Positions 1 to 64,000 of a stretch of 64,000 nt of DNA are shown here, one piece after another (the stretch's first letter is position 1; every line of letters starts with the position of its first letter). The translations under genes and the position numbers were made by a program. The notes below the pieces were generated by a model. The model searched no databases. It was not told the DNA's origin and saw only the letters and a list, made by a program, of their open reading frames with translations. Origin of the DNA: Verrucomicrobiota bacterium (GTDB lineage Bacteria > Verrucomicrobiota > Verrucomicrobiia > Opitutales > Cerasicoccaceae); the NCBI GenBank assembly GCA_039818205.1, contig JBCBUK010000002.1:288001-352000 (forward strand). Direction: 5' to 3'.

Positions 1-1
1 C

Positions 2-235
2 CGTCGATTCTTGGACGCAATTGTATTGGCCGAGCCCAAACTTTCTCCCGAGGAAGTGGCGTGGCGCTTTCATTTTTCCATTGCCACGATGCTGGGAGCA
101 TTGGGGACGCACAAATCGCTGAACCGCAATTGCGCCTCTGTTCCGACCTTGAACGGTAATGACATGGATGAAACCTGTCTGCGTTTGCGTAACTTTATCT
201 GCGCGGGCTTTCGAGGAGCCCAATTGAAGCCATGA
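2..235 (+). CDS. TetR/AcrR-family transcriptional regulator, C-terminal part (5' end lies outside the window)
   Basis: Open frame runs from the window edge. The 'LSPEEVAWRFHF...LRNFICAGFRG' pattern is typical of PsrA-like TetR C-terminal domains. The stop overlaps the ATG of the efflux operon (ATGA at 232-235). Confidence 0.7.
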   Translation, partial: RRFLDAIVLAEPKLSPEEVAWRFHFSIATMLGALGTHKSLNRNCASVPTLNGNDMDETCLRLRNFICAGFRGAQLKP

Positions 236-1773
236 GTCGCCCAAATCAACGATGGTCGGTGTTTGACCAATGGTTTCCGCTTGGCGGCCTTTTGCTCCTG
301 GCCGGATGCGCGGAACCACCCGCCAGTGAAGTAGCGGATCTGCCAGCGAGCTACCCAGTGGGTTGGACGGCTGATGCCGTTGACGAAGAGACCAATTATG
401 AGGGCACCCTTGAAGCTCAGTCGGGTGGATGGATTGATGATTTTGACGACCCGCAACTGCGCGAATTGGTGAACGAGGCGATCGCGCAGAACTACGATTT
501 GCAAGCAACGGCCGCGAGCATTGGGATCATTTCGGCGGATGCGACAATTGCCGGGGCGGATCAATATCCGATCGTTAATGCCGACGGGGATGCCGCCCGC
601 CAGAAGCAAAATATCGGCGGCAGCAATACCGAGTTCACCACGTTCATGATCGGGATTGGGGCAACCTGGGAAATTGATGTTTGGGGGCGACTCCGCGATC
701 GGCAGAGCGCAGCCTTAGCCGATGTGCAAGCTCAGCTGGCGACCTTGCAGGGTGCTCGTCTTTCGTTGGCTGCTCGCACCGCCAATGCGTGGTTTCGTGC
801 AATTGAGGCGCAGCAGCAATTGGAGCTCGCGGAAAGCACCTACCTCAGCTTCGACAGTGCGACCTCGGCCATTCAGGAGCGTTATGAGCGTGGCGTAAGT
901 CCGGCGTTGGATTTGCGCCTTTCTTTGGCCCAGACTGCATCGGCGAAGGCGGCGGTGGATCAGCGGGGCCGCGACTTTGATTCCAGTGTGCGGGAGCTCG
1001 AAGTTTTACTTGGACGCTATCCTTCTCGAGAGTTGGGAATCACGCCGAATCTTCCGGTTTTGGTTCGCCCCGTACCCGTTGGATTGCCATCGGAACTTCT
1101 CGAGAGACGCCCCGATCTGGTGGTTGCTGAGCGTCAGCTGGCTGCCTCGGGGAAACGCGTCAGTGAAGCCCGTAAAGCAATGCTTCCGAGGATCAGCCTG
1201 ACCGGCAGCTACGGTTATTCGAGTGACGAACTTGCCAATATGTTGAGCAACAGTTTTTCGGTTTGGAGTATTGCGGGAAATGCGCTCCAGCCGATTTTTC
1301 AAGGTTTGCGTTTGAGCGCCGGTGTTGACCGAGCTCGCGCGGTTGCGCAGCAAAGCCTGGCCAATTATGGCCAGACCGCATTAGACGCTTTTCGTGAAGT
1401 CGAATCGGCCTTGGCCGCTGAGCGTTTTCTCGATCAGCGCGTCATCAATTTGGACGAGTCGGCCACCCAATCGATTGCGGCAGAAGATGCCGCCTGGGAG
1501 CGCTATCAGCGCGGCCTTTCGGATATCATCACGGTTCTTGAGTCCCAGCGCCGGGCCTTTGAATCGCGGACAGCATTGATTTCTGCTCGCACCAATCGAT
1601 TGGTTAATCGAGTAAACCTTTACTTAGCCCTGGGAGGTGATTTCGGCGAGAGTGAACCGAATGAAACCGAAGTTGATACTCCGTTCGGGCCTAAGCCTAT
1701 CGCTTTGCCAGAGAAAGTAGCTCTGCAGAGCAAAGCGAATGATATTAAAAATTCTGAGTCTGATGAAATTTGA
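232..1773 (+). CDS. RND efflux outer-membrane factor lipoprotein (NodT/OprM family)
   Basis: Lipobox LLLAGC; 'FDDPQLRELV..A...N.DL', 'WEIDVWGR', 'LPSELLERRPD' and 'LYLALGG' motifs. Confidence 0.95.
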   Translation: MSRPNQRWSVFDQWFPLGGLLLLAGCAEPPASEVADLPASYPVGWTADAVDEETNYEGTLEAQSGGWIDDFDDPQLRELVNEAIAQNYDLQATAASIGIISADATIAGADQYPIVNADGDAARQKQNIGGSNTEFTTFMIGIGATWEIDVWGRLRDRQSAALADVQAQLATLQGARLSLAARTANAWFRAIEAQQQLELAESTYLSFDSATSAIQERYERGVSPALDLRLSLAQTASAKAAVDQRGRDFDSSVRELEVLLGRYPSRELGITPNLPVLVRPVPVGLPSELLERRPDLVVAERQLAASGKRVSEARKAMLPRISLTGSYGYSSDELANMLSNSFSVWSIAGNALQPIFQGLRLSAGVDRARAVAQQSLANYGQTALDAFREVESALAAERFLDQRVINLDESATQSIAAEDAAWERYQRGLSDIITVLESQRRAFESRTALISARTNRLVNRVNLYLALGGDFGESEPNETEVDTPFGPKPIALPEKVALQSKANDIKNSESDEI

Positions 1774-1782
1774 GTTCTGGTC

Positions 1783-3063
1783 ATGAAAACCGCAAACGAT
1801 CCAGTTGGGAAAAAGAAAGATCCACCGCCCGTGCCGAGTCAGCAGGAGATTGATCGGGCTGCGGCCGTAGCCACCACGCCGACAGCCACGCGCCGACCGT
1901 TTTCGCCGTGGAAGATTATTCTGCCTCTCCTGATTTTGGGCCTAGCCGTGACAGGCGCCAAGGTCATCGTGAACACCAAGCCGGTTCCGACGGCAAAGGA
2001 GACGCCTGAGCGGGTTGAAGCGGTCGAGATCATTGCTGTTCAGCCGCAGACGGTCACGCTTTCAGTTGCATCCCAAGGAACCGTGCGTCCAAGGATTGAA
2101 ACTCAGTTAACCGCCGAGGTTGTTGGCCGGATCGAAGAGGTTTCGGAGAACTTTCGCCCCGGTGGTTTTATTCGCAAAGGAGAGATGTTGATCCGGATTG
2201 ACCCGGTGAATTACGAATCCGCAGTTGCGACCGCCCAAGCGAACTTGGCGCAAGCTCGCTTGGTGTTGGCTCAGGAAATTGCCTTAGCTGAACAGGCCGA
2301 AGCGGATTGGTCGGACTTGGGGCGCGGCGATCCCAATGATTTGGCTTTGCGCAAGCCGCAGCTCGAGCAAGCGCAGGCGGTGCTGATTAGTGCTGAAGCT
2401 GAATTACGACGGGCAGAGCGCGACCTTGAGCGAACTGAAGTGCGGGCGCCCTACGATGGCCGTGTCCGTCAGCAGGGAGTTGATTTGGGGCAGTTTATTG
2501 GCAACAACATGCAGATCGGAGTGATCTATAGCACCGACATCGCTGAAGTCTTCTTGCCCTTGGATGATTCGGAAGTTTCTCGATTGATCTTGCCCGAGGC
2601 AATTGATGGCCCCGATGTCGATGGTCCCGCCGTTCGTTTGTCCGCGACTTTCGGTGGACAGCAGTATCACTGGGAAGGGCATCTCGTGCGGACTGGTGCG
2701 GCCTTTGATTCACGAAGCCGATTGCTTGATGCTGTGGCTGAGATCCACGACCCACTAGCGAAGGATCCCGAGCAACCAGGACGCCCGGTGTTGAAGCCTG
2801 GGATGTTCGTTGAGGCAGAGATCGTTGGACGTGAGGTGAGCGACAGCTACGTCATTCCGCGAATTGCCTTGCGGGAGAATAATACCGTGTTGGTTGCACA
2901 GGAGGACAATACACTCGAGCGCCGCGAGGTGGAGGTTGTCCAGGCTAACACCAAGCAAGCGATTATTCGCGGAGGCTTGGAAACAGGGGATCGAGTAATT
3001 ACCAGCCCGATGGAGTATGTGATCATCGGAATGAAGCTCAAGGTAACTGAGAAAGAGTCATGA
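1783..3063 (+). CDS. RND efflux periplasmic adaptor (MFP) subunit
   Basis: N-terminal TM anchor, lipoyl/hairpin motifs 'GTVRP', 'VRAPYDGRV' and 'LKPGMFV'; lies between the OMF and the permease. Confidence 0.95.
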   Translation: MKTANDPVGKKKDPPPVPSQQEIDRAAAVATTPTATRRPFSPWKIILPLLILGLAVTGAKVIVNTKPVPTAKETPERVEAVEIIAVQPQTVTLSVASQGTVRPRIETQLTAEVVGRIEEVSENFRPGGFIRKGEMLIRIDPVNYESAVATAQANLAQARLVLAQEIALAEQAEADWSDLGRGDPNDLALRKPQLEQAQAVLISAEAELRRAERDLERTEVRAPYDGRVRQQGVDLGQFIGNNMQIGVIYSTDIAEVFLPLDDSEVSRLILPEAIDGPDVDGPAVRLSATFGGQQYHWEGHLVRTGAAFDSRSRLLDAVAEIHDPLAKDPEQPGRPVLKPGMFVEAEIVGREVSDSYVIPRIALRENNTVLVAQEDNTLERREVEVVQANTKQAIIRGGLETGDRVITSPMEYVIIGMKLKVTEKES

Positions 3064-6000
3064 TTAACTGGTTTGCCCGGAATGGCGTTGCTGCCAACCT
3101 ATTGGCCTTGGTTTTGGTGCTGGGCGGGTTGTTCTCCATGCTCAATGTCAAGATTGAGCTGTTTCCTCAGTTTTCGTTCGACACGATTAGTATTCGCGTT
3201 CCGTTTCGCGGGGCCGCCCCAGAGGAAGTTGAAGAGCAGGTCATCACGCGGATTGAAGAAAAGATACAGGACCTGGATGGCATTAAGGAGCTGCGGGCGA
3301 ACGCGATCGAAGGCGTCGGCGTGGTTACAGTCGAAGTCCAAAAGGGATATGATGTCCGCAAGCTGTTGGACGACATAAAAACCCGCGTTGATTCAATTGA
3401 TACTTTTCCGGAAGAGTCGGAACGACCCGTTATCGAGGAGAACTTGATCCGGCGTGAGGTGATGGCGATTTCGATTCGGGGTGATACCGACGAGAAGACC
3501 TTGAAGCGCCTGGCGGAAGAAGTGCGGGAGGACTTGCTGGCAACTGGCGAGGTGACCCAAGTCGACATTATTGGCGTCCGAGATTACGAGATCAGTGTGG
3601 AGGTCAGCGAGACAGCTTTACGTCGCTATGGACTTGCGTTTGAGGACGTCGTTCGTGCCGTCCGCGAGACTTCGATCGACTTGCCTGGTGGCGCGATCAA
3701 GAGCGATGGTGGAGAAATTTTACTGCGCACAAAAGGGCAGGCCTATGAGGGCAAGGAGTTTGAGGACATCGTATTGCTCACCCGCGAAGACGGCACTCGG
3801 GTTATGCTTGGCGAGGTGGCCAACATTAACGATGGTTTCACGGATGAGCCCTTGGCCATGATGACCGATGGCTTGCCGGGTGTTGATTTGGTCGTTTACG
3901 AAGTCGGCAACCAGAATCCCTTGGGCATATCGGCCAAGGTCAAAGAATACGTGAAGGAGAAAGAGAAGACGCTCCCGGATGGTTTCACGCTAAGCACTTG
4001 GCGTGACACCTCGTATTACCTTTGGGGCCGCCTCAACATGTTGATCGAGAATGGTGCCCTCGGTTTGGTCTTGGTCCTCACGGTCCTGACGATTTTCTTG
4101 CGACCATCATTGGCTTTCTGGGTCACGCTTGGTATCCCGATTTCCTTCCTGGGTACTTTTTTCGTGATGCCCTGGATCGATACCTCGGTGAACTTGATTT
4201 CGCTCTTCGGATTCATCCTGGTTTTGGGGATTGTGGTGGACGATGCCATTGTGGTGGGGGAAAGTGTCTTTACGGAATTTCAGCGAAGTGGTCCGGGGGT
4301 GGAGTCTTCCGTGCGTGGAACCCATGCGGTTGCGACTCCGGTGACTTTTGCGGTGTTGACCACCGCGGTTGCCTTTACGCCGCTGCTTATCCTTCCAGGT
4401 TTCGAGGGGAAATTTTTGAAGGCCATTCCGATGGTGGTCATTCCGACCCTCCTGTTCTCGCTGGTCGAATCGAAGCTGATTTTGCCCTACCACCTTTCCC
4501 TGTGTAATGTCGGTGGACGCGACCGAGGAAAGATCAATGCCTTCCAGCGATTCCAGCGACGAATCTCTGATGGGTTGGAGTACTGTATCGATAAATACTA
4601 TCGCCCGTTCTTGGCGTTGGCCTTGCACAACCGCTATGCCACGATTGCGGCCTTTGTTGGAATCCTGGCACTGACCTTTGCCTTGATCGGCGGGGGTCGA
4701 GTGAAGATTGTCCCGTTTCCAGCGGTTCCCAGTGATTACATTGGTGTGCTGTTTAAATACCCGGATGGAACACCGGCTTCAGTCTCCCAACAGGGCATTG
4801 ACCGCATCAACGCAGCGTTAGACAGAGTGATCCAAGATAGTATGGACGCAGGTCGCCCCAATCCGGTTGACAAGCATCAGACAGTAATTGGAGTGCAGGC
4901 ATTCGGGGGTGGCCCAGGTGGCTCGTCGTCGTCGTCGGTGCAGAGCCATCAAGGGCAGGTCGTTGTCGAGTTGCGCAAGTCGGAATTGCGGCAGGACGAA
5001 GACTCCGCCGTCCTGCTCGCTAATCGCTGGCGCGAGGAGGTCGGGCAGATTCCTGGCTTGAAGGAGATTTCCTTCGAAGCAACCGCTGCCGGTGGTGCCG
5101 GTGAGCCTGTCGATATCCAGATTAGCGGTGGGACATTGGCTGAGCTTCGACAGGTCGCCAATGAAGTAAAAGAAGTGCTTCGCAACTATGATGGCATCTT
5201 TGATATTCGCGATAACTTGGCCGATGGGCAGAAGGAGATTCAGCTAAAGATCAAACCAAGTGCGGAAGCGCTGGGACTGACCCAGGCGAGCTTGGGTCAG
5301 CAAGTACGCTCAGCATTTTTTGGTGCCGAAGCCCAACGAGTTCAGCGAGGGCGCGACGATGTTCGCGTGATGGTCCGCTACCCGCGCGAGGAACGGGAAT
5401 CGGTGGGCAATTTGGAACAGATGCGGATTCGGACTCCCGATGGTCGCGAAGTTCCGTTTAGTGAAGTGGCCGAGATTGAAGTCGGCCTTGGCTACGCCGC
5501 GATCAATCGCGTGGAACGCGAGCGAGTGGTTAACATTTTCGCTGATGCAGATAAGGGCCGAATCGATTTGGAGGCGGTTAAGGATAAACTGCAGGAAGAC
5601 GTGTTGCCCAAAGTTATTGAGAAATACGATGGGGTTACTTTTACCTTTGAAGGCGAATCCAAGGAAGTTGAAGAGGGTAATCGTTCCTTGATGACCAGCA
5701 CTTTGCTCGTGTTCTTTGTGATGTATGCGCTCCTGGCGATACCGTTCAAGAGTTACCTTCAGCCACTGATCGTGATGATGGTGATTCCGTTTGGTCTCGT
5801 TGGGGCGGTTTGGGGACACGTGCTGATGGGGCACAACTTGAGCCGTCTTTCGTTCTTTGGCATTATCGCCTTAGCTGGGGTTGTTGTGAATGACAGCCTC
5901 GTGTTGGTTGACTATATTAACCGCCAGCGGGCTAAGGGAGTACCCTTGTTGGACGCGGTTTGGGAAGCCGGCGCGGCTCGATTCCGTCCGATTTTGCTGA

Positions 6001-6251
6001 CCTCTCTGACAACCTTCTGCGGTCTGATGCCGATTTTGTTTGAGAAGAGCCTCCAGGCCCAGTTCCTGATCCCGATGGCAATCTCACTCAGCTTCGGTAT
6101 CCTTTTTGCAACATTCATCACACTGTTGCTGGTGCCTGCGACCTATTTGATTCTCGAGGATATCAAGCGGGCTGCTGTCATATCCTGGCGGTGGTTCTGG
6201 GGCAAGCCGCTCAGCTCGTCCACTTCTCCAGGTTCCCGGGTCGATGTCTAG
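3060..6251 (+). CDS. RND efflux permease (AcrB/AcrD/AcrF family)
   Basis: 1063 aa; 'GIVVDDAIVVGE', 'GVVVNDSLVLVD' and 'RFRPILLTSLTT' motifs; two large periplasmic loops. Confidence 0.95.
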   Translation: MINWFARNGVAANLLALVLVLGGLFSMLNVKIELFPQFSFDTISIRVPFRGAAPEEVEEQVITRIEEKIQDLDGIKELRANAIEGVGVVTVEVQKGYDVRKLLDDIKTRVDSIDTFPEESERPVIEENLIRREVMAISIRGDTDEKTLKRLAEEVREDLLATGEVTQVDIIGVRDYEISVEVSETALRRYGLAFEDVVRAVRETSIDLPGGAIKSDGGEILLRTKGQAYEGKEFEDIVLLTREDGTRVMLGEVANINDGFTDEPLAMMTDGLPGVDLVVYEVGNQNPLGISAKVKEYVKEKEKTLPDGFTLSTWRDTSYYLWGRLNMLIENGALGLVLVLTVLTIFLRPSLAFWVTLGIPISFLGTFFVMPWIDTSVNLISLFGFILVLGIVVDDAIVVGESVFTEFQRSGPGVESSVRGTHAVATPVTFAVLTTAVAFTPLLILPGFEGKFLKAIPMVVIPTLLFSLVESKLILPYHLSLCNVGGRDRGKINAFQRFQRRISDGLEYCIDKYYRPFLALALHNRYATIAAFVGILALTFALIGGGRVKIVPFPAVPSDYIGVLFKYPDGTPASVSQQGIDRINAALDRVIQDSMDAGRPNPVDKHQTVIGVQAFGGGPGGSSSSSVQSHQGQVVVELRKSELRQDEDSAVLLANRWREEVGQIPGLKEISFEATAAGGAGEPVDIQISGGTLAELRQVANEVKEVLRNYDGIFDIRDNLADGQKEIQLKIKPSAEALGLTQASLGQQVRSAFFGAEAQRVQRGRDDVRVMVRYPREERESVGNLEQMRIRTPDGREVPFSEVAEIEVGLGYAAINRVERERVVNIFADADKGRIDLEAVKDKLQEDVLPKVIEKYDGVTFTFEGESKEVEEGNRSLMTSTLLVFFVMYALLAIPFKSYLQPLIVMMVIPFGLVGAVWGHVLMGHNLSRLSFFGIIALAGVVVNDSLVLVDYINRQRAKGVPLLDAVWEAGAARFRPILLTSLTTFCGLMPILFEKSLQAQFLIPMAISLSFGILFATFITLLLVPATYLILEDIKRAAVISWRWFWGKPLSSSTSPGSRVDV

Positions 6252-7015
6252 GTGTCCAAATCGGGATGATCGATCATCACGAGGCCCATCTTTGGTTTGC
6301 CTTTCATCGCTTCGTTAACGGACTTCGACAGTTCCAGTCTAAGATCGTGGTATTGCTTTTTCAGGCCGCTCATTTGCTGATTGATATTTGAGGCGGCAGC
6401 TTGTCTCTGAAGTCGTGCGGGGTCGCTCTGAGTGCGAATGATGCCAATAGGCGCGCCAATGCTTGCCCCCTGAGAGTGGGTTGCGCGTGTGGCGCGATTC
6501 TCCTGTTTCATTATTCGAAGTTGCGCCTGGTATTGTTGAAGCTGGTCTTCGATCGATTCCATCTGTGTTTTTACTTGTTTCGTCTTCGGATCGGTCAATT
6601 CGGCAATGTAAAAACGGGCGTCGCGAATAGCCGTGGTGGCGCAGACCTTTGCGACCGCTAGAGCAATGTCTTCACGTGGATTGGTTAGTGACAGCGTAAA
6701 AACGTGGCGTTCAGGATCGGGTTGGATGGTGAGCGCGCTGCGGATCGCTTGGCTGATCGCATCGGAATTGCGGGGATTATTGATGCCCACAGATCGACAA
6801 TACTCGTCTCGAGTCGTTGAGAGCCTCATGGTTACATCACGAACGTAATCGTCGGAGTTGAGGAAGTTTGTGGCTTTTTCCATCGCCTGATCGGGGTCGA
6901 TGCCCGCGATATCACCCGGCCAAATCAATTGGAGAGTTGTGGTCGCCGTTGCGGAGAAGGATTGGGAAGTGAACAGGCAGCCGAGGAAGGCTAGGAATGA
7001 CAATCGATGGAGCAT
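6248..7015 (-). CDS. Secreted hypothetical protein resembling the periplasmic domain of Wzz/Wzc polysaccharide co-polymerases
   Basis: Start moved to the ATG at 7015, which gives signal peptide MLHRLSFLAFLGCLFTSQSFSA. The 'ALTIQPDPERHVFTLSLTNPREDIALAVAK' segment is followed by a coiled coil and a terminal 'VMIDHP'. Confidence 0.55.
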   Translation of the reverse strand: MLHRLSFLAFLGCLFTSQSFSATATTTLQLIWPGDIAGIDPDQAMEKATNFLNSDDYVRDVTMRLSTTRDEYCRSVGINNPRNSDAISQAIRSALTIQPDPERHVFTLSLTNPREDIALAVAKVCATTAIRDARFYIAELTDPKTKQVKTQMESIEDQLQQYQAQLRIMKQENRATRATHSQGASIGAPIGIIRTQSDPARLQRQAAASNINQQMSGLKKQYHDLRLELSKSVNEAMKGKPKMGLVMIDHPDLDT

Positions 7016-7119
7016 GCAATTGAGTCTGTCTAAGCTGCGAACCGCATTCAAGACCACAGTTCTGTTCACCAGATCGCGGTGTTTCTTGGTCCGGTCGCTT
7101 TGTTCAGGCAGTAGAATCT

Positions 7120-7137
7120 GTTCAAAAACTCTTGAAC
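7120..7137. promoter_or_regulatory. Inverted repeat GTTCAA-N6-TTGAAC, putative operator of the GbsR-type regulator
   Basis: Perfect 6-bp arms 30 nt upstream of the regulator ATG, in a divergent intergenic region. TGTTCA also occurs at 7063 and 7101. Confidence 0.5.
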
Positions 7138-7167
7138 TTTGGAGCAATCTCAGTTTCATACAACCCG

Positions 7168-7698
7168 ATGCCCCAATTGCCCGCAAAGTCAGCATCGACG
7201 CCGTCGGATCCCGAAAATTCAGCGGCGAATACGGTATTGGACGAATGGGAGCACGTAGTGATCGAGACCTTTGTTCATGCTGCACAGTTGATCGGCATTC
7301 CGAAATCGGTGGGTCAAATCTATGGACTCCTGTTTTGCCGAGAAGTGGCGCTGCCCATGGACAGCATTATGGAGACTCTTGGCATCTCCAAGGGCTCTGG
7401 GAGTATGGGTTTGAAAACACTGCGCCAAATTGGCGCAGTAAAGGTGGTTTTCGTTGTTGGCGATCGGCGCGATCATTATATCGCGGAGTTGAAGCTTCGA
7501 AAGTTGGTTTCCGGCTTTATTAGCGAGCAAGTGCGACCTCATTTGGATAGTGGTAGTGAGCGCTTGGATCACTTGGAGAAGCTTGTTGACGATCTACCGG
7601 AGGGGGACCGGAAGCTTGCGGAATCGCGTTTGGAAATATTGCGCTCGTGGCATGGGAAGACGGCGAAGGTGTTACCGGTCATTCAAAAGTTCCTCTGA
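7168..7698 (+). CDS. GbsR/MarR-family transcriptional regulator
   Basis: 'GIPKSVGQIYGLLF...LPMDSIMETLGISKGSGSMGLKTL...GDRRDHY.AE' is the GbsR-type winged helix. ATG at 7168. Confidence 0.9.
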   Translation: MPQLPAKSASTPSDPENSAANTVLDEWEHVVIETFVHAAQLIGIPKSVGQIYGLLFCREVALPMDSIMETLGISKGSGSMGLKTLRQIGAVKVVFVVGDRRDHYIAELKLRKLVSGFISEQVRPHLDSGSERLDHLEKLVDDLPEGDRKLAESRLEILRSWHGKTAKVLPVIQKFL

Positions 7699-7794
7699 TT
7701 TTCTTTTTCGGCAGTATTCGGCTGCTTTTTGGCCCTATGGGCAACCTGACAGTATTATTATTTCTATATTGGCTTTCTGTCTCCGACGGTCCCG

Positions 7795-7811
7795 GCCAAG
7801 GGCGGCAGCGT
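7795..7811 (+). promoter_or_regulatory. ops/JUMPStart-like element GCCAAGGGCGGCAGCGT
   Basis: One mismatch to the ops core GGCGGTAGCGT, with the upstream GCCAAG context; about 25 nt before the first gene of a long polysaccharide operon. Confidence 0.35.
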
Positions 7812-7835
7812 CTTTAGTTGCCAGACTTCGTATTG

Positions 7836-8408
7836 ATGAGTGCAAAAATTCAACATGAGATTGACGAGCTAGCGGCAGTGGTTGCTGATACGCGTCTCCT
7901 TGCGCCCGGAATTGAATCCTCGGGGCAGCGCCTGATTGATGTCTTGCGCGGCGGAGGCAAGATTTTGACCTGCGGTAATGGCGGTAGTGCTACCGATGCT
8001 CTGCATTTAGCCGAGGAGTTTGTGGGACGGTATAAAGGAGAGCGCCCGTCATTGCCGGCGATCTGCTTAAGTGCGGATGTTTCGGTGCTGACCTGCATTG
8101 CCAATGACTATGGGTTTGAAGCTGTCTTTTCTCGTGCAGTTGAAGGCTTGGGTAAGCCAGGGGATGCGTTAGTGGGAATATCCACAAGTGGAAACTCCGA
8201 GAACATATTACGCGCATTTAGCGTGGCTCGTCAGCGGGGGATGGTAACGATTCTCCTGAGCGGAAAATCTGGCGGCGCGGCAAAAGGGCAATGTGATTTT
8301 GAGCTGATTGTTCCGAGTGAAACCACTGCTCGAATCCAAGAAATCCACACACTTATCCTCCATTGTTGGTTGGAGATGGTAGAAGCGGAGAATTGGAGCG
8401 CGCAATGA
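7836..8408 (+). CDS. gmhA: D-sedoheptulose-7-phosphate isomerase
   Basis: 'CGNGGSATDALHLAEEF', 'IANDYGF', 'ISTSGNS' and 'TARIQEIH' motifs. Confidence 0.95.
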   Translation: MSAKIQHEIDELAAVVADTRLLAPGIESSGQRLIDVLRGGGKILTCGNGGSATDALHLAEEFVGRYKGERPSLPAICLSADVSVLTCIANDYGFEAVFSRAVEGLGKPGDALVGISTSGNSENILRAFSVARQRGMVTILLSGKSGGAAKGQCDFELIVPSETTARIQEIHTLILHCWLEMVEAENWSAQ

Positions 8409-9403
8409 CACCTCGATTAAACGAGCTGATTCAGTCACTTCCTGATGTTCGAATTCTGGTGGTGGGAGATATCATGCTCGACCATTACATTTGGGGAGAC
8501 GCCACGCGGATTTCTCCCGAAGCACCCGTTCCAGTAGTCAACGTTTACGAGGATACTTGGCAGGCTGGAGGTGCCGCTAATGTAGCGCTAAATTTGACTG
8601 CCCTTTCTGTAAATGCCGGTATTGTCGGGGTGTGTGCCGAAGATGACGCGGGCGACAAGCTAAGAGCCATTTTCGATGAGCGGGGTGTCGACCGCAAGGG
8701 TCTTCAAATGACGAATGAAGCGCCGACGATTCGGAAGACACGCATCGTTGTCCAGAAGCAGCAAATTTGCCGAGTCGATCGTGAATCGTCTACCAATCAA
8801 TACGCTCTGCCTGATCTAGCGGAGATTCAGCAGGCCTGTCGCGATGTTGATGCAGTGATCGTTTCCGACTACGCGAAGGGCGTTGTATCTAATGAATTGC
8901 TGAACTTGCTGGCTGGAGAGCGGGTCGATTCTCGGCCTTTGCTGGCGATTGATCCGAAACCGAAACGGCGTCTAGATTATGAAGGGGCTGATTTAATTAC
9001 TCCTAATCGCAGCGAAGCCCTGGAGCTGGCTGGAATCAGTATCGGTCATCATGATCCGTTTCCGGCGCGTGCCGTTTGTGATGCGATTTGGAAAGCCTAT
9101 CATCCCCATCGGCTTGTCGTAACCCTTGGAGCTGGGGGGATGCTGCTTGTCCGGGAGGGCGAGATTCTTGGTCGGTTACCAACGCGTGCTCGTGAAGTAT
9201 TTGATGTATCCGGCGCGGGTGATACCGTGATCTCGGTTTTAACGGCAGCGCTGGCGGCAGGAGCAACCCTGCTCGAAGCAGCGCACCTTGCCAATGCTGC
9301 TGCGGGAATTGTTGTGGCAAAATTTGGTGCAGCCACTGTTTCTCCCAATGAACTTCAATCTATTGACCTTGAGAGTGACCTCGAGTTAATCCAGGTCGAT
9401 TGA
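8405..9403 (+). CDS. rfaE1: D-glycero-beta-D-manno-heptose-7-phosphate kinase (stand-alone RfaE domain I / HldA)
   Basis: 'VGDIMLDHY..G...RISPEAPVPVV', 'GGAANVA', 'SDYAKG' and 'DVSGAGDTV'; no adenylyltransferase domain. ATGA overlap with gmhA. Confidence 0.9.
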   Translation: MTPRLNELIQSLPDVRILVVGDIMLDHYIWGDATRISPEAPVPVVNVYEDTWQAGGAANVALNLTALSVNAGIVGVCAEDDAGDKLRAIFDERGVDRKGLQMTNEAPTIRKTRIVVQKQQICRVDRESSTNQYALPDLAEIQQACRDVDAVIVSDYAKGVVSNELLNLLAGERVDSRPLLAIDPKPKRRLDYEGADLITPNRSEALELAGISIGHHDPFPARAVCDAIWKAYHPHRLVVTLGAGGMLLVREGEILGRLPTRAREVFDVSGAGDTVISVLTAALAAGATLLEAAHLANAAAGIVVAKFGAATVSPNELQSIDLESDLELIQVD

Positions 9404-9417
9404 GAAAAATTAATCCT

Positions 9418-10395
9418 ATGAAACCTGAATACCAACTCGTTACCGGTGCCGCCGGTTTTATCGGCCAGCGCACAGCGATGCAGCTCCTTGAACGGGGGGA
9501 CAAAGTCGTTGGCATCGATAATATGAATGACTACTACGATGTCCGCCTAAAGCGGCATCGCCTTGAGCAGTTGGAGCAACACCCCAACTTTACCTTTCGC
9601 CAAATAGATATCGAAGACAAAGCGGCGGTGGATCAGTTATTTGATGAGTTCCCGATGAAAACGGTGTTCAACCTGGCGGCCCGTGCCGGGGTCCGCTATA
9701 GCATGGAGAATCCATTTATCTACCTGAGCACAAACTCGGAAGGGACGTTGAATCTCTTAGAAGCGATGCGAAGCCATGGACTCAAGAAAATTGTCCTCGC
9801 ATCGACTTCGTCGCTCTATGCAGGGCAAAAGATGCCCTTTACCGAGGACCTGCCGGTGAACACGCCATTGTCTCCTTACGCTGCCTCGAAGAAGGGCGCC
9901 GAGGTGATGGCCTATAGTTATCATCACCTCTATGGATTTGATGTTTCGGTGGTGCGGTATTTCACCGTTTTTGGCCCGTGCGGTCGCCCGGATATGAGTA
10001 TCTATCGTTTCATCAAATGGATTGATGAAGGTGTGCCCATTACCTTGTATGGAGACGGTGAGCAAAGTCGCGACTTTACCTTCGTTGAAGATATTGCGGC
10101 GGGGACCATTGCGGCAGAAAAGGAAGTGGGCTACGAAATTTTTAACCTGGGCGGTGGTCGAAATCCGATCTCTTTGAACACAATTATCTCTTGGATCGAA
10201 GAAGCGCTTGGAAAGAAGGTTAGCTATGATAGGCGGCCATTCCACTCGGCGGATATGATGGAAACCTGGGCCGATATCTCCAAAGCTGAGCGATTGCTTG
10301 GCTGGCAACCAACGGTTGATGTTCGTGACGGTTTGCAGCGATCCGTTGATTGGTATTTGGAGAACAAGGAGTGGTTGAAAGATGTCGAAGTCTGA
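9418..10395 (+). CDS. NAD-dependent epimerase, UDP-glucuronate 4-epimerase type
   Basis: 'VTGAAGFIG', '[12 protein letters not shown]', '[13 protein letters not shown]', 'YAASK' and 'GRPDM' motifs. Confidence 0.85.
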
Positions 10396-11185
10396 GCCCG
10401 CATTGAAGTTGATTGCTGGCCCATGCGCGCTTGAGAGCTGGGACGTGTGTTCTCAAGTGGCGGAAAAACTATCGCAATGGCGAGACGCTTTTCCGTCGCT
10501 AAGTATCGTTTTCAAAGGATCCTTTGATAAAGCAAATCGAACGTCGCTGGAAAGTCCACGAGGACCGGGCTTGGAAGCTGGCTTGGCGATGTTGTTGCGA
10601 GTCAGGAAGGAATTCGGCTTTCCGGTTTTAACCGATTTTCATTTGCCCGAACAAGCAGCTCCAGTGGGAGAAGTCTGCGATATTTTGCAGGTGCCCGCAT
10701 TCCTTTGCCGGCAAACAGATTTATTGGTTGCCGCGGCCGAGACCGGCAAAGTTGTTAACGTGAAGAAGGGTCAGTTTTTGTCTCCCTTTGAGATGGAGTT
10801 TGTGGTGAACAAGCTGGAAGGCGCTGGCGCGAAGGAGATCTGGTTGACCGAACGAGGATCCACCTTTGGATACCAAAACCTCGTGGCAGATATGCGAAGT
10901 TTTTCGATTATGGGGCAGTGGGGGCATCCGGTTATTTTCGATGCCACGCACAGTGTTCAGATTCCTGGCGGTGCCGGTGGCAAGAGCGGCGGCCAGCGAG
11001 AATTTGTTTTCCCATTGGCTCGAGCAGCTTTGGCAGCGGGAGCAAATGGCCTATTTATGGAAACGCATCCTCAGCCGGATACGGCCATCTCGGATGCACA
11101 GAGTCAGGTGCCTTTGGATGCCCTCGAGAACGAACTTCCTAGATTTATTTCTCTTTGGAAAGCTCTGCAGGACAAAGTGAATTAG
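10382..11185 (+). CDS. kdsA: 3-deoxy-8-phosphooctulonate (KDO8P) synthase
   Basis: 'IAGPC', 'FDKANRTS', '[10 protein letters not shown]', 'KKGQF' and 'FDATHSVQ' motifs. Confidence 0.97.
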
Positions 11186-12165
11186 TGAGTCACCTAGAGA
11201 CAGCACAGCAGGTTTTTCGAGACGAGATTGCATCGTTGACGACGACGCTATCAAGAATTGAGGGTGATTTTGATCGGGCAGTTGAGCTAATAAGCTCGTT
11301 GCCAGGCAAGATTGTCGTCGCCGGACTTGGAAAGTCGGGTCTGATTGGCGCGAAGATTTCGGCGACACTGGCGAGTACAGGAACCTCTGCCATTTTTATG
11401 AATGCGTCGGAGGCACTTCACGGAGATCTAGGATTTGTTTCCAAGGGAGATGCAGTGCTCATGATCTCCAATAGCGGTGCGACCGTTGAGCTCGTAAAGA
11501 TGCTGCCCTTTTTGGAGCGGATGGGTATCCCAGTGATCGGCATTCTTGGCAATGTAGATACGCCGTTGGCTCAGCGGTGCCAGGTGGTTTTGGATGCGAG
11601 TGTCGAACGGGAAGCTTGCCCGTTAAACTTAGCCCCAATGAGCAGCACAACCGTTGCCCTAGTAATTGGGGATGCTTTGGCTGCTGCGCTCATGAAATTG
11701 CGCCAGTTTGGAGCTGATGAATTTGCTCTTCGCCATCCTGGTGGTGGGCTTGGTGTGCGCTTGTTGTTGAAGGTTGATGACTTAATGCACAGTGGTGATA
11801 CGCTTCCAACGATTAAGCCAGATGCCTCGTTCCGCGAGGTAATCGCTGAGTCAACTCGACCAAACCTTGGTGCGGCCTGTGTCGTCGAAGAAGGCGGCGT
11901 CCTCGCCGGAATAATCACGGATGGTGATGTGCGTCGGTCGTTACTTGATGTGAACGTGATGGGGGCGAGCGCAGCGGAGCTGATGACAAAAAATCCGGTT
12001 ACCATTAGTTCTGGTAGTTCGATTAGCGATGCGCTTGAGATTATGGAAGGGCGCAAGATTTACGTATTGCCAGTAATTGAGTCCGCGTCGCGCCGATTGC
12101 TTGGACTCTTGCGGATGCACGATATCATGGCCGATTTCTCTCCTGAACATGGCGCGACCCGTTAA
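11185..12165 (+). CDS. kdsD: Arabinose-5-phosphate isomerase (KpsF/GutQ family, SIS plus CBS)
   Basis: 'GLGKSG', 'ATLASTGT', 'EALHGDLG', 'EACPLNLAP' and 'HPGG.LG' motifs, then a CBS pair. The GTG start overlaps the kdsA stop. Confidence 0.93.
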   Translation: MSHLETAQQVFRDEIASLTTTLSRIEGDFDRAVELISSLPGKIVVAGLGKSGLIGAKISATLASTGTSAIFMNASEALHGDLGFVSKGDAVLMISNSGATVELVKMLPFLERMGIPVIGILGNVDTPLAQRCQVVLDASVEREACPLNLAPMSSTTVALVIGDALAAALMKLRQFGADEFALRHPGGGLGVRLLLKVDDLMHSGDTLPTIKPDASFREVIAESTRPNLGAACVVEEGGVLAGIITDGDVRRSLLDVNVMGASAAELMTKNPVTISSGSSISDALEIMEGRKIYVLPVIESASRRLLGLLRMHDIMADFSPEHGATR

Positions 12166-13693
12166 GACAGTCGATTCGGCCGAACAGGTTTATGACCCGG
12201 TCGAAGCTTTCCGGCGCGCTAGCAACCCGGGGGCGGCAGGTCGTTCCACTATCGCGCCGCGCGAATGGATTATTATCTATGCGGCAGCTCCGGCACTAAT
12301 CGTTTCGCCGTTTCTACTTGGCGGCATGGTTTGGTGGGCGCAGGTCGCGATTGCAATCATGCAGGCCATTCCTTTCTTGCTCGTGTTGCTGCCGATTCCG
12401 GGGCCGATTGCTTGGAAAGAACGGATGGTTCGGCTATTGCGATTTCCGCCTTTCTGGCTCGGCGGAACGTTTGTCCTCTACGTGATTATTCAGGCGCTCA
12501 ACCCAAGTTGGGAGCAAGTCTACATTGATTCGACAAGTTACTATGTTGGTGAGCGTAAGCCGGAGTATTTTATCTCATGGCTTCCCACGAGTATGAATAC
12601 GAATTTCTATGTTATGAATCCCTGGAGGATGGTGGTTTTTTGGGCCGGAGCTTGGGCATTTGTATGTGCCCTTTGGGCCGGACTGAGAAGTCGCCGTGCT
12701 TGGCTCGCGATTGCCTGGATTGCGTTGGGAACGGGAGCGGTTTTAAGCATGGCAAGTATTGTGCACCACCTTTCCTCCAACGAATACTTATTCTGGATCA
12801 CGGAGTATAAGCGCAATATCAACGCCTTTGGACCGTTTGTTTACCGAAACCAAGGAGCGGCCTATCTGTATCTATCCATGGGAATTGGATTCGCCTTGTT
12901 CTTTCACCTGCTGAATCGAAATGGATTGCGATCGGGCCTTCCGTTAGTGGCGTTGATGCTGGCGTTCGTCTGTGGCCTGGGCGTGGCAATCAATGCATCT
13001 CGTGGTGGATGGATTGGGGGCGCATGCGTCGTGCTCGCATTCATCGTGTTTTTGCCGTTCGCAATTCGCTGGAGGGACGGTTTTTCATGGGGATCACTGG
13101 TTGGTTTTGCGGCCGTCTTGATCTGCATGGGAGGGATCGGCTTTTGGTATTCCTCCACGATGGACTTTAGCGAAATTGACGAGAAGTGGACCAAGATTAT
13201 GGAGGAGCGTGACGACGAGGCATCGATTGGCGCTCGGATTGTCCTAACTGAGATAACTTGGCAGATGTTTAAAGACAAACCGCTTACTGGTTGGGGAGGC
13301 GGGAGTTTTCATTACCAGTTCCCTTACTACGCTGCTGCTTATCCAGAGATATATTTTGTTGGTCGGAGTTGGTGGAGTCAGTATGGGAAAGTCCTTCGAA
13401 AGTACCGGCAGGCCCATAACGATATCGTCCAGTTTCTGTCCGATTACGGAATTATTGGCTGCTCATTTTTGTTTCTGTGCGGCCTGTATTGGTTCGTGAG
13501 GCCAATTCTCAGTCTTTCTTTTTCCGTAGAAGGCCTGATGGCACTGTCAGTTGCTTTCGCCTTTTTGGTTCACAACTTTGCTGATTTTTTTCTGCAAAAT
13601 TCAATCACGCTTCAGAGTTGGCTGATCTTACTGTTGTTATCTGCTGGCCTTAAAGTTTCGAATCGACCGCAACGACGATCGCGGTCGGCTTGA
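12149..13693 (+). CDS. O-antigen ligase (WaaL/Wzy_C) family membrane protein; possibly an oligosaccharyltransferase
   Basis: Multi-TM protein with 'GPFVYRNQ', 'SRGG', 'KPLTGWGGGSF' and 'QAHND..Q.LSDYGIIG'. Confidence 0.85.
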   Translation: MARPVKTVDSAEQVYDPVEAFRRASNPGAAGRSTIAPREWIIIYAAAPALIVSPFLLGGMVWWAQVAIAIMQAIPFLLVLLPIPGPIAWKERMVRLLRFPPFWLGGTFVLYVIIQALNPSWEQVYIDSTSYYVGERKPEYFISWLPTSMNTNFYVMNPWRMVVFWAGAWAFVCALWAGLRSRRAWLAIAWIALGTGAVLSMASIVHHLSSNEYLFWITEYKRNINAFGPFVYRNQGAAYLYLSMGIGFALFFHLLNRNGLRSGLPLVALMLAFVCGLGVAINASRGGWIGGACVVLAFIVFLPFAIRWRDGFSWGSLVGFAAVLICMGGIGFWYSSTMDFSEIDEKWTKIMEERDDEASIGARIVLTEITWQMFKDKPLTGWGGGSFHYQFPYYAAAYPEIYFVGRSWWSQYGKVLRKYRQAHNDIVQFLSDYGIIGCSFLFLCGLYWFVRPILSLSFSVEGLMALSVAFAFLVHNFADFFLQNSITLQSWLILLLLSAGLKVSNRPQRRSRSA

Positions 13694-13866
13694 ACCGTTT
13701 ACTGGGATGGTCACGCTTGAATATTAAGTTCCCGTTTAGCTGGATCGAGGTTGAATCGGCAGCTTTATCCGAATTTGGGAAACGCCGGGAGCTTGCGCTT
13801 TAGAAATCTCCGGAGTATTTCAGGCACGTATATTCTTTGGCTACTAGTCCAGTTTCCTAACGTTTC

Positions 13867-14913
13867 ATGTCTCAAATGACAAAATCAGAGACTCCTTTGT
13901 TTAGCGTCGTGATTCCGCTATATAATAAGCAGGATACGATACGGGACACGTTAGAGTCGGTAAGAAAACAGACCTTTGAAGAGTTCGAAGTGGTTGTAAT
14001 CGACGATGGATCAACCGACGGTAGTCCTGAGATTGTCCAAGATTTTGTTGTTAGCGATGCCCGGTTTCGAGTTTTTCGCCAAGAAAACGCCCATGTGAGC
14101 GCTGCTCGCAACCACGGGGTTCGCAGATCTTGTGGTCACCTTGTTGCATTCTTGGATGCGGATGATTTTTGGAAACCAGATCATTTAGAAAATCTTAAGA
14201 CACTTTATCAGAGCTATCCTGAAGCCGGGATGTATGGGACGGCTTACACGCGTCATTACACGAGCGGTGGCGCAGTGGCGATGGTGGTGGCTCAGTTTGA
14301 AGGCGCCCATGGTCTTATCGGTGACTATTTCAAGTTGGCGCAGGAGTGTCAGTTTGTATACACGTCGAGCATTGCAGTGCCAAAACGAGTTCTCGATGGA
14401 ATCGACGGGTTTTCTGAGAATGAGAAATCTGGAGGAGAGGATCTCGATGTTTGGATGCGTGTCGCGATTCATCACAAAGTAGCGTATTTTGGACAGAGTA
14501 CGGTCGTATATAATTGTGGTGTCCCGAATCAATTGACCCAAAAAACCTCTGAATCGAGACGGGTCGGAGTTCTTTACCTAAAGAATTTAGCAGAAGCGTA
14601 TGCCGCTAATCGATTCGTGGGAGACCAGGCGCGGAGCGTGAAACGCTATTTAGATCATCACTGTTTCAAGCTAATTGGCTTTCAATTTCGGCGAACTATG
14701 AGTCTTTCTGAGATTAAGAGCTTTCTGGAGCGCTCTGGCTATGACCGACTGGAGCCTTCTCCTGCGATCCGGATGGTCCTTCGGCTGCCGTATGCCCGTA
14801 TTTGGTCCTTCGTTTTTTTGGTTCGACGGTGCCTTCATTCACGACAATTAATTAAGCTATTTGGTGGCGCGATTCGACGAAATGGCATGCTTTACACTTT
14901 AAATATTTCCTAA
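13867..14913 (+). CDS. Glycosyltransferase family 2
   Basis: 'FSVVIPLYN', 'VIDDGSTD', 'SAARN.G', 'FLDADD' and 'GEDLD' motifs. Confidence 0.93.
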   Translation: MSQMTKSETPLFSVVIPLYNKQDTIRDTLESVRKQTFEEFEVVVIDDGSTDGSPEIVQDFVVSDARFRVFRQENAHVSAARNHGVRRSCGHLVAFLDADDFWKPDHLENLKTLYQSYPEAGMYGTAYTRHYTSGGAVAMVVAQFEGAHGLIGDYFKLAQECQFVYTSSIAVPKRVLDGIDGFSENEKSGGEDLDVWMRVAIHHKVAYFGQSTVVYNCGVPNQLTQKTSESRRVGVLYLKNLAEAYAANRFVGDQARSVKRYLDHHCFKLIGFQFRRTMSLSEIKSFLERSGYDRLEPSPAIRMVLRLPYARIWSFVFLVRRCLHSRQLIKLFGGAIRRNGMLYTLNIS

Positions 14914-16379
14914 TGCTTGTTTTTACCCAGATCTTTCTTTGGTGCGTTCTATTGGTTTCCATAGCAATGCGCTTCATGGCACCGCTTGAGATGAACGGTA
15001 TTTTTCTCTCTGCGGTAGGCTTACTTGGACTGTTCAGTTACATTATTACCTGCTTCTACCTCCGTTACAACACGATTAGATTTAGTTGGGCGGGACTGTT
15101 CAATTTTTTCTGTGTCTCGTTCCTTATCGTGCATTTTCACAATATTCTAATTGTAGAAATCTATGACGATATTCGGATGAATATGAAGCTATGGTTTTCA
15201 CCCATGTATGCCTGTTCGAGCGCGGCCTTATCGCTGTCCGGTTTTACGTCCTTTTTGATAGTCTACAGCCTTTCCAAATCGAAAAACAGAATGCCGCTTC
15301 GAGAAAAAGCCACTTCAACGATCAACCCCGCTCGGTTGAAGTTGATCGTCTATATCCTATGTGTGGCGTCGGGCGTTCTCCTCCTTCTTTTTGTCGGTCT
15401 TGCAGGGAATAAATTTCGTAGTGGAGCGTATGCGGGTGGAGGTGATTATCTTGGCGGCGGAGCGAGCCATATTTTCATTCTATATAATGTCTTCTTTTTT
15501 AGTATGATCGTGTTCGATATATATCGAATGCGTGTCCTTTATGACCATCTGTCCCCAATCGGATTTCTTAGATGCGCGAACCCTTTCGTGCTTGGGAGCG
15601 CGGGAGTCTATCTCCTCATGAGTCTCTATGTTGGTGACCGTGGCCCGATTCTTCAGATGCTTATGCTTTATGCGGGAGCCTATAGTATCTTTTTCGGGAG
15701 AATACGGTTCTGGATGTTTGCTGGATGCATTGTTCTCGGAGTTATGACTATGGCTTTCATCGGTCGCTACCGGACATCCGATGCGGGTGTGTCGATGGAA
15801 GAGAAGATCGAAGAAGGAAAGTACAAGATGGGGGAGAGTAGTTGGTACCATACGACTGCTGAGCTTGGAGGTTCTTTTCGTTGTGTTGCGGCCTCAGAGA
15901 TGGTTGTTGAAGAACGCGGCTATTTTTGGGGGCTGTTTAAATTGAACAACTTTGTTAGCGCGGTTCCGTTTGCGAGTCGTTTCATGGCGCCTTACTTCGG
16001 CGCTCTTACTAGTGGTTTGACCTCTGGACAGTTCCTTACAGCGGTGATAATCGGTCCGAATTCAACTATTGGGGTTGGGACTACTATCATCGCGGATATC
16101 TATTTGGACTTCGGTTATGTGGGGGTTATAATCATGATGGGTATTTTGGGTTGGGGATTTGCATTTGTTGAGAAGCGGGCGCTTACCGGTTATAGTTTGA
16201 TGCATATCGCTTTGTTGCTCTTTATGTTGTCTGTGGCGTTCTATTGGCCTCGTTCGACTTTCGTCCCGCATGTCAAATTGATTGTGTGGGGGCTCGCGTT
16301 TATCAAGATCGTACATGTCTTCTATGGGAGAAACCTAAAGCTTTCGCGGAATGATATTTTGCGCCGCTATCGTGGATAA
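14913..16379 (+). CDS. wzy: Polysaccharide polymerase Wzy
   Basis: About 11-12 TM segments, 'GDRGP' and 'G.GTTIIADIYLDFGYVGV' (Wzy family pattern); lies within a GT cluster. Confidence 0.75.
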   Translation: MLVFTQIFLWCVLLVSIAMRFMAPLEMNGIFLSAVGLLGLFSYIITCFYLRYNTIRFSWAGLFNFFCVSFLIVHFHNILIVEIYDDIRMNMKLWFSPMYACSSAALSLSGFTSFLIVYSLSKSKNRMPLREKATSTINPARLKLIVYILCVASGVLLLLFVGLAGNKFRSGAYAGGGDYLGGGASHIFILYNVFFFSMIVFDIYRMRVLYDHLSPIGFLRCANPFVLGSAGVYLLMSLYVGDRGPILQMLMLYAGAYSIFFGRIRFWMFAGCIVLGVMTMAFIGRYRTSDAGVSMEEKIEEGKYKMGESSWYHTTAELGGSFRCVAASEMVVEERGYFWGLFKLNNFVSAVPFASRFMAPYFGALTSGLTSGQFLTAVIIGPNSTIGVGTTIIADIYLDFGYVGVIIMMGILGWGFAFVEKRALTGYSLMHIALLLFMLSVAFYWPRSTFVPHVKLIVWGLAFIKIVHVFYGRNLKLSRNDILRRYRG

Positions 16380-16412
16380 ACACACTTACTTCGAAGTGCC
16401 TTGGATTGAGCT

Positions 16413-16994
16413 ATGATAGCGCCAGATGAGTCGTTGAGAGATGCGTTGAAACAAGACGCTCTGTGGTTCAAGTGCGACCTCAAGCTAATCAATTTGACGC
16501 GAGCGATGCTTCTCCATCCTGGCTTTCGGATTGTGGTGGTTTCGAGAGTGCTTGGAGAGTATCGTGTTCGGCGTAAGATGAGGTTTCTGACCATTCCTTT
16601 GGTCGTCCTTCACCATATACTGCGGGAATTGTCGGGAATCCAAATTAGCTATGGAATGAAAGCAGGGGGAGGCTTTTACATGCCTCATTTCGGTTCGATC
16701 ATTATTAACCAGGATGCTACATTTGGCCGAAACTGCTATATCTCCCACAATATCACCGTTGGAAAAGTGCACGCTGGTGAGAAAATGGGGGTTCCGTCGT
16801 TTGGAGACGATGTTTATGTCGGTCCCGGCGCTGTCATTTTGGGAGCGTGCCGTATTGGAAACAATGTCGCCATCGCTGCAAACTCTGTCGTGATGTCTGA
16901 TATTCCAGACGACAGCTTCGTAGCCGGGGCTCCGGCAAAAGTAGTTTCCGATAAGGGGAGTAAAGAAATACTCGGGAGAGCTGATTCGGTATGA
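16413..16994 (+). CDS. Serine-acetyltransferase-like (WcaB/CysE type) left-handed beta-helix O-acetyltransferase
   Basis: 'PHFGSIIIN', 'GDDVYVGPGAVILG' and 'IAANSVV..DIP....AGAPA' hexapeptide repeats. Confidence 0.85.
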   Translation: MIAPDESLRDALKQDALWFKCDLKLINLTRAMLLHPGFRIVVVSRVLGEYRVRRKMRFLTIPLVVLHHILRELSGIQISYGMKAGGGFYMPHFGSIIINQDATFGRNCYISHNITVGKVHAGEKMGVPSFGDDVYVGPGAVILGACRIGNNVAIAANSVVMSDIPDDSFVAGAPAKVVSDKGSKEILGRADSV

Positions 16995-17004
16995 TCCCAG
17001 GTTA

Positions 17005-17538
17005 ATGAAAAGTATGACAGGAATCTTAGAGCGTCTTTATCAAGTATACCTTCGTCGCAAGCGACCGATTGAGTATGCGCGTCGAATCGGTGTGAAGATG
17101 GGTAAGGACTGTAAGATTGTTGCACCTTCTGGGGGAACTTTTGGAAGCGAACCCTACTTGGTTGAGTTCGGAGATCACGTTGAAATTTCCTCCCAGGTTA
17201 CGTTCGTGACCCATGATGGAGGCGCTTGGATTTTCCGTGATGAGCATCCAGATTTGGATGTATTTGCACCAATAACGGTCGGTAATAACGTGTTCATCGG
17301 CCTTGGATCCACAGTCTTGCCGGGAACGGTGATCGGTGACAATTGCGTTATTGGAGCTAAATCTTTGGTTCGTGGGAAGTTGGAATCAGGAGGCGTTTAT
17401 GCGGGGGTTCCGGTCCGTTTTATCAAGCCAGTCGAAGACTATTTAGAAGGATTGCTCAAACGGGATGTTGGAACCAAAAGTTTTACTGCTTGTGAGAAAA
17501 GAAAGTTTCTAGAGAAACACTTTAGCGTTTCGCCGTGA
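17005..17538 (+). CDS. Hexapeptide-repeat acyltransferase
   Basis: 'FGSEPYLV..GDHV.I...V.FVTHDG', 'VGNNVFIG' and 'YAGVP' motifs. Confidence 0.85.
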   Translation: MKSMTGILERLYQVYLRRKRPIEYARRIGVKMGKDCKIVAPSGGTFGSEPYLVEFGDHVEISSQVTFVTHDGGAWIFRDEHPDLDVFAPITVGNNVFIGLGSTVLPGTVIGDNCVIGAKSLVRGKLESGGVYAGVPVRFIKPVEDYLEGLLKRDVGTKSFTACEKRKFLEKHFSVSP

Positions 17539-18218
17539 GTGGATCACTAAAACATTTGTTTAGGGAAAGTGAGTGGGCATACGGCTTCTATGTCCGTCGA
17601 GCGAGCCGCATATCTACTGATTGGCCTAATGAGTCGACCGATTGCCATCAGACCGGTTTTCCGCGCTCCGCCAATACCTATAGCCGTTACTTGATCACGA
17701 ACTTTTTTCCCGAAAAGCGTTTTGTGACGCATATACATGCGGTTGCCTCGATCAAAGCTGCGTTGCGTAAAAGAGTTTTTACTCAGGTGATCGTACGCGA
17801 CCCTCAATCCAGCGTTTCTTCTTTGTGTATGAAATACTCACTTTCAGATACTAATGAAGCACTGATTGGTGAAACTTTAGAGTCTTACCTGAGATACCAT
17901 AGCTATGTCCTTCGTAGTCGTGACTCGCTAGAAGTTATTGATTTTTTGACGGTAACCACCGATCCAGAAGCGTTTGTTGCTCACATGGGCCGCGCCCTAG
18001 GAGTTGCGTTGGATCCGTCTGAAATCGGTCCAAAGATCGAGCAGCTTCAACAGGACTTTCGTGCGAAAGAGAAAACTAAGAAAGTCTCGGGTAGTTCGCT
18101 TCCAAACGATGAGCGGAATAAGGCGAAGGAGCGTTACCGTCTAACTATTGAATCGCACCCATTGTTTAACGGCGCCAACAACTGTTATGAGCAGCTAGTA
18201 TCTAAACGTGCGGTTTAG
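17535..18218 (+). CDS. Sulfotransferase-like protein
   Basis: 'TGFPRSANTY' resembles the 5'-PSB loop and 'IVRDPQSSVSS' the 3'-PB motif of PAPS-dependent sulfotransferases. GTG start. Confidence 0.6.
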   Translation: MSGSLKHLFRESEWAYGFYVRRASRISTDWPNESTDCHQTGFPRSANTYSRYLITNFFPEKRFVTHIHAVASIKAALRKRVFTQVIVRDPQSSVSSLCMKYSLSDTNEALIGETLESYLRYHSYVLRSRDSLEVIDFLTVTTDPEAFVAHMGRALGVALDPSEIGPKIEQLQQDFRAKEKTKKVSGSSLPNDERNKAKERYRLTIESHPLFNGANNCYEQLVSKRAV

Positions 18219-18247
18219 ACTCGATTGAATTTTATATCAGCTGATCT

Positions 18248-19348
18248 TTGAGTAAGAAAATAAAGCTTTGGATTGCGACCGGAAGCTTATCTGGGGGCGG
18301 CGCTGAGAGTCAGATTCATCTGTTGGCCAGTCATCTTGATCCAGGCCGGTTTGACATTCGAATCGGGTATTTAACCAAGAATGAGTCGGATCCGACCTTT
18401 CCCGAGCACGTTTCTTTGATCCACCTGTCGCGAGAAAAAACCTGGCAATGGCACCGGGTATGGTCGGGCATCCAGGACGACTTCCGATTGTTCAAACCAA
18501 ATCTGGTGCATGTTTGGTTGCCCGACACGATAATTATACCAGCGGCGGTTGTCTCGAAGATGCAGGGGCATCCAGTTATTTCGTCAATTCGTCGTTCGAC
18601 TTTCAAGGGAATCAGCAGAAGCTATTTCCCCCGGGAAGCAATGGGCCTACTGCCGCACCTGTTTTCGAGCCGGATCGTTTCGAATTTTCCCATTACCGAA
18701 GAACCGTGGATCGTGAAACGGCTGTGTTCCTGGCGCGGAAATATGGTCATACCAAACGGAGTGGATACTCGACGGCAAGCTGGTCCGCATGAGGCTAATT
18801 CCGATAAGCTGCGCCTGATGTACGTCGGACGATTCGCGCGCCAGAAGAATCTTCCGTTTCTTATTCGGGTGCTTGGTGAGATTAAGCGCCGAGGGAATGT
18901 CTCCTGTCATTTATCAATTTTTGGAAAAGGCGTTCACGATCAGAAAGCGGTTTTGGAGAAACTTATAAAGGAAGTTGGACTTTCCGGTGACGACGTTGCC
19001 TTTGAAGGATACCGCACTGATTGGAGACGTGAAAGTGGTCGTTTCGACTATATGGTATTTCCTAGCTTATCCGAAGGAATGCCTAATGTCGTTGCCGAGG
19101 CTATGGCTGAAGGTGTTCCAGTAATCGCCTCAGATATTGTCGAGACGGCACCGTTGGTCATAGCCGGAGAGAATGGTTTTCGTTTTGATCCAACGATCAG
19201 CCATGAATTGATCGAGATCATTGAGTCAGTTCCCCGAGGTGACGAGCATTGGAATAAGCTTTCCCATTCGGCAGCCAACAAGGCCAATGAATATTCGATC
19301 ACTCAGATGGTTGCTACCTACGAACAGTTGTACGAGAGAATTGCATGA
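18248..19348 (+). CDS. Glycosyltransferase family 4
   Basis: 'GGGAE', 'IPNGVD' and 'PSLSEGMPNVVAEAMA' (EX7E). TTG start. Confidence 0.9.
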   Translation: MSKKIKLWIATGSLSGGGAESQIHLLASHLDPGRFDIRIGYLTKNESDPTFPEHVSLIHLSREKTWQWHRVWSGIQDDFRLFKPNLVHVWLPDTIIIPAAVVSKMQGHPVISSIRRSTFKGISRSYFPREAMGLLPHLFSSRIVSNFPITEEPWIVKRLCSWRGNMVIPNGVDTRRQAGPHEANSDKLRLMYVGRFARQKNLPFLIRVLGEIKRRGNVSCHLSIFGKGVHDQKAVLEKLIKEVGLSGDDVAFEGYRTDWRRESGRFDYMVFPSLSEGMPNVVAEAMAEGVPVIASDIVETAPLVIAGENGFRFDPTISHELIEIIESVPRGDEHWNKLSHSAANKANEYSITQMVATYEQLYERIA

Positions 19349-20538
19349 CCGGAAATCAGGATAGTTCAGGTGTTGCTACAAAAGTGGCTCTTTTGACTCA
19401 TTGTCTGGATCGTTCTGCAGGGGGGCTGTATTTTAGTGTTCCTGCGCTGGGCCGAGCTCTATCTCGCAACGATGGTTGCAAGATATCTGTGTTTGCCCCG
19501 GGTAGCTACACGGAGCAAACGATGGAGCATTGGCGGCCCCTTCAAACGCTTGCGCATCCTGTTCGTGGGCCAAAGGATTATCTTTTTGCTCCGGGGATGG
19601 AGAAAAGCCTGCGCCGTTTTTCTCCGCAGGTGATTCATTTGAACGGGATTTGGACGTATAATTCACGGGTTGTGAACAAGCTTTCTAACCGCTACCGCAT
19701 CCCATTCATCATTAGCCCGCGTGGTATGTTGAGCGATTGGGCCCTAACGGTTTCCGCCTGGAAGAAGTGGATAATGGGTAACCTTCATGAGAAGCGTTTC
19801 CTGAAGACGGCCAGCTGTATGCATGCCTTGAATCAGCAAGAGGCCAGACAGTTTCGAAAATATGGACTGGAACAACCCATTTGTGTCATTCCCAATGGCG
19901 TTGATTTACCGGTGATTGATAGTGCGACCCAAGGAAGTCGCGATGGGATACAGCGCATTCTCTATATCGGTCGTTTCCATCGGATCAAAGGGCTCACCAG
20001 TCTGATTCGTGCCTATTCTGACATCTGGAGAACGAATCCAGGTTTTCGGAAAAAGTGGCGGCTCGTGCTAGCTGGGTTTGATGACGGCGGTCACCTGGAG
20101 GATTGCCAGGAACTGGCCCGCAACAAAGAATGTTACGACGGTATCGAGTGGCCTGGAACTGTGTACGGCGAGGACAAGACAGCGTTGATCAATCAGTGCC
20201 AGTGGTTCATTTTGCCAAGCCATAGTGAGGCGATGCCGATGGCAGTCCTCGAAGCGTTTAGCTATGGATTACCGGCAATCCTATCGCGGTATTGTAACCT
20301 GCAGGATGCCTTCAACGCGAACGCTGCAATCTGTGGTAATCCTGAGGAAGATAGCATGAAGGCAGCATTGCTGAAGGCGGCTGCGATGCCAGAGACTGAA
20401 CGCAAGGCTATGGGGGGCGCGGCCAGAAAGCTGGTTGAATCAAAGTATACGTGGGATAAACAGGGCCTGGCGATGTTTGAGGTTTATGAATGGCTTCTGA
20501 ATCGCCGGGAACGACCTTCTTGTGTCGTGCTTGATTGA
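19345..20538 (+). CDS. Glycosyltransferase family 4
   Basis: 'ISPRGML', 'IPNGVD', 'GRFHRIKG' and 'PSHSEAMPMAVLEA' motifs. Confidence 0.9.
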   Translation: MTGNQDSSGVATKVALLTHCLDRSAGGLYFSVPALGRALSRNDGCKISVFAPGSYTEQTMEHWRPLQTLAHPVRGPKDYLFAPGMEKSLRRFSPQVIHLNGIWTYNSRVVNKLSNRYRIPFIISPRGMLSDWALTVSAWKKWIMGNLHEKRFLKTASCMHALNQQEARQFRKYGLEQPICVIPNGVDLPVIDSATQGSRDGIQRILYIGRFHRIKGLTSLIRAYSDIWRTNPGFRKKWRLVLAGFDDGGHLEDCQELARNKECYDGIEWPGTVYGEDKTALINQCQWFILPSHSEAMPMAVLEAFSYGLPAILSRYCNLQDAFNANAAICGNPEEDSMKAALLKAAAMPETERKAMGGAARKLVESKYTWDKQGLAMFEVYEWLLNRRERPSCVVLD

Positions 20539-20541
20539 TTT

Positions 20542-21774
20542 TTGAATTCGGTCGTGCGTTTTCTTTTTAATACCGGTGTTTACAAGCCTGCTGCGGTTTC
20601 GAGTGGACCGATCCATTCCGTGTCTGGCCTGGCTGAAAAACTTGTTAGCCGAGGTCATTCAGTCACGGTAGTCGCGAGCCTTATTGAAGGGGCATACGGT
20701 GCCGAGGTGAAATCAGGCACTCGGCGCAATATCGCAGGGGTTGATGTGATCTATTTTCGAACGGAGCCCTATATTTGGCAACGACTACCGATCCGGCGCT
20801 TAAAACGATTAAGCGTCTTTACCATGGAGCCCGCATTCTTGAAATGGCTGAACACGCTGCCAACGGATTACGACATTGTTGATTCTCAACTTGGTTTTCT
20901 GTGTAGTAATGGACCCCTGTCCAAGTGGGCGAAAAAGAACCGAATCGGTTACTTCTACCATCAGCGGGGTAACCTGGATCCGATACGGTTCGGAGCGAAT
21001 TCATTGTTCAAAAAGATTTACATCAAGCTAGTTGAAGCGCGCATCCTGCGAAGGAGCAACCGCCTGGTCGCTTTGTCTCGCAAAGAAGGAGATGTGTTTG
21101 AAAAATGGGCGCCCGGCCAACCAGTCAGTATTGTTCCCAACGGGGTCCATGTTGACGATTGGAGGGATCAGGCGGTGTCCTCGGAGATAACGGCTTCAAT
21201 CGCTTCTAGGGGTGACGAACCGATGATTCTTTGGTTCAGTCGCTATAATCGACTCAAGGGACCATTTTTGTTTATTGATGCAGTTAACCAATTGAGGAAA
21301 CGGCATTCAGATTTTTTTGCGGTTATGGCGGGCACGGATGAGAACGGACTCCGCGAGGCTTGTATTGAACGTATCGATGAACTTGGTCTCAATGATGTCA
21401 TCGAAGTCTTGCCCGCGTTAGGTGGAGAAGACCGCCGCTACATTTTGCAGCGAGCCGAAATATTTGCTCTACCGACAAGTGGCGAAGGATTTTCTATGGC
21501 AATTCTCGAGGCAATGGCCACCCGTTGTGCGGTTGTGACCACCACCGAAGCAAATTTTCCAGAGCTAACGGAGAACGGTGCAGGTGAGATCGTGCCCTTG
21601 GAATCTGAGGCGTTCGCCGATGCTTTCGAAAGGCTTCTGACGAAACCCGCCATGAGGCAGTCGATGGTCGAGCAAGCCGAGCGATTAGTTTGCGATCGAT
21701 ATGATTGGGATATGATTGCCACTCAATACGAATCAATTGCAGAAACAGTTGTTGGTGAGTTGAAGTCAGCATGA
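20542..21774 (+). CDS. Glycosyltransferase family 4
   Basis: 'VPNGV' and 'PTSGEGFSMAILEAMA' motifs. TTG start; exact start uncertain. Confidence 0.88.
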   Translation: MNSVVRFLFNTGVYKPAAVSSGPIHSVSGLAEKLVSRGHSVTVVASLIEGAYGAEVKSGTRRNIAGVDVIYFRTEPYIWQRLPIRRLKRLSVFTMEPAFLKWLNTLPTDYDIVDSQLGFLCSNGPLSKWAKKNRIGYFYHQRGNLDPIRFGANSLFKKIYIKLVEARILRRSNRLVALSRKEGDVFEKWAPGQPVSIVPNGVHVDDWRDQAVSSEITASIASRGDEPMILWFSRYNRLKGPFLFIDAVNQLRKRHSDFFAVMAGTDENGLREACIERIDELGLNDVIEVLPALGGEDRRYILQRAEIFALPTSGEGFSMAILEAMATRCAVVTTTEANFPELTENGAGEIVPLESEAFADAFERLLTKPAMRQSMVEQAERLVCDRYDWDMIATQYESIAETVVGELKSA

Positions 21775-21796
21775 GGTTTTTGTCTCCAAAATCTTG

Positions 21797-23002
21797 ATGC
21801 GAATCTGGGTTGTAAATCCTTTTGATGATGTTCCTGGAGAGGGAGCGCAGCAGCGGTATCCAACTATTTGTTCTGAGCTTGCTCGCCGTGGACACGAAGT
21901 TACTTGGTGGACCTCACGATGGAGTCATCGAAGAAAGCAATGGCGTAATCTCAAATCGGATTCTGTCGACTATGAAATCGTATTGGTCGATGTCCCTGAG
22001 TATAAGAAAAATGTCAGTTTGGCACGTATACGGAATCATCGACAGTTTGCGCGCAATCTACTGGATCTTGGGCACCGCCGTATCTTGGATGATCAAGAGC
22101 CGGATTTGGTTCTTTTTAGTTGGCCGCCGGTCGAAGCTTCCGAATCAGTGCTATCTTGGCGAGAGGCCTGTGGCTGCGATGTGGTCATCGATTTGATGGA
22201 TGTCTGGCCAGACAATTTTCTTTTTCTCGCCCCGAACAACCCAGTTGCTCGATCGGTCGTGAAGCTGTTGCTCAAGCCCTGGGATGATCAGGCGAACCGT
22301 ATTTGCCAAACTGTCGATCGCGCGTCGGCGCAGTCGCATACCTTCGCTGATTTTGTCCGCAAACGCGGTGGTCCGGAGAGTGTCCACGTCTGTTATCTTG
22401 GAGGGCAGGATCGTTTTCTGGCAAAGGATTCGTTGGAGAAAAACTCGGGTGAGCTGCGCCTCGTATATATCGGTGCGCTTGGGAAGGTCTATGATCTCGA
22501 GACTCTGATTCATGGAATCGCCCAGCTCAAGATGGCTGGCCAAACCGTTTACCTAGACATCTGTGGACAAGGCGAAAAGGAGGCTGATCTGTTGTCGCAG
22601 ATCGAGCAACTTGAAGTCGGCGAGTTGGTGAGATGCCATGGTTACCTGCAAGGAGCAGACTTTTATAAGCAGCTCTCGAAAGGCGATGTCGGTGTTATTC
22701 CAATGTTCCCCGATTCCCAGGTGGCAGTCCCCTATAAAGCGGGTGATTACTTTAGCGCCGGTCTCCCGATTATCAATAGCTTGCCGGGAGAGATGCAGGA
22801 ACTATTGGAGCAGAACAACTGCGGCATTAGTTATTCGGCTGGTGATGTCGCTTCCTTCGTTGAAGGGGTTCGCGTCTATCTTAGCGATCATGACCGTTTG
22901 GTTGATGAGTCAGGCAATGCGCGTCAACTATTTACTGATCGATTTGATCGTTCGAAGACTTACTGCGATTGGGCTGAGTGGTTGGAAGGCAATGTGTCTT
23001 AA
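21797..23002 (+). CDS. Glycosyltransferase family 4
   Basis: 'MRIWVVNPFD..PGEG', 'IDLMDVWP', 'YIGALGKVYD' and 'PYKAGDYFSAGLPII' motifs. Confidence 0.88.
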   Translation: MRIWVVNPFDDVPGEGAQQRYPTICSELARRGHEVTWWTSRWSHRRKQWRNLKSDSVDYEIVLVDVPEYKKNVSLARIRNHRQFARNLLDLGHRRILDDQEPDLVLFSWPPVEASESVLSWREACGCDVVIDLMDVWPDNFLFLAPNNPVARSVVKLLLKPWDDQANRICQTVDRASAQSHTFADFVRKRGGPESVHVCYLGGQDRFLAKDSLEKNSGELRLVYIGALGKVYDLETLIHGIAQLKMAGQTVYLDICGQGEKEADLLSQIEQLEVGELVRCHGYLQGADFYKQLSKGDVGVIPMFPDSQVAVPYKAGDYFSAGLPIINSLPGEMQELLEQNNCGISYSAGDVASFVEGVRVYLSDHDRLVDESGNARQLFTDRFDRSKTYCDWAEWLEGNVS

Positions 23003-23006
23003 TAAA

Positions 23007-24020
23007 ATGGATGACGCAAACAAGGAGCTTGAAGTCAACTTCATCTACCGGACCAAGGGGATTGCCTACAGCATTGAGCGAGTTTTTGATGACGTTCGGA
23101 AGGAGCTCGGCCAAGCAGTTTCTCAAAGCGATTTTTACACGCCGTTTCGGAACCCAGGATCAAATCCCAAAAGCTTCTTTGGCAATCTCCGCGCCGCTCA
23201 GAAAGCAGCAGTTCAGGGAGTGAATCATATTACCGGGGATTGCAACTACTTGGCGCTTGGCCTTCCAAAAAAAGGCTTGGTAGTTACCGTTCATGACTGT
23301 GGGCATATTAACGTTTTGACCGGCTTAAAACGTCAGATCTTTCGGTGGCTTTGGTTTCAATTGCCAATCCACCGAGCAGAAGCAGTGACTTTTATTTCCG
23401 AGTATTCGAGACAAGATCTGGAAACGGCTCTAGGTATAAAGATCCCGAATGCGCGGGTGATACCCGATCCGGTTTCTGAGTCTTTTTTCGAGGTGGAGAA
23501 ACCGTTCCCGACCTCGATGCCTCGCATTCTCTTTATTGGTACTAAGGCAAATAAGAATTTGGAGCGCTTTGTTGAGGCGATCAATGGATTGGACGTCGAG
23601 CTTCGCATTGTCGGCCGCTTGAGTGATGACCAGAAAAATGCTTTGGAGAAGAACAAGATTCGTTATTCGCAAGTCGCCGATCTCTCCCATGCGCAAATAG
23701 TTGCTGAGTATCAAGAGGCAGATATTGTTTCGCTAGTGTCAACCTTCGAGGGCTTCGGTCTTCCAATTGTGGAAGGACAAGCGACCGGCCGTCCGGTTAT
23801 TACCTCGAATGTCTGCTCGATGCCCGATGTGGCAGGTGATGCGGCTTTATTGGTCGATCCATTTAGTGTTAGCGATATGCGAGAAGGGATCGTTCGTCTA
23901 TGTAGCGATGAGGAATTACGTGCTGATCTGGTAGAGAAAGGCCGAATCAATGTGAAGCGCTTCTCGGCAAAACGAGTCGCTGAACAGTATTTGGATCTTT
24001 ACCGTGAATTGCATCCATAA
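23007..24020 (+). CDS. Glycosyltransferase family 4
   Basis: 'VTVHDC', 'KNL' and 'STFEGFGLPIVEGQATGRPVITS'. Start trimmed to the ATG at 23007 (22992 is an alternative). Confidence 0.9.
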   Translation: MDDANKELEVNFIYRTKGIAYSIERVFDDVRKELGQAVSQSDFYTPFRNPGSNPKSFFGNLRAAQKAAVQGVNHITGDCNYLALGLPKKGLVVTVHDCGHINVLTGLKRQIFRWLWFQLPIHRAEAVTFISEYSRQDLETALGIKIPNARVIPDPVSESFFEVEKPFPTSMPRILFIGTKANKNLERFVEAINGLDVELRIVGRLSDDQKNALEKNKIRYSQVADLSHAQIVAEYQEADIVSLVSTFEGFGLPIVEGQATGRPVITSNVCSMPDVAGDAALLVDPFSVSDMREGIVRLCSDEELRADLVEKGRINVKRFSAKRVAEQYLDLYRELHP

Positions 24021-24069
24021 TCAGTTTCAACTCGTGCAGGACTTTGAACAATCTAACTAAGATACTTTG

Positions 24070-24621
24070 ATGGAGTCATCAACTACCTATCAATCAGAGT
24101 TGAGCTTGGCCAACCGGTTGGTTCGCCTGCTTTGGGGGATCGTTTCAATGGTCTTGTTCCGGCCAACGCCGCGAGTATTCCACGGATGGCGTTGCTGGTT
24201 ATTACGTTTGTTTGGTGCGAAGATTGGGCGAGGAGTAAAGATCTATGCTTCGACGCGTGTCTGGGCTCCGTGGTTGTTAACCGTTGAGGATCGGGCAATC
24301 ATTGGCGATCACGTTGATTGTTACTGTGTGGCCCCGATACTGATCAAGCAAGCTGCCGTGATCAGTCAGGGTTCGTCCCTCTGCGCTGCAACCCATGACC
24401 ATCGTAGCCGCGATTTTACCCTTATCCCCAAGCCGATAACTATTGGTCGCGAAGCTTGGGTAGCCGCACGGGCATTTGTCGGCCCTGGAGTTACGGTCGG
24501 AGACGAAGCAGTCGTCGGTGCTTGCTGTGTCGTGTTTCGAGATGTGAAACCAGGCAACGTTGTCATAGGAAATCCGTCTCGTGTTGTGGCTGAGAGCCGG
24601 TGGAAGACAAACGAAGCCTAG
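24070..24621 (+). CDS. wcaF: WcaF-like polysaccharide acetyltransferase
   Basis: 'WRCWLLRLFGAKIG', 'WAPW.L', 'SQGSSLCAATHD' and 'WVAARAFVGPGV' motifs. Confidence 0.85.
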   Translation: MESSTTYQSELSLANRLVRLLWGIVSMVLFRPTPRVFHGWRCWLLRLFGAKIGRGVKIYASTRVWAPWLLTVEDRAIIGDHVDCYCVAPILIKQAAVISQGSSLCAATHDHRSRDFTLIPKPITIGREAWVAARAFVGPGVTVGDEAVVGACCVVFRDVKPGNVVIGNPSRVVAESRWKTNEA

Positions 24622-24668
24622 GTATACAGCAAGGTCTTGATTTTCAAACTGAGCTTATAGACGATTTC

Positions 24669-25877
24669 ATGCGCTTATTAATGATCAGTCAGGTTTATGT
24701 GCCGGATCCTGCAGCGGTCGGGCAGTATATGGCGGAAGCAGCGGAGGCCCTAGCCGAACGTGGTTGGGAGGTTAAGGCATTGACCGCTGATCGTGGGTAC
24801 GACGATCCGAGCCAACGCTTTCCGTCTCGCGAAAACTTGAGAGGCGTGGATGTCCAGCGATTGCCATTCTCGTCGTTAGGCAAGCAAAGCTTGAAACAAC
24901 GCTTGGCTGGTCAGCTATCGTTTTGTTTCCAGTCGATTCTGCACGGTGTGTTTGGACCAAAGCCGGACGCGGTTCTCGTAACGACTTCGCCGCCGATGGG
25001 CGGGATCGTTGGCTGGGCAATCAGTCTCCTGCGAGGTGTTCCGCTCAAGTATTGGGTAATGGATATCAACCCCGACCAAGCATTGATATTGGGCAAAGTA
25101 TCTTCGACCTCGCCCATGACGCGGTTGCTGGAATGGGGTAATCGCAAGATCCTCGGGCGAGCCTCTGATGTTATTGTGCTCGATCGCTACATGGAGGAAA
25201 CTATGCGTCGCAAGCTTCCGGCAAGTAAGGCCCGATTTTACGCTATGCCGCCGTGGCCAATGGAAAACCGTTTGGAGCGCGTCGAACATGAAAGCAATCC
25301 GTTTCGGCAAGAGCATCAGTTGGATGGAAAGTTCGTGATAATGTATAGCGGCAATCACTCCATTGCGCACCCGCTTGATACAGTGATCGATACCGCCTAT
25401 CGGATGGGTCGTGATCCAAATATTGCGTTCCTGTTTATTGGTGGAGGCATCGGAAAAGACGAGTTGGACGAGCGCTTGAAACAGGATCATCCGGAACAGA
25501 TCGTTTCATTGCCCTATCAGCCATTTGATCGGATAAAGTTTTCATTGTCTGCCGCTGACGTCCATTTGGTATCAATGGGCCAGGAGATGGCAGGCATTGT
25601 TCATCCGTGCAAATATTACGGGGCAATGGCCTTGGGTAAGCCCATCGTGTTGCTAGGGCCACGCAACTGTCATATCGCTGACGTTTTAGAACGATATGAG
25701 TGTGGTTGGCGGGTTGATCACGGAGACCTCGAAGGGGCCGAACGGCTGTTTCGCGAGCTTGCGACTATGCCGCGTGAAGAACTTGAGCGAAAAGGAGAAG
25801 CAGGGCGCCAGGCTGTTCGAGAAGAATTAAGCCGGGACAAAATCGTTGCGGAGTTTGCGGAGGTTATTAAGTCATGA
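24669..25877 (+). CDS. Glycosyltransferase family 4 (WcaI/WbuB-like)
   Basis: 'MISQVYVPDPAAVGQ', 'TSPP', 'MDINPD', 'MYSGN' and 'PCKYYGAMA.GKP' motifs. Confidence 0.88.
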   Translation: MRLLMISQVYVPDPAAVGQYMAEAAEALAERGWEVKALTADRGYDDPSQRFPSRENLRGVDVQRLPFSSLGKQSLKQRLAGQLSFCFQSILHGVFGPKPDAVLVTTSPPMGGIVGWAISLLRGVPLKYWVMDINPDQALILGKVSSTSPMTRLLEWGNRKILGRASDVIVLDRYMEETMRRKLPASKARFYAMPPWPMENRLERVEHESNPFRQEHQLDGKFVIMYSGNHSIAHPLDTVIDTAYRMGRDPNIAFLFIGGGIGKDELDERLKQDHPEQIVSLPYQPFDRIKFSLSAADVHLVSMGQEMAGIVHPCKYYGAMALGKPIVLLGPRNCHIADVLERYECGWRVDHGDLEGAERLFRELATMPREELERKGEAGRQAVREELSRDKIVAEFAEVIKS

Positions 25878-26866
25878 TTAGTCCAGACGACATAGTATTG
25901 GTTGCAGGTGGCGGCGGGTTTATCGGTGGGCACTGGGTGAAACGCCTTCGAAACGCTGGCTTTACGCAGATTCGGGCGGTCGATTGCAAGCCCATCGACG
26001 AATGGCATCAGCGCTATGACGATGTCGAAAATATCCAGTTGGACCTTCAGCGACTGGACGCATGTGAGGATGCGGTTCGTGGGTGCCGCTCGGTTTACAA
26101 CCTAGCTGCTGACATGGGCGGAATGGGTTTCATTGAGAACAATCGAGCGCTATGCATGTTGAGTGTGCTCATCAATACGCACCTGCTTCTAGCGGCCAAG
26201 AATGCTGGCTCCAAAGAGTATTTCTACGCATCGTCTGCATGTGTTTATGCCGCGGCCAAGCAACGCGATACCAACAATCCGGGACTACGAGAAAGCGACG
26301 CCTATCCTGCAGAGCCCGAGGACGGCTACGGCTGGGAGAAATTGTTTAGCGAGCGGATGTGTCGACACTTCTATGAAGACTTCGGATTGGATGTCCGAGT
26401 GGCTCGTTTCCATAACGTCTATGGGCCTTATGGTTCCTTTGATGGAGGTCGAGAGAAAGCTCCTGCGGCAATATGCCGAAAGGTTGCCGCAGCGAAACTA
26501 AGCGGTGATCTCCAGATCGAGATTTGGGGTGACGGCGAACAAACGCGATCGTTTACCTACATCGATGATTGCGTTGAAGGTATCGACCGACTCATGAAGA
26601 GCGAAGTGGTGGATCCCATAAATTTGGGCAGTGACGAAATGGTGTCCATCAATGAGTTGGTGAGCATTGTTGAGACGATCGCAGGTGTTAAGCTGAAACG
26701 GCACTATAAGCTCGATGCACCTAAAGGAGTTCGTGGACGTTGTAGTGACAATACGATGATCCAGAGACTCCTTGGCTGGGCGCCATCGACCAAGCTATAT
26801 GATGGCCTTATGTTGACCTACGCTTGGATTGAAAACGAAATGCGCGAAGGGCACATTTCTCGATGA
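25874..26866 (+). CDS. GDP-mannose 3,5-epimerase-like SDR
   Basis: 'YNLAADMGGMGFI', 'YASSACVY', 'YGWEK', 'RFHNVYGP', 'GGREKAPAAICRK' and 'GVRGR.SDN' match the GME signature motifs. Confidence 0.8.
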   Translation: MISPDDIVLVAGGGGFIGGHWVKRLRNAGFTQIRAVDCKPIDEWHQRYDDVENIQLDLQRLDACEDAVRGCRSVYNLAADMGGMGFIENNRALCMLSVLINTHLLLAAKNAGSKEYFYASSACVYAAAKQRDTNNPGLRESDAYPAEPEDGYGWEKLFSERMCRHFYEDFGLDVRVARFHNVYGPYGSFDGGREKAPAAICRKVAAAKLSGDLQIEIWGDGEQTRSFTYIDDCVEGIDRLMKSEVVDPINLGSDEMVSINELVSIVETIAGVKLKRHYKLDAPKGVRGRCSDNTMIQRLLGWAPSTKLYDGLMLTYAWIENEMREGHISR

Positions 26867-29394
26867 TGGGAATGCCGCATCGTTGGCAATTGGGCTTTGT
26901 GTTGCTGACGGCACTAGGTTTGATTGCAGTGGCTGATGGCCGGCAACGATCAATATCGAGCAAGCCTTCGAAACGGCTAGTCATTGTTTGGAGCGAGCGT
27001 TCGATTATCGGGCCGATCTATTTTCCGGCTTCGGAGGAGGAGGACTCGCCGGTTCGATTGGCCGCCGAGGACTTCGGCCGTATTCTCGGAAAGATGTCCG
27101 GACATGCATGGCCAGTGCTGCCGGAGCCATCTGGCCAAGTATCCGACAACGGAATCTTTGTTGGCCGCACGATCCGAGCTAAAATCGACGGTGTCGGTGC
27201 TGCCGATCCCTACCGCCCTGCGACTACGCCGAAGTCGGAAGCAATCGTCGATGCGGAACGCTGGGATCGCACCGAAGTTCGGATTCGCCCGGATCGATTG
27301 GTAATCAACGGTACAACCCCCGAGGCAACTCGCGCGGGTCTTTATCGCTTTTTGAGTGAGGAAACGGATGCGATGTGGGTTCAACCCGGCCCCCATGGAG
27401 AGGCTTTGCCATCGCTACCGCGATTTTCCCTTCGCCAAGGAGACCGTGTATACACGCCCGATTTTCTTGATCGCCGTTTTCTACTTGGTGGCCGATTGAA
27501 TGCCGATCGCAGCGATGACCAATGGGCAATTCGCAACAGCGCTAGTCGACACCTGGAGTTTAACCATAATCTTTTTCGAGTTTTCACACCAGAGGCGATG
27601 GCGGCGGAGGTCGAATGGCGAGGGGAGCGATTTGGAGAAGTGCCAGCTCCCGAGGCATTTAGTGCTGTTGGTCATCATCCCGATTTTCTAAATCCAGAGG
27701 TGGTTGGTGCCACCGTCGACCATATCTCTGCGAGAATGCGAGCATTTCCGAACCAGCTGAGCTTTTCTCTCGGAACGAATGATTCGACTTTTTACGATCA
27801 CTCGCAAAGGACTCAGGATTTTCTGATGCCCTGGGAATACTATCGAGGTAAACCCAACTATTCGAAACTCGTCTTTAGCTTTTCCGATGCAGTTGCTCAG
27901 GGAATTGAGACAGCGAGTGAAGATGCGGCCATAGGAAATCGCTTTGACCCGCCGGCATACTTAACCCAGTTGGCCTATATGTGGGCCGAGCAACCGCCAG
28001 ATTTTTCGCTGAATCCACGGATTATGCCTTATCTATGTTCTGATCGGAGTCAGTGGTATGATCCAGATTTCCGAAAGGAGGATATGGAACTCGTAAAAGC
28101 CTGGAGTTTGGCCGGACCAGAGATACTCGGAACCTGGGAATATTATCAGGGCCAACCGTATCTAATTCCCCGCTACTTCCCAACTATCGAGAAAGAGAGT
28201 TTAGCCTGGTTTTATAAGCACAAGGGGCGCGGAGTATTTTTCTCTGGAAAGCCTGCGTGGGGATACGATGCGCCGAAGTACTGGTTGGCAGGACAGCTCG
28301 GGTGGGATATCAGCCAAGATCATCGAGAGCTTCTCGATCACTATTTCTCGCGTGCCTATGGTCCCACCAGCGAATTTATGGCTAGGTTTTTCGCGCTGTG
28401 CGAATCAGCTTGGATGAATCAACCGGGAAAGGCTGTTTGGCTCAAATACTGGAACAATCCCGATCAGTTTGCACTTTTCCCCCGTGCGCTGCGTGATGAG
28501 ATCTCGCAGCTTTTGGATGACGCTATTTCTCAGGCCACGACTATCTCGGATGAGTCGATGAGGGAGACAATATCGGCTCGCATTGATGTGACCCGGCGTG
28601 CGTGGGCTGTCACGACTGCCGCTGCCGATCTCTACGATGCGTGGTGCGCCATCCCCTACCTAGAATGGGGGGATTTGTTTTCGGCTGAAGTTCCTACCGA
28701 GGCATTGGCAGACTTTGATAAAGCGCGTAAGGCCTGGATGGCTGTTGATAAAACACCGTTTCCCCACGCGAAGACGCTCATTAAAATTATGGGACAGCTA
28801 GACCCAGCTGCTCGATGGGAGGACACGCGATCTCCGGCCAAGTGGCAGGCAGCATTTCGCGAAGACTTCGAGCGTGAAGTGGTCGAAAATGACCTACATG
28901 GAGTCGGCCCCGAAGAAATCCCCCCCAACACCTTTCGCAACGGATGGATCATGTATTCTCTGCACGCGGAAGATTTCTCTTTTCGACGCCTGCCGAATGG
29001 CCCTGAAGGGCCTTCCCGCATCCGAGTCGCCGGCGCCGACAATGTGAATCTCTTTCGCTGGTTTGATTTTGATGCCAATCTGTCTGGTGATTTTCGGGTG
29101 ACCGCGTGGGTTCGTGGCCAGATTAGTCCTGGATCAAAAGTCAATTTGCGGCTCTTGTATATGAATGAAGATCAGAAGCTCATTGAGCCAACACGTCGCG
29201 ACCGACTTTTTCCAGGTGAGTTCCCTTCCTGGATTCAGCTCTCGGCAATGAGCACTTTGCCGGAGGACGCCTCAAGAATTGGTGTCGGATTGCGGATTGT
29301 TGAACAATTTGAAGGAGATTGGTTGGAGGTTTCGACCATTATGTTGCAATTCGACGAGTCCTCCGATTCGGTTGACGCTCGGTCGGAATACTGA
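26863..29394 (+). CDS. DUF4838-like secreted glycoside-hydrolase-fold protein with a C-terminal CBM-like domain
   Basis: Signal peptide; 'VRLAAEDF...L..MSG' and 'G......GLYRFL' (GH20/GH67-like N-domain); 'SLGTNDS', 'QLAY', 'YW...QL.WD'; C-terminal beta-rich region. Confidence 0.65.
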   Translation: MMGMPHRWQLGFVLLTALGLIAVADGRQRSISSKPSKRLVIVWSERSIIGPIYFPASEEEDSPVRLAAEDFGRILGKMSGHAWPVLPEPSGQVSDNGIFVGRTIRAKIDGVGAADPYRPATTPKSEAIVDAERWDRTEVRIRPDRLVINGTTPEATRAGLYRFLSEETDAMWVQPGPHGEALPSLPRFSLRQGDRVYTPDFLDRRFLLGGRLNADRSDDQWAIRNSASRHLEFNHNLFRVFTPEAMAAEVEWRGERFGEVPAPEAFSAVGHHPDFLNPEVVGATVDHISARMRAFPNQLSFSLGTNDSTFYDHSQRTQDFLMPWEYYRGKPNYSKLVFSFSDAVAQGIETASEDAAIGNRFDPPAYLTQLAYMWAEQPPDFSLNPRIMPYLCSDRSQWYDPDFRKEDMELVKAWSLAGPEILGTWEYYQGQPYLIPRYFPTIEKESLAWFYKHKGRGVFFSGKPAWGYDAPKYWLAGQLGWDISQDHRELLDHYFSRAYGPTSEFMARFFALCESAWMNQPGKAVWLKYWNNPDQFALFPRALRDEISQLLDDAISQATTISDESMRETISARIDVTRRAWAVTTAAADLYDAWCAIPYLEWGDLFSAEVPTEALADFDKARKAWMAVDKTPFPHAKTLIKIMGQLDPAARWEDTRSPAKWQAAFREDFEREVVENDLHGVGPEEIPPNTFRNGWIMYSLHAEDFSFRRLPNGPEGPSRIRVAGADNVNLFRWFDFDANLSGDFRVTAWVRGQISPGSKVNLRLLYMNEDQKLIEPTRRDRLFPGEFPSWIQLSAMSTLPEDASRIGVGLRIVEQFEGDWLEVSTIMLQFDESSDSVDARSEY

Positions 29395-29468
29395 GTTTCC
29401 GCTTGCTAGTACCTCCTCCGCCAAGCTATTCCAGTCCCTCTTACCATTTCCTACGCGAGCAAATATCA

Positions 29469-31433
29469 ATGAACGACCTGAGCAAATACCTGATTGTTTT
29501 CGGGATCTCATTTTTTCTATCTTTCCTGTTAACCCGAGTGATGATCCGGCTTGGGCCTCGTTTTGGTATGATTGATATCCCGGATCAGCGGCGTATTCAC
29601 AAAACGCCAATCCCGCGAGCAGGCGGAGTCGCAGTCTTTATTGCGTTCCACGTTACTGCGTTTATTTTCTATTTATTCGTTTGGCCGAGTTTTTTCCCTT
29701 CGCCGCTAAATTTTGATTGGTGGCTAAGTTTCTTAGTGGCCTCGTCTATTCTCTTTGCCGTCGGGGTCTGGGACGACATCAAAGGCGTTCGGCCGATCGT
29801 CAAGCTATCCGGTCAGGTCTTAGCGGCAGCGACACTGTTTTTCCTCTCTGGAAAGGGCTTTGACAGTATTCTGGGATTTAAAGACATCCCAATGTTCATT
29901 AACTTGCTGTTAACGATAATTTGGTGTGTTGCTCTCATCAACGCCTTTAATCTCATCGATGGCATGGACGGCCTTTGTTCCGGCCTTGCAATCATTTCCT
30001 CGTTGGGAATTGCCGCTGCTTACATTTTGCGCAGCCAGCCAGCGGATTCTTTGATCGTTTTGGCCCTAATTGGTGCGGCATTTGGATTCCTTCGCTACAA
30101 TTTTCACCCAGCTAAGATATTCCTTGGAGATAGTGGCTCCATGTTCTTGGGTTTTACGTTGGCGGCGTTTGCACTCTTTGGCGCTGGTAAGTCAACGGTA
30201 ATGGTGAGCGTTGGTATTCCTTTCATCGCCGCAGGAATCCCCATTATGGATACCGTTCTGGCAATCTGGCGCCGCTCGGCTCGACGTCTGTCGGCTAAGA
30301 TGGAGGGGGATGACGATGGCCCGCATATTATGGGTGCGGACAAAGAACACTTGCATCATCGCCTGCTCGAAGCTGGATTTTCCCAGCGCAAAGTCGCCGT
30401 TATTCTCTACATTGGGAACTTCGCGATGGTGACGGTGGGCCTTTTCTCAGTTTTCATGAGCAAGGCTCTCGTCGGCCTCTTCCTGATTATATTTATCGCT
30501 GGAGTATATGTGGTTGTCCGGCATGTCATTCATGTTGAAATCTGGGACACTGGGCGCTTGATCGCTCAAGGAATTCGTCGCCCTGGACGCGCGCTGTTAG
30601 GCATGATCGTTTACCCGGTTTGGGATTTGATCTGGCTATCGGTTGCGTTGATCACTGCGATGCTTCTGGAGGATCCTAAGTTGGGCTCTCTAATGGACGT
30701 CGGATCTTGGGCGCGCTTGTTACCTGTATGGATTTCTCCGGTGTTCCTAATGCTGGTCCTGGGGAATACCTACTCCCGAGTTTGGTCGCGAAGCAATTTC
30801 CGCGACTATCTGATCCTCTTCTTTTCGTTGATTTCCGGTATTCTCCTGACCTTGGCGTTTTTCTCGGCTGCCGAAGCTGATATTCGGATGGCAAACGTAC
30901 GCGTTAGCATCACCTTCGCTTTCCTTGGTATGATCGGAATTTTTGGCATCCGCGTGATTCTCCAGACATTTCGAGAGTGGATGCTCATTGCTTCGTTCGA
31001 TGATCGCCTAGGCAGCAGATATCTCGTGAAGCATATCCTCCTTTACGGAGCGGGTAATCGCGGCGCACTCTATTTGCGTGAACTTCGCTTGATTCATCCC
31101 GACGAAATGGCCACGCGCAAGATTATCGGTTTCCTCGATGACAACACGAATTTACGCCAGCGCTTTCTTCATGGCGTGCGCGTCATGGGTTGTTTAGACG
31201 AGTTAGAACACATCATCAGTGAAAATGACATCGATGAAATCGTCATTACTGCAGATCTCTTATCCGCACATGAGACTCGTCTAAAGGAGATTGCGGCGCG
31301 ACACGAAGTAGCGGTTAGCGAATGGAAAACCCATTTGAGCGAGGTCGATTTGAGTAATCTTAAGTCGCGAGCAATTGACGATATCGCATCGAGCACGAAG
31401 GAACACACAGAAAAGACTGCCTCCGAGGATTGA
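29469..31433 (+). CDS. WecA/MraY-family phosphoglycosyltransferase fused to a PglF/WcaJ-type TM plus Rossmann (CoA-binding) module
   Basis: 'D.PD.RRIHK.PIPR.GG', 'GVWDD', 'NAFNLIDGMDGL', 'IFLGDSGS' and 'HLHHRL', followed by 4 TM segments and 'LLYGAG.RG...IGFLDD...G'. Confidence 0.85.
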   Translation: MNDLSKYLIVFGISFFLSFLLTRVMIRLGPRFGMIDIPDQRRIHKTPIPRAGGVAVFIAFHVTAFIFYLFVWPSFFPSPLNFDWWLSFLVASSILFAVGVWDDIKGVRPIVKLSGQVLAAATLFFLSGKGFDSILGFKDIPMFINLLLTIIWCVALINAFNLIDGMDGLCSGLAIISSLGIAAAYILRSQPADSLIVLALIGAAFGFLRYNFHPAKIFLGDSGSMFLGFTLAAFALFGAGKSTVMVSVGIPFIAAGIPIMDTVLAIWRRSARRLSAKMEGDDDGPHIMGADKEHLHHRLLEAGFSQRKVAVILYIGNFAMVTVGLFSVFMSKALVGLFLIIFIAGVYVVVRHVIHVEIWDTGRLIAQGIRRPGRALLGMIVYPVWDLIWLSVALITAMLLEDPKLGSLMDVGSWARLLPVWISPVFLMLVLGNTYSRVWSRSNFRDYLILFFSLISGILLTLAFFSAAEADIRMANVRVSITFAFLGMIGIFGIRVILQTFREWMLIASFDDRLGSRYLVKHILLYGAGNRGALYLRELRLIHPDEMATRKIIGFLDDNTNLRQRFLHGVRVMGCLDELEHIISENDIDEIVITADLLSAHETRLKEIAARHEVAVSEWKTHLSEVDLSNLKSRAIDDIASSTKEHTEKTASED

Positions 31434-31468
31434 GCAGTCCTGAGAAACTTTATACGAAGATTTTTGAT

Positions 31469-32776
31469 ATGACTACTACACCTATTGAACAACGCCCTAT
31501 TGTTGTTATCGGACTCGGCTATGTTGGATTACCATTAGCCTTGTGCTTCGCTCGAAAGTTTAAAGTGACTGGATTTGATGTTCGGGCAGAACGTGTCCAG
31601 CAGCTTGAGTCTGGATTTGATGCCACGGGTGAGGCAAGTGAAGAAGACTTGCGAGCAAGCTCTCTCCAGTATTCTACGGATCCTGAGAGTTTGAAAGAGT
31701 CCGATGTTTTTGTAGTCACGGTTCCAACACCAATTGATGCACACCGGCGGCCAGACCTTGCTGCGGTGCGTGCCGCGAGCAGAACCGTTGGCAAAGCCCT
31801 GCGGCCAGGGGCTGTTGTTGTGTACGAATCAACGGTTTATCCTGGCCTCACTGAAGAGGTCTGTGTGCCCATCCTTGAGGAGTGCAGTGGCTTAAAATGG
31901 AAGAAAGACTTCTTCGTCGGTTACTCACCTGAACGCATCAATCCAGGAGATCGTGAGCACACGGTAGACAAGATTATCAAGGTGGTATCCGGTGACACTC
32001 CCGAGACACTTGATTTTGTTGCGGAACTCTACGATGCCGTGATCGACGCGGGTGTTCACCGGGCCGATAGCATCAAGGTCGCCGAAGCCGCGAAGGTTAT
32101 TGAGAATACCCAACGCGATTTGAATATCGCTTTGATGAACGAACTCGCCGTGCTGTTTGATCGTCTGGACATACCGACCGATGCAGTATTACGGGCAGCC
32201 GGAACGAAATGGAATTTCTTGCCGTTTCAACCAGGCTTGGTTGGCGGCCATTGCATTGGAGTTGATCCCTATTATTTGACCCACAAGGCACAAGCGGTGG
32301 GGCATCATCCTGATTTGATTCTGGCAGGCCGCCGCATTAATGACCGCATGGGTGCCTACATTGGGGAACAGGTGATCCATGGAATCATTAATAATGGTGG
32401 TACGGTAAAGGGCGCGCGCGTCTTGGTGTTGGGGTGGACTTTTAAAGAGAACGTCCCGGACACCAGAAACACCAAAGTTGTCGATGTCTACCAGCACCTG
32501 AAAGAATTTGGAATTGATCCAATAGTATGCGATCCGATGGCCGATCCCGAGGAAGTTCGAGAGGAATACGGCGTCGAGATTTACTCTGAGATTCCGTCCG
32601 ATATGGTTTTTGCAGGAATCCTTGGAGCGGTTCGTCATGAGAAGTTCAACGAGATGGTTAACCTCGAGGCCATGCGGGAAAAATGCCCGGGAGAACAGCC
32701 GATTCTTGTCGACGTTAGAGGGATGTTTGATCGCGATGAAGCCGCGCGGGCAGGGTTCTCCTACTGGCGCCTCTAG
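31469..32776 (+). CDS. UDP-N-acetylhexosamine 6-dehydrogenase (TviB/WbpO family)
   Basis: 'IGLGYVGLP', 'VPTP', 'YESTVYPG', 'SPERINPG', 'KVIENTQRD' and 'GGHCIGVDP' motifs. Confidence 0.93.
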   Translation: MTTTPIEQRPIVVIGLGYVGLPLALCFARKFKVTGFDVRAERVQQLESGFDATGEASEEDLRASSLQYSTDPESLKESDVFVVTVPTPIDAHRRPDLAAVRAASRTVGKALRPGAVVVYESTVYPGLTEEVCVPILEECSGLKWKKDFFVGYSPERINPGDREHTVDKIIKVVSGDTPETLDFVAELYDAVIDAGVHRADSIKVAEAAKVIENTQRDLNIALMNELAVLFDRLDIPTDAVLRAAGTKWNFLPFQPGLVGGHCIGVDPYYLTHKAQAVGHHPDLILAGRRINDRMGAYIGEQVIHGIINNGGTVKGARVLVLGWTFKENVPDTRNTKVVDVYQHLKEFGIDPIVCDPMADPEEVREEYGVEIYSEIPSDMVFAGILGAVRHEKFNEMVNLEAMREKCPGEQPILVDVRGMFDRDEAARAGFSYWRL

Positions 32777-32803
32777 TTCCTCAGCTGTCAGCCCGTCTTG
32801 TTT

Positions 32804-33400
32804 ATGAAGCGCATGTTTGATTTTTTATTTGCTGTTGCGCTTCTAGTTGCCCTGAGCCCCTTGCTTTTGACGCTTGTCTTCTTGGTCCGCTTCAAGATTG
32901 GAAGCCCAGTTTTTTTTACTCAGGACCGACCGGGTTTGAACGGATCAGTATTTCAGCTGATCAAGTTTCGCAGCATGACGAACGACGTTGGCGTAGATGG
33001 TCAGTTGCTGCCCGATGCGGAGCGACTGACATCGTTTGGGCGTTGGCTGCGTTCCTCGAGCCTGGATGAGTTACCAGAACTGTGGAACATCCTGCGCGGT
33101 GATATGAGTTTTATTGGTCCACGCCCACTATTGGTTCGCTACCTGGAGCGGTATTCTCCGGAGCAGGCGCGGCGCCATGAAGTTCGACCTGGCATTACAG
33201 GTTGGGCACAGGTGAATGGAAGGAATACGATATCTTGGGAAGACCGTTTTCGCCTCGATGTTTGGTACGTGGACAATCATAGCCTCTGGTTGGATGTGAA
33301 AATTGTTTGGATGACCGTGGCGAAAGTTTTGAAGCGTGAGGGGATCTCGCCGGAGGGCGCTGAGATAATGCCTGAGTTTATGGGCACAAGAGACGACTAG
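32804..33400 (+). CDS. pglC: Monotopic phosphoglycosyltransferase (PglC-like sugar transferase)
   Basis: 'MKRMFD', 'KFRSM', 'SLDELPELWN.L.GDMS..GPRPL' and 'RPGITGWAQVNGRN' motifs. Confidence 0.9.
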   Translation: MKRMFDFLFAVALLVALSPLLLTLVFLVRFKIGSPVFFTQDRPGLNGSVFQLIKFRSMTNDVGVDGQLLPDAERLTSFGRWLRSSSLDELPELWNILRGDMSFIGPRPLLVRYLERYSPEQARRHEVRPGITGWAQVNGRNTISWEDRFRLDVWYVDNHSLWLDVKIVWMTVAKVLKREGISPEGAEIMPEFMGTRDD

Positions 33401-33406
33401 ACGGCC

Positions 33407-33829
33407 ATGTTTTCGTTTCATCATATCGGTTATCTAGCGGCCAACTTGGAAAAGGCGAAATCCCATTGGATTGAACTCTATGGTTGCACACCCGACGGTG
33501 GGGATATCCATGATGTCGGTCAGCAAGCACGCGTTTGTCTACTGCGTCAACCTGGTCTCGCGGGTTGGGTCGAGCTCATTGCCCCGGACAGTGAGTCCAG
33601 TCACTTACAAAAAGCTTTGCGAAGCAAAGTGAGCTTGCATCACCTAGCCTATGCGGTCGATGACTTTGGGCAGGCGATTGATCGTCTACGTAAGGCTGGC
33701 TGCGTTCCTCTTTGCAAGCCCACCATTGGCATGGCTTTCCAGCGCGAGATAATTTGGTTTCACGACCCCGAACGCGGCTTAGTCGAACTGATTGCGCCTG
33801 GCTCGGGACCTTATCAACTTAACTCCTAA
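33407..33829 (+). CDS. VOC-family protein (methylmalonyl-CoA epimerase-like)
   Basis: Metal-ligand pattern 'FHHIG', 'VELI', 'LHHLAY', 'LVELI'. Confidence 0.8.
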   Translation: MFSFHHIGYLAANLEKAKSHWIELYGCTPDGGDIHDVGQQARVCLLRQPGLAGWVELIAPDSESSHLQKALRSKVSLHHLAYAVDDFGQAIDRLRKAGCVPLCKPTIGMAFQREIIWFHDPERGLVELIAPGSGPYQLNS

Positions 33830-33833
33830 ATCG

Positions 33834-34511
33834 ATGTCGACACCCTTAGTAATTATCGGAGCGGGCGGATTTTCCCTTGAGGCAATATGGTTGGCCAATG
33901 CCATGAATGATGCGGGCACCGGTGATTGGTCGATCGTTGGTCTAGCTGACGATGGCGTGGCTGCTGGTGAGACCGTTGGGGGATTTCAGGTGCTTGGCGC
34001 ACCCCGGGAAGTTGTTCCTACGCTGCCGCCAGACACGGCTTTCCACATCGCGATCGGCGACAATCGCGTGCGACTTCGAGTTGCGGCAGAGCTGATCGTT
34101 GCCGGTCTGAAGCCAGCGAGCTTGATCAGCCCCAAGGCGGTTATTGCCGAAAAGGTCGAGATTGGGCCAGGAAGTTTTGTCGGACATTTTGTCTCGCTCG
34201 CCCCTGAAGTGCGGATAGGCGCCCAGTGCCTAATCAATGTTTCGGCGGTCGTTGGGCACGAAGCGGTGCTGGCAGATGGTGTCCAAGTGTGCCCAGGCGC
34301 AGTCGTCACCGGTCGCTGCCAGGCAGGCGAGGGCGCATTCGTTGGAAGCAATGCAGTGCTTAGTCCCGAAGTCACTATCGGAGCCTGGTCGCGCGTGTCG
34401 GCAAATACCTTCGCCGCAACGAATGTCGACGATGGCGTTACCCTCGCTACCATGCCGGGTCGCCCGGTTTTTTCCCGACGTCGCGAGCGCAAGCCCAGCA
34501 CGACCGATTAA
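33834..34511 (+). CDS. PglD/NeuD/PerB-type sugar N-acyltransferase (left-handed beta-helix)
   Basis: N-terminal Rossmann 'IIGAGG', 'IAIGDNRVR', hexapeptide repeats and a catalytic-His-like 'VVGHE'. Confidence 0.85.
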   Translation: MSTPLVIIGAGGFSLEAIWLANAMNDAGTGDWSIVGLADDGVAAGETVGGFQVLGAPREVVPTLPPDTAFHIAIGDNRVRLRVAAELIVAGLKPASLISPKAVIAEKVEIGPGSFVGHFVSLAPEVRIGAQCLINVSAVVGHEAVLADGVQVCPGAVVTGRCQAGEGAFVGSNAVLSPEVTIGAWSRVSANTFAATNVDDGVTLATMPGRPVFSRRRERKPSTTD

Positions 34512-34518
34512 GCCGATC

Positions 34519-34549
34519 TTGACAATCCTGCGCTCCTATTCGCTATCAT
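34519..34549 (+). promoter_or_regulatory. Possible sigma70 promoter TTGACA-N19-TATCAT just ahead of the ACP gene
   Basis: Perfect -35 box (34519-34524) and near-consensus -10 box (34544-34549), but the spacer is long at 19 nt. Confidence 0.35.
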
Positions 34550-34556
34550 CCCTACA

Positions 34557-34787
34557 ATGAAAGAAAAACTCCGCACCGTTGTTATCGAGCAGTTGAAGAT
34601 TGACCCGAGCGTATACTCCGAAGACTTGGGTGCTGGCGATATCCCTGAGTGGGACTCACTCGCTCATATGAATTTGATTATGGCGGTAGAGCGGGAGTTC
34701 AAAGTGACTTTTGATGTCGCCGATGCCGTCGACCTTGAAACCATTGGTGACTTTGAAGACGCATTGTCCCGCTACCAGAACTCCTGA
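34557..34787 (+). CDS. Acyl carrier protein (RfbK/WbeK-like)
   Basis: 76 aa acidic protein with the phosphopantetheine site 'WDSLAHM.LI..VE..F.V.F'. Confidence 0.92.
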   Translation: MKEKLRTVVIEQLKIDPSVYSEDLGAGDIPEWDSLAHMNLIMAVEREFKVTFDVADAVDLETIGDFEDALSRYQNS

Positions 34788-34801
34788 AGGCACCCCGAGC
34801 G

Positions 34802-36220
34802 GTGCTCGATTTATCAGTGATTAACGAGCACAGTCACTGGACCTTAGCAGACATCCTTGACCGCGGAAGTGACCGTTGGTCGAGCCGTGTCGCCGTTGCT
34901 GACGCAGCGGGCTCATCGACCTATAATGAGTTGGCCGATCGGTCGCGGCGTTTAGCAAACTGGTTGACTACGCAGGGCGTTGAGGCAGGAGATCGCGTTC
35001 TGCTCTCACTGCCGAATTCGGTCCGATTTGTCGAAGCCCTTTTCGCGGTTCAGTTCGCAGGTGCGGTATCGGTACCATTGGATCCCACCTTGGCGCTTCC
35101 GCAGCGCCAAGCCATTGAGCAAAGCGCGACACCCAAGTTTGCCTTAGATGACAATACGCCCTGGGAAGAAGCGTTCAACCCGAGCCCGATACCATCGATT
35201 GTTCGACGTGGCCCCAGTGATTTGGCCGCGCTTATGTATACGACTGGGACGACCGGTGAACCCAAGGGGGTGATGCTCACCCACCGCAATATTTTCGCGG
35301 CCCTACGCAACATTATCGAGTTTGTTGGCTACACTGAGCGTGATCGCGAAGTCGTTACGTTACCGCTATCGCACAATTTTGGTCTTGGACATGTTTATTG
35401 TAATCTGTTTGTCGGCGGTGCGGTTTTCCTCGAGCCGGGACTAAGCCGAGTTGGGCGGGTGCTCAAAGCCATTGAGTCATTTGGTGCGACCGGGTTTCCT
35501 ACAACGCCGCTTGGCGTTGGCTTGTTGCTGGATCGCTATGGAGAAGTCTTTGCCGAACGGGCGAAGGGTTTGCGCTTCATGGTCGTTAATTCTGCTCCGC
35601 TGCCGCCCGAACGGACAGCGCAACTGCAGAAGTGTATGCCGAAGCTCGACATCATGGTCTACTACGGTTTGACGGAAGCCTCTCGATCAACCTTCATTTC
35701 GCTCAGTCAGGAAGGTCCCGATCGCTATGCTTCGGTAGGGCCTGCGATGAACGGCGTCAAGGTGAAGCTCGATGAGCAGGGGCAGGTTGTCATTGGTGGC
35801 CCGACCGTAACTCAGGGATATTGGGACTCTCCCGAGCAAACGAATCAAGCGATTAAGAGTGGTGAGCTTCACACGGGCGATCTCGGTCGATTTGATGACG
35901 ATGGCTATCTTTATATTGTCGGGCGGCAGAACGACCTCATCAACTTGGGGGGCTACAAGATAAATCCCATGACGGTCGAGCGCGTCGTCGAAGGGTTCGT
36001 TGGCGTTCAAGAGTGTGGGGTAGCGGGGGTTGATGCCATCAAGGCATTTGTCGTCGCCGAGACCGAATTTGATGAAGACGCTCTCACGCGTCATTGCCGG
36101 GAGTATCTGCAGAACCATGAGGTCCCAAGCGCCTTTGTCTGTGTTGATAAGTTGCCGCGAACCGATAGCGGTAAGCTCAAGCGGCAAGACTTGCTAAAAC
36201 TGGATTGTCCGATTGGCTAA
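34802..36220 (+). CDS. Class I adenylate-forming enzyme / acyl-ACP ligase (RfbL/WbeL-like)
   Basis: 'YTTGTTGEPKGV', 'YGLTE', 'TGDLG', 'GR..DLI..GG' and 'LPRTDSGK' motifs. GTG start. Confidence 0.9.
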   Translation: MLDLSVINEHSHWTLADILDRGSDRWSSRVAVADAAGSSTYNELADRSRRLANWLTTQGVEAGDRVLLSLPNSVRFVEALFAVQFAGAVSVPLDPTLALPQRQAIEQSATPKFALDDNTPWEEAFNPSPIPSIVRRGPSDLAALMYTTGTTGEPKGVMLTHRNIFAALRNIIEFVGYTERDREVVTLPLSHNFGLGHVYCNLFVGGAVFLEPGLSRVGRVLKAIESFGATGFPTTPLGVGLLLDRYGEVFAERAKGLRFMVVNSAPLPPERTAQLQKCMPKLDIMVYYGLTEASRSTFISLSQEGPDRYASVGPAMNGVKVKLDEQGQVVIGGPTVTQGYWDSPEQTNQAIKSGELHTGDLGRFDDDGYLYIVGRQNDLINLGGYKINPMTVERVVEGFVGVQECGVAGVDAIKAFVVAETEFDEDALTRHCREYLQNHEVPSAFVCVDKLPRTDSGKLKRQDLLKLDCPIG

Positions 36221-36226
36221 TAGCTG

Positions 36227-37351
36227 ATGTTGCAATTACGCGTTCCTTTACCCCGTTTTGTTTCCGCTGGAGAAGTCCTTGGTGGTGCCGGCTCGATTGG
36301 AGCATTGCGTGCCCTCGACGCTGCGAGGGTTGCCGTGCTGGCTTCGCCGTCGGTTCTTTCAAAACATGGCGAGCTCCTTAAACGGTCGATGGGTGCGGAG
36401 GCCGTAGAGCTGATTGGGATGCCCAGGGGAGAGCCTGCCCTTGGAAAGCTGGCTCCAGTGCTTGCGCAGATGGAGAGTTTTCAACCGGATTGGATAGTCG
36501 CAGTGGGCGGCGGTTCAGTGCTCGATGGTGCTAAGATCGCCTGGATCTTTTACGAGCACCCAGCTGTGGATCACGATCGCATATTCCGCGTTGGTGGAGT
36601 GCCAACTTTGCGTGGCAAAGCTCGGCTTGTTGCCGTTCCAACAACGACTGGAACTGGATCTGAGGTGAGCTCATCAGCACTACTCTTAGACGATAGGACT
36701 GGGTCCAAGCGAGCGTTAGTCTCCCACGACTTGCTGCCCGATGTGGCGATACTTGACCCACGCCTAGCAGTCGGATGCCCAAGAGACGTGATTGTGAATG
36801 CCGGTATGGATGCCCTGGCCCATGCGGTGGAAAGCTATGTCTCGCGCCTGAAAAATCCTCTAGCGGATTCATTGGCGGAGAAGGCTGCGTCGGAAATTCT
36901 TTCAGCCTTACCCAGCTTTGCCAAACAGCCAGAGGACGAGCGCCTTTGCGAAAAGATGATGAACTCATCCTTGCTTGCAGGCTGGGTTCAAAATCAGAAG
37001 GTTCCTGGTGTCGGGCACGCAATCGCGCATCAACTCGGTGGCTTTGGTGTCGCCCATGGTCACGCAACAGGTCGCCTCCTTGCGCCAGCAATTACCTATA
37101 ACTGCCAAAGCGCCGAGGTGCGCCAACAATATGATTCTTTGGCTAATGCAGTTGGCTTGTCGTCGGCTGAGGAGTTGGCCGAGAAAATCCGGTCTTTGGT
37201 CGAGACCCTTGAGATGCCAGCCCTCGATGGAAAGTTCGATGAATCGATGGAATCCATTGTTACCGGAGCGATCGAGGATCCATGCGCACGGATGAATCCG
37301 CTGCCTGTAGAAGCTAAAGCTGTGGAGCAGATACTGGAGGCAAGTCGATGA
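36227..37351 (+). CDS. Iron-containing alcohol dehydrogenase (RfbM/WbeM-like)
   Basis: 'VGGGSVLDGAK', 'PTTTGTGSEV', 'DALAHAVE' and 'GHAIAH....HG' motifs. Confidence 0.92.
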   Translation: MLQLRVPLPRFVSAGEVLGGAGSIGALRALDAARVAVLASPSVLSKHGELLKRSMGAEAVELIGMPRGEPALGKLAPVLAQMESFQPDWIVAVGGGSVLDGAKIAWIFYEHPAVDHDRIFRVGGVPTLRGKARLVAVPTTTGTGSEVSSSALLLDDRTGSKRALVSHDLLPDVAILDPRLAVGCPRDVIVNAGMDALAHAVESYVSRLKNPLADSLAEKAASEILSALPSFAKQPEDERLCEKMMNSSLLAGWVQNQKVPGVGHAIAHQLGGFGVAHGHATGRLLAPAITYNCQSAEVRQQYDSLANAVGLSSAEELAEKIRSLVETLEMPALDGKFDESMESIVTGAIEDPCARMNPLPVEAKAVEQILEASR

Positions 37352-39840
37352 TCGATGACCTGATAAAAAGTCAGCCCTACGGCCTTCTGCCAGAAGAACG
37401 ATCGCGGCTATTGGCCGATGCAATGCACCAAGCCTATCGACATCATTTTGAGAATTGCGCCGCTTATCGCCGTTTCTGTCAGGGTAGGGGGCTAAGCCTT
37501 TCGAGCCGATTCGAGCGGTTGTCCGATTTTCCTTACCTGCCGGTTCAAGCCTTTAAGGACTCGGCGGATCTCTTGCGTTCGGTCCCCGCCGATCAGGTAA
37601 AAACCACCTTGGAGTCCTCCGCGACCAGTGGCCTTCCCAGTAGCGTTGCCATCGATTCCGTAACCGCCAAGCGACAAGTGCGGGCTTTGGCAGGGGTACT
37701 GGGTGCCTCACTTGGGCCGACCCGTCGACCCGTGGTCGTGATTGATGCCGACCCACGAAGTGGGCGGGCTGTTTTGGGAGCGCGCGGTGCTGCGGTTCAG
37801 GGTTTTCTGAATTTAGCGCGCGAGGCCCATTACATTTTAGACGCGGATCAGGGAGCACTGAGCTTGAATCGGGAGAAGCTCCAATCGCTGGTTAACGCGT
37901 GGACGGGCCGTGAGGAACCAGTGCTCTTCTTCGGATTTACGTTTTTGATCTATTCATTGGTGCTCGGACCGTTGTCCGAAGCCGGACTACGGTTTCCGTT
38001 GCCGCCGGGTTCGCGCCTCGCCCATTTGGGCGGTTGGAAGAAACTGGCCGATCAAGCGGTTTCGAAGGAAGTCTTCGCTCAGCGGGCTGCGGATGTGTTT
38101 GGTATCGAGCCCGATCACGTGGTCGACTTCTATGGGTTTACCGAACAGATGGGCGTCACCTATCCCGACGGCCCAGACGGCAATAAGTTCGCGCCATCCT
38201 TTTCGGAAGTCATTGTGCGCGATCCGCAAACCTTGGAACCAGCCACGGATGGTCAGCCGGGCCTCTTACAATTTCTAACGCCGCTGCCGCACAGTTACCC
38301 GGGCATCTCTGTATTGACGGATGACATCGGAGTGATCACGGGGCGTGGTGGATCAGGCGATTGGTGTGGGACGCAATTTCGAGTTCTCGGTCGAGCCAAG
38401 CAGGCTGAGGCACGTGGCTGTGGCGATATCCTGGGCGAGAAGGTTGCGGCGGCGAGAAAGCAAGCGCAGGCTGGGCAGGTTGCTGACCTGCGATTACTCT
38501 TTTCACCGGATGCATCGCCCGCTTGTGATGCCCGCTGGAACGCTCCGCTGGCACTGGAGAGCTTGCCTCAGATTGAGAGCCCTAACCAGTTTTCCGAGCA
38601 ATTGCGTGAAGCCCGTAAGCGATTGGATAACTATTCTGTCGATGAGTTGATAGCTCTGATTTCGAAGGCGGCCGAGCGCTGGGTTGATGCTGAATCTCCG
38701 TTGGCCGAATTGCGTCAACAGGGTCTGCTCTTTTTGTATTCCTGGTGTCGCCCAGATCGTTTGGCCCGACTGGCTGACGAAGGCCTTCGTGGCAAGCGTG
38801 GCTACCTCGATGGTCCTAAGCCAATTGGCGGAAATCGAGTGCGGATGCTTGGTGCACGTCACCGGGGCTTGGCGGTCCACTGGCTTGCTGGGAACGTTCC
38901 AGTTCTGGGTATGCTCACCTTGGTCCAGTCCATCCTTGCCCGAAATGCAAATCTGGTCAAAGCAGCCAGCCGTTTTACCCGCGTGTTGCCCCTGCTCCTA
39001 GAGGCTTTTCGCGATCTGAAGGTCACTTCCCCCGGCGGTAAAGAGCTTCTTGGCAATGACATCATTGCTTCGATCGGAGTTGTCTATTGCGATCGGGCGG
39101 ATCGCCAGTCGGCCGAATCGATCTCTCGGGAAGCCGATATCCGCCTCGCCTGGGGTGGCCGCGAAGCGGTTGAAGCGGTGACCACGCTGCCACGAAAAGT
39201 GAGCGCAGAAGACATCATCTTTGGTCCAAAGTTTTCGTTCATGGTGATTGGTCAATCCGCCTTGACGACCGAACGTTCTTTCCGACGCTTGGCTCGCAGA
39301 GCCGCAACCGATGTGTGTGTGTTCGAGCAAACGGGCTGCGCCTCGCCACATACAATTTTCGTTGAGAATGGGGCGATCACCGCTGAGATCTTCGCGAAGC
39401 GACTTGCCGAAGAACTGGACAAAGCATTGGTCCGTTTTCCAGCCCCGCCCGCCGGTCCCGAAGATGCCTCCCGGATTGAGGCACGAAGAATCCGGGGAGA
39501 GTTGACGGGGCGCGTTTGGAAGTCCAGTGGCGTTGCCTGGACAGTGGTCTTAGACGAGGAGGGTGCCCGTTCGCTCGCACCACCGTGCACGGGACGTGTA
39601 ATAACCGTGCGATCGATTCAGAGCCCCACTGACGTTCTTCCGTTGGTCAACGACGGTATTCAAACCGTGGGACTCGGTCTGAAAGGGGAGACCCGCCTTC
39701 AGTTCGCCCTGGAAGCAGCGCGATTAGGAGCTGAGCGCTTTCCCGATATTGGTCGAATGACCCTCTTCGAATCGCCGTGGGACGGACTATTCCCGTTGGA
39801 ACGTCTGGTTAAGTGGTATTCCTTGGGCGGGCCAGCCTAA
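37348..39840 (+). CDS. LuxE (acyl-protein synthetase)-LuxC (acyl reductase) fusion (RfbN/WbeN-like)
   Basis: N-terminal half 'PYLPVQAFK', 'SSATSG', 'FGFT', 'GGWKK', 'FYGFTEQ', 'SYPGISVLTDD.G', 'GR...AEARGC' (LuxE). C-terminal half 'HWLAGNVP', 'WGG..AV', 'FGPKFS', 'FEQTGCASP' (LuxC). Confidence 0.9.
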   Translation: MIDDLIKSQPYGLLPEERSRLLADAMHQAYRHHFENCAAYRRFCQGRGLSLSSRFERLSDFPYLPVQAFKDSADLLRSVPADQVKTTLESSATSGLPSSVAIDSVTAKRQVRALAGVLGASLGPTRRPVVVIDADPRSGRAVLGARGAAVQGFLNLAREAHYILDADQGALSLNREKLQSLVNAWTGREEPVLFFGFTFLIYSLVLGPLSEAGLRFPLPPGSRLAHLGGWKKLADQAVSKEVFAQRAADVFGIEPDHVVDFYGFTEQMGVTYPDGPDGNKFAPSFSEVIVRDPQTLEPATDGQPGLLQFLTPLPHSYPGISVLTDDIGVITGRGGSGDWCGTQFRVLGRAKQAEARGCGDILGEKVAAARKQAQAGQVADLRLLFSPDASPACDARWNAPLALESLPQIESPNQFSEQLREARKRLDNYSVDELIALISKAAERWVDAESPLAELRQQGLLFLYSWCRPDRLARLADEGLRGKRGYLDGPKPIGGNRVRMLGARHRGLAVHWLAGNVPVLGMLTLVQSILARNANLVKAASRFTRVLPLLLEAFRDLKVTSPGGKELLGNDIIASIGVVYCDRADRQSAESISREADIRLAWGGREAVEAVTTLPRKVSAEDIIFGPKFSFMVIGQSALTTERSFRRLARRAATDVCVFEQTGCASPHTIFVENGAITAEIFAKRLAEELDKALVRFPAPPAGPEDASRIEARRIRGELTGRVWKSSGVAWTVVLDEEGARSLAPPCTGRVITVRSIQSPTDVLPLVNDGIQTVGLGLKGETRLQFALEAARLGAERFPDIGRMTLFESPWDGLFPLERLVKWYSLGGPA

Positions 39841-40544
39841 GTGTTTGCCTCGGATTCCAGGCTAGCAGGGACCAACGCAACCTCGGCTAAATCGCTGAGG
39901 ATCTCCTGCATCAACGGTGAATTCCAGATCTCCTTGATCGGACGGTTGCTGTTAATGCGAATGAAAAATTGCTCCCGCTGCTGATGAAGCCCGTAACGAA
40001 ACAAGGTCTTGAACGGCGCAAACCGGTCCCATTGGCCGGCTTTCGTTCGGTTGACGTGAATATGATCCCCCAGCACATGCCAATAGGCGACGTGTTGCGT
40101 ATGGTTTTGCTTTTCCAAGGTCCGCATCTCGGCGGGATAAAGCTCTTGGCCACCGATCTCGCAGCGAACATCATATTCCTTGTCCATCATCGTCCAACCA
40201 GCGCGCACCCAACAAACATCGGGTGTGTGGGACTGAACCAGCCGAACCGGCATTTTCTTGGGCTCCCAATAACCGACGTAGAGTGTGATCGTAGTATCGC
40301 CGCGAGTATAGTTCCGGTTCAATGCCTGCGAAAAATTCAAGATGCCTTCAACAGTCTCTTCCAAGCCCTCTGATTCGGCCAGTGGGCGATCTTCAATTTC
40401 CCAACCGTCAAATTCCGAGACAATCTTTTCGGTGAGTACGCCCTCCATGGTTTTGGGCGGCGAATAAATGAATGCGGTGTAGCCCAGCGCGATGCAACTG
40501 AAGACCGCAATGATTGCTCCGATGATAAAGAATGCCTTGCGCAT
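39837..40544 (-). CDS. epsI: Exosortase-associated EpsI-family protein
   Basis: N-terminal TM, 'R.Y..G...ITLYVGYW', 'HTPDVCWVRAGW' and 'VAYWH' motifs. Confidence 0.85.
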   Translation of the reverse strand: MRKAFFIIGAIIAVFSCIALGYTAFIYSPPKTMEGVLTEKIVSEFDGWEIEDRPLAESEGLEETVEGILNFSQALNRNYTRGDTTITLYVGYWEPKKMPVRLVQSHTPDVCWVRAGWTMMDKEYDVRCEIGGQELYPAEMRTLEKQNHTQHVAYWHVLGDHIHVNRTKAGQWDRFAPFKTLFRYGLHQQREQFFIRINSNRPIKEIWNSPLMQEILSDLAEVALVPASLESEANT

Positions 40545-40588
40545 GATTGCCCCTATGATTTGAAAAGGTTTCCGAAAAAGTCAAATGC

Positions 40589-40608
40589 GGGAAATCGACG
40601 AATTTCCC
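40589..40608. promoter_or_regulatory. Inverted repeat GGGAAAT-N6-ATTTCCC between the divergent epsI and aminotransferase genes
   Basis: Perfect 7-bp arms, next to a minus-strand TTGACT-N18-AATCAT promoter-like motif (40584-40555). Confidence 0.35.
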
Positions 40609-40654
40609 TTAACAATCTAGAGTCATTACTCGTTAAAGTGTTCCCGATTTAATC

Positions 40655-41788
40655 ATGCCGCCTTCCCGTGTCTTCTTGTCTCCCCCGGATGTTTCTGATG
40701 TTGAACGAAATGCGCTGCTGGCTGCGTTCGATTCAGGCTGGATCGCACCCGTTGGTCCCGAATTAGCAGCGTTTGAGACGGATATTTCAAAAGCAATTGG
40801 AGTGCAGCATGTTGTGGCACTTTCTTCGGGGACGGCGGCATTGCACTTGGCGTTAAAAGAGCTCGGGATCGGCATGGGCGACCGTGTTTATTGTTCCACC
40901 CTAACCTTCGTTGCGTCGGCCAATGCGATCAGATACTGCGGCGCCGAGCCGGTCTTCATCGATAGCGATGCGAAGAGTTGGTGCATGGATCCGAACTTGC
41001 TCGCGGATCAATTGGCAAGAGATGCTGAACGAGGACAGCTGCCTAAAGCCGTCGAAGTGGTTGATATCTACGGCCAATGTGCGGATTACCAAACAATTTC
41101 GAATCTCTGTCAGCGCTACGAGATTCCCCTGATAGAGGACGCCTCGGAGGCCCTTGGAGCCACCCACGAGATGGGTGCAGCAGGCTCCTTTGGGGAGGCG
41201 GCCGTCTTGTCGTTTAATGGAAACAAAATGATTACGACTTCGGGCGGTGGCGCTTTCCTGACCAATAATGCGGATTTAGCCGAACGCGTGCGCTTTTTGT
41301 CGACTCAGGCACGGGAACCCGTCCGGGAATACTTACACCGCGAAGTCGGCTATAATTACCGTTTAAGTAACGTTCTTGCGGCATTGGGCCGAGCTCAGCT
41401 CGGCCGGTTGGAAGGTTTCATCGCTCGGCGGCGGGAGATCTTTGAGCGATATCAAGCCGAGCTCTCGATCCTACCTGGGGTTGGCTTTATGCCCGAAGCT
41501 GAATGGGGAAGGTCAAACCGCTGGCTGACCTGCGTTACGCTGGAAAAAGACGCTCCTTGCGGACGAGACCAGATCATCGATGCCTTGGAGGCCGAAAACA
41601 TTGAAGCGCGCCCGGTTTGGCGACCAATGCATCAACAACCGGCCTTCAGCGGGTCTCAAGCGGTTCTCAATGGCGTCTCGGACGGACTCTTTGCCCAGGG
41701 ACTTTGCTTGCCCAGCGGAAGTAGCCTCAACGATGACGACCAGTCCCGCGTCATTGACGTTGTTCAATCATGTTTTATGCCCGCCTGA
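40655..41788 (+). CDS. pglE: DegT/DnrJ/EryC1/StrS aminotransferase (PglE-like)
   Basis: 'FLSPP', 'WIAPVGP', 'SSGTAALHLAL', 'SFNGNKMITTSGGG' (PLP Lys) and 'GLCLPSGS'; PglE/EpsN subgroup pattern. Confidence 0.88.
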   Translation: MPPSRVFLSPPDVSDVERNALLAAFDSGWIAPVGPELAAFETDISKAIGVQHVVALSSGTAALHLALKELGIGMGDRVYCSTLTFVASANAIRYCGAEPVFIDSDAKSWCMDPNLLADQLARDAERGQLPKAVEVVDIYGQCADYQTISNLCQRYEIPLIEDASEALGATHEMGAAGSFGEAAVLSFNGNKMITTSGGGAFLTNNADLAERVRFLSTQAREPVREYLHREVGYNYRLSNVLAALGRAQLGRLEGFIARRREIFERYQAELSILPGVGFMPEAEWGRSNRWLTCVTLEKDAPCGRDQIIDALEAENIEARPVWRPMHQQPAFSGSQAVLNGVSDGLFAQGLCLPSGSSLNDDDQSRVIDVVQSCFMPA

Positions 41789-41869
41789 TTGTTGGTATTG
41801 ACCGTTGAGGTTATATACATCGTATTATATCCCTCACAATAAATCTACTCGCTTCCCACATCTCCCCTG

Positions 41870-43777
41870 ATGCATAGAGGTATCCGGCGCACCCGACTCA
41901 TTTTATGGGCCATGATTTTCATGGCTTGCTTTGTTTCGCTGTACCTTTCCTATCAGATCCGATTTGAGTTCGAGGTTCCGTTCGAACCAAAGAATTGGCA
42001 GTTGATCATGTGGGAGACCATGCAGTGGATCATCCCCATTGAGCTGGTTGTCTTCTACGCGTTTGGCTTGTTCGAACCCTTAGTCGCGCGGTATCGCTGG
42101 CGAGACCTGCTTAGAGTGGGGTCTGGCATTTCGCTTATTAGCGGGTTTTTGCTCTACCTCTGGTATATCTTTGAAGGGGAAAAAACTCCGCCGCGCTCGG
42201 TGATCATTATCAATGGTCTCTTTCTCGTGGTTCTGATGAGCGCGATCAGCTCACTTTCGTCGCAACTACGCTTCATCCTGACTGGCAACTTGAAAGCGCT
42301 CCCGACTCGACCGTCGCGAGTTGTGGCCGTTGGCACCGGTTTCCTTTGTTACCAGCTGATCCAGCAGACACGGGCACGCAGCGGTTTGGCCCTGCGGGTT
42401 GTTGGGCTCGCGGTGACCGAAAGTAAACTGCAGGCGGGCGACCATTGGCTCGGGGTACCTGTTGGTGGACACGTTAGTCGGATCGAGAAAATCTTTCGCC
42501 GCTTCGATCCCGATCGAGTGATCGTTACCGATCCGATGCTATCTAAGGAAGAACTGCGCGAGTTGGTGCACTCCTGCCGCAACCTACATGTTCCCGTTTA
42601 CATTGTCCCGACGGCGCAGGAGATGTTCTACGGTGTTCTGCGTTTGGACACAATCCGCCCGGTTGGCTTGGATGATATTCTTGGTCGCCACTTACTCGAG
42701 ACGGATCTGCCTCGGATTGGTCGTCTGTTAAGCGGCCGACGGGTGATGGTCACCGGCGCGGGTGGTAGTATCGGTAGTGAGCTCTGCCGCCAGATTTTAG
42801 CCTACGCGCCGAGCCAACTGTCTATTCTTGATTTCTCCGAAGCCTCACTTTTCCAGATTGAGCAGAACCTGCGCACCATGCCGATGGGCGACCGGGTTAA
42901 TCCGGTGCTTGCCGATGTTCGAGACAAGGAAACGATGGCGGGAATCCTCACGAGCGAACAACCAGAAATCATCTTTCACTCAGCTGCGCTCAAGCATGTA
43001 CCAATGGTTGAAGCATTCCCGGCGGAAGCGCTCCGGACGAATTCGCTGGCGACCAACCAATTGGCGGATCTCGCCGCACAATCGGGCGTCGAGCGCATGA
43101 TCTTTGTTTCGACCGATAAGGCGATCAACCCGACGAGTTTGATGGGTGCATCCAAGCGCTTGGCTGAACTCTTTATTCAGGCGCACTCGCGGAATGGGCC
43201 GGACACCGCATTTCTGGCGGTTCGATTCGGCAACGTCATCGGATCTTCCGGTAGCGTTGTGCCGACCTTCGAGCGCCAGATCGCTGCCGGCGGCCCGGTG
43301 ACGGTGACTCACGAGGATGTGCAACGCTATTTCATGTCGATCCCCGAGGCAGTGGGATTGGTCCTGCAGAGTGCGACTCAGGGCAGTGGTGGTGAGATCT
43401 TCATGCTCGATATGGGGCAGCCGCTCAAGGTGCTCGATATTGCCCGGGAGATGATTCAGCTGCGTGGCCTGGAGCCCAAACGCGATATCGAGATCCGCAT
43501 CGTTGGCCTACGACCTGGCGAAAAATTATTCGAGGAGTTGCGCTACGATGAGGAGATTCACGATACCACCTCGCACCCTCGCGTTTATCGCCTAACGGCC
43601 GAGGCGCTTTCGCGTGACGAGGCCAAGCAACTGCTCGCCCGCGTTGAGGAAGCCTCTCACTTGTCAAACCCCGATGAGATCCAACAGGTCATCAAGGAGC
43701 TGATTCCAGAGTTTATTGATAAGGACGAAGCGATCCGGGTTAACCAGAGTTCGCCGAGTCCAGTGGGCCGCATTTGA
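41870..43777 (+). CDS. pglF: Membrane-bound UDP-GlcNAc 4,6-dehydratase (PglF/CapD/WbpM family)
   Basis: 4 N-terminal TM segments, then 'VTGAGGSIGSELCRQ', 'AALKHVP', 'STDKA.NP...MGASK', 'RFGNV.GS.GSV' and 'GLRPGEKL.EEL'. Confidence 0.92.
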   Translation: MHRGIRRTRLILWAMIFMACFVSLYLSYQIRFEFEVPFEPKNWQLIMWETMQWIIPIELVVFYAFGLFEPLVARYRWRDLLRVGSGISLISGFLLYLWYIFEGEKTPPRSVIIINGLFLVVLMSAISSLSSQLRFILTGNLKALPTRPSRVVAVGTGFLCYQLIQQTRARSGLALRVVGLAVTESKLQAGDHWLGVPVGGHVSRIEKIFRRFDPDRVIVTDPMLSKEELRELVHSCRNLHVPVYIVPTAQEMFYGVLRLDTIRPVGLDDILGRHLLETDLPRIGRLLSGRRVMVTGAGGSIGSELCRQILAYAPSQLSILDFSEASLFQIEQNLRTMPMGDRVNPVLADVRDKETMAGILTSEQPEIIFHSAALKHVPMVEAFPAEALRTNSLATNQLADLAAQSGVERMIFVSTDKAINPTSLMGASKRLAELFIQAHSRNGPDTAFLAVRFGNVIGSSGSVVPTFERQIAAGGPVTVTHEDVQRYFMSIPEAVGLVLQSATQGSGGEIFMLDMGQPLKVLDIAREMIQLRGLEPKRDIEIRIVGLRPGEKLFEELRYDEEIHDTTSHPRVYRLTAEALSRDEAKQLLARVEEASHLSNPDEIQQVIKELIPEFIDKDEAIRVNQSSPSPVGRI

Positions 43778-43859
43778 TGGGCTTTCTGGTAAAAGTCTCC
43801 CCTCCGGCAATATTTCGGGGTTGCCATCAGGGACCGCCTCGGGCATCCATCCGCAGTGT

Positions 43860-44849
43860 ATGAAAGTTCTTGTAGTAGGAGGAGCAGGATACATCGGAAG
43901 CCATTGCGTGCGTCAATTGATTGCCGCAGGTCATCAGCCAGTCGTGCTGGATAACTTGGTCTACGGCCATAAGGGGGCATTGGATCCCAATGTCCCGTTC
44001 TACGATGGGAACCTTGGCGATAAGACCTTCGTCAAAGACGTGCTGACGAAGGAGTCCATCGAGCTGGTAATGCACTTTGCTGCCTACTGCTTTGTCGGCG
44101 AGTCGGTTACTGAGCCGATCAAGTATTACGACAACAATTTGGTCGCAACCCTGCGCCTCCTCGAGGCGATGCTAGAGTGCGACGTCAAGAAGTTCGTTTT
44201 CTCCTCCACCTGCGCAACCTACGGGGTGCCCGAGCGTTTGCCGATGACTGAGGATCTATCTCAGTTGCCGATCAATCCATATGGTCAGACCAAGCTCGAC
44301 GTGGAGAACCTGTTGAAAGCGCTCTCTCACGCGCATGGTCTGTCCTTTTCCGCTTTCCGCTACTTCAACGCCGCCGGCGCCGCCAAGGACGCTTCGATTG
44401 GTGAAGACCACAACCCCGAAACTCACTTGATCCCTCTGGTAATCGATGCCGTTTTAGGAAAGCGGGACAATATCAAGATTTTTGGCACCGATTACGATAC
44501 ACCCGATGGCACCTGCTTGCGCGACTACGTTCACGTGGACGACCTGTCTCGCGCACACATTGCGGTCTTTGACAAACTGTCAGAACCGGGCAAAGGCTAC
44601 TTCTACAACCTCGGTACAGGAACACCAAATTCGGTCCGCGAGGTGATTAACGCGGTCGAGCGTGTATCCGGTAAAACCGTCCCGGTGATTGAAGACGAAC
44701 GCCGCCCGGGCGATCCACCCGCGCTCTATGCCGATTCGTCCTTGGCCAAGCGTGAGCTAAACTGGGAGATCGAATTTGATACGATTGACAAGATCGTCGA
44801 AACGGCCTGGCGCTGGCACGTAGCCAACCCGAATGGTTACGACGATTAA
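43860..44849 (+). CDS. galE: UDP-glucose 4-epimerase
   Basis: 'GGAGYIGSH', 'VGESV..P..YY.NN', 'YGQTK', 'RYFNAAGA' and 'TPDGTCLRDYVHV' motifs. Confidence 0.95.
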   Translation: MKVLVVGGAGYIGSHCVRQLIAAGHQPVVLDNLVYGHKGALDPNVPFYDGNLGDKTFVKDVLTKESIELVMHFAAYCFVGESVTEPIKYYDNNLVATLRLLEAMLECDVKKFVFSSTCATYGVPERLPMTEDLSQLPINPYGQTKLDVENLLKALSHAHGLSFSAFRYFNAAGAAKDASIGEDHNPETHLIPLVIDAVLGKRDNIKIFGTDYDTPDGTCLRDYVHVDDLSRAHIAVFDKLSEPGKGYFYNLGTGTPNSVREVINAVERVSGKTVPVIEDERRPGDPPALYADSSLAKRELNWEIEFDTIDKIVETAWRWHVANPNGYDD

Positions 44850-44883
44850 TTCCATTTTCTTTCCTACCTAAAAAATCCCACCT

Positions 44884-45822
44884 ATGCGTATTCTGGTTAC
44901 TGGAGGCGCTGGCTTCCTTGGAAGTCACCTTTGTGAGCGATTGGTCAATGACGGCCATGAGGTGATCTGCCTCGACAATTGCTTTACCGGACACAAGCGA
45001 AACGTCTTTCACCTGCTCTCGAACGAAAAGTTTGAGTTCATGCGGCACGACGTGGTCGACCCGTTCAAAGCGGAGGTCGATCAGATTTACAATCTCGCCT
45101 GCCCGGCATCGCCTGTCCACTACCAGCACAATTCGATCAAGACCATCAAGACCTCGGTCATGGGTGCGATTAATTGCCTCGGATTGGCCAAGCGGGTAGG
45201 GGCTCGAGTGTTGCAGGCGTCTACCTCGGAAATCTATGGCGACCCGTCTGTTCATCCTCAGCCGGAGACCTATTGGGGCAATGTGAACCCGATCGGCATC
45301 CGCTCGTGCTATGACGAAGGCAAGCGCTGCGCGGAAACTTTATTTTTCGATTACCACCGGCAGAATGGGGTCGATATCCGGGTTATGCGGATCTTCAACA
45401 CCTACGGTCCGCGCATGGATCCGCGGGATGGACGGGTAGTCTCTAATTTTATCTGTCAGGCCTTACGGGGCGAAGACATCACCCTTTACGGTGACGGTTC
45501 ACAGACGCGCTCATTCTGCTACGTTGACGACCTGATCGAAGGCATGATGCGTCTCATGAACCAGGAAGAGACGACTGGCCCTATCAACATTGGTAATCCC
45601 GGTGAGTTCACGATTCGTCAACTTGCCGAGAAGGTCATCGAACTTACCGGTAGTCAGTCTGAAATCGTGATGAAGCCATTGCCGATGGACGATCCGAAAC
45701 AGCGCCGTCCCGATATCACACTCGCCAAAAAATACCTCGAATGGGAGCCCGCGATTGCTCTGGAAGAGGGACTCAAGAAGACCATTCCTTATTTCGCCGA
45801 AATCATCGAACGCGAAGGCTAA
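44884..45822 (+). CDS. uxs: UDP-glucuronic acid decarboxylase (UDP-xylose synthase)
   Basis: '[14 protein letters not shown]', 'STSEIYGDP', 'RSCYDEGKR' and '[12 protein letters not shown]' motifs. Confidence 0.93.
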
Positions 45823-45847
45823 GCGCGAATCGACATTCACACTAGCG

Positions 45848-45878
45848 AAAGCTCCACTTCGGGTGGGGCTTTTCTTTT
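45848..45878 (+). terminator. Rho-independent terminator after uxs
   Basis: Stem AAAGCTCCAC / GTGGGGCTTT with loop TTCGG, followed by TCTTTT. Confidence 0.8.
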
Positions 45879-45984
45879 GCCTTCACGAGCAGGATTACGT
45901 TGAAAAATGATTGCCGGACGCGTCATAGCTGTTCGTATAGAAAGTCTACAAATTAGTATTAATCCCCCAACGGAACGAAACACC

Positions 45985-47034
45985 ATGAACTCCCACCACT
46001 CTGGTCGAAAAACACTGATTTTCGCGGTCTCACTAGGCTCCTTAATTGGCGCAGCTCACGCGCATGACTTGCATCCCGAGGTCATGACCGAACCCGCAAC
46101 CGAACCCTACCTGACGGGCAGTGGTCCACACCGCTTTGAAACGGCACCGAATTGGGGCGAGATTCCTGAATCGGACAAAATCGCCTTTCACGGCGGCGTT
46201 GCGGTTGCATCCGATGGCCGAGTCTTCGTGGGCTCGGAAAGCCAACAAGCAGGTATCTTGGTTTTTGATTTAGACGGCGAGCAGATTGGCCAATGGGGTC
46301 CGGGCACACAGAATGCCCATGGCCTGAGCTTGATCAAGGACACCGATGGAAAAGAGCACCTTTACGCGGCCCACACACATGCCAAAAAGGTCGTCAAATA
46401 TGACCTCGACGGCAAGGCGTTGCAGACTATCAATCACGATCCAGACAACGGCGTAAACCTGAAGGGAGTGACTGCGGTGACCGCGTTGCCATCAGGCGAA
46501 GTATTTGCGTCGACCGGATATGGTGCGAATGAAGTTTTCAAGTTTGATGCTGACGGAAAATTCGTGAAGAAGGCCGGCCGCAAGGGGAACGCGATCCAAG
46601 ACTTTAAGAATCCGCACGGCATGGCTTTGGACACCCGTTATAAGGAACCACGATTGCTTATCGCCGACCGCGAGAAAGGACGCCTGGTTCACTGGACAAC
46701 CGATCTTGAGTTTGTTGGCGTTCATGCGACCGGTTTGCGCCGCCCCTGCACGGTTGCCATCCGTGGTGATCAGTCTGCAGTTGCCGAGTTGCAAGGTCGT
46801 GTTACCTTGCTCAACAAACAGGGCGACGCGATTGCCCTACTCGGCGACAATCCGAACCGAGAACTTTGGGCCAAGTTTAAGGTGCCACGCAGCCAAATGT
46901 ACCACGGCGTCTTCACCGCGCCACACGGATTGGCCTTCGACAACGACGGCAATATCATCGTTCAAGATTGGAATGTGCTTGGACGTTTGACCAAGTTGGA
47001 TCCCGTTCCAAACCCTAAGCCGACGAAGAAGTAG
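45985..47034 (+). CDS. Secreted NHL-repeat beta-propeller protein (PAL-like family)
   Basis: Signal peptide ending AHA; repeats 'HGGVAV..DG.VFV', 'AHGL', 'FKNPHGMALD', 'IADRE' and 'FTAPHGLAFD..GNI.V.DW'. Confidence 0.8.
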   Translation: MNSHHSGRKTLIFAVSLGSLIGAAHAHDLHPEVMTEPATEPYLTGSGPHRFETAPNWGEIPESDKIAFHGGVAVASDGRVFVGSESQQAGILVFDLDGEQIGQWGPGTQNAHGLSLIKDTDGKEHLYAAHTHAKKVVKYDLDGKALQTINHDPDNGVNLKGVTAVTALPSGEVFASTGYGANEVFKFDADGKFVKKAGRKGNAIQDFKNPHGMALDTRYKEPRLLIADREKGRLVHWTTDLEFVGVHATGLRRPCTVAIRGDQSAVAELQGRVTLLNKQGDAIALLGDNPNRELWAKFKVPRSQMYHGVFTAPHGLAFDNDGNIIVQDWNVLGRLTKLDPVPNPKPTKK

Positions 47035-47035
47035 G

Positions 47036-48541
47036 CTAGTTGGCAGCCAGGCTAATGTTGCCGGTGATATTCGTCTCCGGCAACGCCAGCTGCAGGCTCT
47101 CGACCGCTTCAGGTGAGATCTCGTTTCCACCGACAGTCAGCCGCTCGAGCGAACCAAAGGACTTTAGGTGATTCAACGACTCGTCGGTTATCTCAGTTGA
47201 GAATAGATTGAGCCGCTTGAGTTGATTGGGCTGTATTCCCGCCACAAAATCGTCGCCTAGTTCAGAGTTGCGCAAGTCCAGGTTACGCAAGGAGACCATG
47301 CGGTTGATTTGCTCAAGGCTTGCTGGTGTGAGCTGGTTGTTGGGTATGGTAAGTTCTACGATTGACTCGATCACTGGTTCCAAGGCTGTAATCTCTTCGT
47401 CGGTCCAGCTTGCGTGAAAGCTTCGGATGGTCAGCTGAGCACTTTGGCTATCGATGTAGTGGATGACGCCTGGGTAGCTTGCCTGGAGTTTTTCTACGGC
47501 GGCTGCAATGGGCTCTCGCAGCGTCGCGATTTCTTCGGGTGACTTTTCGTGATGCTCGTCAGCGTGTTCTTCGAGCGCTTTTCCTTCGAGTAACGAAGCG
47601 GTCACCAGGTCGATCTTGTCGGCGATGGCTTCGTCTGGGTTGAGGTCGGCTAGTGTCTGGTCAACGGGTGCGCCCGCTTGAATCCACCATTCAACGAGTT
47701 TGGTTTCTTCATCGGTCATTTGCGGTTTATTGGCCGGGGGCATGTGCTCTTCGTCGGCCAAAGGCAAGTGGATGCGCGCAATCAGAAGGCTCTCTTCAAT
47801 GCTACCAGGCACCAAGGACGGTCCAGTCGATCCACCGTCGATCAGGCCTTCATAACTATCCATGACCAGGTTGCCTTTGAAGCTTTTGGCCATGTGGCAC
47901 TCGTAGCATTTTTGCGCAAAGATGGGTTCAACCAAATGCACATAGGCGTTGCGTTGATCCAGGGGCAGGGCGAGTCCCTGGGCCAGCGCTTGGTCTTCTT
48001 CCGAAACCGCATCGTGATCAATCCATGGTGCATAATCGGTTAGATAGCTTTCACCGTGGGTGATTGAAGCGCCTTGATGGCTTGCCCAGGTAAGAACGCC
48101 ACAGGTTGCAAAGAGTGTTGCGTAGAAGGCTGCACGAATCGACTGCTGCGTGTCGTAGCCCGGCAGGAAACGGAGAAAAAGCATGATCACGGCGGCGACT
48201 GCGGTTGCAATGCCCCAGCGCAAATGACTCTCCACGAGAGCACCCTGCATGTCTTCACCTTGCATGAGCAATATGCCGAGCGTCATGGCAGCGACTGCGC
48301 TCAAAGCGCCAAGGAAAACGGGAAGGCGCGTTTTGAAGTCCAGCTTGCCACGGCTTACCAGGTTTAGCGTTTCCATCAAAGCTGTCAGCAAGATGATGCC
48401 GATCGGCAAATGGAGAACGACCGGGTGAAAGCGGCCAAAGAATGTCACCAGGTTCTCGAGGCTAATAAGGTGACTCGCTAAGAGAACGAGCGGGCTCAGG
48501 GCCAACAGAACGAGTGCGATCGGTAAAATAAATCGAGGCAT
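47036..48541 (-). CDS. Membrane protein with a DUF2231-like TM domain, a planctomycete-type cytochrome c and leucine-rich repeats
   Basis: 'GRFHPVVLHLPIG', 'HQGASITHG..YL', haem motif CYECH with 'HMPP', and C-terminal LRRs 'LRNLDLRNSEL', 'LKRLNLFSTEI'. Confidence 0.85.
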   Translation of the reverse strand: MPRFILPIALVLLALSPLVLLASHLISLENLVTFFGRFHPVVLHLPIGIILLTALMETLNLVSRGKLDFKTRLPVFLGALSAVAAMTLGILLMQGEDMQGALVESHLRWGIATAVAAVIMLFLRFLPGYDTQQSIRAAFYATLFATCGVLTWASHQGASITHGESYLTDYAPWIDHDAVSEEDQALAQGLALPLDQRNAYVHLVEPIFAQKCYECHMAKSFKGNLVMDSYEGLIDGGSTGPSLVPGSIEESLLIARIHLPLADEEHMPPANKPQMTDEETKLVEWWIQAGAPVDQTLADLNPDEAIADKIDLVTASLLEGKALEEHADEHHEKSPEEIATLREPIAAAVEKLQASYPGVIHYIDSQSAQLTIRSFHASWTDEEITALEPVIESIVELTIPNNQLTPASLEQINRMVSLRNLDLRNSELGDDFVAGIQPNQLKRLNLFSTEITDESLNHLKSFGSLERLTVGGNEISPEAVESLQLALPETNITGNISLAAN

Positions 48542-48562
48542 AGAGAAAATTGTGAAATGCCT

Positions 48563-50050
48563 CTAGGCGATCAGATCGTGGAGAACGCTGGCCGGTTTTA
48601 CCCCAGTAAGTTTTTGGTTCAAGCCCTGGTAGGGATAGACCAACTGATTGTGGTTGAGGCCAAGCATATTTAACAGGGTCGCATGGAAGTCGCGGACCCA
48701 AACCGGCTTACTGGCAACTTGGTAGCCCATCTCGTCGGTCTCTCCGTAGGTGGTCCCAGCCTTTACACCGGCGCCAGCCATCCAGAACGTAAACGCCCCT
48801 GGATTGTGGTCGCGGCCTACGAATTTCATTTCGGTGCCGTTGCGATTCTCGCGCATCGGGGTGCGGCCAAACTCCGTGCCCCAAACGACCAAAGTGTCTT
48901 CCAGCATACCGCGCTGCTTCAGGTCAAGGAGGAGGGCAGTCATCGGTTTGTCGATTTGCTTGCACTTGTTATGGAAGCCGACGTTGAGCGCCTCACCCGC
49001 ACTGGAACCGTGGCTGTCCCAGCCGTAGTCAAAGAGCTGGACGAAGCGAACACCCTTCTCAACGAGCTTACGGGCAAGCAGGCAATTGTTGGCAAAGCTG
49101 CTACCTCCGGGCTTCGAACCATAGAGTTCGTGGACGTGCTTCGGCTCGTCCGATATATCCATTGCCTCCGGTACTGAGGATTGCATACGGAAGGCCATCT
49201 CGTATTGCGCAATCCGTGTGTTGATTTCGGGATCCTTTACTTCGCGATACTTCTGCTCGTTAATTTTATTGAGGCTATTCAGCGCGGCGCGGCGGAATTT
49301 TTGGGAGACGTAGTGGGGGTTCGACACATTTAGAATTGGGTCACCCGAAGACCGGCAGAGCACGCCCTGGTATACCGATGGAAGATAGCCTGAGCCCCAC
49401 AGGTTTTTTCCGGCGCGGGGTGGGCGTCCACCCGACATCAGAACCATGTAGCCCGGCAGGTTTTGATTCTCGGTGCCGAGCCCATAGGTCACCCAAGAGC
49501 CCATCGAGGCGTTGCCAAGACGAGCCTGCCCGGTGTGCACAACCAATTGCGCCGGGCCATGGTTGAACTGATCGGTCTTCATCGTCTTGACGAAGCAAAC
49601 ATCATCCACGACCTGGGAAAACGTAGGCAGCAAATCGGAAACCCAGGCGCCTGATTGGCCATGTTGTTTAAACGCACTTTGCGGCCCCAGCATCTTGGGT
49701 GTGCCTTGAATAAACGCGAAGTTTTGACCTTCGAGAAAATCGGGTGGGCATTCCTTGCCATCGACTTTGGCCAGCTCAGGTTTGTAGTCAAAGAGCTCGA
49801 GTTGGCTTGGCCCGCCGACCATGTGCAAGAAGATGATGTTTTTTACCTTGGGAGCAAAGGCGGGCGGCAAGGGATTCAGCGGATTGTTTGGGTCGTGCGT
49901 GATGTCATAACCCAGCCCCGAGCCAAACGCATTGTTGCCCAAGGTGGACCCAAGCCAAATCGCTCCGAGACCCGATGCACAGTTCTTTAAGAACTGCCGA
50001 CGAGTGCCCATTTGAATTTTTTCGAATTCGTTTTCTTGGAATATATTCAT
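48563..50050 (-). CDS. DUF1501-family protein (Tat-exported, sulfatase/alkaline-phosphatase-like fold)
   Basis: Tat motif 'TRRQFLK', then 'IFLHMVGGPSQLELFDYKP', 'WDSH', 'EFGRTP' and 'GRDH'. Confidence 0.92.
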   Translation of the reverse strand: MNIFQENEFEKIQMGTRRQFLKNCASGLGAIWLGSTLGNNAFGSGLGYDITHDPNNPLNPLPPAFAPKVKNIIFLHMVGGPSQLELFDYKPELAKVDGKECPPDFLEGQNFAFIQGTPKMLGPQSAFKQHGQSGAWVSDLLPTFSQVVDDVCFVKTMKTDQFNHGPAQLVVHTGQARLGNASMGSWVTYGLGTENQNLPGYMVLMSGGRPPRAGKNLWGSGYLPSVYQGVLCRSSGDPILNVSNPHYVSQKFRRAALNSLNKINEQKYREVKDPEINTRIAQYEMAFRMQSSVPEAMDISDEPKHVHELYGSKPGGSSFANNCLLARKLVEKGVRFVQLFDYGWDSHGSSAGEALNVGFHNKCKQIDKPMTALLLDLKQRGMLEDTLVVWGTEFGRTPMRENRNGTEMKFVGRDHNPGAFTFWMAGAGVKAGTTYGETDEMGYQVASKPVWVRDFHATLLNMLGLNHNQLVYPYQGLNQKLTGVKPASVLHDLIA

Positions 50051-50070
50051 GGCCGGCTGGATTTTTTGAG

Positions 50071-53000
50071 TTACTTGGTCAGCACTTCATCGAGATTGAG
50101 CAGTACACTCGCGACCGCATCGTAGGCTGCGAGTTCTGCGGAATAACTAAATTGATCGTTCGGATCACGGGATACGGAATCGGGGTCGGGCAAGTCTTCG
50201 GGTGGATCCTGTTTCTTGTTCTTTGCCTGCCAGATTAGCCGGTTGCGCTCCTTCTTGAGCTGTTCCCGTTCTTGATTGAGCTGCCGTTCAATGTGGTTTT
50301 CGTATTCCTCTTGGAGAAGCGGTTCTTCGTCCGGGTAGAGCTCGACGATACTTCCATGCAGTTCCACAAGCTCTTCGAGAACGGCAGGAGCGATTTCTTG
50401 GGCTGTGGCGACTTGATACCCGTAGGCGATGTTTCGCGAAAGGTCCTCACTGTGGTTCTTCATCTTCTGACCGAAGGCCTGGGTCGCCATAAACAGCGCG
50501 GGATCATTCAACGTGAACAAGGGTTGAACTGGAGTGTTCGAAGTAATGCGGCGGTCCGTGCAGAGTTCCCGTGACGGTGCGTCGAAGGCAGCAAGCATTG
50601 GGTATACGCTCGAGCGTTGCCAGTGGATGTAAATCGACCGGCGGAAAATACGATCGTCTTTATCGGCAACCCAATCTCCAGCTCCGGTGTGCGATGGCGT
50701 CCACCCGCCTTCAGGCAAAGGAGGCTTCACCGGCTCACCGAACATATCCTCGTTGAGAATACCAGCAACCGCCATGACTTGGTCGCGCACCATTTCACCC
50801 GTTAGGCGGCTGCGGGGGCCGCGAGCCAGCAAACGGTTTTTCGGATCAAGCTCCTGAAGCTCGGGGCTCGAAACACTGGTTTGGCGGTAGGCGGAAGACA
50901 TAACCATATCCCGCAGGAGCGACTTCATGCTCCACTCGTATTCATGCATGAATTGATAGGCCAGGTAGTCCAGCATTTCGGGATGCGATGGTGTTTCACC
51001 GATGGAACCAAAGTCTTCGAGAGTCTCCACGATGCCCACCCCAAAGAGTTGCTCCCAGAAGCGGCTTACCAATACGCGTGCGGTGAGCGGGTTGTTCTCG
51101 TCAGCGAGCCATTTTGCCATCCGCAAGCGGGCGGGTTCGTCGGTGTCCGGCATGGGATGTAGTGAGGCCGGTGTGTCGGCAGCAACTTCGTCGCCAAGGG
51201 TTGTCCAGTTGCCGCGAACAAATATTTTGTTACCGCGGGCTAAATGCTCAGGACGCTCGCGCATGATGGGAATCCGAACGTTTGGCAGCTTCTTTAATTG
51301 GTCGTAGGTCTTCCAGTCGACGTGCTTGTTAGCCACCCAGGTTTCTTCGTCTTCGAGCGATCGCCAGGTTTCATTGTCCGTGATAGCGAGGGAGCCTCGG
51401 CGCAGAATCATTATTTTGCCACCACCCGTAGCGCCGTGTTCTATGATGAACTTGAGTTGGTCACCGTCTTCGACCTCAAAGGGTTCCTTGAACCGGAACA
51501 CCGCATAACGGCGATGGAAGATGCGGGTCGTTGCGGAAAAGCCAGACTCGCCCTTCTTGGGGTCGCCCCAATAGAACGAATGCGGTTCATCACGATACAC
51601 CCGGTCAAAGGCAATGGGTGTTTCCGTTTGGTCCTCTCCCGAAATGTGAACGATTTTAAGCCTCTTGAGGAAGAAACCGGCAGAGGGCTGGAAAGGTGCC
51701 TTATCGAGATCCAGCGGGAGGACATCCATGCGAAGTGCCTGAACTGGTTTTTCAAGAGCAGGGGCATCCGTGAGGATGGTCATCTTATTCCAGGCCGGCG
51801 TTCCTTCGAAAACGAATTCCTCGCGGCCCTCGCGCTCAATTACTTTGTAGCGAAGCTGTTCGTCCTTACTGGTAGTAACGGACATGTCCGTGAGCCAGTG
51901 CCAGTCGGTTGACTCGGCGAGTTCGTGCGAGCGTTCCCAGTTGGCCTCAATGGCTTGGTAACGTTGCCCGATCAGGTCCTTGAGTTCGAGTTGCTTGGCT
52001 TCGTCTTTGGGGAATTCGATGTAGGGAAACTCTTCGTAGGTATCGGCATCCTGCGTGTTATTGAAGAAGGCCGAGAATTCATAGTATTCTTCGTGTCGAA
52101 AGGGATCGTAGGGGTGGGAGTGGCACTGAACGCAAGAGAATGTGGTGCCGTGCCAGACTTGCCAGGTCGTGTTTACCCGATCCATGACCGCGAGTACTCG
52201 GAACTCTTCATCGTCGGTGCCTCCCTCGTCTTCGTTCTGCGTATTGCGGTGGAATGCGGTTGCCAGGTAGTCGTCGAACGTTGGGTTTGGAAGCAGGTCA
52301 CCCGCGATTTGCTTGATCGTAAATTCGTCGAAGGGCATGTCTTCATTGAAGGCCCGGATTACCCAATTTCGAAATTTGTAGATGTTTCGGGGTCCATCCT
52401 GGCCAGCGCCTTTTGAGTCCGCGTAGCGTGCCAAGTCGAGCCAAAGGGTTGCCCACCGTTCGCCATAGCGGGGTGAGGCTAAGAGGCGATCGACTTGCCT
52501 TTCGTACGCATCGGGAGAGTCATCCGCAATAAACGACTGGAGCTCTTCCTCGGTCGGAGGAATTCCGGTCAGGTCAATGGAAAGTCGCCGCAGCAGCGCA
52601 CCTTTTTGGGCTTCGGGGCTCGGGCTCAAAGCTTCTTGGTTCAACCGGTCCAAAATGAACGCGTCGATTTCATTGGTAATCCAATCGCTTTGGACCGGCG
52701 GGACCTCAGCAACGGCTACGGGAGAAAACGCCCAATGCTCTTCCCACGATGCTCCCTGCTTGATCCATTCCTTGAGCAGGGCAATTTCCTTCTCCTTGAG
52801 AGCCGGCCCATGGTCCGGGGGCGGCATGCGGAAATTTGGATCCGTGGAAGTGACCTTCTCTATCAGGTAGGATGCGTCGGGGTCACCAGGTATAATCGAT
52901 TGACTGCCCGATTGGCCAACGGCAATGGCTTCCTCTTCGAATACAAAGGAAAGGCCGCCTGATTTCTTAACACCGCCGTGGCACGCAGCACAGTTTTTGG

Positions 53001-53151
53001 TTAAGATCGGCCGGATGTGCTCGTTAAATTCAATAACCTCAGGAACAGAAACTGTCTGAGGTTGGGTCGTTTCCTTACCGCAACCAGCGAGGAACAAGGC
53101 GCCGGCAAGGGCGATGCCGGAAATTGTGAACTTTGGTGTAATTGGGGACAT
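50071..53151 (-). CDS. PSD1 (DUF1553) / DUF1549 / planctomycete cytochrome c lipoprotein
   Basis: Lipobox LAGC; haem motifs CAACH and CVQCH; 'LLRRLSIDLTGIPP', 'WLDLARYADS', 'NPLTARV', 'PSHPEMLD', 'RRSIY' and 'SNTPVQ'. Confidence 0.92.
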   Translation of the reverse strand: MSPITPKFTISGIALAGALFLAGCGKETTQPQTVSVPEVIEFNEHIRPILTKNCAACHGGVKKSGGLSFVFEEEAIAVGQSGSQSIIPGDPDASYLIEKVTSTDPNFRMPPPDHGPALKEKEIALLKEWIKQGASWEEHWAFSPVAVAEVPPVQSDWITNEIDAFILDRLNQEALSPSPEAQKGALLRRLSIDLTGIPPTEEELQSFIADDSPDAYERQVDRLLASPRYGERWATLWLDLARYADSKGAGQDGPRNIYKFRNWVIRAFNEDMPFDEFTIKQIAGDLLPNPTFDDYLATAFHRNTQNEDEGGTDDEEFRVLAVMDRVNTTWQVWHGTTFSCVQCHSHPYDPFRHEEYYEFSAFFNNTQDADTYEEFPYIEFPKDEAKQLELKDLIGQRYQAIEANWERSHELAESTDWHWLTDMSVTTSKDEQLRYKVIEREGREEFVFEGTPAWNKMTILTDAPALEKPVQALRMDVLPLDLDKAPFQPSAGFFLKRLKIVHISGEDQTETPIAFDRVYRDEPHSFYWGDPKKGESGFSATTRIFHRRYAVFRFKEPFEVEDGDQLKFIIEHGATGGGKIMILRRGSLAITDNETWRSLEDEETWVANKHVDWKTYDQLKKLPNVRIPIMRERPEHLARGNKIFVRGNWTTLGDEVAADTPASLHPMPDTDEPARLRMAKWLADENNPLTARVLVSRFWEQLFGVGIVETLEDFGSIGETPSHPEMLDYLAYQFMHEYEWSMKSLLRDMVMSSAYRQTSVSSPELQELDPKNRLLARGPRSRLTGEMVRDQVMAVAGILNEDMFGEPVKPPLPEGGWTPSHTGAGDWVADKDDRIFRRSIYIHWQRSSVYPMLAAFDAPSRELCTDRRITSNTPVQPLFTLNDPALFMATQAFGQKMKNHSEDLSRNIAYGYQVATAQEIAPAVLEELVELHGSIVELYPDEEPLLQEEYENHIERQLNQEREQLKKERNRLIWQAKNKKQDPPEDLPDPDSVSRDPNDQFSYSAELAAYDAVASVLLNLDEVLTK

Positions 53152-53164
53152 CTCAGTAAGACCA

Positions 53165-53214
53165 GACTTAATTAGTTTTATAATTAAACTAAAAAGTCGA
53201 TACTAAGTATTAGT
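53165..53214. promoter_or_regulatory. AT-rich palindromic operator TTAGTTT-N7-AAACTAA (with GACTT/AAGTC flanks) plus ACTAA-GTA-TTAGT, upstream of the PSD1 operon
   Basis: Perfect 7-bp arms at 53172-53178 and 53186-53192, outer arms at 53165-53169 and 53194-53198, and a second palindrome at 53202-53214; all within 65 nt of the ATG at 53151. Confidence 0.6.
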
Positions 53215-53356
53215 TTCTTCTTGGGATTTGCGCATTATACCTAATGAACCCCGCGATTTCCACTATCAAAAGATAGCGGCCTAGCGCCCGTGGGTCAACC
53301 CGGACCGAAGCATACTCAAAAACCTTGAGGAGATTACCGATAGTTGGAGTATGAGG

Positions 53357-54145
53357 CTATTGGGATTCCTCAAAACGCACAATTCGCGAGCGCAATGCGA
53401 ATCCGCCTTCCAAAGTGGGGGTTGCGTTAATATCGAGCGTGTAGCTCGGACCACCATCGCCTTGGGCGATTGAGACTGATGCATCCGAGCCGGGGAGGCT
53501 TAGTATGCTCGGTGCCGAAAGCAGATTCGCGCCATCGTGACCCTCAGCCGCTGACCAAGCCGCCGTAGCTTCATCAATGGTCCAGGCCTCAGCATGCTGC
53601 AGCGTATTCCGGGCGTTAGTCGCGATGGAACGCATGTTATTTTCTTCGATGAAGTCTTGGTTTAGTACGAGGACATGCGCATCCATCGCAATAGCCTCTT
53701 GTCCGTCCGGGAGGGTCACTTTCCGGGGAGAAATGAAGGTGAATTCGTAGGCATCGTCGCCAATCGGGTAGCCGCCGGTAACGAGAACCTCGTTTTCACT
53801 GATCTCGGCGTGGACGGTCGAACTCAGCATGTCCTGGTTCAGTGGGGCTGCAAGGGCTTCGATCTCTCGCCGGGCTTCAGCTAGTTGTTCTTTAAGGCCC
53901 TCGTCATCAGTAGCTTCTGGTTTATCTGCTTCCCTGGTGTCATCTGGAGAAAGTTCCGCTTTGGGAACCTCTACAGGGTCAGAATTGGCACTTGCGCCAG
54001 CGTTGCTCCAGCTCCGTTCTCCAGATTTTCCCTGGTCAACTATGGTGGGTTCAATCGTCTCGTGGGATCCCGGCTGAAGCAGGATCATGATCGAGCCAAT
54101 GGCGAGAATGATCAATGCGCCAATGACTAAAACCTGTTTTTGCAT
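53357..54145 (-). CDS. Membrane-anchored hypothetical protein with a short secretin-like C-terminal segment
   Basis: Start trimmed to the ATG at 54145. TM 'VLVIGALIILAIGSIMILL', a coiled coil, and 'NLLSAPSILSLPGSDASVSI....LDINATP'. Confidence 0.6.
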   Translation of the reverse strand: MQKQVLVIGALIILAIGSIMILLQPGSHETIEPTIVDQGKSGERSWSNAGASANSDPVEVPKAELSPDDTREADKPEATDDEGLKEQLAEARREIEALAAPLNQDMLSSTVHAEISENEVLVTGGYPIGDDAYEFTFISPRKVTLPDGQEAIAMDAHVLVLNQDFIEENNMRSIATNARNTLQHAEAWTIDEATAAWSAAEGHDGANLLSAPSILSLPGSDASVSIAQGDGGPSYTLDINATPTLEGGFALRSRIVRFEESQ

Positions 54146-54177
54146 AACGATGGGGCCATTTTCGACCCGCTCAAGGA

Positions 54178-55770
54178 CTAGTAGTCTTTCTCGTATTCGA
54201 CTCCATTGGAGTCGGTAAAAATAAGCAATCCCAGGGCGGGGTCGTGAGCCGTCCAACGGATTTCGAGCTCGGGGTTGATGATCTGGCCGCGCTCGTACGC
54301 TTTCCCGTTATAGATCATCTTCTCCCGGCCGAAGCCGCTTGGGCGCATCGCTTCAACCCACTCAATAACCAGTGGATCCTGCTCCGTGAAGGTTGGAAGC
54401 TTCTCAACCGCGGCCGGGTCGGGTGTCAATACCTCGAGCGGCTTGTCCGTGATCAGCTCATGGGTCGCGGGCGGTACCGAGGTGTTGCTGGACTCTTCGG
54501 TCGATCCCAAAATCTCATCGGTTGATGACTTGGCATTCACTTGAGCAACGGCTTCTTTGGCCTTGTCAATCGACGCCTTCGGAATGTCGGCAATGCTCGT
54601 TTTCTCCGCTTCGGGCTCGACGGTCGATTCCTCGCCACTATCGCCCATGGCTCCGAGGACGCCAATGCCGATTGCGGCGACGCCGCCTACGAGGATTACG
54701 AGGACAACCACGCCGATCAAAATACCTTTTAATGGACTGCCCTTCTTTTGCTTGTCCAGCTCCTCGCTGACCAGATCTGGAGCCGATTGAGCGGGCGGGG
54801 GCATATTGCCACCAGCGCTTGCCGGGGCTCCTCCGCCTGGTAGGGGTGGCGGTGCCCCTGCGGGGCTTGCAGTCGGCGGTGGAGGCATACCCGCCGGTGG
54901 GGGTGGCATTCCGGCCGGTGGTGCGACATTGCCGGTTGGTGGCCCTGACATGCCTGGCGGAGGGCCAGCCATACCGGGTGCACCTGGAGGCGGTGGAGCG
55001 CCAGTCGGCGCGGCCATGGCTCCTGCTGGTGGCGGAGGTAAAGTAGCCCCGGGTGGTGGGGGCGGAATATCAGCTGCGGGCGGTGGCGTAGTTGCCCCTG
55101 GAATTGGAGGCGTAGCACCTGGAGGCGGTGGTGCGCCTGGCGGTGGAGTTGCACCAATGCCTGGCCCCGAAGTTGAAACTGGTGGGGGCGACTCATTGAC
55201 GGTTTGCTGCTCCGTATCCGAAAGCGTCCAATTCATATCCCCCTTGGGCTGGTCAGCAGCACCTGCTGAGGCTGCTTCTTGACCGCCCTTCCGCTTTAGA
55301 CCGAGCCTCATCTTTGGCTTCTCTGGTTCAGCCGATGGTGCTGCACTTGGGGCGGGCGTTGCGGGAGCGCTGGAAATGGGTGGTGGAGGAGCGGATTCGG
55401 CTTGAGCGGGTGGTTGGGCTTCGCCCGCACGCTTCAGGCCAAGACTTTTCTTCGGCACCTCCTCTTCCTGGTGCGCGTTCGCCCGGGCTGCTTCCTCGGC
55501 GAGGCTATCCTCGGATCGCTTGAAGCTCATCCGCGGCTTTTTAGGCTCGGCGGCGGTGGGTTCGGGAGCTGCTGCTTCCACTGGTGGAGTCGCCTCGACC
55601 GGCGGGCTTGCCTCTGCTGCAGGCGGAGCCATCTCGGCAGGTGGAGGTGTTGCCTCCGGGGCTGCGGATTCCTTGGGTTCAGCAGGAGCGGTGGAACCGC
55701 TCCCCTTTTTGCGGAGAACCAGCTTCTTTTTACCGCTGGAACTGCTTTCGGTATTCGATTCCTGACTCAT
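54178..55770 (-). CDS. Proline-rich single-TM protein with an ExeB/GspB-like C-terminal domain
   Basis: About 345 aa of low-complexity Pro/Ala N-terminus, TM 'GILIGVVVLVILVGGVAAIGIGVL', and a C-terminal domain homologous to that of the upstream gene. Confidence 0.75.
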   Translation of the reverse strand: MSQESNTESSSSGKKKLVLRKKGSGSTAPAEPKESAAPEATPPPAEMAPPAAEASPPVEATPPVEAAAPEPTAAEPKKPRMSFKRSEDSLAEEAARANAHQEEEVPKKSLGLKRAGEAQPPAQAESAPPPPISSAPATPAPSAAPSAEPEKPKMRLGLKRKGGQEAASAGAADQPKGDMNWTLSDTEQQTVNESPPPVSTSGPGIGATPPPGAPPPPGATPPIPGATTPPPAADIPPPPPGATLPPPPAGAMAAPTGAPPPPGAPGMAGPPPGMSGPPTGNVAPPAGMPPPPAGMPPPPTASPAGAPPPLPGGGAPASAGGNMPPPAQSAPDLVSEELDKQKKGSPLKGILIGVVVLVILVGGVAAIGIGVLGAMGDSGEESTVEPEAEKTSIADIPKASIDKAKEAVAQVNAKSSTDEILGSTEESSNTSVPPATHELITDKPLEVLTPDPAAVEKLPTFTEQDPLVIEWVEAMRPSGFGREKMIYNGKAYERGQIINPELEIRWTAHDPALGLLIFTDSNGVEYEKDY

Positions 55771-56836
55771 CGACGAATTGAATTTCGTTGGTCTCTATAG
55801 CCGTGATTTTCAGTTGGCTGTTTGCTTCGACAATAGACCCCACCTTGAAGACTTGGTTGTTCATCAAGACACGGCTCTTGCTACCCGCAACCTTAATGCC
55901 TGTTATGCGTGAAGCTTCCAGGAACGCAATGATATTTGGATTGGGCGCTGCATCAGCCGCTGGAGTGACCGGCGACGCATCGTCCGTGTTACCAGAGGAA
56001 ACCGGTTGGCTTGGCATTTGCGGAAGGGACGGAGATGGCTTCGGTGTCGCGCCTGGCTCGGCATTGATTGAGGCAATAGGTGGGGGAATTGTTACCGGCT
56101 TAGGATCTGGAGTTGGTGCGCTTGCAATGGGAGTTGGCTCCGGATCGGGAGTGGTTACCGTTTGGCTTGGAGGCGGAGCCGTCGATGTAGAGGCTGCGGA
56201 AACTGGTGTCGCAGGCTCAGATGCTGGTCCGGTTGACGTAGCGCTTGGTGTTGTGGGCGCCACCGGTTCCAGTGCCTTAGTGGCAACAATTGGTTCAGCT
56301 GCTTCGACCACTGGGGGCGCTTGAACGGTGGAAGTTGAAACAGTCGGTGCTGGCTTTGGTGCTGGGATGGGCGCGGCCTGCGCAACCACTGGCGCTGGCT
56401 GTGGTTCCGGTGTGGGAGGTGTTTGCGCCGCGGGTGGTGTCGGAGTTGGTACGGGTTGGGCCGGCGTTACATTGGTGGCCAGACGCTCGGCGGCCGAGCT
56501 TGGGCGTTCGGTTGTGGAGGGAGGTGGATTGGCCTTCGAAGCATCTAACTGCTCCTGAGTTGGCTTAATGGTTACCGCGACTTCGGTGGGGCGTTCGGGC
56601 GGCACCTCGGCTGGCTTGTTCAAAATAGTGATCAAGAGCCCAACAGCTCCGGCTAAGACGGCCACGACCAGTGCTCCAGCCATAAAGGCCTGCATAAACT
56701 TGAAGCTGGTCTTTTGTGCCGGGTTGCCTCGCTTGGCTTGAGCGCCTGCCATACTGGGCAGTGATTGGCGACCGGGAACGGTTCCTTGTTCTCGCTCGCG
56801 TTGGGCCTTCTTTAGTGCGTCGTTGATGAGGGACAT
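55730..56836 (-). CDS. ExeB/GspB-like protein
   Basis: N-terminal 'MSLINDALKKAQRER' is typical of GspB; one TM, a Pro/Thr/Ala linker and a C-terminal 'ITGI...SRVLMNNQVFKVG' domain; directly downstream of exeA. Confidence 0.8.
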   Translation of the reverse strand: MSLINDALKKAQREREQGTVPGRQSLPSMAGAQAKRGNPAQKTSFKFMQAFMAGALVVAVLAGAVGLLITILNKPAEVPPERPTEVAVTIKPTQEQLDASKANPPPSTTERPSSAAERLATNVTPAQPVPTPTPPAAQTPPTPEPQPAPVVAQAAPIPAPKPAPTVSTSTVQAPPVVEAAEPIVATKALEPVAPTTPSATSTGPASEPATPVSAASTSTAPPPSQTVTTPDPEPTPIASAPTPDPKPVTIPPPIASINAEPGATPKPSPSLPQMPSQPVSSGNTDDASPVTPAADAAPNPNIIAFLEASRITGIKVAGSKSRVLMNNQVFKVGSIVEANSQLKITAIETNEIQFVDESGIEYRKQFQR

Positions 56837-56863
56837 GGGAATCCTAGGGCGTTTGTGTTGCGG

Positions 56864-57679
56864 TTAGGCGAGGCGTTTGAGGTCTTTGATCGCGCACGAG
56901 ACGTCTTTGAAATTAATTTCGTCGGAATCGCGAATATAGGCGGCAAGCATGGCTTTGTCACACAGATTGTTGATCAGTCGAGGGGTGCCCTTGGTGTACC
57001 GATGAATGCGCCACTGTGCCCACCAAGTAAAACGTGGGCGGCCATTGCTGCCCGCAGTCGTCAAGCGGTGTTGGATATAGCTCGCGGTCTCCGTCCGGGA
57101 AAGGTGGGAAAGGTCGTAATAAACCAGGACCCGTTGACGAAATTGGCGAAGTCGTTTTTCGCGCAGGCGGTCGTTTAGTTCCGGTTGGCCCATTAGGATG
57201 ACCTGCAGTAGCTTTTGGTCATCGGTTTCGAGATTTGATAGCAGGCGGAGCTGCTCCATCACCTCGAAGGAAAGGTTCTGCGCCTCATCAATGATCATGA
57301 CGATCTCCTTGCCATCATGAATGCGCTTGAGCAGTGCGCCATTGAGGCGAGCCGTTAGATCGATGTGGCCCGTTTCCGGAACCTCTTCGCCAAGCTCGTG
57401 CAATATATTGAACAACAGTTGTTGCTCGGTAATCCGGGGGTTGAGGATTAGGATGGTTTCAACCTCGGGCTTATCATCGAGCTCCGAAAGTAACATCCGG
57501 CACAGTGTGGTTTTGCCGCAGCCCACTTCACCCGTCAGTACAATGAAGCCTTTCTTTTCGCTGATGCCATAGCGCAAATGGGCGAGCGCATCCTGGTGGG
57601 TCGGACTCAAGTAAAGGAATCTCGGGTCCGGCGTCACATTGAAGGGCATTTCGCAAAGGCCGAAGAATTCTTGATACAT
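56864..57679 (-). CDS. exeA: ExeA/GspA-family AAA ATPase (cytoplasmic domain only)
   Basis: 'MY.EFFGL...PF..TPDP.F', Walker A 'GEVGCGKTT', 'IIDEAQNL', 'LRLLSNLET', 'GQPEL' and 'G.PRLIN.LCD'. Confidence 0.92.
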   Translation of the reverse strand: MYQEFFGLCEMPFNVTPDPRFLYLSPTHQDALAHLRYGISEKKGFIVLTGEVGCGKTTLCRMLLSELDDKPEVETILILNPRITEQQLLFNILHELGEEVPETGHIDLTARLNGALLKRIHDGKEIVMIIDEAQNLSFEVMEQLRLLSNLETDDQKLLQVILMGQPELNDRLREKRLRQFRQRVLVYYDLSHLSRTETASYIQHRLTTAGSNGRPRFTWWAQWRIHRYTKGTPRLINNLCDKAMLAAYIRDSDEINFKDVSCAIKDLKRLA

Positions 57680-57907
57680 TGCTGGTTACGGTACGATAAA
57701 TCGCTAAGGGTCAATGTCCTAGAGGCGACCGGTGCTAATGTCGAGAAGTCCTTGGCCGGTGGTGCATCGAAGTTTGGTTTTTATAATTCGTTCAAACGTC
57801 AGCACGTTCGCGCAAGCCCAAGTTAAACAACCCAGGATGGCGAGGACTTTTTTCCTTGGCAATTTTTGCTCTGTTCTGCAAAGTCATGAAGTCTCTCCGA
57901 CAGCTGG

Positions 57908-58201
57908 ATGAAAAGCGCAAAAGTATACCAATATTTGTTGCCAGCCTTGGCTATCGCCTTGGCGTGTGTTTGCGCGGTGTTTGCCGTGGTGTTTATGCAG
58001 ACTTGGCGGGAGAACAAAGCTTTCGCGGAGCGCGAAGCAGCAGCCAAAGCCGAGCTTGCCCGTTTGGTTGAGCAGAACGACCTGCAGCAAGCCCACCTGA
58101 CTCAGTTGCTCAATGATCCAGAATTGGTTGAGCGGGTGGCGCGCGATCGACTTGGCTACTCCCGCGAGGGCGAAGTCATTTTCAAATTTCCCGAGAAGTA
58201 G
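57908..58201 (+). CDS. ftsB: Septum formation initiator FtsB/DivIC
   Basis: TM, coiled coil and 'DPELVERVARDRLGYSREGE'. Confidence 0.85.
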   Translation: MKSAKVYQYLLPALAIALACVCAVFAVVFMQTWRENKAFAEREAAAKAELARLVEQNDLQQAHLTQLLNDPELVERVARDRLGYSREGEVIFKFPEK

Positions 58202-58446
58202 CCATCGCGGTTCGTCTTTCGAATAAAGATCGGTTGGCGGTTCGCGTAGTTGAGTGCCGTAAGACGGCCAGATTTTTTATTTCAATTTTGGTCGAATTGT
58301 GGCTGGCGAATTTCAGCGCTCCAAAGAAGCGTGCGGCTAGACGATTTTGGTGGGCTGTGGCGGTTCGTTTGCTTCTTGTAAAAACAAGCTCGAGACATTC
58401 GCTGGGTTGATCTCGTTGCTGGAACTAGGTAGTTTCATGCATTGAG

Positions 58447-58857
58447 ATGTTACGGGAATTTAAAGGCGTCCGCCAGGAGCCAGGCGATGGATACCGTCGT
58501 TGGTGGACCGGTGATGGCATGGAATTTATTGCCTGGTTTGATGATGCCGATTCCCTGACTGGTTACCAGCTCTGCTACCGCGGTTGCGCCTTTACGTGGA
58601 AAACGGAGGGCGACTGGTCTCATGTGCGGGTCGACGACGATCTTTTTTCAGCCCGAGTTGATCCCTACGGAACGACTTGGCAGGGCCGGGGCGCATGTTC
58701 GCCAACTCCGGTGTTGCGCCCAAATGGTGCCCCAAGTCGTCCGCCATTTGGGCTTTTGAAGCTGTTTGAGCGAGCTTCGGAAACCGTGAAGGATCCGCTA
58801 AAGAAAACCGTTGAAACGACCTTGGGGCAGGTAGTCCGTCGTCCGGATTCGAATTAA
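58447..58857 (+). CDS. Hypothetical protein
   Basis: 136 aa ORF with a non-random Trp/aromatic pattern 'RRWW....IAWFD.....GYQLCY...FTW'; fills the gap before the convergent HEAT gene. Confidence 0.65.
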   Translation: MLREFKGVRQEPGDGYRRWWTGDGMEFIAWFDDADSLTGYQLCYRGCAFTWKTEGDWSHVRVDDDLFSARVDPYGTTWQGRGACSPTPVLRPNGAPSRPPFGLLKLFERASETVKDPLKKTVETTLGQVVRRPDSN

Positions 58858-58859
58858 CC

Positions 58860-60413
58860 TTAAAGGTTGTTCATATCGATCTCGATCACCTTGCCGCGAC
58901 CGAGCTCAACCTTAATCATTGGAACCAGTGGGCTGTCCGGATGATCATTCAAAAACTTGGCCAATACTTGGCGGCGGTTGGGAAAGGATTGGTCACGCAA
59001 TACGATGCCGAGGGCAGTTCGCTGCATCGCGAAATCCGGGTCGTCGAGTGAGGCGGATACGACCTTGGTCCATCCATCGATGCGCATGGCGCTCATTGTT
59101 TGAAGGGCAGAGGTCCGAACCTCAATCGCTTCGTCTAGCATTAGGTCAAAGAGCAAGCCAGCACCTTTGTCTCGGCCTTGCTGGGCCGCGAGCTGGACTA
59201 GCGCAGCACGGACATCCGGGTAGGGGTTGTCGAGCAGGTCCAATTCCAAATCCGCGGAAACCGCTCGCGGATCATCCAACAAATAGTCCACGACCATAAA
59301 CCGAATCTCGCGGTTGGAATCGACCAACAGCCGGTCGAGGATTTCTTTGTCCTGAGTCGACAAGTTGAGGTTCAGGTAGAGGCGAACCGCCTCCTGCCGC
59401 AACACGCTGCTCGAGAGCTCCGTCAATTGTGGAGCCACAGGAATAGCCAGTTCGCGATAGCCGCGCAAGGTTTGAAGGAATCGCAGGCCCTGGTCCTGGC
59501 TCAGGCGTCCAGCGAGGATACTGTCTGTCAGCCAATTCAACTGCATCAGTTCGCCCGTCCACTTGAAAAGCGCCAGACGTGCTTCGGCAGCGATCTCTGG
59601 GTTTTCGTCCGTCGTCAGGTCGTAAAGTAGTTCAAACGAATCGGGCTGACCTCTTCGGCCGAGTGAGGAGGTCAATTTAATGCGAGCTTGGTTGTCGTCA
59701 CCTTCGATGATTGCCATCGCCGCCTCCTTCCATTGGGCGTAGGGTGCGTACAGAATTGCGAGTGGAATGGCTTCGATGCGCACACCACGATCCTCATCAC
59801 TCATGAGGGCGACAAACGCCTCAGGCGGAATCTGGATGCCCAGGTTGTGGTGGTTGATGAGGATGTTGCGGCGAACCACCGGATCTTCATCCTGGTAGGC
59901 GGCGAGTAGTGCCCGCTGGGTTACCAGGTCTAGTTGGCGATTGGCAAAGTCCGGGCGAACCATCCGCGCGGTGCGCCAGATGTTCATCATTTGAGGAATC
60001 ATCGCAGTTACAGCGCGGCGAACCTCCACGTCTTCGTCTGCAATGCGCTGGAGTACGGGTTCGACGGCGTTGGCGGTGAGGCCATGGCGCCATTCGGCGA
60101 TGCTGACCAGAGCGGCGCGCCGCACGCGGGCGCTCGGATCATCCAGTGCCTCGAGGACGGCGCTCTTGGCGTCTCGCGCATGATATTTTCCAAGCAGCAT
60201 GACAGCGCCTGCCCGCAGTTCCGGGTTCTCTGCTTGGAGATCTTCAAGCGCGCGGTCGATCGTAGCCCGTTCTTCCTCGCTAAGTTTTGGTTGAGGAAGC
60301 AGATCGGGAGACAAAAATGAGCGAGGCAGCTGGCTCCGCTGGGCTTGGCTTACCGGGGAAAGAGCGAGCACGGCGAGAGCGATAGCCGCGAAATATGAAA
60401 ATCGATTGCTCAT
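58860..60413 (-). CDS. Secreted HEAT-repeat protein
   Basis: Signal peptide from the ATG at 60413; repeated 'L.D.D..VR..A' motifs. Confidence 0.85.
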   Translation of the reverse strand: MSNRFSYFAAIALAVLALSPVSQAQRSQLPRSFLSPDLLPQPKLSEEERATIDRALEDLQAENPELRAGAVMLLGKYHARDAKSAVLEALDDPSARVRRAALVSIAEWRHGLTANAVEPVLQRIADEDVEVRRAVTAMIPQMMNIWRTARMVRPDFANRQLDLVTQRALLAAYQDEDPVVRRNILINHHNLGIQIPPEAFVALMSDEDRGVRIEAIPLAILYAPYAQWKEAAMAIIEGDDNQARIKLTSSLGRRGQPDSFELLYDLTTDENPEIAAEARLALFKWTGELMQLNWLTDSILAGRLSQDQGLRFLQTLRGYRELAIPVAPQLTELSSSVLRQEAVRLYLNLNLSTQDKEILDRLLVDSNREIRFMVVDYLLDDPRAVSADLELDLLDNPYPDVRAALVQLAAQQGRDKGAGLLFDLMLDEAIEVRTSALQTMSAMRIDGWTKVVSASLDDPDFAMQRTALGIVLRDQSFPNRRQVLAKFLNDHPDSPLVPMIKVELGRGKVIEIDMNNL

Positions 60414-60423
60414 GGTGTGTTGA

Positions 60424-62595
60424 TTAGCGGAGCCCCATGTTTCGGCGCCAGAACCACTCGGCCCCAAAGGCGCCCAGTAGCAGGATCAAAAACAGTCCAT
60501 TGCGTGTCCAGTGGGTTCGCTCCTCTTGAACAGGGACACTCGCCGCCAAGGGAAGTTCATCAATTTGATCAATGTCACGCCACGCATAGTAGCGGCCGCC
60601 CGAGATGCGTGCAAGATCGCGTAGGGTGTTTTCGCGAAAGCGGAGGTCTTCGTTTTCGCGGCCCGCGCGCCTGGCGGCGAAGTAAGCGGTTTGCTCCAAG
60701 GTTTCTCCATCGGGAAATTCGATCGAGTAATCGATACGATATTCTCCGGACTCGTCGAGAAGCAGCTCGCCCGCGAACCGCCCAGATTCGTTGGCTTGAG
60801 GGATCAATCCAAGTTCTGGAAGAATCGCCCCGCCCGGAGTCGTGATGGTCGCACGGATCTGAGCATCTTCCGAAGGGCGGAAGTCGCTGCCGCGCACTAG
60901 GAGGTCGATGTCGGCCGGAGAGCCCAACGGCAAGACTTGGCCCTGAATCGGGAGCTCGACCCGAGGCTTACCGCCCGTTGCCAGCCACGCTAGCAGTTGA
61001 CGCCAAAACGCGCTGTGCTGTTCGTTTTCTCGATCGCTGGTGAGCGCCCAGCGCCAGGTGCTCTCGGTGCCAATGTAAGCGGAACGACCGGCACCATAGG
61101 CGTGAACCATCAAGACCGGGGTATCGGTTTTGACGGCCTCAGCGGCGACGCGTGCCCCAAGTGAAACGCTTTCGGGCTGAAACACCATCGACTCCGCGGG
61201 CAGGTAGGGACCCGGTGGCAAGCCGAGGACACCACCACTGGCATCAGGAAATACGGGCTGATTTGCGAGCTCGATGGGCGTGCGGCTGAGGACGCGAGCC
61301 ATTTCGCCGTCGCGAACCGGCAGGAGGCCTTCGAGTTCTTTGGGCATCTCGTTGGGATCTCCCAAAAAGAGGACGCCGCCTCCGCGCCTCAGTAAATACT
61401 CGCGTAAGCCTTCACGGGCATCCTCGCTCATTGCGACAACGGCAGAAATGTCGACGATCAATACGGAGTGTGGAAAAAACTCCTCGCCCGACTCCGGGAA
61501 GCCAAGGGTCGCTTCGTCCATACTGGTTTCTTCTTCAAAACCTTGTCGGTAAAAGCGCTCAGGTCCCGTTTGGATAATGCATTGGCGGGTTACCTGATCG
61601 TCGTCGCCAAGGGCCTGTTGCAGATAACGCCAGAAGGGTCCCAACCGCGCACTCAGGTAGAGCATGCTTTGGTTTTCCGGCAATGTAATGTCAACGGCTG
61701 CGTAATCGAGATCGTTGACTCGGTTGAAATCTCCCTCGGCGCGCTCTTTCAAGATCGCTCGGTAGACCTGGAGTCCTGGCGTTTCCGGAACGAAATCGAA
61801 ACTGACTCGATCTTCAGATTGGGAGGAAATGGTTATTGCTTGTTCACCAAGGAGTTCGGATTCCTGAAAGAGTTGGATTTCGACGGTGCGGTCTTCAGGG
61901 AAATTGTTGAGGACATCAACCGACAGGGTCAATGGATCGCCCAGCGGGGCATTATCGGGCGTATCGGTGAATTTGATACCGATGTCACCCGGAGGAGTGG
62001 GTTCGCCGATGCCAATCGTGGAAACGGGGATTCCGGCCTCGCGAAAGGCGACGGCAGCGTCCGGGACGCGTTCGCCGACCAAGTTGATCCCGTCGCTAAG
62101 CAAAACGACGCCGCCGAGGTTAGGGGCGTCGGTCGGGCGTTTGTCCAATAGCTCTACCAGTCCAGTGCCGATGGCGGTGTCTCCGTTGCGGGCATCCCAG
62201 CTAGGTCCCGCCTGCCAGCTTTGAACAATGGTCGAGGGTTCCAGCAGGTATTGATCACTCAGACGATCCCAGAGATTGTTGGTTTGGCCGGCGGCAACGG
62301 CTTCTTGGAGTCGTTCGAGTCGGGTTTTTCCACCGGGAAGGTCGCCGGTCTCCATGGAGCGGGAAACGTCTCCTACCACTGCGATGGCGAACTGGCTGGC
62401 GTCGGGTAGCTGCCGAGAAACAAAGGGGTTGAGCAGCAACAAGGCGACGAGAATAAGCCCGATGACCCGCAGGGCTGAGAGCCCCCATGCTGCGCGCGGC
62501 GTGATCGCAGGTCGCTTCCAAAGCACCCAGGCAGCAAGTAACCCGGTGAGCACCACGATGGCGAGGGGCGGAAAGGGGGTGTCAAAACCGGTCAT
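60424..62595 (-). CDS. Membrane protein with vWA (MIDAS), Ig-like and class I glutamine-amidotransferase-like domains
   Basis: N-terminal TMs, 'DVSRSM' and 'VVLLSDG' MIDAS, 'GGGVLFLG', 'YGAGRS....TWRW', 'LARISGG.Y' and C-terminal 'EWFWRR..GL'. Confidence 0.85.
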   Translation of the reverse strand: MTGFDTPFPPLAIVVLTGLLAAWVLWKRPAITPRAAWGLSALRVIGLILVALLLLNPFVSRQLPDASQFAIAVVGDVSRSMETGDLPGGKTRLERLQEAVAAGQTNNLWDRLSDQYLLEPSTIVQSWQAGPSWDARNGDTAIGTGLVELLDKRPTDAPNLGGVVLLSDGINLVGERVPDAAVAFREAGIPVSTIGIGEPTPPGDIGIKFTDTPDNAPLGDPLTLSVDVLNNFPEDRTVEIQLFQESELLGEQAITISSQSEDRVSFDFVPETPGLQVYRAILKERAEGDFNRVNDLDYAAVDITLPENQSMLYLSARLGPFWRYLQQALGDDDQVTRQCIIQTGPERFYRQGFEEETSMDEATLGFPESGEEFFPHSVLIVDISAVVAMSEDAREGLREYLLRRGGGVLFLGDPNEMPKELEGLLPVRDGEMARVLSRTPIELANQPVFPDASGGVLGLPPGPYLPAESMVFQPESVSLGARVAAEAVKTDTPVLMVHAYGAGRSAYIGTESTWRWALTSDRENEQHSAFWRQLLAWLATGGKPRVELPIQGQVLPLGSPADIDLLVRGSDFRPSEDAQIRATITTPGGAILPELGLIPQANESGRFAGELLLDESGEYRIDYSIEFPDGETLEQTAYFAARRAGRENEDLRFRENTLRDLARISGGRYYAWRDIDQIDELPLAASVPVQEERTHWTRNGLFLILLLGAFGAEWFWRRNMGLR

Positions 62596-62675
62596 GAACT
62601 GCTGCTACCTAAAGAAATGTTATATCGAGACTTACGGAGATAGATTCACCAAAAAGGACGGATTTTCAATCAGGA

Positions 62676-63179
62676 TTATCCTTTGGTGACAGCATAAATC
62701 CGAACAGGTATGCCTTTAAATGAAGAATTTTTCTCGAAAGAGAGCCCACATTTCTCGGCGACACGGATGGAGGCGACGTTTTCAGCCTCGATGATGGAGA
62801 TCATTCGCTGGTAGCCAAAGTCGCGCTGTCCATGGTCCTGAATGGCGGCCGCGGCTTCGGTTGCGAGGCCTCGGCTCCAATAATCGGGGTGCAACCGGTA
62901 GCCAATTTCGACTTCTTCCTGGTAGTCAACCATTTGGTAGTAGAATCCGCAGTAACCAATGACCGCGTCGGTTTCTTTGACGACGACTGCGTAGAGGCCG
63001 GTTCGTCGTTCCTCATAGGCGATCTGACAGCCCTCCAGAAAGCGTTGAGTTTTTGCGCGATCGTAGGGGCCACTCAACGAAAACCGCATAACCTCGGGAT
63101 GGCCGAGAACTTGGGCCATCGCGTCTAAATCGCTCAGGCGAAACCAGCGCAGGCGAAGCCGAGGGGTTTCGAGTTCCAT
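62676..63179 (-). CDS. GNAT N-acetyltransferase, RimJ/RimL family
   Basis: 'LETPRLRLR', 'EIGYRL....W.RGLATEAA' and 'N.AS.RVAEKCG'. Start trimmed to the ATG at 63179. Confidence 0.9.
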   Translation of the reverse strand: MELETPRLRLRWFRLSDLDAMAQVLGHPEVMRFSLSGPYDRAKTQRFLEGCQIAYEERRTGLYAVVVKETDAVIGYCGFYYQMVDYQEEVEIGYRLHPDYWSRGLATEAAAAIQDHGQRDFGYQRMISIIEAENVASIRVAEKCGLSFEKNSSFKGIPVRIYAVTKG

Positions 63180-63189
63180 GCCAAGCAGG

Positions 63190-63987
63190 CTAGGCGATCT
63201 CTTCAACCGGGGCCCGGAGTGTAAACTGTTCGCACTTGGTCGCGATGCCTTGTTCGGTATCGATCTCGACGAGGGTGCCGCACAGGCGCACATCATTTTC
63301 GGCAACCGGCCAGCGGCGAGGGATGCCATCGATGAACTTCAAAATTATGGGCTGAATTTCCCGCCCCAGGATGCTTTCGTAAGGGCCACTCATGCCGGCA
63401 TCCGTGTGGTAGGCTGTTCCGCGGGGCAGGATTGTGGCGTCGCCCGTGGGGATGTGGGTATGCGTCCCAACGACCATTTGAACGCGGCCATCGAGATACC
63501 AACCATACGCGACCTTCTCCGAGGTTGTTTCGGCATGGATCTCGGCAAGAACCGCGTCACACTTGCCATCGAGTCTTCGGATAATGTCGTCAGCACCGCG
63601 AAAGGGGCAATCGGCGCTGACCTTCATGAAGGTGCGGCCCAAGACGGTAAAGACGCCCAGTTTAAACCCGTTTTTCTCCAGGATTAGGTAGGAGCGGCCA
63701 GGGTTTTCCGTAGGAAGATTGGCTGGGCGGCAAACTTTCGGGAGTCCGGCGATCTCATCGATAAACCCGCGCTGATCCCAAATGTGGTCACCCAAGGTGA
63801 TTCCATCGACGCCAGCTTCAGTGATTTCGTGAGCAATTGAAGACGTTATTCCCGCGCCAGCAGCGGCATTTTCTCCGTTGGCCACGAGAAAATCCAATTG
63901 AAGGTCCTCTTTTAGCTGTTTGACTTTTGCTTTGACCAAATCCCGACCAGGGCGCCCAACAATGTCACCTAAAAACAAAATGCGCAT
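63190..63987 (-). CDS. ymdB: YmdB/TIGR00282 metallophosphoesterase (2',3'-cyclic-nucleotide phosphodiesterase)
   Basis: 'LFLGDIVGRPG', 'NGENAA.G', 'HAETTSEK', 'GTHTH' and 'TDAGM.GP' motifs. Confidence 0.95.
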   Translation of the reverse strand: MRILFLGDIVGRPGRDLVKAKVKQLKEDLQLDFLVANGENAAAGAGITSSIAHEITEAGVDGITLGDHIWDQRGFIDEIAGLPKVCRPANLPTENPGRSYLILEKNGFKLGVFTVLGRTFMKVSADCPFRGADDIIRRLDGKCDAVLAEIHAETTSEKVAYGWYLDGRVQMVVGTHTHIPTGDATILPRGTAYHTDAGMSGPYESILGREIQPIILKFIDGIPRRWPVAENDVRLCGTLVEIDTEQGIATKCEQFTLRAPVEEIA

Positions 63988-64000
63988 CTGACGATAAACG

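Follow-up and report, generated by a model that had tools for sequence, protein, structure and literature searches.

The locus analysed here places an acyl-donor cassette of the kind found in Vibrio cholerae O1 beside bacillosamine-type genes, which raises the question of which sugar receives the acyl group and what that group is. The window, the whole stretch of DNA examined, comprises 64,000 nt (JBCBUK010000002.1, 288,001–352,000, forward strand), and all positions below refer to it. The closest named relatives of the source genome are species of the marine genus Cerasicoccus (73–74%), which confirms its verrucomicrobial origin. In our judgement the locus probably makes an N-acylated bacillosamine with which a surface glycan is initiated.

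Gene content and organization of the locus

The first-pass annotation had described a co-directional run of genes from PglC to PglF. ORF and domain searches found every named ORF, each with its claimed domain, and the run holds from PglC through the LuxE-LuxC fusion. Between the cassette and pglE/pglF, however, lies a minus-strand gene that the earlier run had omitted, an exosortase-associated EpsI-type (DUF3485) gene (39837..40544, −; PF11984, E 8.6e-12; TIGR02914 41 bits against a cut-off of 42.8). It overlaps the stop of the fusion (4 bases), and pglE runs divergently from it; as a result of this interruption the region consists of two transcription units. EpsI-type genes occupy the equivalent place in five other loci (L011, L013, L014, L029, and L207). 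Two further glycan genes lie upstream on the plus strand. One encodes a polytopic initiating transferase of the WecA type that carries an additional C-terminal domain (29403..31433, +; PF00953; TIGR02380 below cut-off) and is a second possible glycan starter. The other encodes an O-antigen-ligase-family (Wzy_C) protein (12077..13693, +; PF04932, E 8.1e-18), which may transfer the glycan to lipid A or to protein and homologs of which lie close to related modules in L015, L022, and L201.

The core of the cassette comprises a stand-alone acyl carrier protein (ACP; 34557..34787, +; PF00550), an adenylating ligase (34802..36220, +; PF00501), an iron-containing alcohol dehydrogenase (Fe-ADH; 36227..37351, +; PF00465/PF25137) and a fused LuxE-LuxC carboxylate reductase (37348..39840, +; PF04443 and PF05893). 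These were compared with WbeK, WbeL, WbeM, and WbeN (RfbN) of V. cholerae ATCC 14035, and identities of 36% (69 aa), 30% (470 aa), 40% (374 aa), and 43% (830 aa), respectively, were obtained. As the four proteins match in conserved, identical order, the likeness is not due to chance. The ligase and Fe-ADH are reciprocal best hits and the ACP, with Ser34 within a DSL motif, is the sole match of WbeK in the genome, so that the homology to WbeKLMN claimed for these genes is supported.

Distribution of the cassette

The cassette was matched 247 times among GTDB genomes of many phyla. In the 120 loci that were read, it lies mostly within glycan loci, accompanied by bacillosamine genes in 13, nonulosonate pathways in 15, 3-amino-sugar pathways in four and perosamine genes in one; a PglD-type gene is present in 39, and some cassettes also include FabH/FabG or a pair of transketolase genes. 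The synteny survey of pglCDEF versus per proposed earlier thus favors the former (13/120 against 1/120), and the rarity ascribed to the system was overstated. Rather than being specific to Vibrio, the cassette is a swappable acyl-donor module found beside four kinds of amino-sugar pathway. The survey corrects the usual lux or fatty-acid annotation of its genes, and on its showing gut, marine, and sediment bacteria should hold many N-acyl sugars yet to be described. Bacillosamines with an N-hydroxyacyl group have been described before, and a PglD homolog fed by an ACP has been proposed (PMC6519341; PMC3210612). Both parts of the system are known, while no earlier description of their pairing was found in the literature searched. 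Cultured Cerasicoccus strains offer a compact version in which the donor genes, the transferase, the pathway to the acceptor and the initiating transferase are united in one locus, and because of this the whole chemistry is accessible in a harmless organism, a non-pathogenic model for the proposed tetronate pathway.

The acceptor sugar

Domain searches, structure matches and trees identified both a PglF-type membrane UDP-GlcNAc 4,6-dehydratase (41870..43777, +; PF02719, E 3.2e-110) and a PglE-type UDP-4-keto-6-deoxy-GlcNAc aminotransferase of the DegT family (40655..41788, +; PF01041). The best solved match of the latter is 1o61, which we take to be PglE, and V. cholerae Per lies outside the 14-row clade (SH-aLRT 99) to which the aminotransferase belongs. 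The PglC-type small monotopic phosphoglycosyl transferase (32804..33400, +; ORF open from 32798; PF02397, E 5.6e-65) has as its best solved match the diNAcBac-1-P transferase 8g1n (233 bits, vs. 135 for WbaP). Its D90-E91 dyad, GQLLP loop, PRP motif and aromatic box Y115/Y119/W147/F151/F194 (numbering from 32798) align with the published diNAcBac fingerprint of aromatic box, GLLLP-type loop and DE dyad (PMC10186338). In the source genome (99.97% complete) the PglD-type gene, PglE and PglF occur once each, as does a close PglC. Given these single copies, the fingerprint of PglC and the ACP-linked relatives of the acyltransferase (see below), bacillosamine is well supported as the predicted acceptor, and UDP-4-amino-bacillosamine loaded by PglC, as first suggested, is the most likely form.

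The accompanying statement that perosamine genes are lacking stands only in part. No gmd is present in the window and no Per ortholog was found in the genome with the V. cholerae query, whose best match is the window PglE at 35%, the two being separated in the tree; two gmd-like genes (G000:C2:264016-265983) do occur upstream of the cassette, ~55 kb away on the same contig. These genes bear on a rather improbable alternative, that the same cassette chemistry serves another acceptor, either GDP-perosamine or an amino sugar made through a DegT enzyme encoded on contig C18, with bacillosamine acetylated or handled separately. In keeping with it, the genome has four DegT aminotransferases above cut-off (E <1e-78), of which the unlinked one on C18 joins aminotransferases from FdtA-linked cassette loci in the tree (100); cassettes elsewhere serve nonulosonate and 3-amino-sugar pathways; and the scores of the window aminotransferase on solved PglE and perosamine synthetase structures are close (270 vs. 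248 bits). Yet neither FdtA nor NeuB had a match in the genome with the queries used, the remaining DegT genes adjoin ArnT-like, GT2/GT-C, and Rfb-type genes, the Per query led back to PglE, and a second PglD-type gene that could acetylate bacillosamine was not found in the genome.

The N-acyltransferase and VOC protein

The PglD/PerB/VioB-type N-acyltransferase (33834..34511, +; ORF open from 33792; PF17836 and PF00132) scores 157.9 bits with TIGR03570 (cut-off 160.8), and its solved matches are 4m98, 7txp, 4m9c, and 4ea7. It belongs to an ACP-linked clade, 16 of whose 20 rows were gathered for nearness to a cassette, so that the linkage of those 16 is there by construction. His142 is kept in all 20 rows. 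At positions 191 and 193, in a stretch which we take to line the CoA groove, the enzyme has N and F where the four solved enzymes have G and V; F193 recurs in 16 of the 20 clade rows, whereas V is found in 25 of 37 other rows. The fold and catalytic His of an acetyl-CoA-dependent PglD are thus kept, with neighboring residues altered and an ACP-linked context. A search of 400 Verrucomicrobiae genomes and the source genome gave its two best matches in G312 and G012, the only others of the 400 with a full fusion (E <1e-280), ~3 kb from the acyltransferase. Nine of the other 17 matches were examined, and a FabH-type neighbor was seen in eight, an ACP in seven and pglE and/or pglC/pglF in three. 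The six-gene unit of VOC, transferase, ACP, ligase, ADH and fusion recurs in two Pseudomonadota MAGs (L018 and L025), with no pglE or pglF seen within the locus DNA examined.

These data make it quite doubtful that the PglD-type gene encodes a conventional acetyltransferase that uses acetyl-CoA to form diNAcBac, with the cassette acylating a polymer (O-acyl), lipid or protein via another transferase. That its best solved matches are acetyl-CoA enzymes, that the diNAcBac fingerprint of PglC is unchanged, that three further hexapeptide acyltransferases lie in the cluster and that some cassette loci have no PglD-type gene would all fit such a role, but the gene is flanked by those for VOC and ACP, travels with ACP modules and carries the altered N191/F193 pair. 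A relationship to WbeO was considered and rejected, the best local score being 22 bits over 54 residues. In the genome search WbeO gave weak matches located elsewhere, and its own solved match is 3vbi (E 2.5e-50), presumably AntD.

The VOC metalloenzyme (33407..33829, +; PF13669, E 3.8e-17) has the glyoxalase I/methylmalonyl-CoA epimerase fold, with solved matches 2qh0 and 3hdp and TIGR03081 below cut-off. Among 18 cassette-linked VOC proteins H6 and H79 are kept in all, and E56 and E127 in 17 each; the protein may epimerize a hydroxyacyl thioester.

The LuxE-LuxC fusion

Residues K231, R349, C358, and C664 of the fusion are invariant in 48/48 sequences and fall in the motifs of LuxE K238/R355/C364 and LuxC C296 (PMC9157457), C664 being paired with C296 via its motif rather than by direct alignment; the residue comparison thus finds the catalytic residues of both halves intact. 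As anticipated, the fusion does not group with bioluminescence-type reductases: it lies outside the LuxCDE clade (ingroup support 0.992 against three outgroups at 23–27% identity) is one fused gene where LuxC and LuxE are separate, and scores 92 and 88 bits with NCBIfam models whose cut-offs are 550 and 750. That the fusion and ADH instead supply a lipid with long-chain fatty aldehydes or alcohols, unrelated to sugar, is very improbable, for although the domain names suggest it (with the LuxE, LuxC, and long-chain ligase models far under cut-off) and lux-like genes of Aeromonas flagellar glycosylation islands were interpreted as fatty-acid genes (PMC7874193), the fusion is 23% identical to the lux operon pair vs. 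43% to WbeN, the ligase pocket arginine is invariant and glycan loci are the usual setting of the cassette.

The ligase pocket and the acyl group

The ligase model (pLDDT 93) has an ANL fold, with a pocket region (N192, F193, H197, N263, R295) nearest to those of oxalyl-CoA synthetase, VinN, MenE, and MatB. H191, F193, and R295 are kept in 60/60 ligases and are common to WbeL, while S-R-E-G of WbeL is replaced by N-H-V-N; three of the five positions compared beyond R295 differ and N/S192 is mixed. The window type, [NS]-H-V-N, occurs in 16/60 and the Vibrio type, S-R-E-G, in 39/60, in separate clades, and pocket alignment and clade placement both set the window ligase apart from WbeL. N192/F193/N263/R295 align, the last site gap-free, with VinN D230/F231/S299/R331, the proposed holders of the distal carboxylate of methylaspartate (PMC11253843; PMC7756342). 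By this alignment the pocket resembles a VinN-like, C4-dicarboxylate type.

Because the clade and substrate pocket of the ligase differ from those of WbeL, the proposed identification of the acyl group as tetronate was not established. Malate/lactate-dehydrogenase-family genes adjoin the cassette in 6/120 loci, five with an RKPG/RRPG motif that we take to be malate-linked. Clade check or trees place all six, from gut Bacteroidota/Bacillota, outside the clade of the window, so that the hint for malate is only indirect.

PglF and PglE convert UDP-GlcNAc to UDP-2-acetamido-4-amino-2,4,6-trideoxyglucose, and their homologs here would do likewise. By homology, the ligase would adenylate one carboxyl of a four-carbon dicarboxylate, to judge from its pocket most likely malate and otherwise succinate, and load it on the ACP. 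Using ATP and NADPH, the fusion would then turn the free carboxyl into an aldehyde, which Fe-ADH would reduce to an alcohol, unless reduction comes before loading; RfbL has been described as activating the finished dihydroxy acid, the reverse of the order proposed here (PMC12208996). The VOC protein may, speculatively, invert the hydroxyl-bearing carbon, after which the PglD-type enzyme would pass a 4-hydroxylated butyryl group from ACP to the 4-amino group and PglC would place the sugar-1-phosphate on the lipid carrier. Counting against this scheme are the separate transcription unit of pglE/pglF and WecA as a second initiator in the cluster. Within it, 2,4-dihydroxybutyryl (tetronate or its mirror form) is a tentative first choice for the acyl group; 3,4-dihydroxybutyryl is a less likely one, and 4-hydroxybutyryl and some other group are each less likely again.

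A more specific proposal, to which we give little weight, is that the altered pocket of this clade gives a different chemistry, in which the ligase holds malate in the way that VinN holds methylaspartate and activates C4, and the fusion reduces C1. The product would be N-(3,4-dihydroxybutyryl)-bacillosamine, the linking sugar of a glycan that the Wzy_C ligase may attach to PEP-CTERM surface proteins, and RfbKLMN-type cassettes would be a general plug-in for making several N-acyl tags from a C4 dicarboxylate. No description of such a sugar was found in the literature searched. Such a tag would be a regio-isomer of the cholera tag, possibly VOC-inverted. The source genome has 7 exosortase-family and 39 PEP-CTERM matches, and an EpsI-type gene lies near the acyltransferase in 5/9 control loci.

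Comparison with known systems

The wbeKLMNO genes of V. cholerae O1 (rfbKLMNO, VC0248–VC0252) have a predicted role in the synthesis of 3-deoxy-L-glycero-tetronate (tetronate), in a pathway proposed from sequence in 1995, to go by a title cited in PMC12208996, and still termed putative (PMC3441752; PMC12208996). The window shares with them the adjacent ACP, ligase, Fe-ADH and LuxE-LuxC fusion in identical order. It differs in its PglD-type acyltransferase (WbeO being of another family), its added VOC gene, its ligase pocket and its probable acceptor, bacillosamine, no perosamine synthase having been found in the genome.

As described in PMC6519341, the Flavobacterium psychrophilum locus for O-polysaccharide Qui2NAc4N(3,5-dihydroxyhexanoyl) contains pglE, pglF, wfpG, wfpD, and wfpC/E/F, and its PglD homolog is predicted to take the acyl group from a dedicated ACP and transfer it to UDP-Qui2NAc4NH2. 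On that description, the two loci would be alike in a PglD homolog fed by an ACP and acylating a bacillosamine-type sugar. There, however, ketoacyl synthases together with a reductase assemble the acyl group, whereas the window, with no FabH in its locus, would use carboxyl adenylation and reduction.

With the PglFEDC pathways of Campylobacter, Neisseria, and Acinetobacter the window shares the dehydratase, the aminotransferase, the PglD-fold transferase and a PglC of diNAcBac fingerprint, and A. baumannii capsules that start with QuiNAc4NAc are known (PMC10320297). Unlike in those pathways, the donor would be an acyl-ACP and not acetyl-CoA, and the transferase residues are altered. The VinN/VinL pair of vicenistatin is likewise a stand-alone dicarboxylate adenylation enzyme with its ACP, F231, S299, and R331 of VinN corresponding to F193, N263, and R295 here. 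The window ligase has Asn for the amine-binding Asp230 and resembles VinN little overall (61 bits over the pocket region), and whereas the VinN/VinL step is followed by decarboxylation, that of the window ligase would be followed by reduction.

Organization of the cassette and its surroundings

It is probable, on the evidence set out below, that the cassette of the window (a VOC protein, a PglD-type N-acyltransferase, an ACP, an adenylating ligase, an Fe-ADH and a LuxE-LuxC fusion) makes an acyl group that is placed on bacillosamine, the first sugar of a surface glycan. The genome concerned (G000; 4.85 Mb, 99.97% complete, with the window at G000:C2:288001-352000) is that of a verrucomicrobium near Cerasicoccus, and species of this genus hold the nearest named relatives of its LuxE-LuxC fusion (73-74%). 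All nine genes listed by the first-pass annotation were found with the domains named, but the run is not co-directional throughout. Seven plus-strand genes, from pglC (32804) to the fusion (39840), are spaced by 45 bases or fewer or overlap slightly, and a plus-strand glycan cluster beginning near 7 kb continues into them. Between the fusion and pglE/pglF lies an EpsI-type gene on the minus strand (39837-40544), so that pglE and pglF form a separate unit.

The upstream cluster (7818-31433) encodes GmhA, the kinase half of HldE, KdsA, KdsD, Wzy_C, Wzy, GT2, six GT4 proteins, three hexapeptide acyltransferases, DUF4838 and WecA. No Wzx flippase was found within the window; three candidates occur elsewhere in the genome. 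Two of the GT4 ORFs (21794-23002 and 22638-24020) overlap by 365 bases when called from the first start codon, and the second probably starts later than called. A plus-strand gene at 17535-18218 encodes a protein of 227 aa without a Pfam match at E 0.05; in the ESM Atlas both its features and its structure suggest a sulfotransferase, and sulfation of the cluster's glycan is possible. Further along, on the minus strand (53357-57679), an ExeA-like AAA ATPase is followed by three proteins without Pfam match. Promoter and terminator scans gave no excess over shuffled sequences (5 vs 6.1 and 12 vs 14.6).

Relationship to WbeKLMN of Vibrio cholerae

The proposed homology to the V. cholerae tetronate genes was upheld. 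Identities with the window proteins were 36% over 69 aa for the WbeK ACP, 30% over 470 aa for the WbeL ligase, 40% over 374 aa for the WbeM Fe-ADH and 43% over 830 aa for the WbeN fusion, and the four genes stand in the same order in V. cholerae ATCC 14035 (L096). Each Vibrio protein has the corresponding window gene as its top match in G000, and in the Vibrio genome the top matches of the window ligase and ADH are wbeL and wbeM. A FastTree phylogeny of LuxE+LuxC took in 86 sequences; a minimum of 740 residues was required of each locus, and split genes were concatenated. It placed WbeN and the window fusion in different subclades of one ingroup (support 0.992), set apart from the lux operon pair and from two plasmid pairs at 23-27% identity, which argues against a grouping with long-chain reductases. 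Plasmid LuxE/LuxC matches were dismissed as orthologs at 25-28% identity, and three of them served as outgroups.

In PMC3441752 a role in tetronate synthesis is predicted for VC0248-VC0252, and deletion of wbeL is shown to cost the cell its O antigen. RfbL is said to activate 2,4-dihydroxybutanoate (PMC12208996, citing Morona 1995). Among the relatives listed, the nearest to WbeL (L096:7432-8847) is at locus L079 and shares only 59% identity with it, compared with 84% for WbeN; the V. cholerae ligase has diverged faster, possibly along with a change of substrate.

Acceptor sugar

Perosamine, the acceptor in V. cholerae, was weighed against bacillosamine. The earlier statement that perosamine genes are lacking is correct for the window, but two tandem gmd-like genes occur about 55 kb from the cassette (G000:C2:264016-265983). 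They adjoin genes for an ABC-transporter ATPase and for a methyltransferase-like protein and are a separate glycan locus. The genome has four strong DegT genes, three of them outside the window beside ArnT-like, GT2/GT-C and Rfb-type genes, and the top match of V. cholerae Per is the DegT protein of the window (35%). On solved structures this protein scored 270 bits with PglE and 248 bits with Per, a narrow gap. In a 34-row tree it fell within a 14-row clade (support 99) with Per outside; the loci of this clade mostly carry pglF or pglC, neither of which was seen in the sequence of one of them (L200). Against the Campylobacter diNAcBac transferase the window PglC scored 233 bits. Of the features set out in PMC10186338 it has kept the five residues of the aromatic box, the GxLLP loop and the DE dyad. 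PglD-type, PglE, PglF and close PglC genes were found in one copy each in the genome, and since there is no second PglD-type gene among them, the PglE product would need the PglD-type transferase of the cassette.

Acyltransferase and its donor

This transferase (33834-34511) is not of the same family as the acyltransferase of the wbe block: WbeO, a hexapeptide-only protein of 188 aa with PDB 3vbi as its closest solved structure, scores only 22 bits against it. A search of 400 Verrucomicrobiae genomes and G000 (E <=1e-20, 7 candidates scored per genome) gave transferase matches in 20 genomes. The two best, G312 and G012, come from the sole other genomes with a whole fusion (E <1e-280), which lies about 3 kb away; as both loci were already within the survey described below, they represent an unbiased draw and not new DNA. 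Genome G215 has a LuxE half at 42%, and 66 further genomes have distant fusion matches. Nine of the other 17 loci were fetched, G140 and the seven weakest being left out. FabH stands beside the transferase in eight, ACP in seven, pgl genes in three and an FkbH protein in two; the G074 locus has neither FabH nor ACP. At eight loci of other Verrucomicrobiae (L199-L202, L204, L205, L208, L209) a related transferase often occurs with EpsI, and the acyl-donor module is swapped for FabH with FabG or FkbH.

In a 58-row tree the window transferase belongs to a 20-row clade (support 97), 16 rows of which had been collected for closeness to the cassette. Its nearest relatives outside Cerasicoccus are from two Pseudomonadota MAGs (L018, L025), both with the same six-gene unit VOC-transferase-ACP-ligase-ADH-fusion. 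The catalytic His is present in all 20 members, Gln151 in 19 and Phe193 in 16; Val replaces Phe193 in 25 of 37 transferases outside the clade, and the four solved enzymes compared have Gly at 191 and Val at 193. We infer that the window enzyme is an ACP-dependent N-acyltransferase.

Ligase pocket and the acyl group

Sixty cassette ligases were selected from 80 rows once near-duplicates had been removed, together with five rows of other ligase types in which R295 is absent, and in all 60 H191, F193 and R295 are invariant. The closest solved structures for the pocket region are oxalyl-CoA synthetase, VinN, MenE and MatB, with the peptide synthetase LgrA in between; the predicted structure of the ligase confirms the fold and gives no ligand contacts. 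N192, F193, N263 and R295 align with D230, F231, S299 and R331 of VinN. In PMC11253843 and PMC7756342, methylaspartate is described as held by S299/R331 at its distal carboxyl and by D230 at its amine. The alignment thus suggests that the substrate is a C4 diacid lacking an amine.

The window ligase is homologous to WbeL but has a pocket of another type. At positions 192/197/261/263, 39 ligases including WbeL have S-R-E-G, 16 including that of the window have [NS]-H-V-N, and five have other combinations. As the two types differ and sit in separate clades, the Vibrio product is not simply transferable to the window, and within the overall mechanism tetronate is a possible rather than a probable acyl group. 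Malate bound as in VinN would be tethered through C4 and give 3,4-dihydroxybutyryl. Tethered through C1 it would give tetronate, and the VOC enzyme could invert C2. Succinate would give 4-hydroxybutyryl, which occurs in Pseudoalteromonas on a 3-amino sugar (PMC3210612). The VOC enzyme has four conserved metal-ligand-type residues. At L170:14208-16427 a VOC homolog has an FkbH-like phosphatase and an ACP as neighbors, a context that fits a role on 2-hydroxyacyl carriers.

Distribution and variants of the cassette

Pattern scanning of the GTDB genomes turned up 279 candidate stretches, of which 247 were confirmed; the best 80 were listed per scan, and these, together with the matches of a further search, made up 120 distinct loci once repeated contigs were removed. 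Among the 98 having at least 4 kb upstream, ACP was found within 4.5 kb in 91, the ligase in 88 and Fe-ADH in 60, as counted by tblastn, in which bit-score thresholds matter and the ADH is perhaps still undercounted. These counts replaced automatic gene maps, which undercounted small or overlapped genes.

Counts of partner genes are lower bounds, as many loci end early, related loci do not count as independent, and genes were labeled by BLAST against annotated family representatives. The comparison of synteny with pglCDEF and with per that had been suggested gave pglE with pglC or pglF, without neuB, in at least 13 of the 120 loci, and gmd together with wbeO in at least one (V. cholerae). NeuB was found in at least 15, fdtA in at least four, FabH in at least 37, transketolase in at least 24, and the malate/lactate dehydrogenase family in at least six; VOC is not universal (at least 24). 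Among 60 relatives of G000 the fusion occurs in 5/5 of the genus, 1/10 others of the family and 0/45 from other families of the order. The locus is shared by three cultured strains, C. arenae KCTC 12870 (L011), C. frondis NBRC 105381 (L014) and C. maritimus NBRC 105382 (L013). No description of the cassette or of its pairing with bacillosamine outside V. cholerae was found in the literature searched (subscription journals excepted). Two DPANN archaeal MAGs (L037, L038) have split LuxE/LuxC forms.

At least 24 of the 120 loci (L073, L075, L077, L085, L086, L088, L090 and others), from gut Bacteroidota and some Bacillota, have an SDR and a split transketolase pair, mostly without Fe-ADH. This pair would add two carbons to the tethered aldehyde, giving a polyhydroxy-hexanoyl group. 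The flagellin glycan of Treponema denticola carries a 2-methoxy-4,5,6-trihydroxyhexanoyl group, a possible match for such a tag. The window-type cassette is joined by FabH, and in most cases also by FabG and a second ACP, at L015, L017, L020, L045, L046 and L047, an arrangement that would yield an acyl tag of six carbons; the cassettes of L045 and L046 adjoin pglC/pglE/pglF. Other cassettes (L079, L115, L078, L060, L155 and others) lie within nonulosonate (NeuB) loci, several with a gene of 340-360 aa lacking a Pfam match and a deacetylase, a candidate pathway by which a hydroxyacyl group would replace N-acetyl. The glycan of Yersinia ruckeri O1 carries 4-hydroxybutyryl; no genome of this kind was among the 80 best loci of either scan, and no account of such a glycan was found in the literature searched.

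Destination of the glycan and comparison with known systems

The cluster holds genes for Kdo and heptose as well as for a Wzy polymerase and a Wzy_C ligase; with the lpxC present in the genome, these fit an O antigen. There are also seven exosortase-family and 39 PEP-CTERM matches in the genome, and the EpsI neighbor recurs, which fits protein glycosylation or an exopolysaccharide. WecA offers a possible second start for the glycan. The genome has two phosphopantetheinyl transferases.

The window locus falls outside the full wbeKLMNO-perosamine system, as it lacks three of the features tested, namely a WbeO-type acyltransferase, linked gmd/per and a WbeL-type ligase pocket. On its donor side the window system resembles WbeKLMN of V. 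cholerae, and on its acceptor side it resembles wfpD/wfpG/pglEF of Flavobacterium psychrophilum (PMC6519341).
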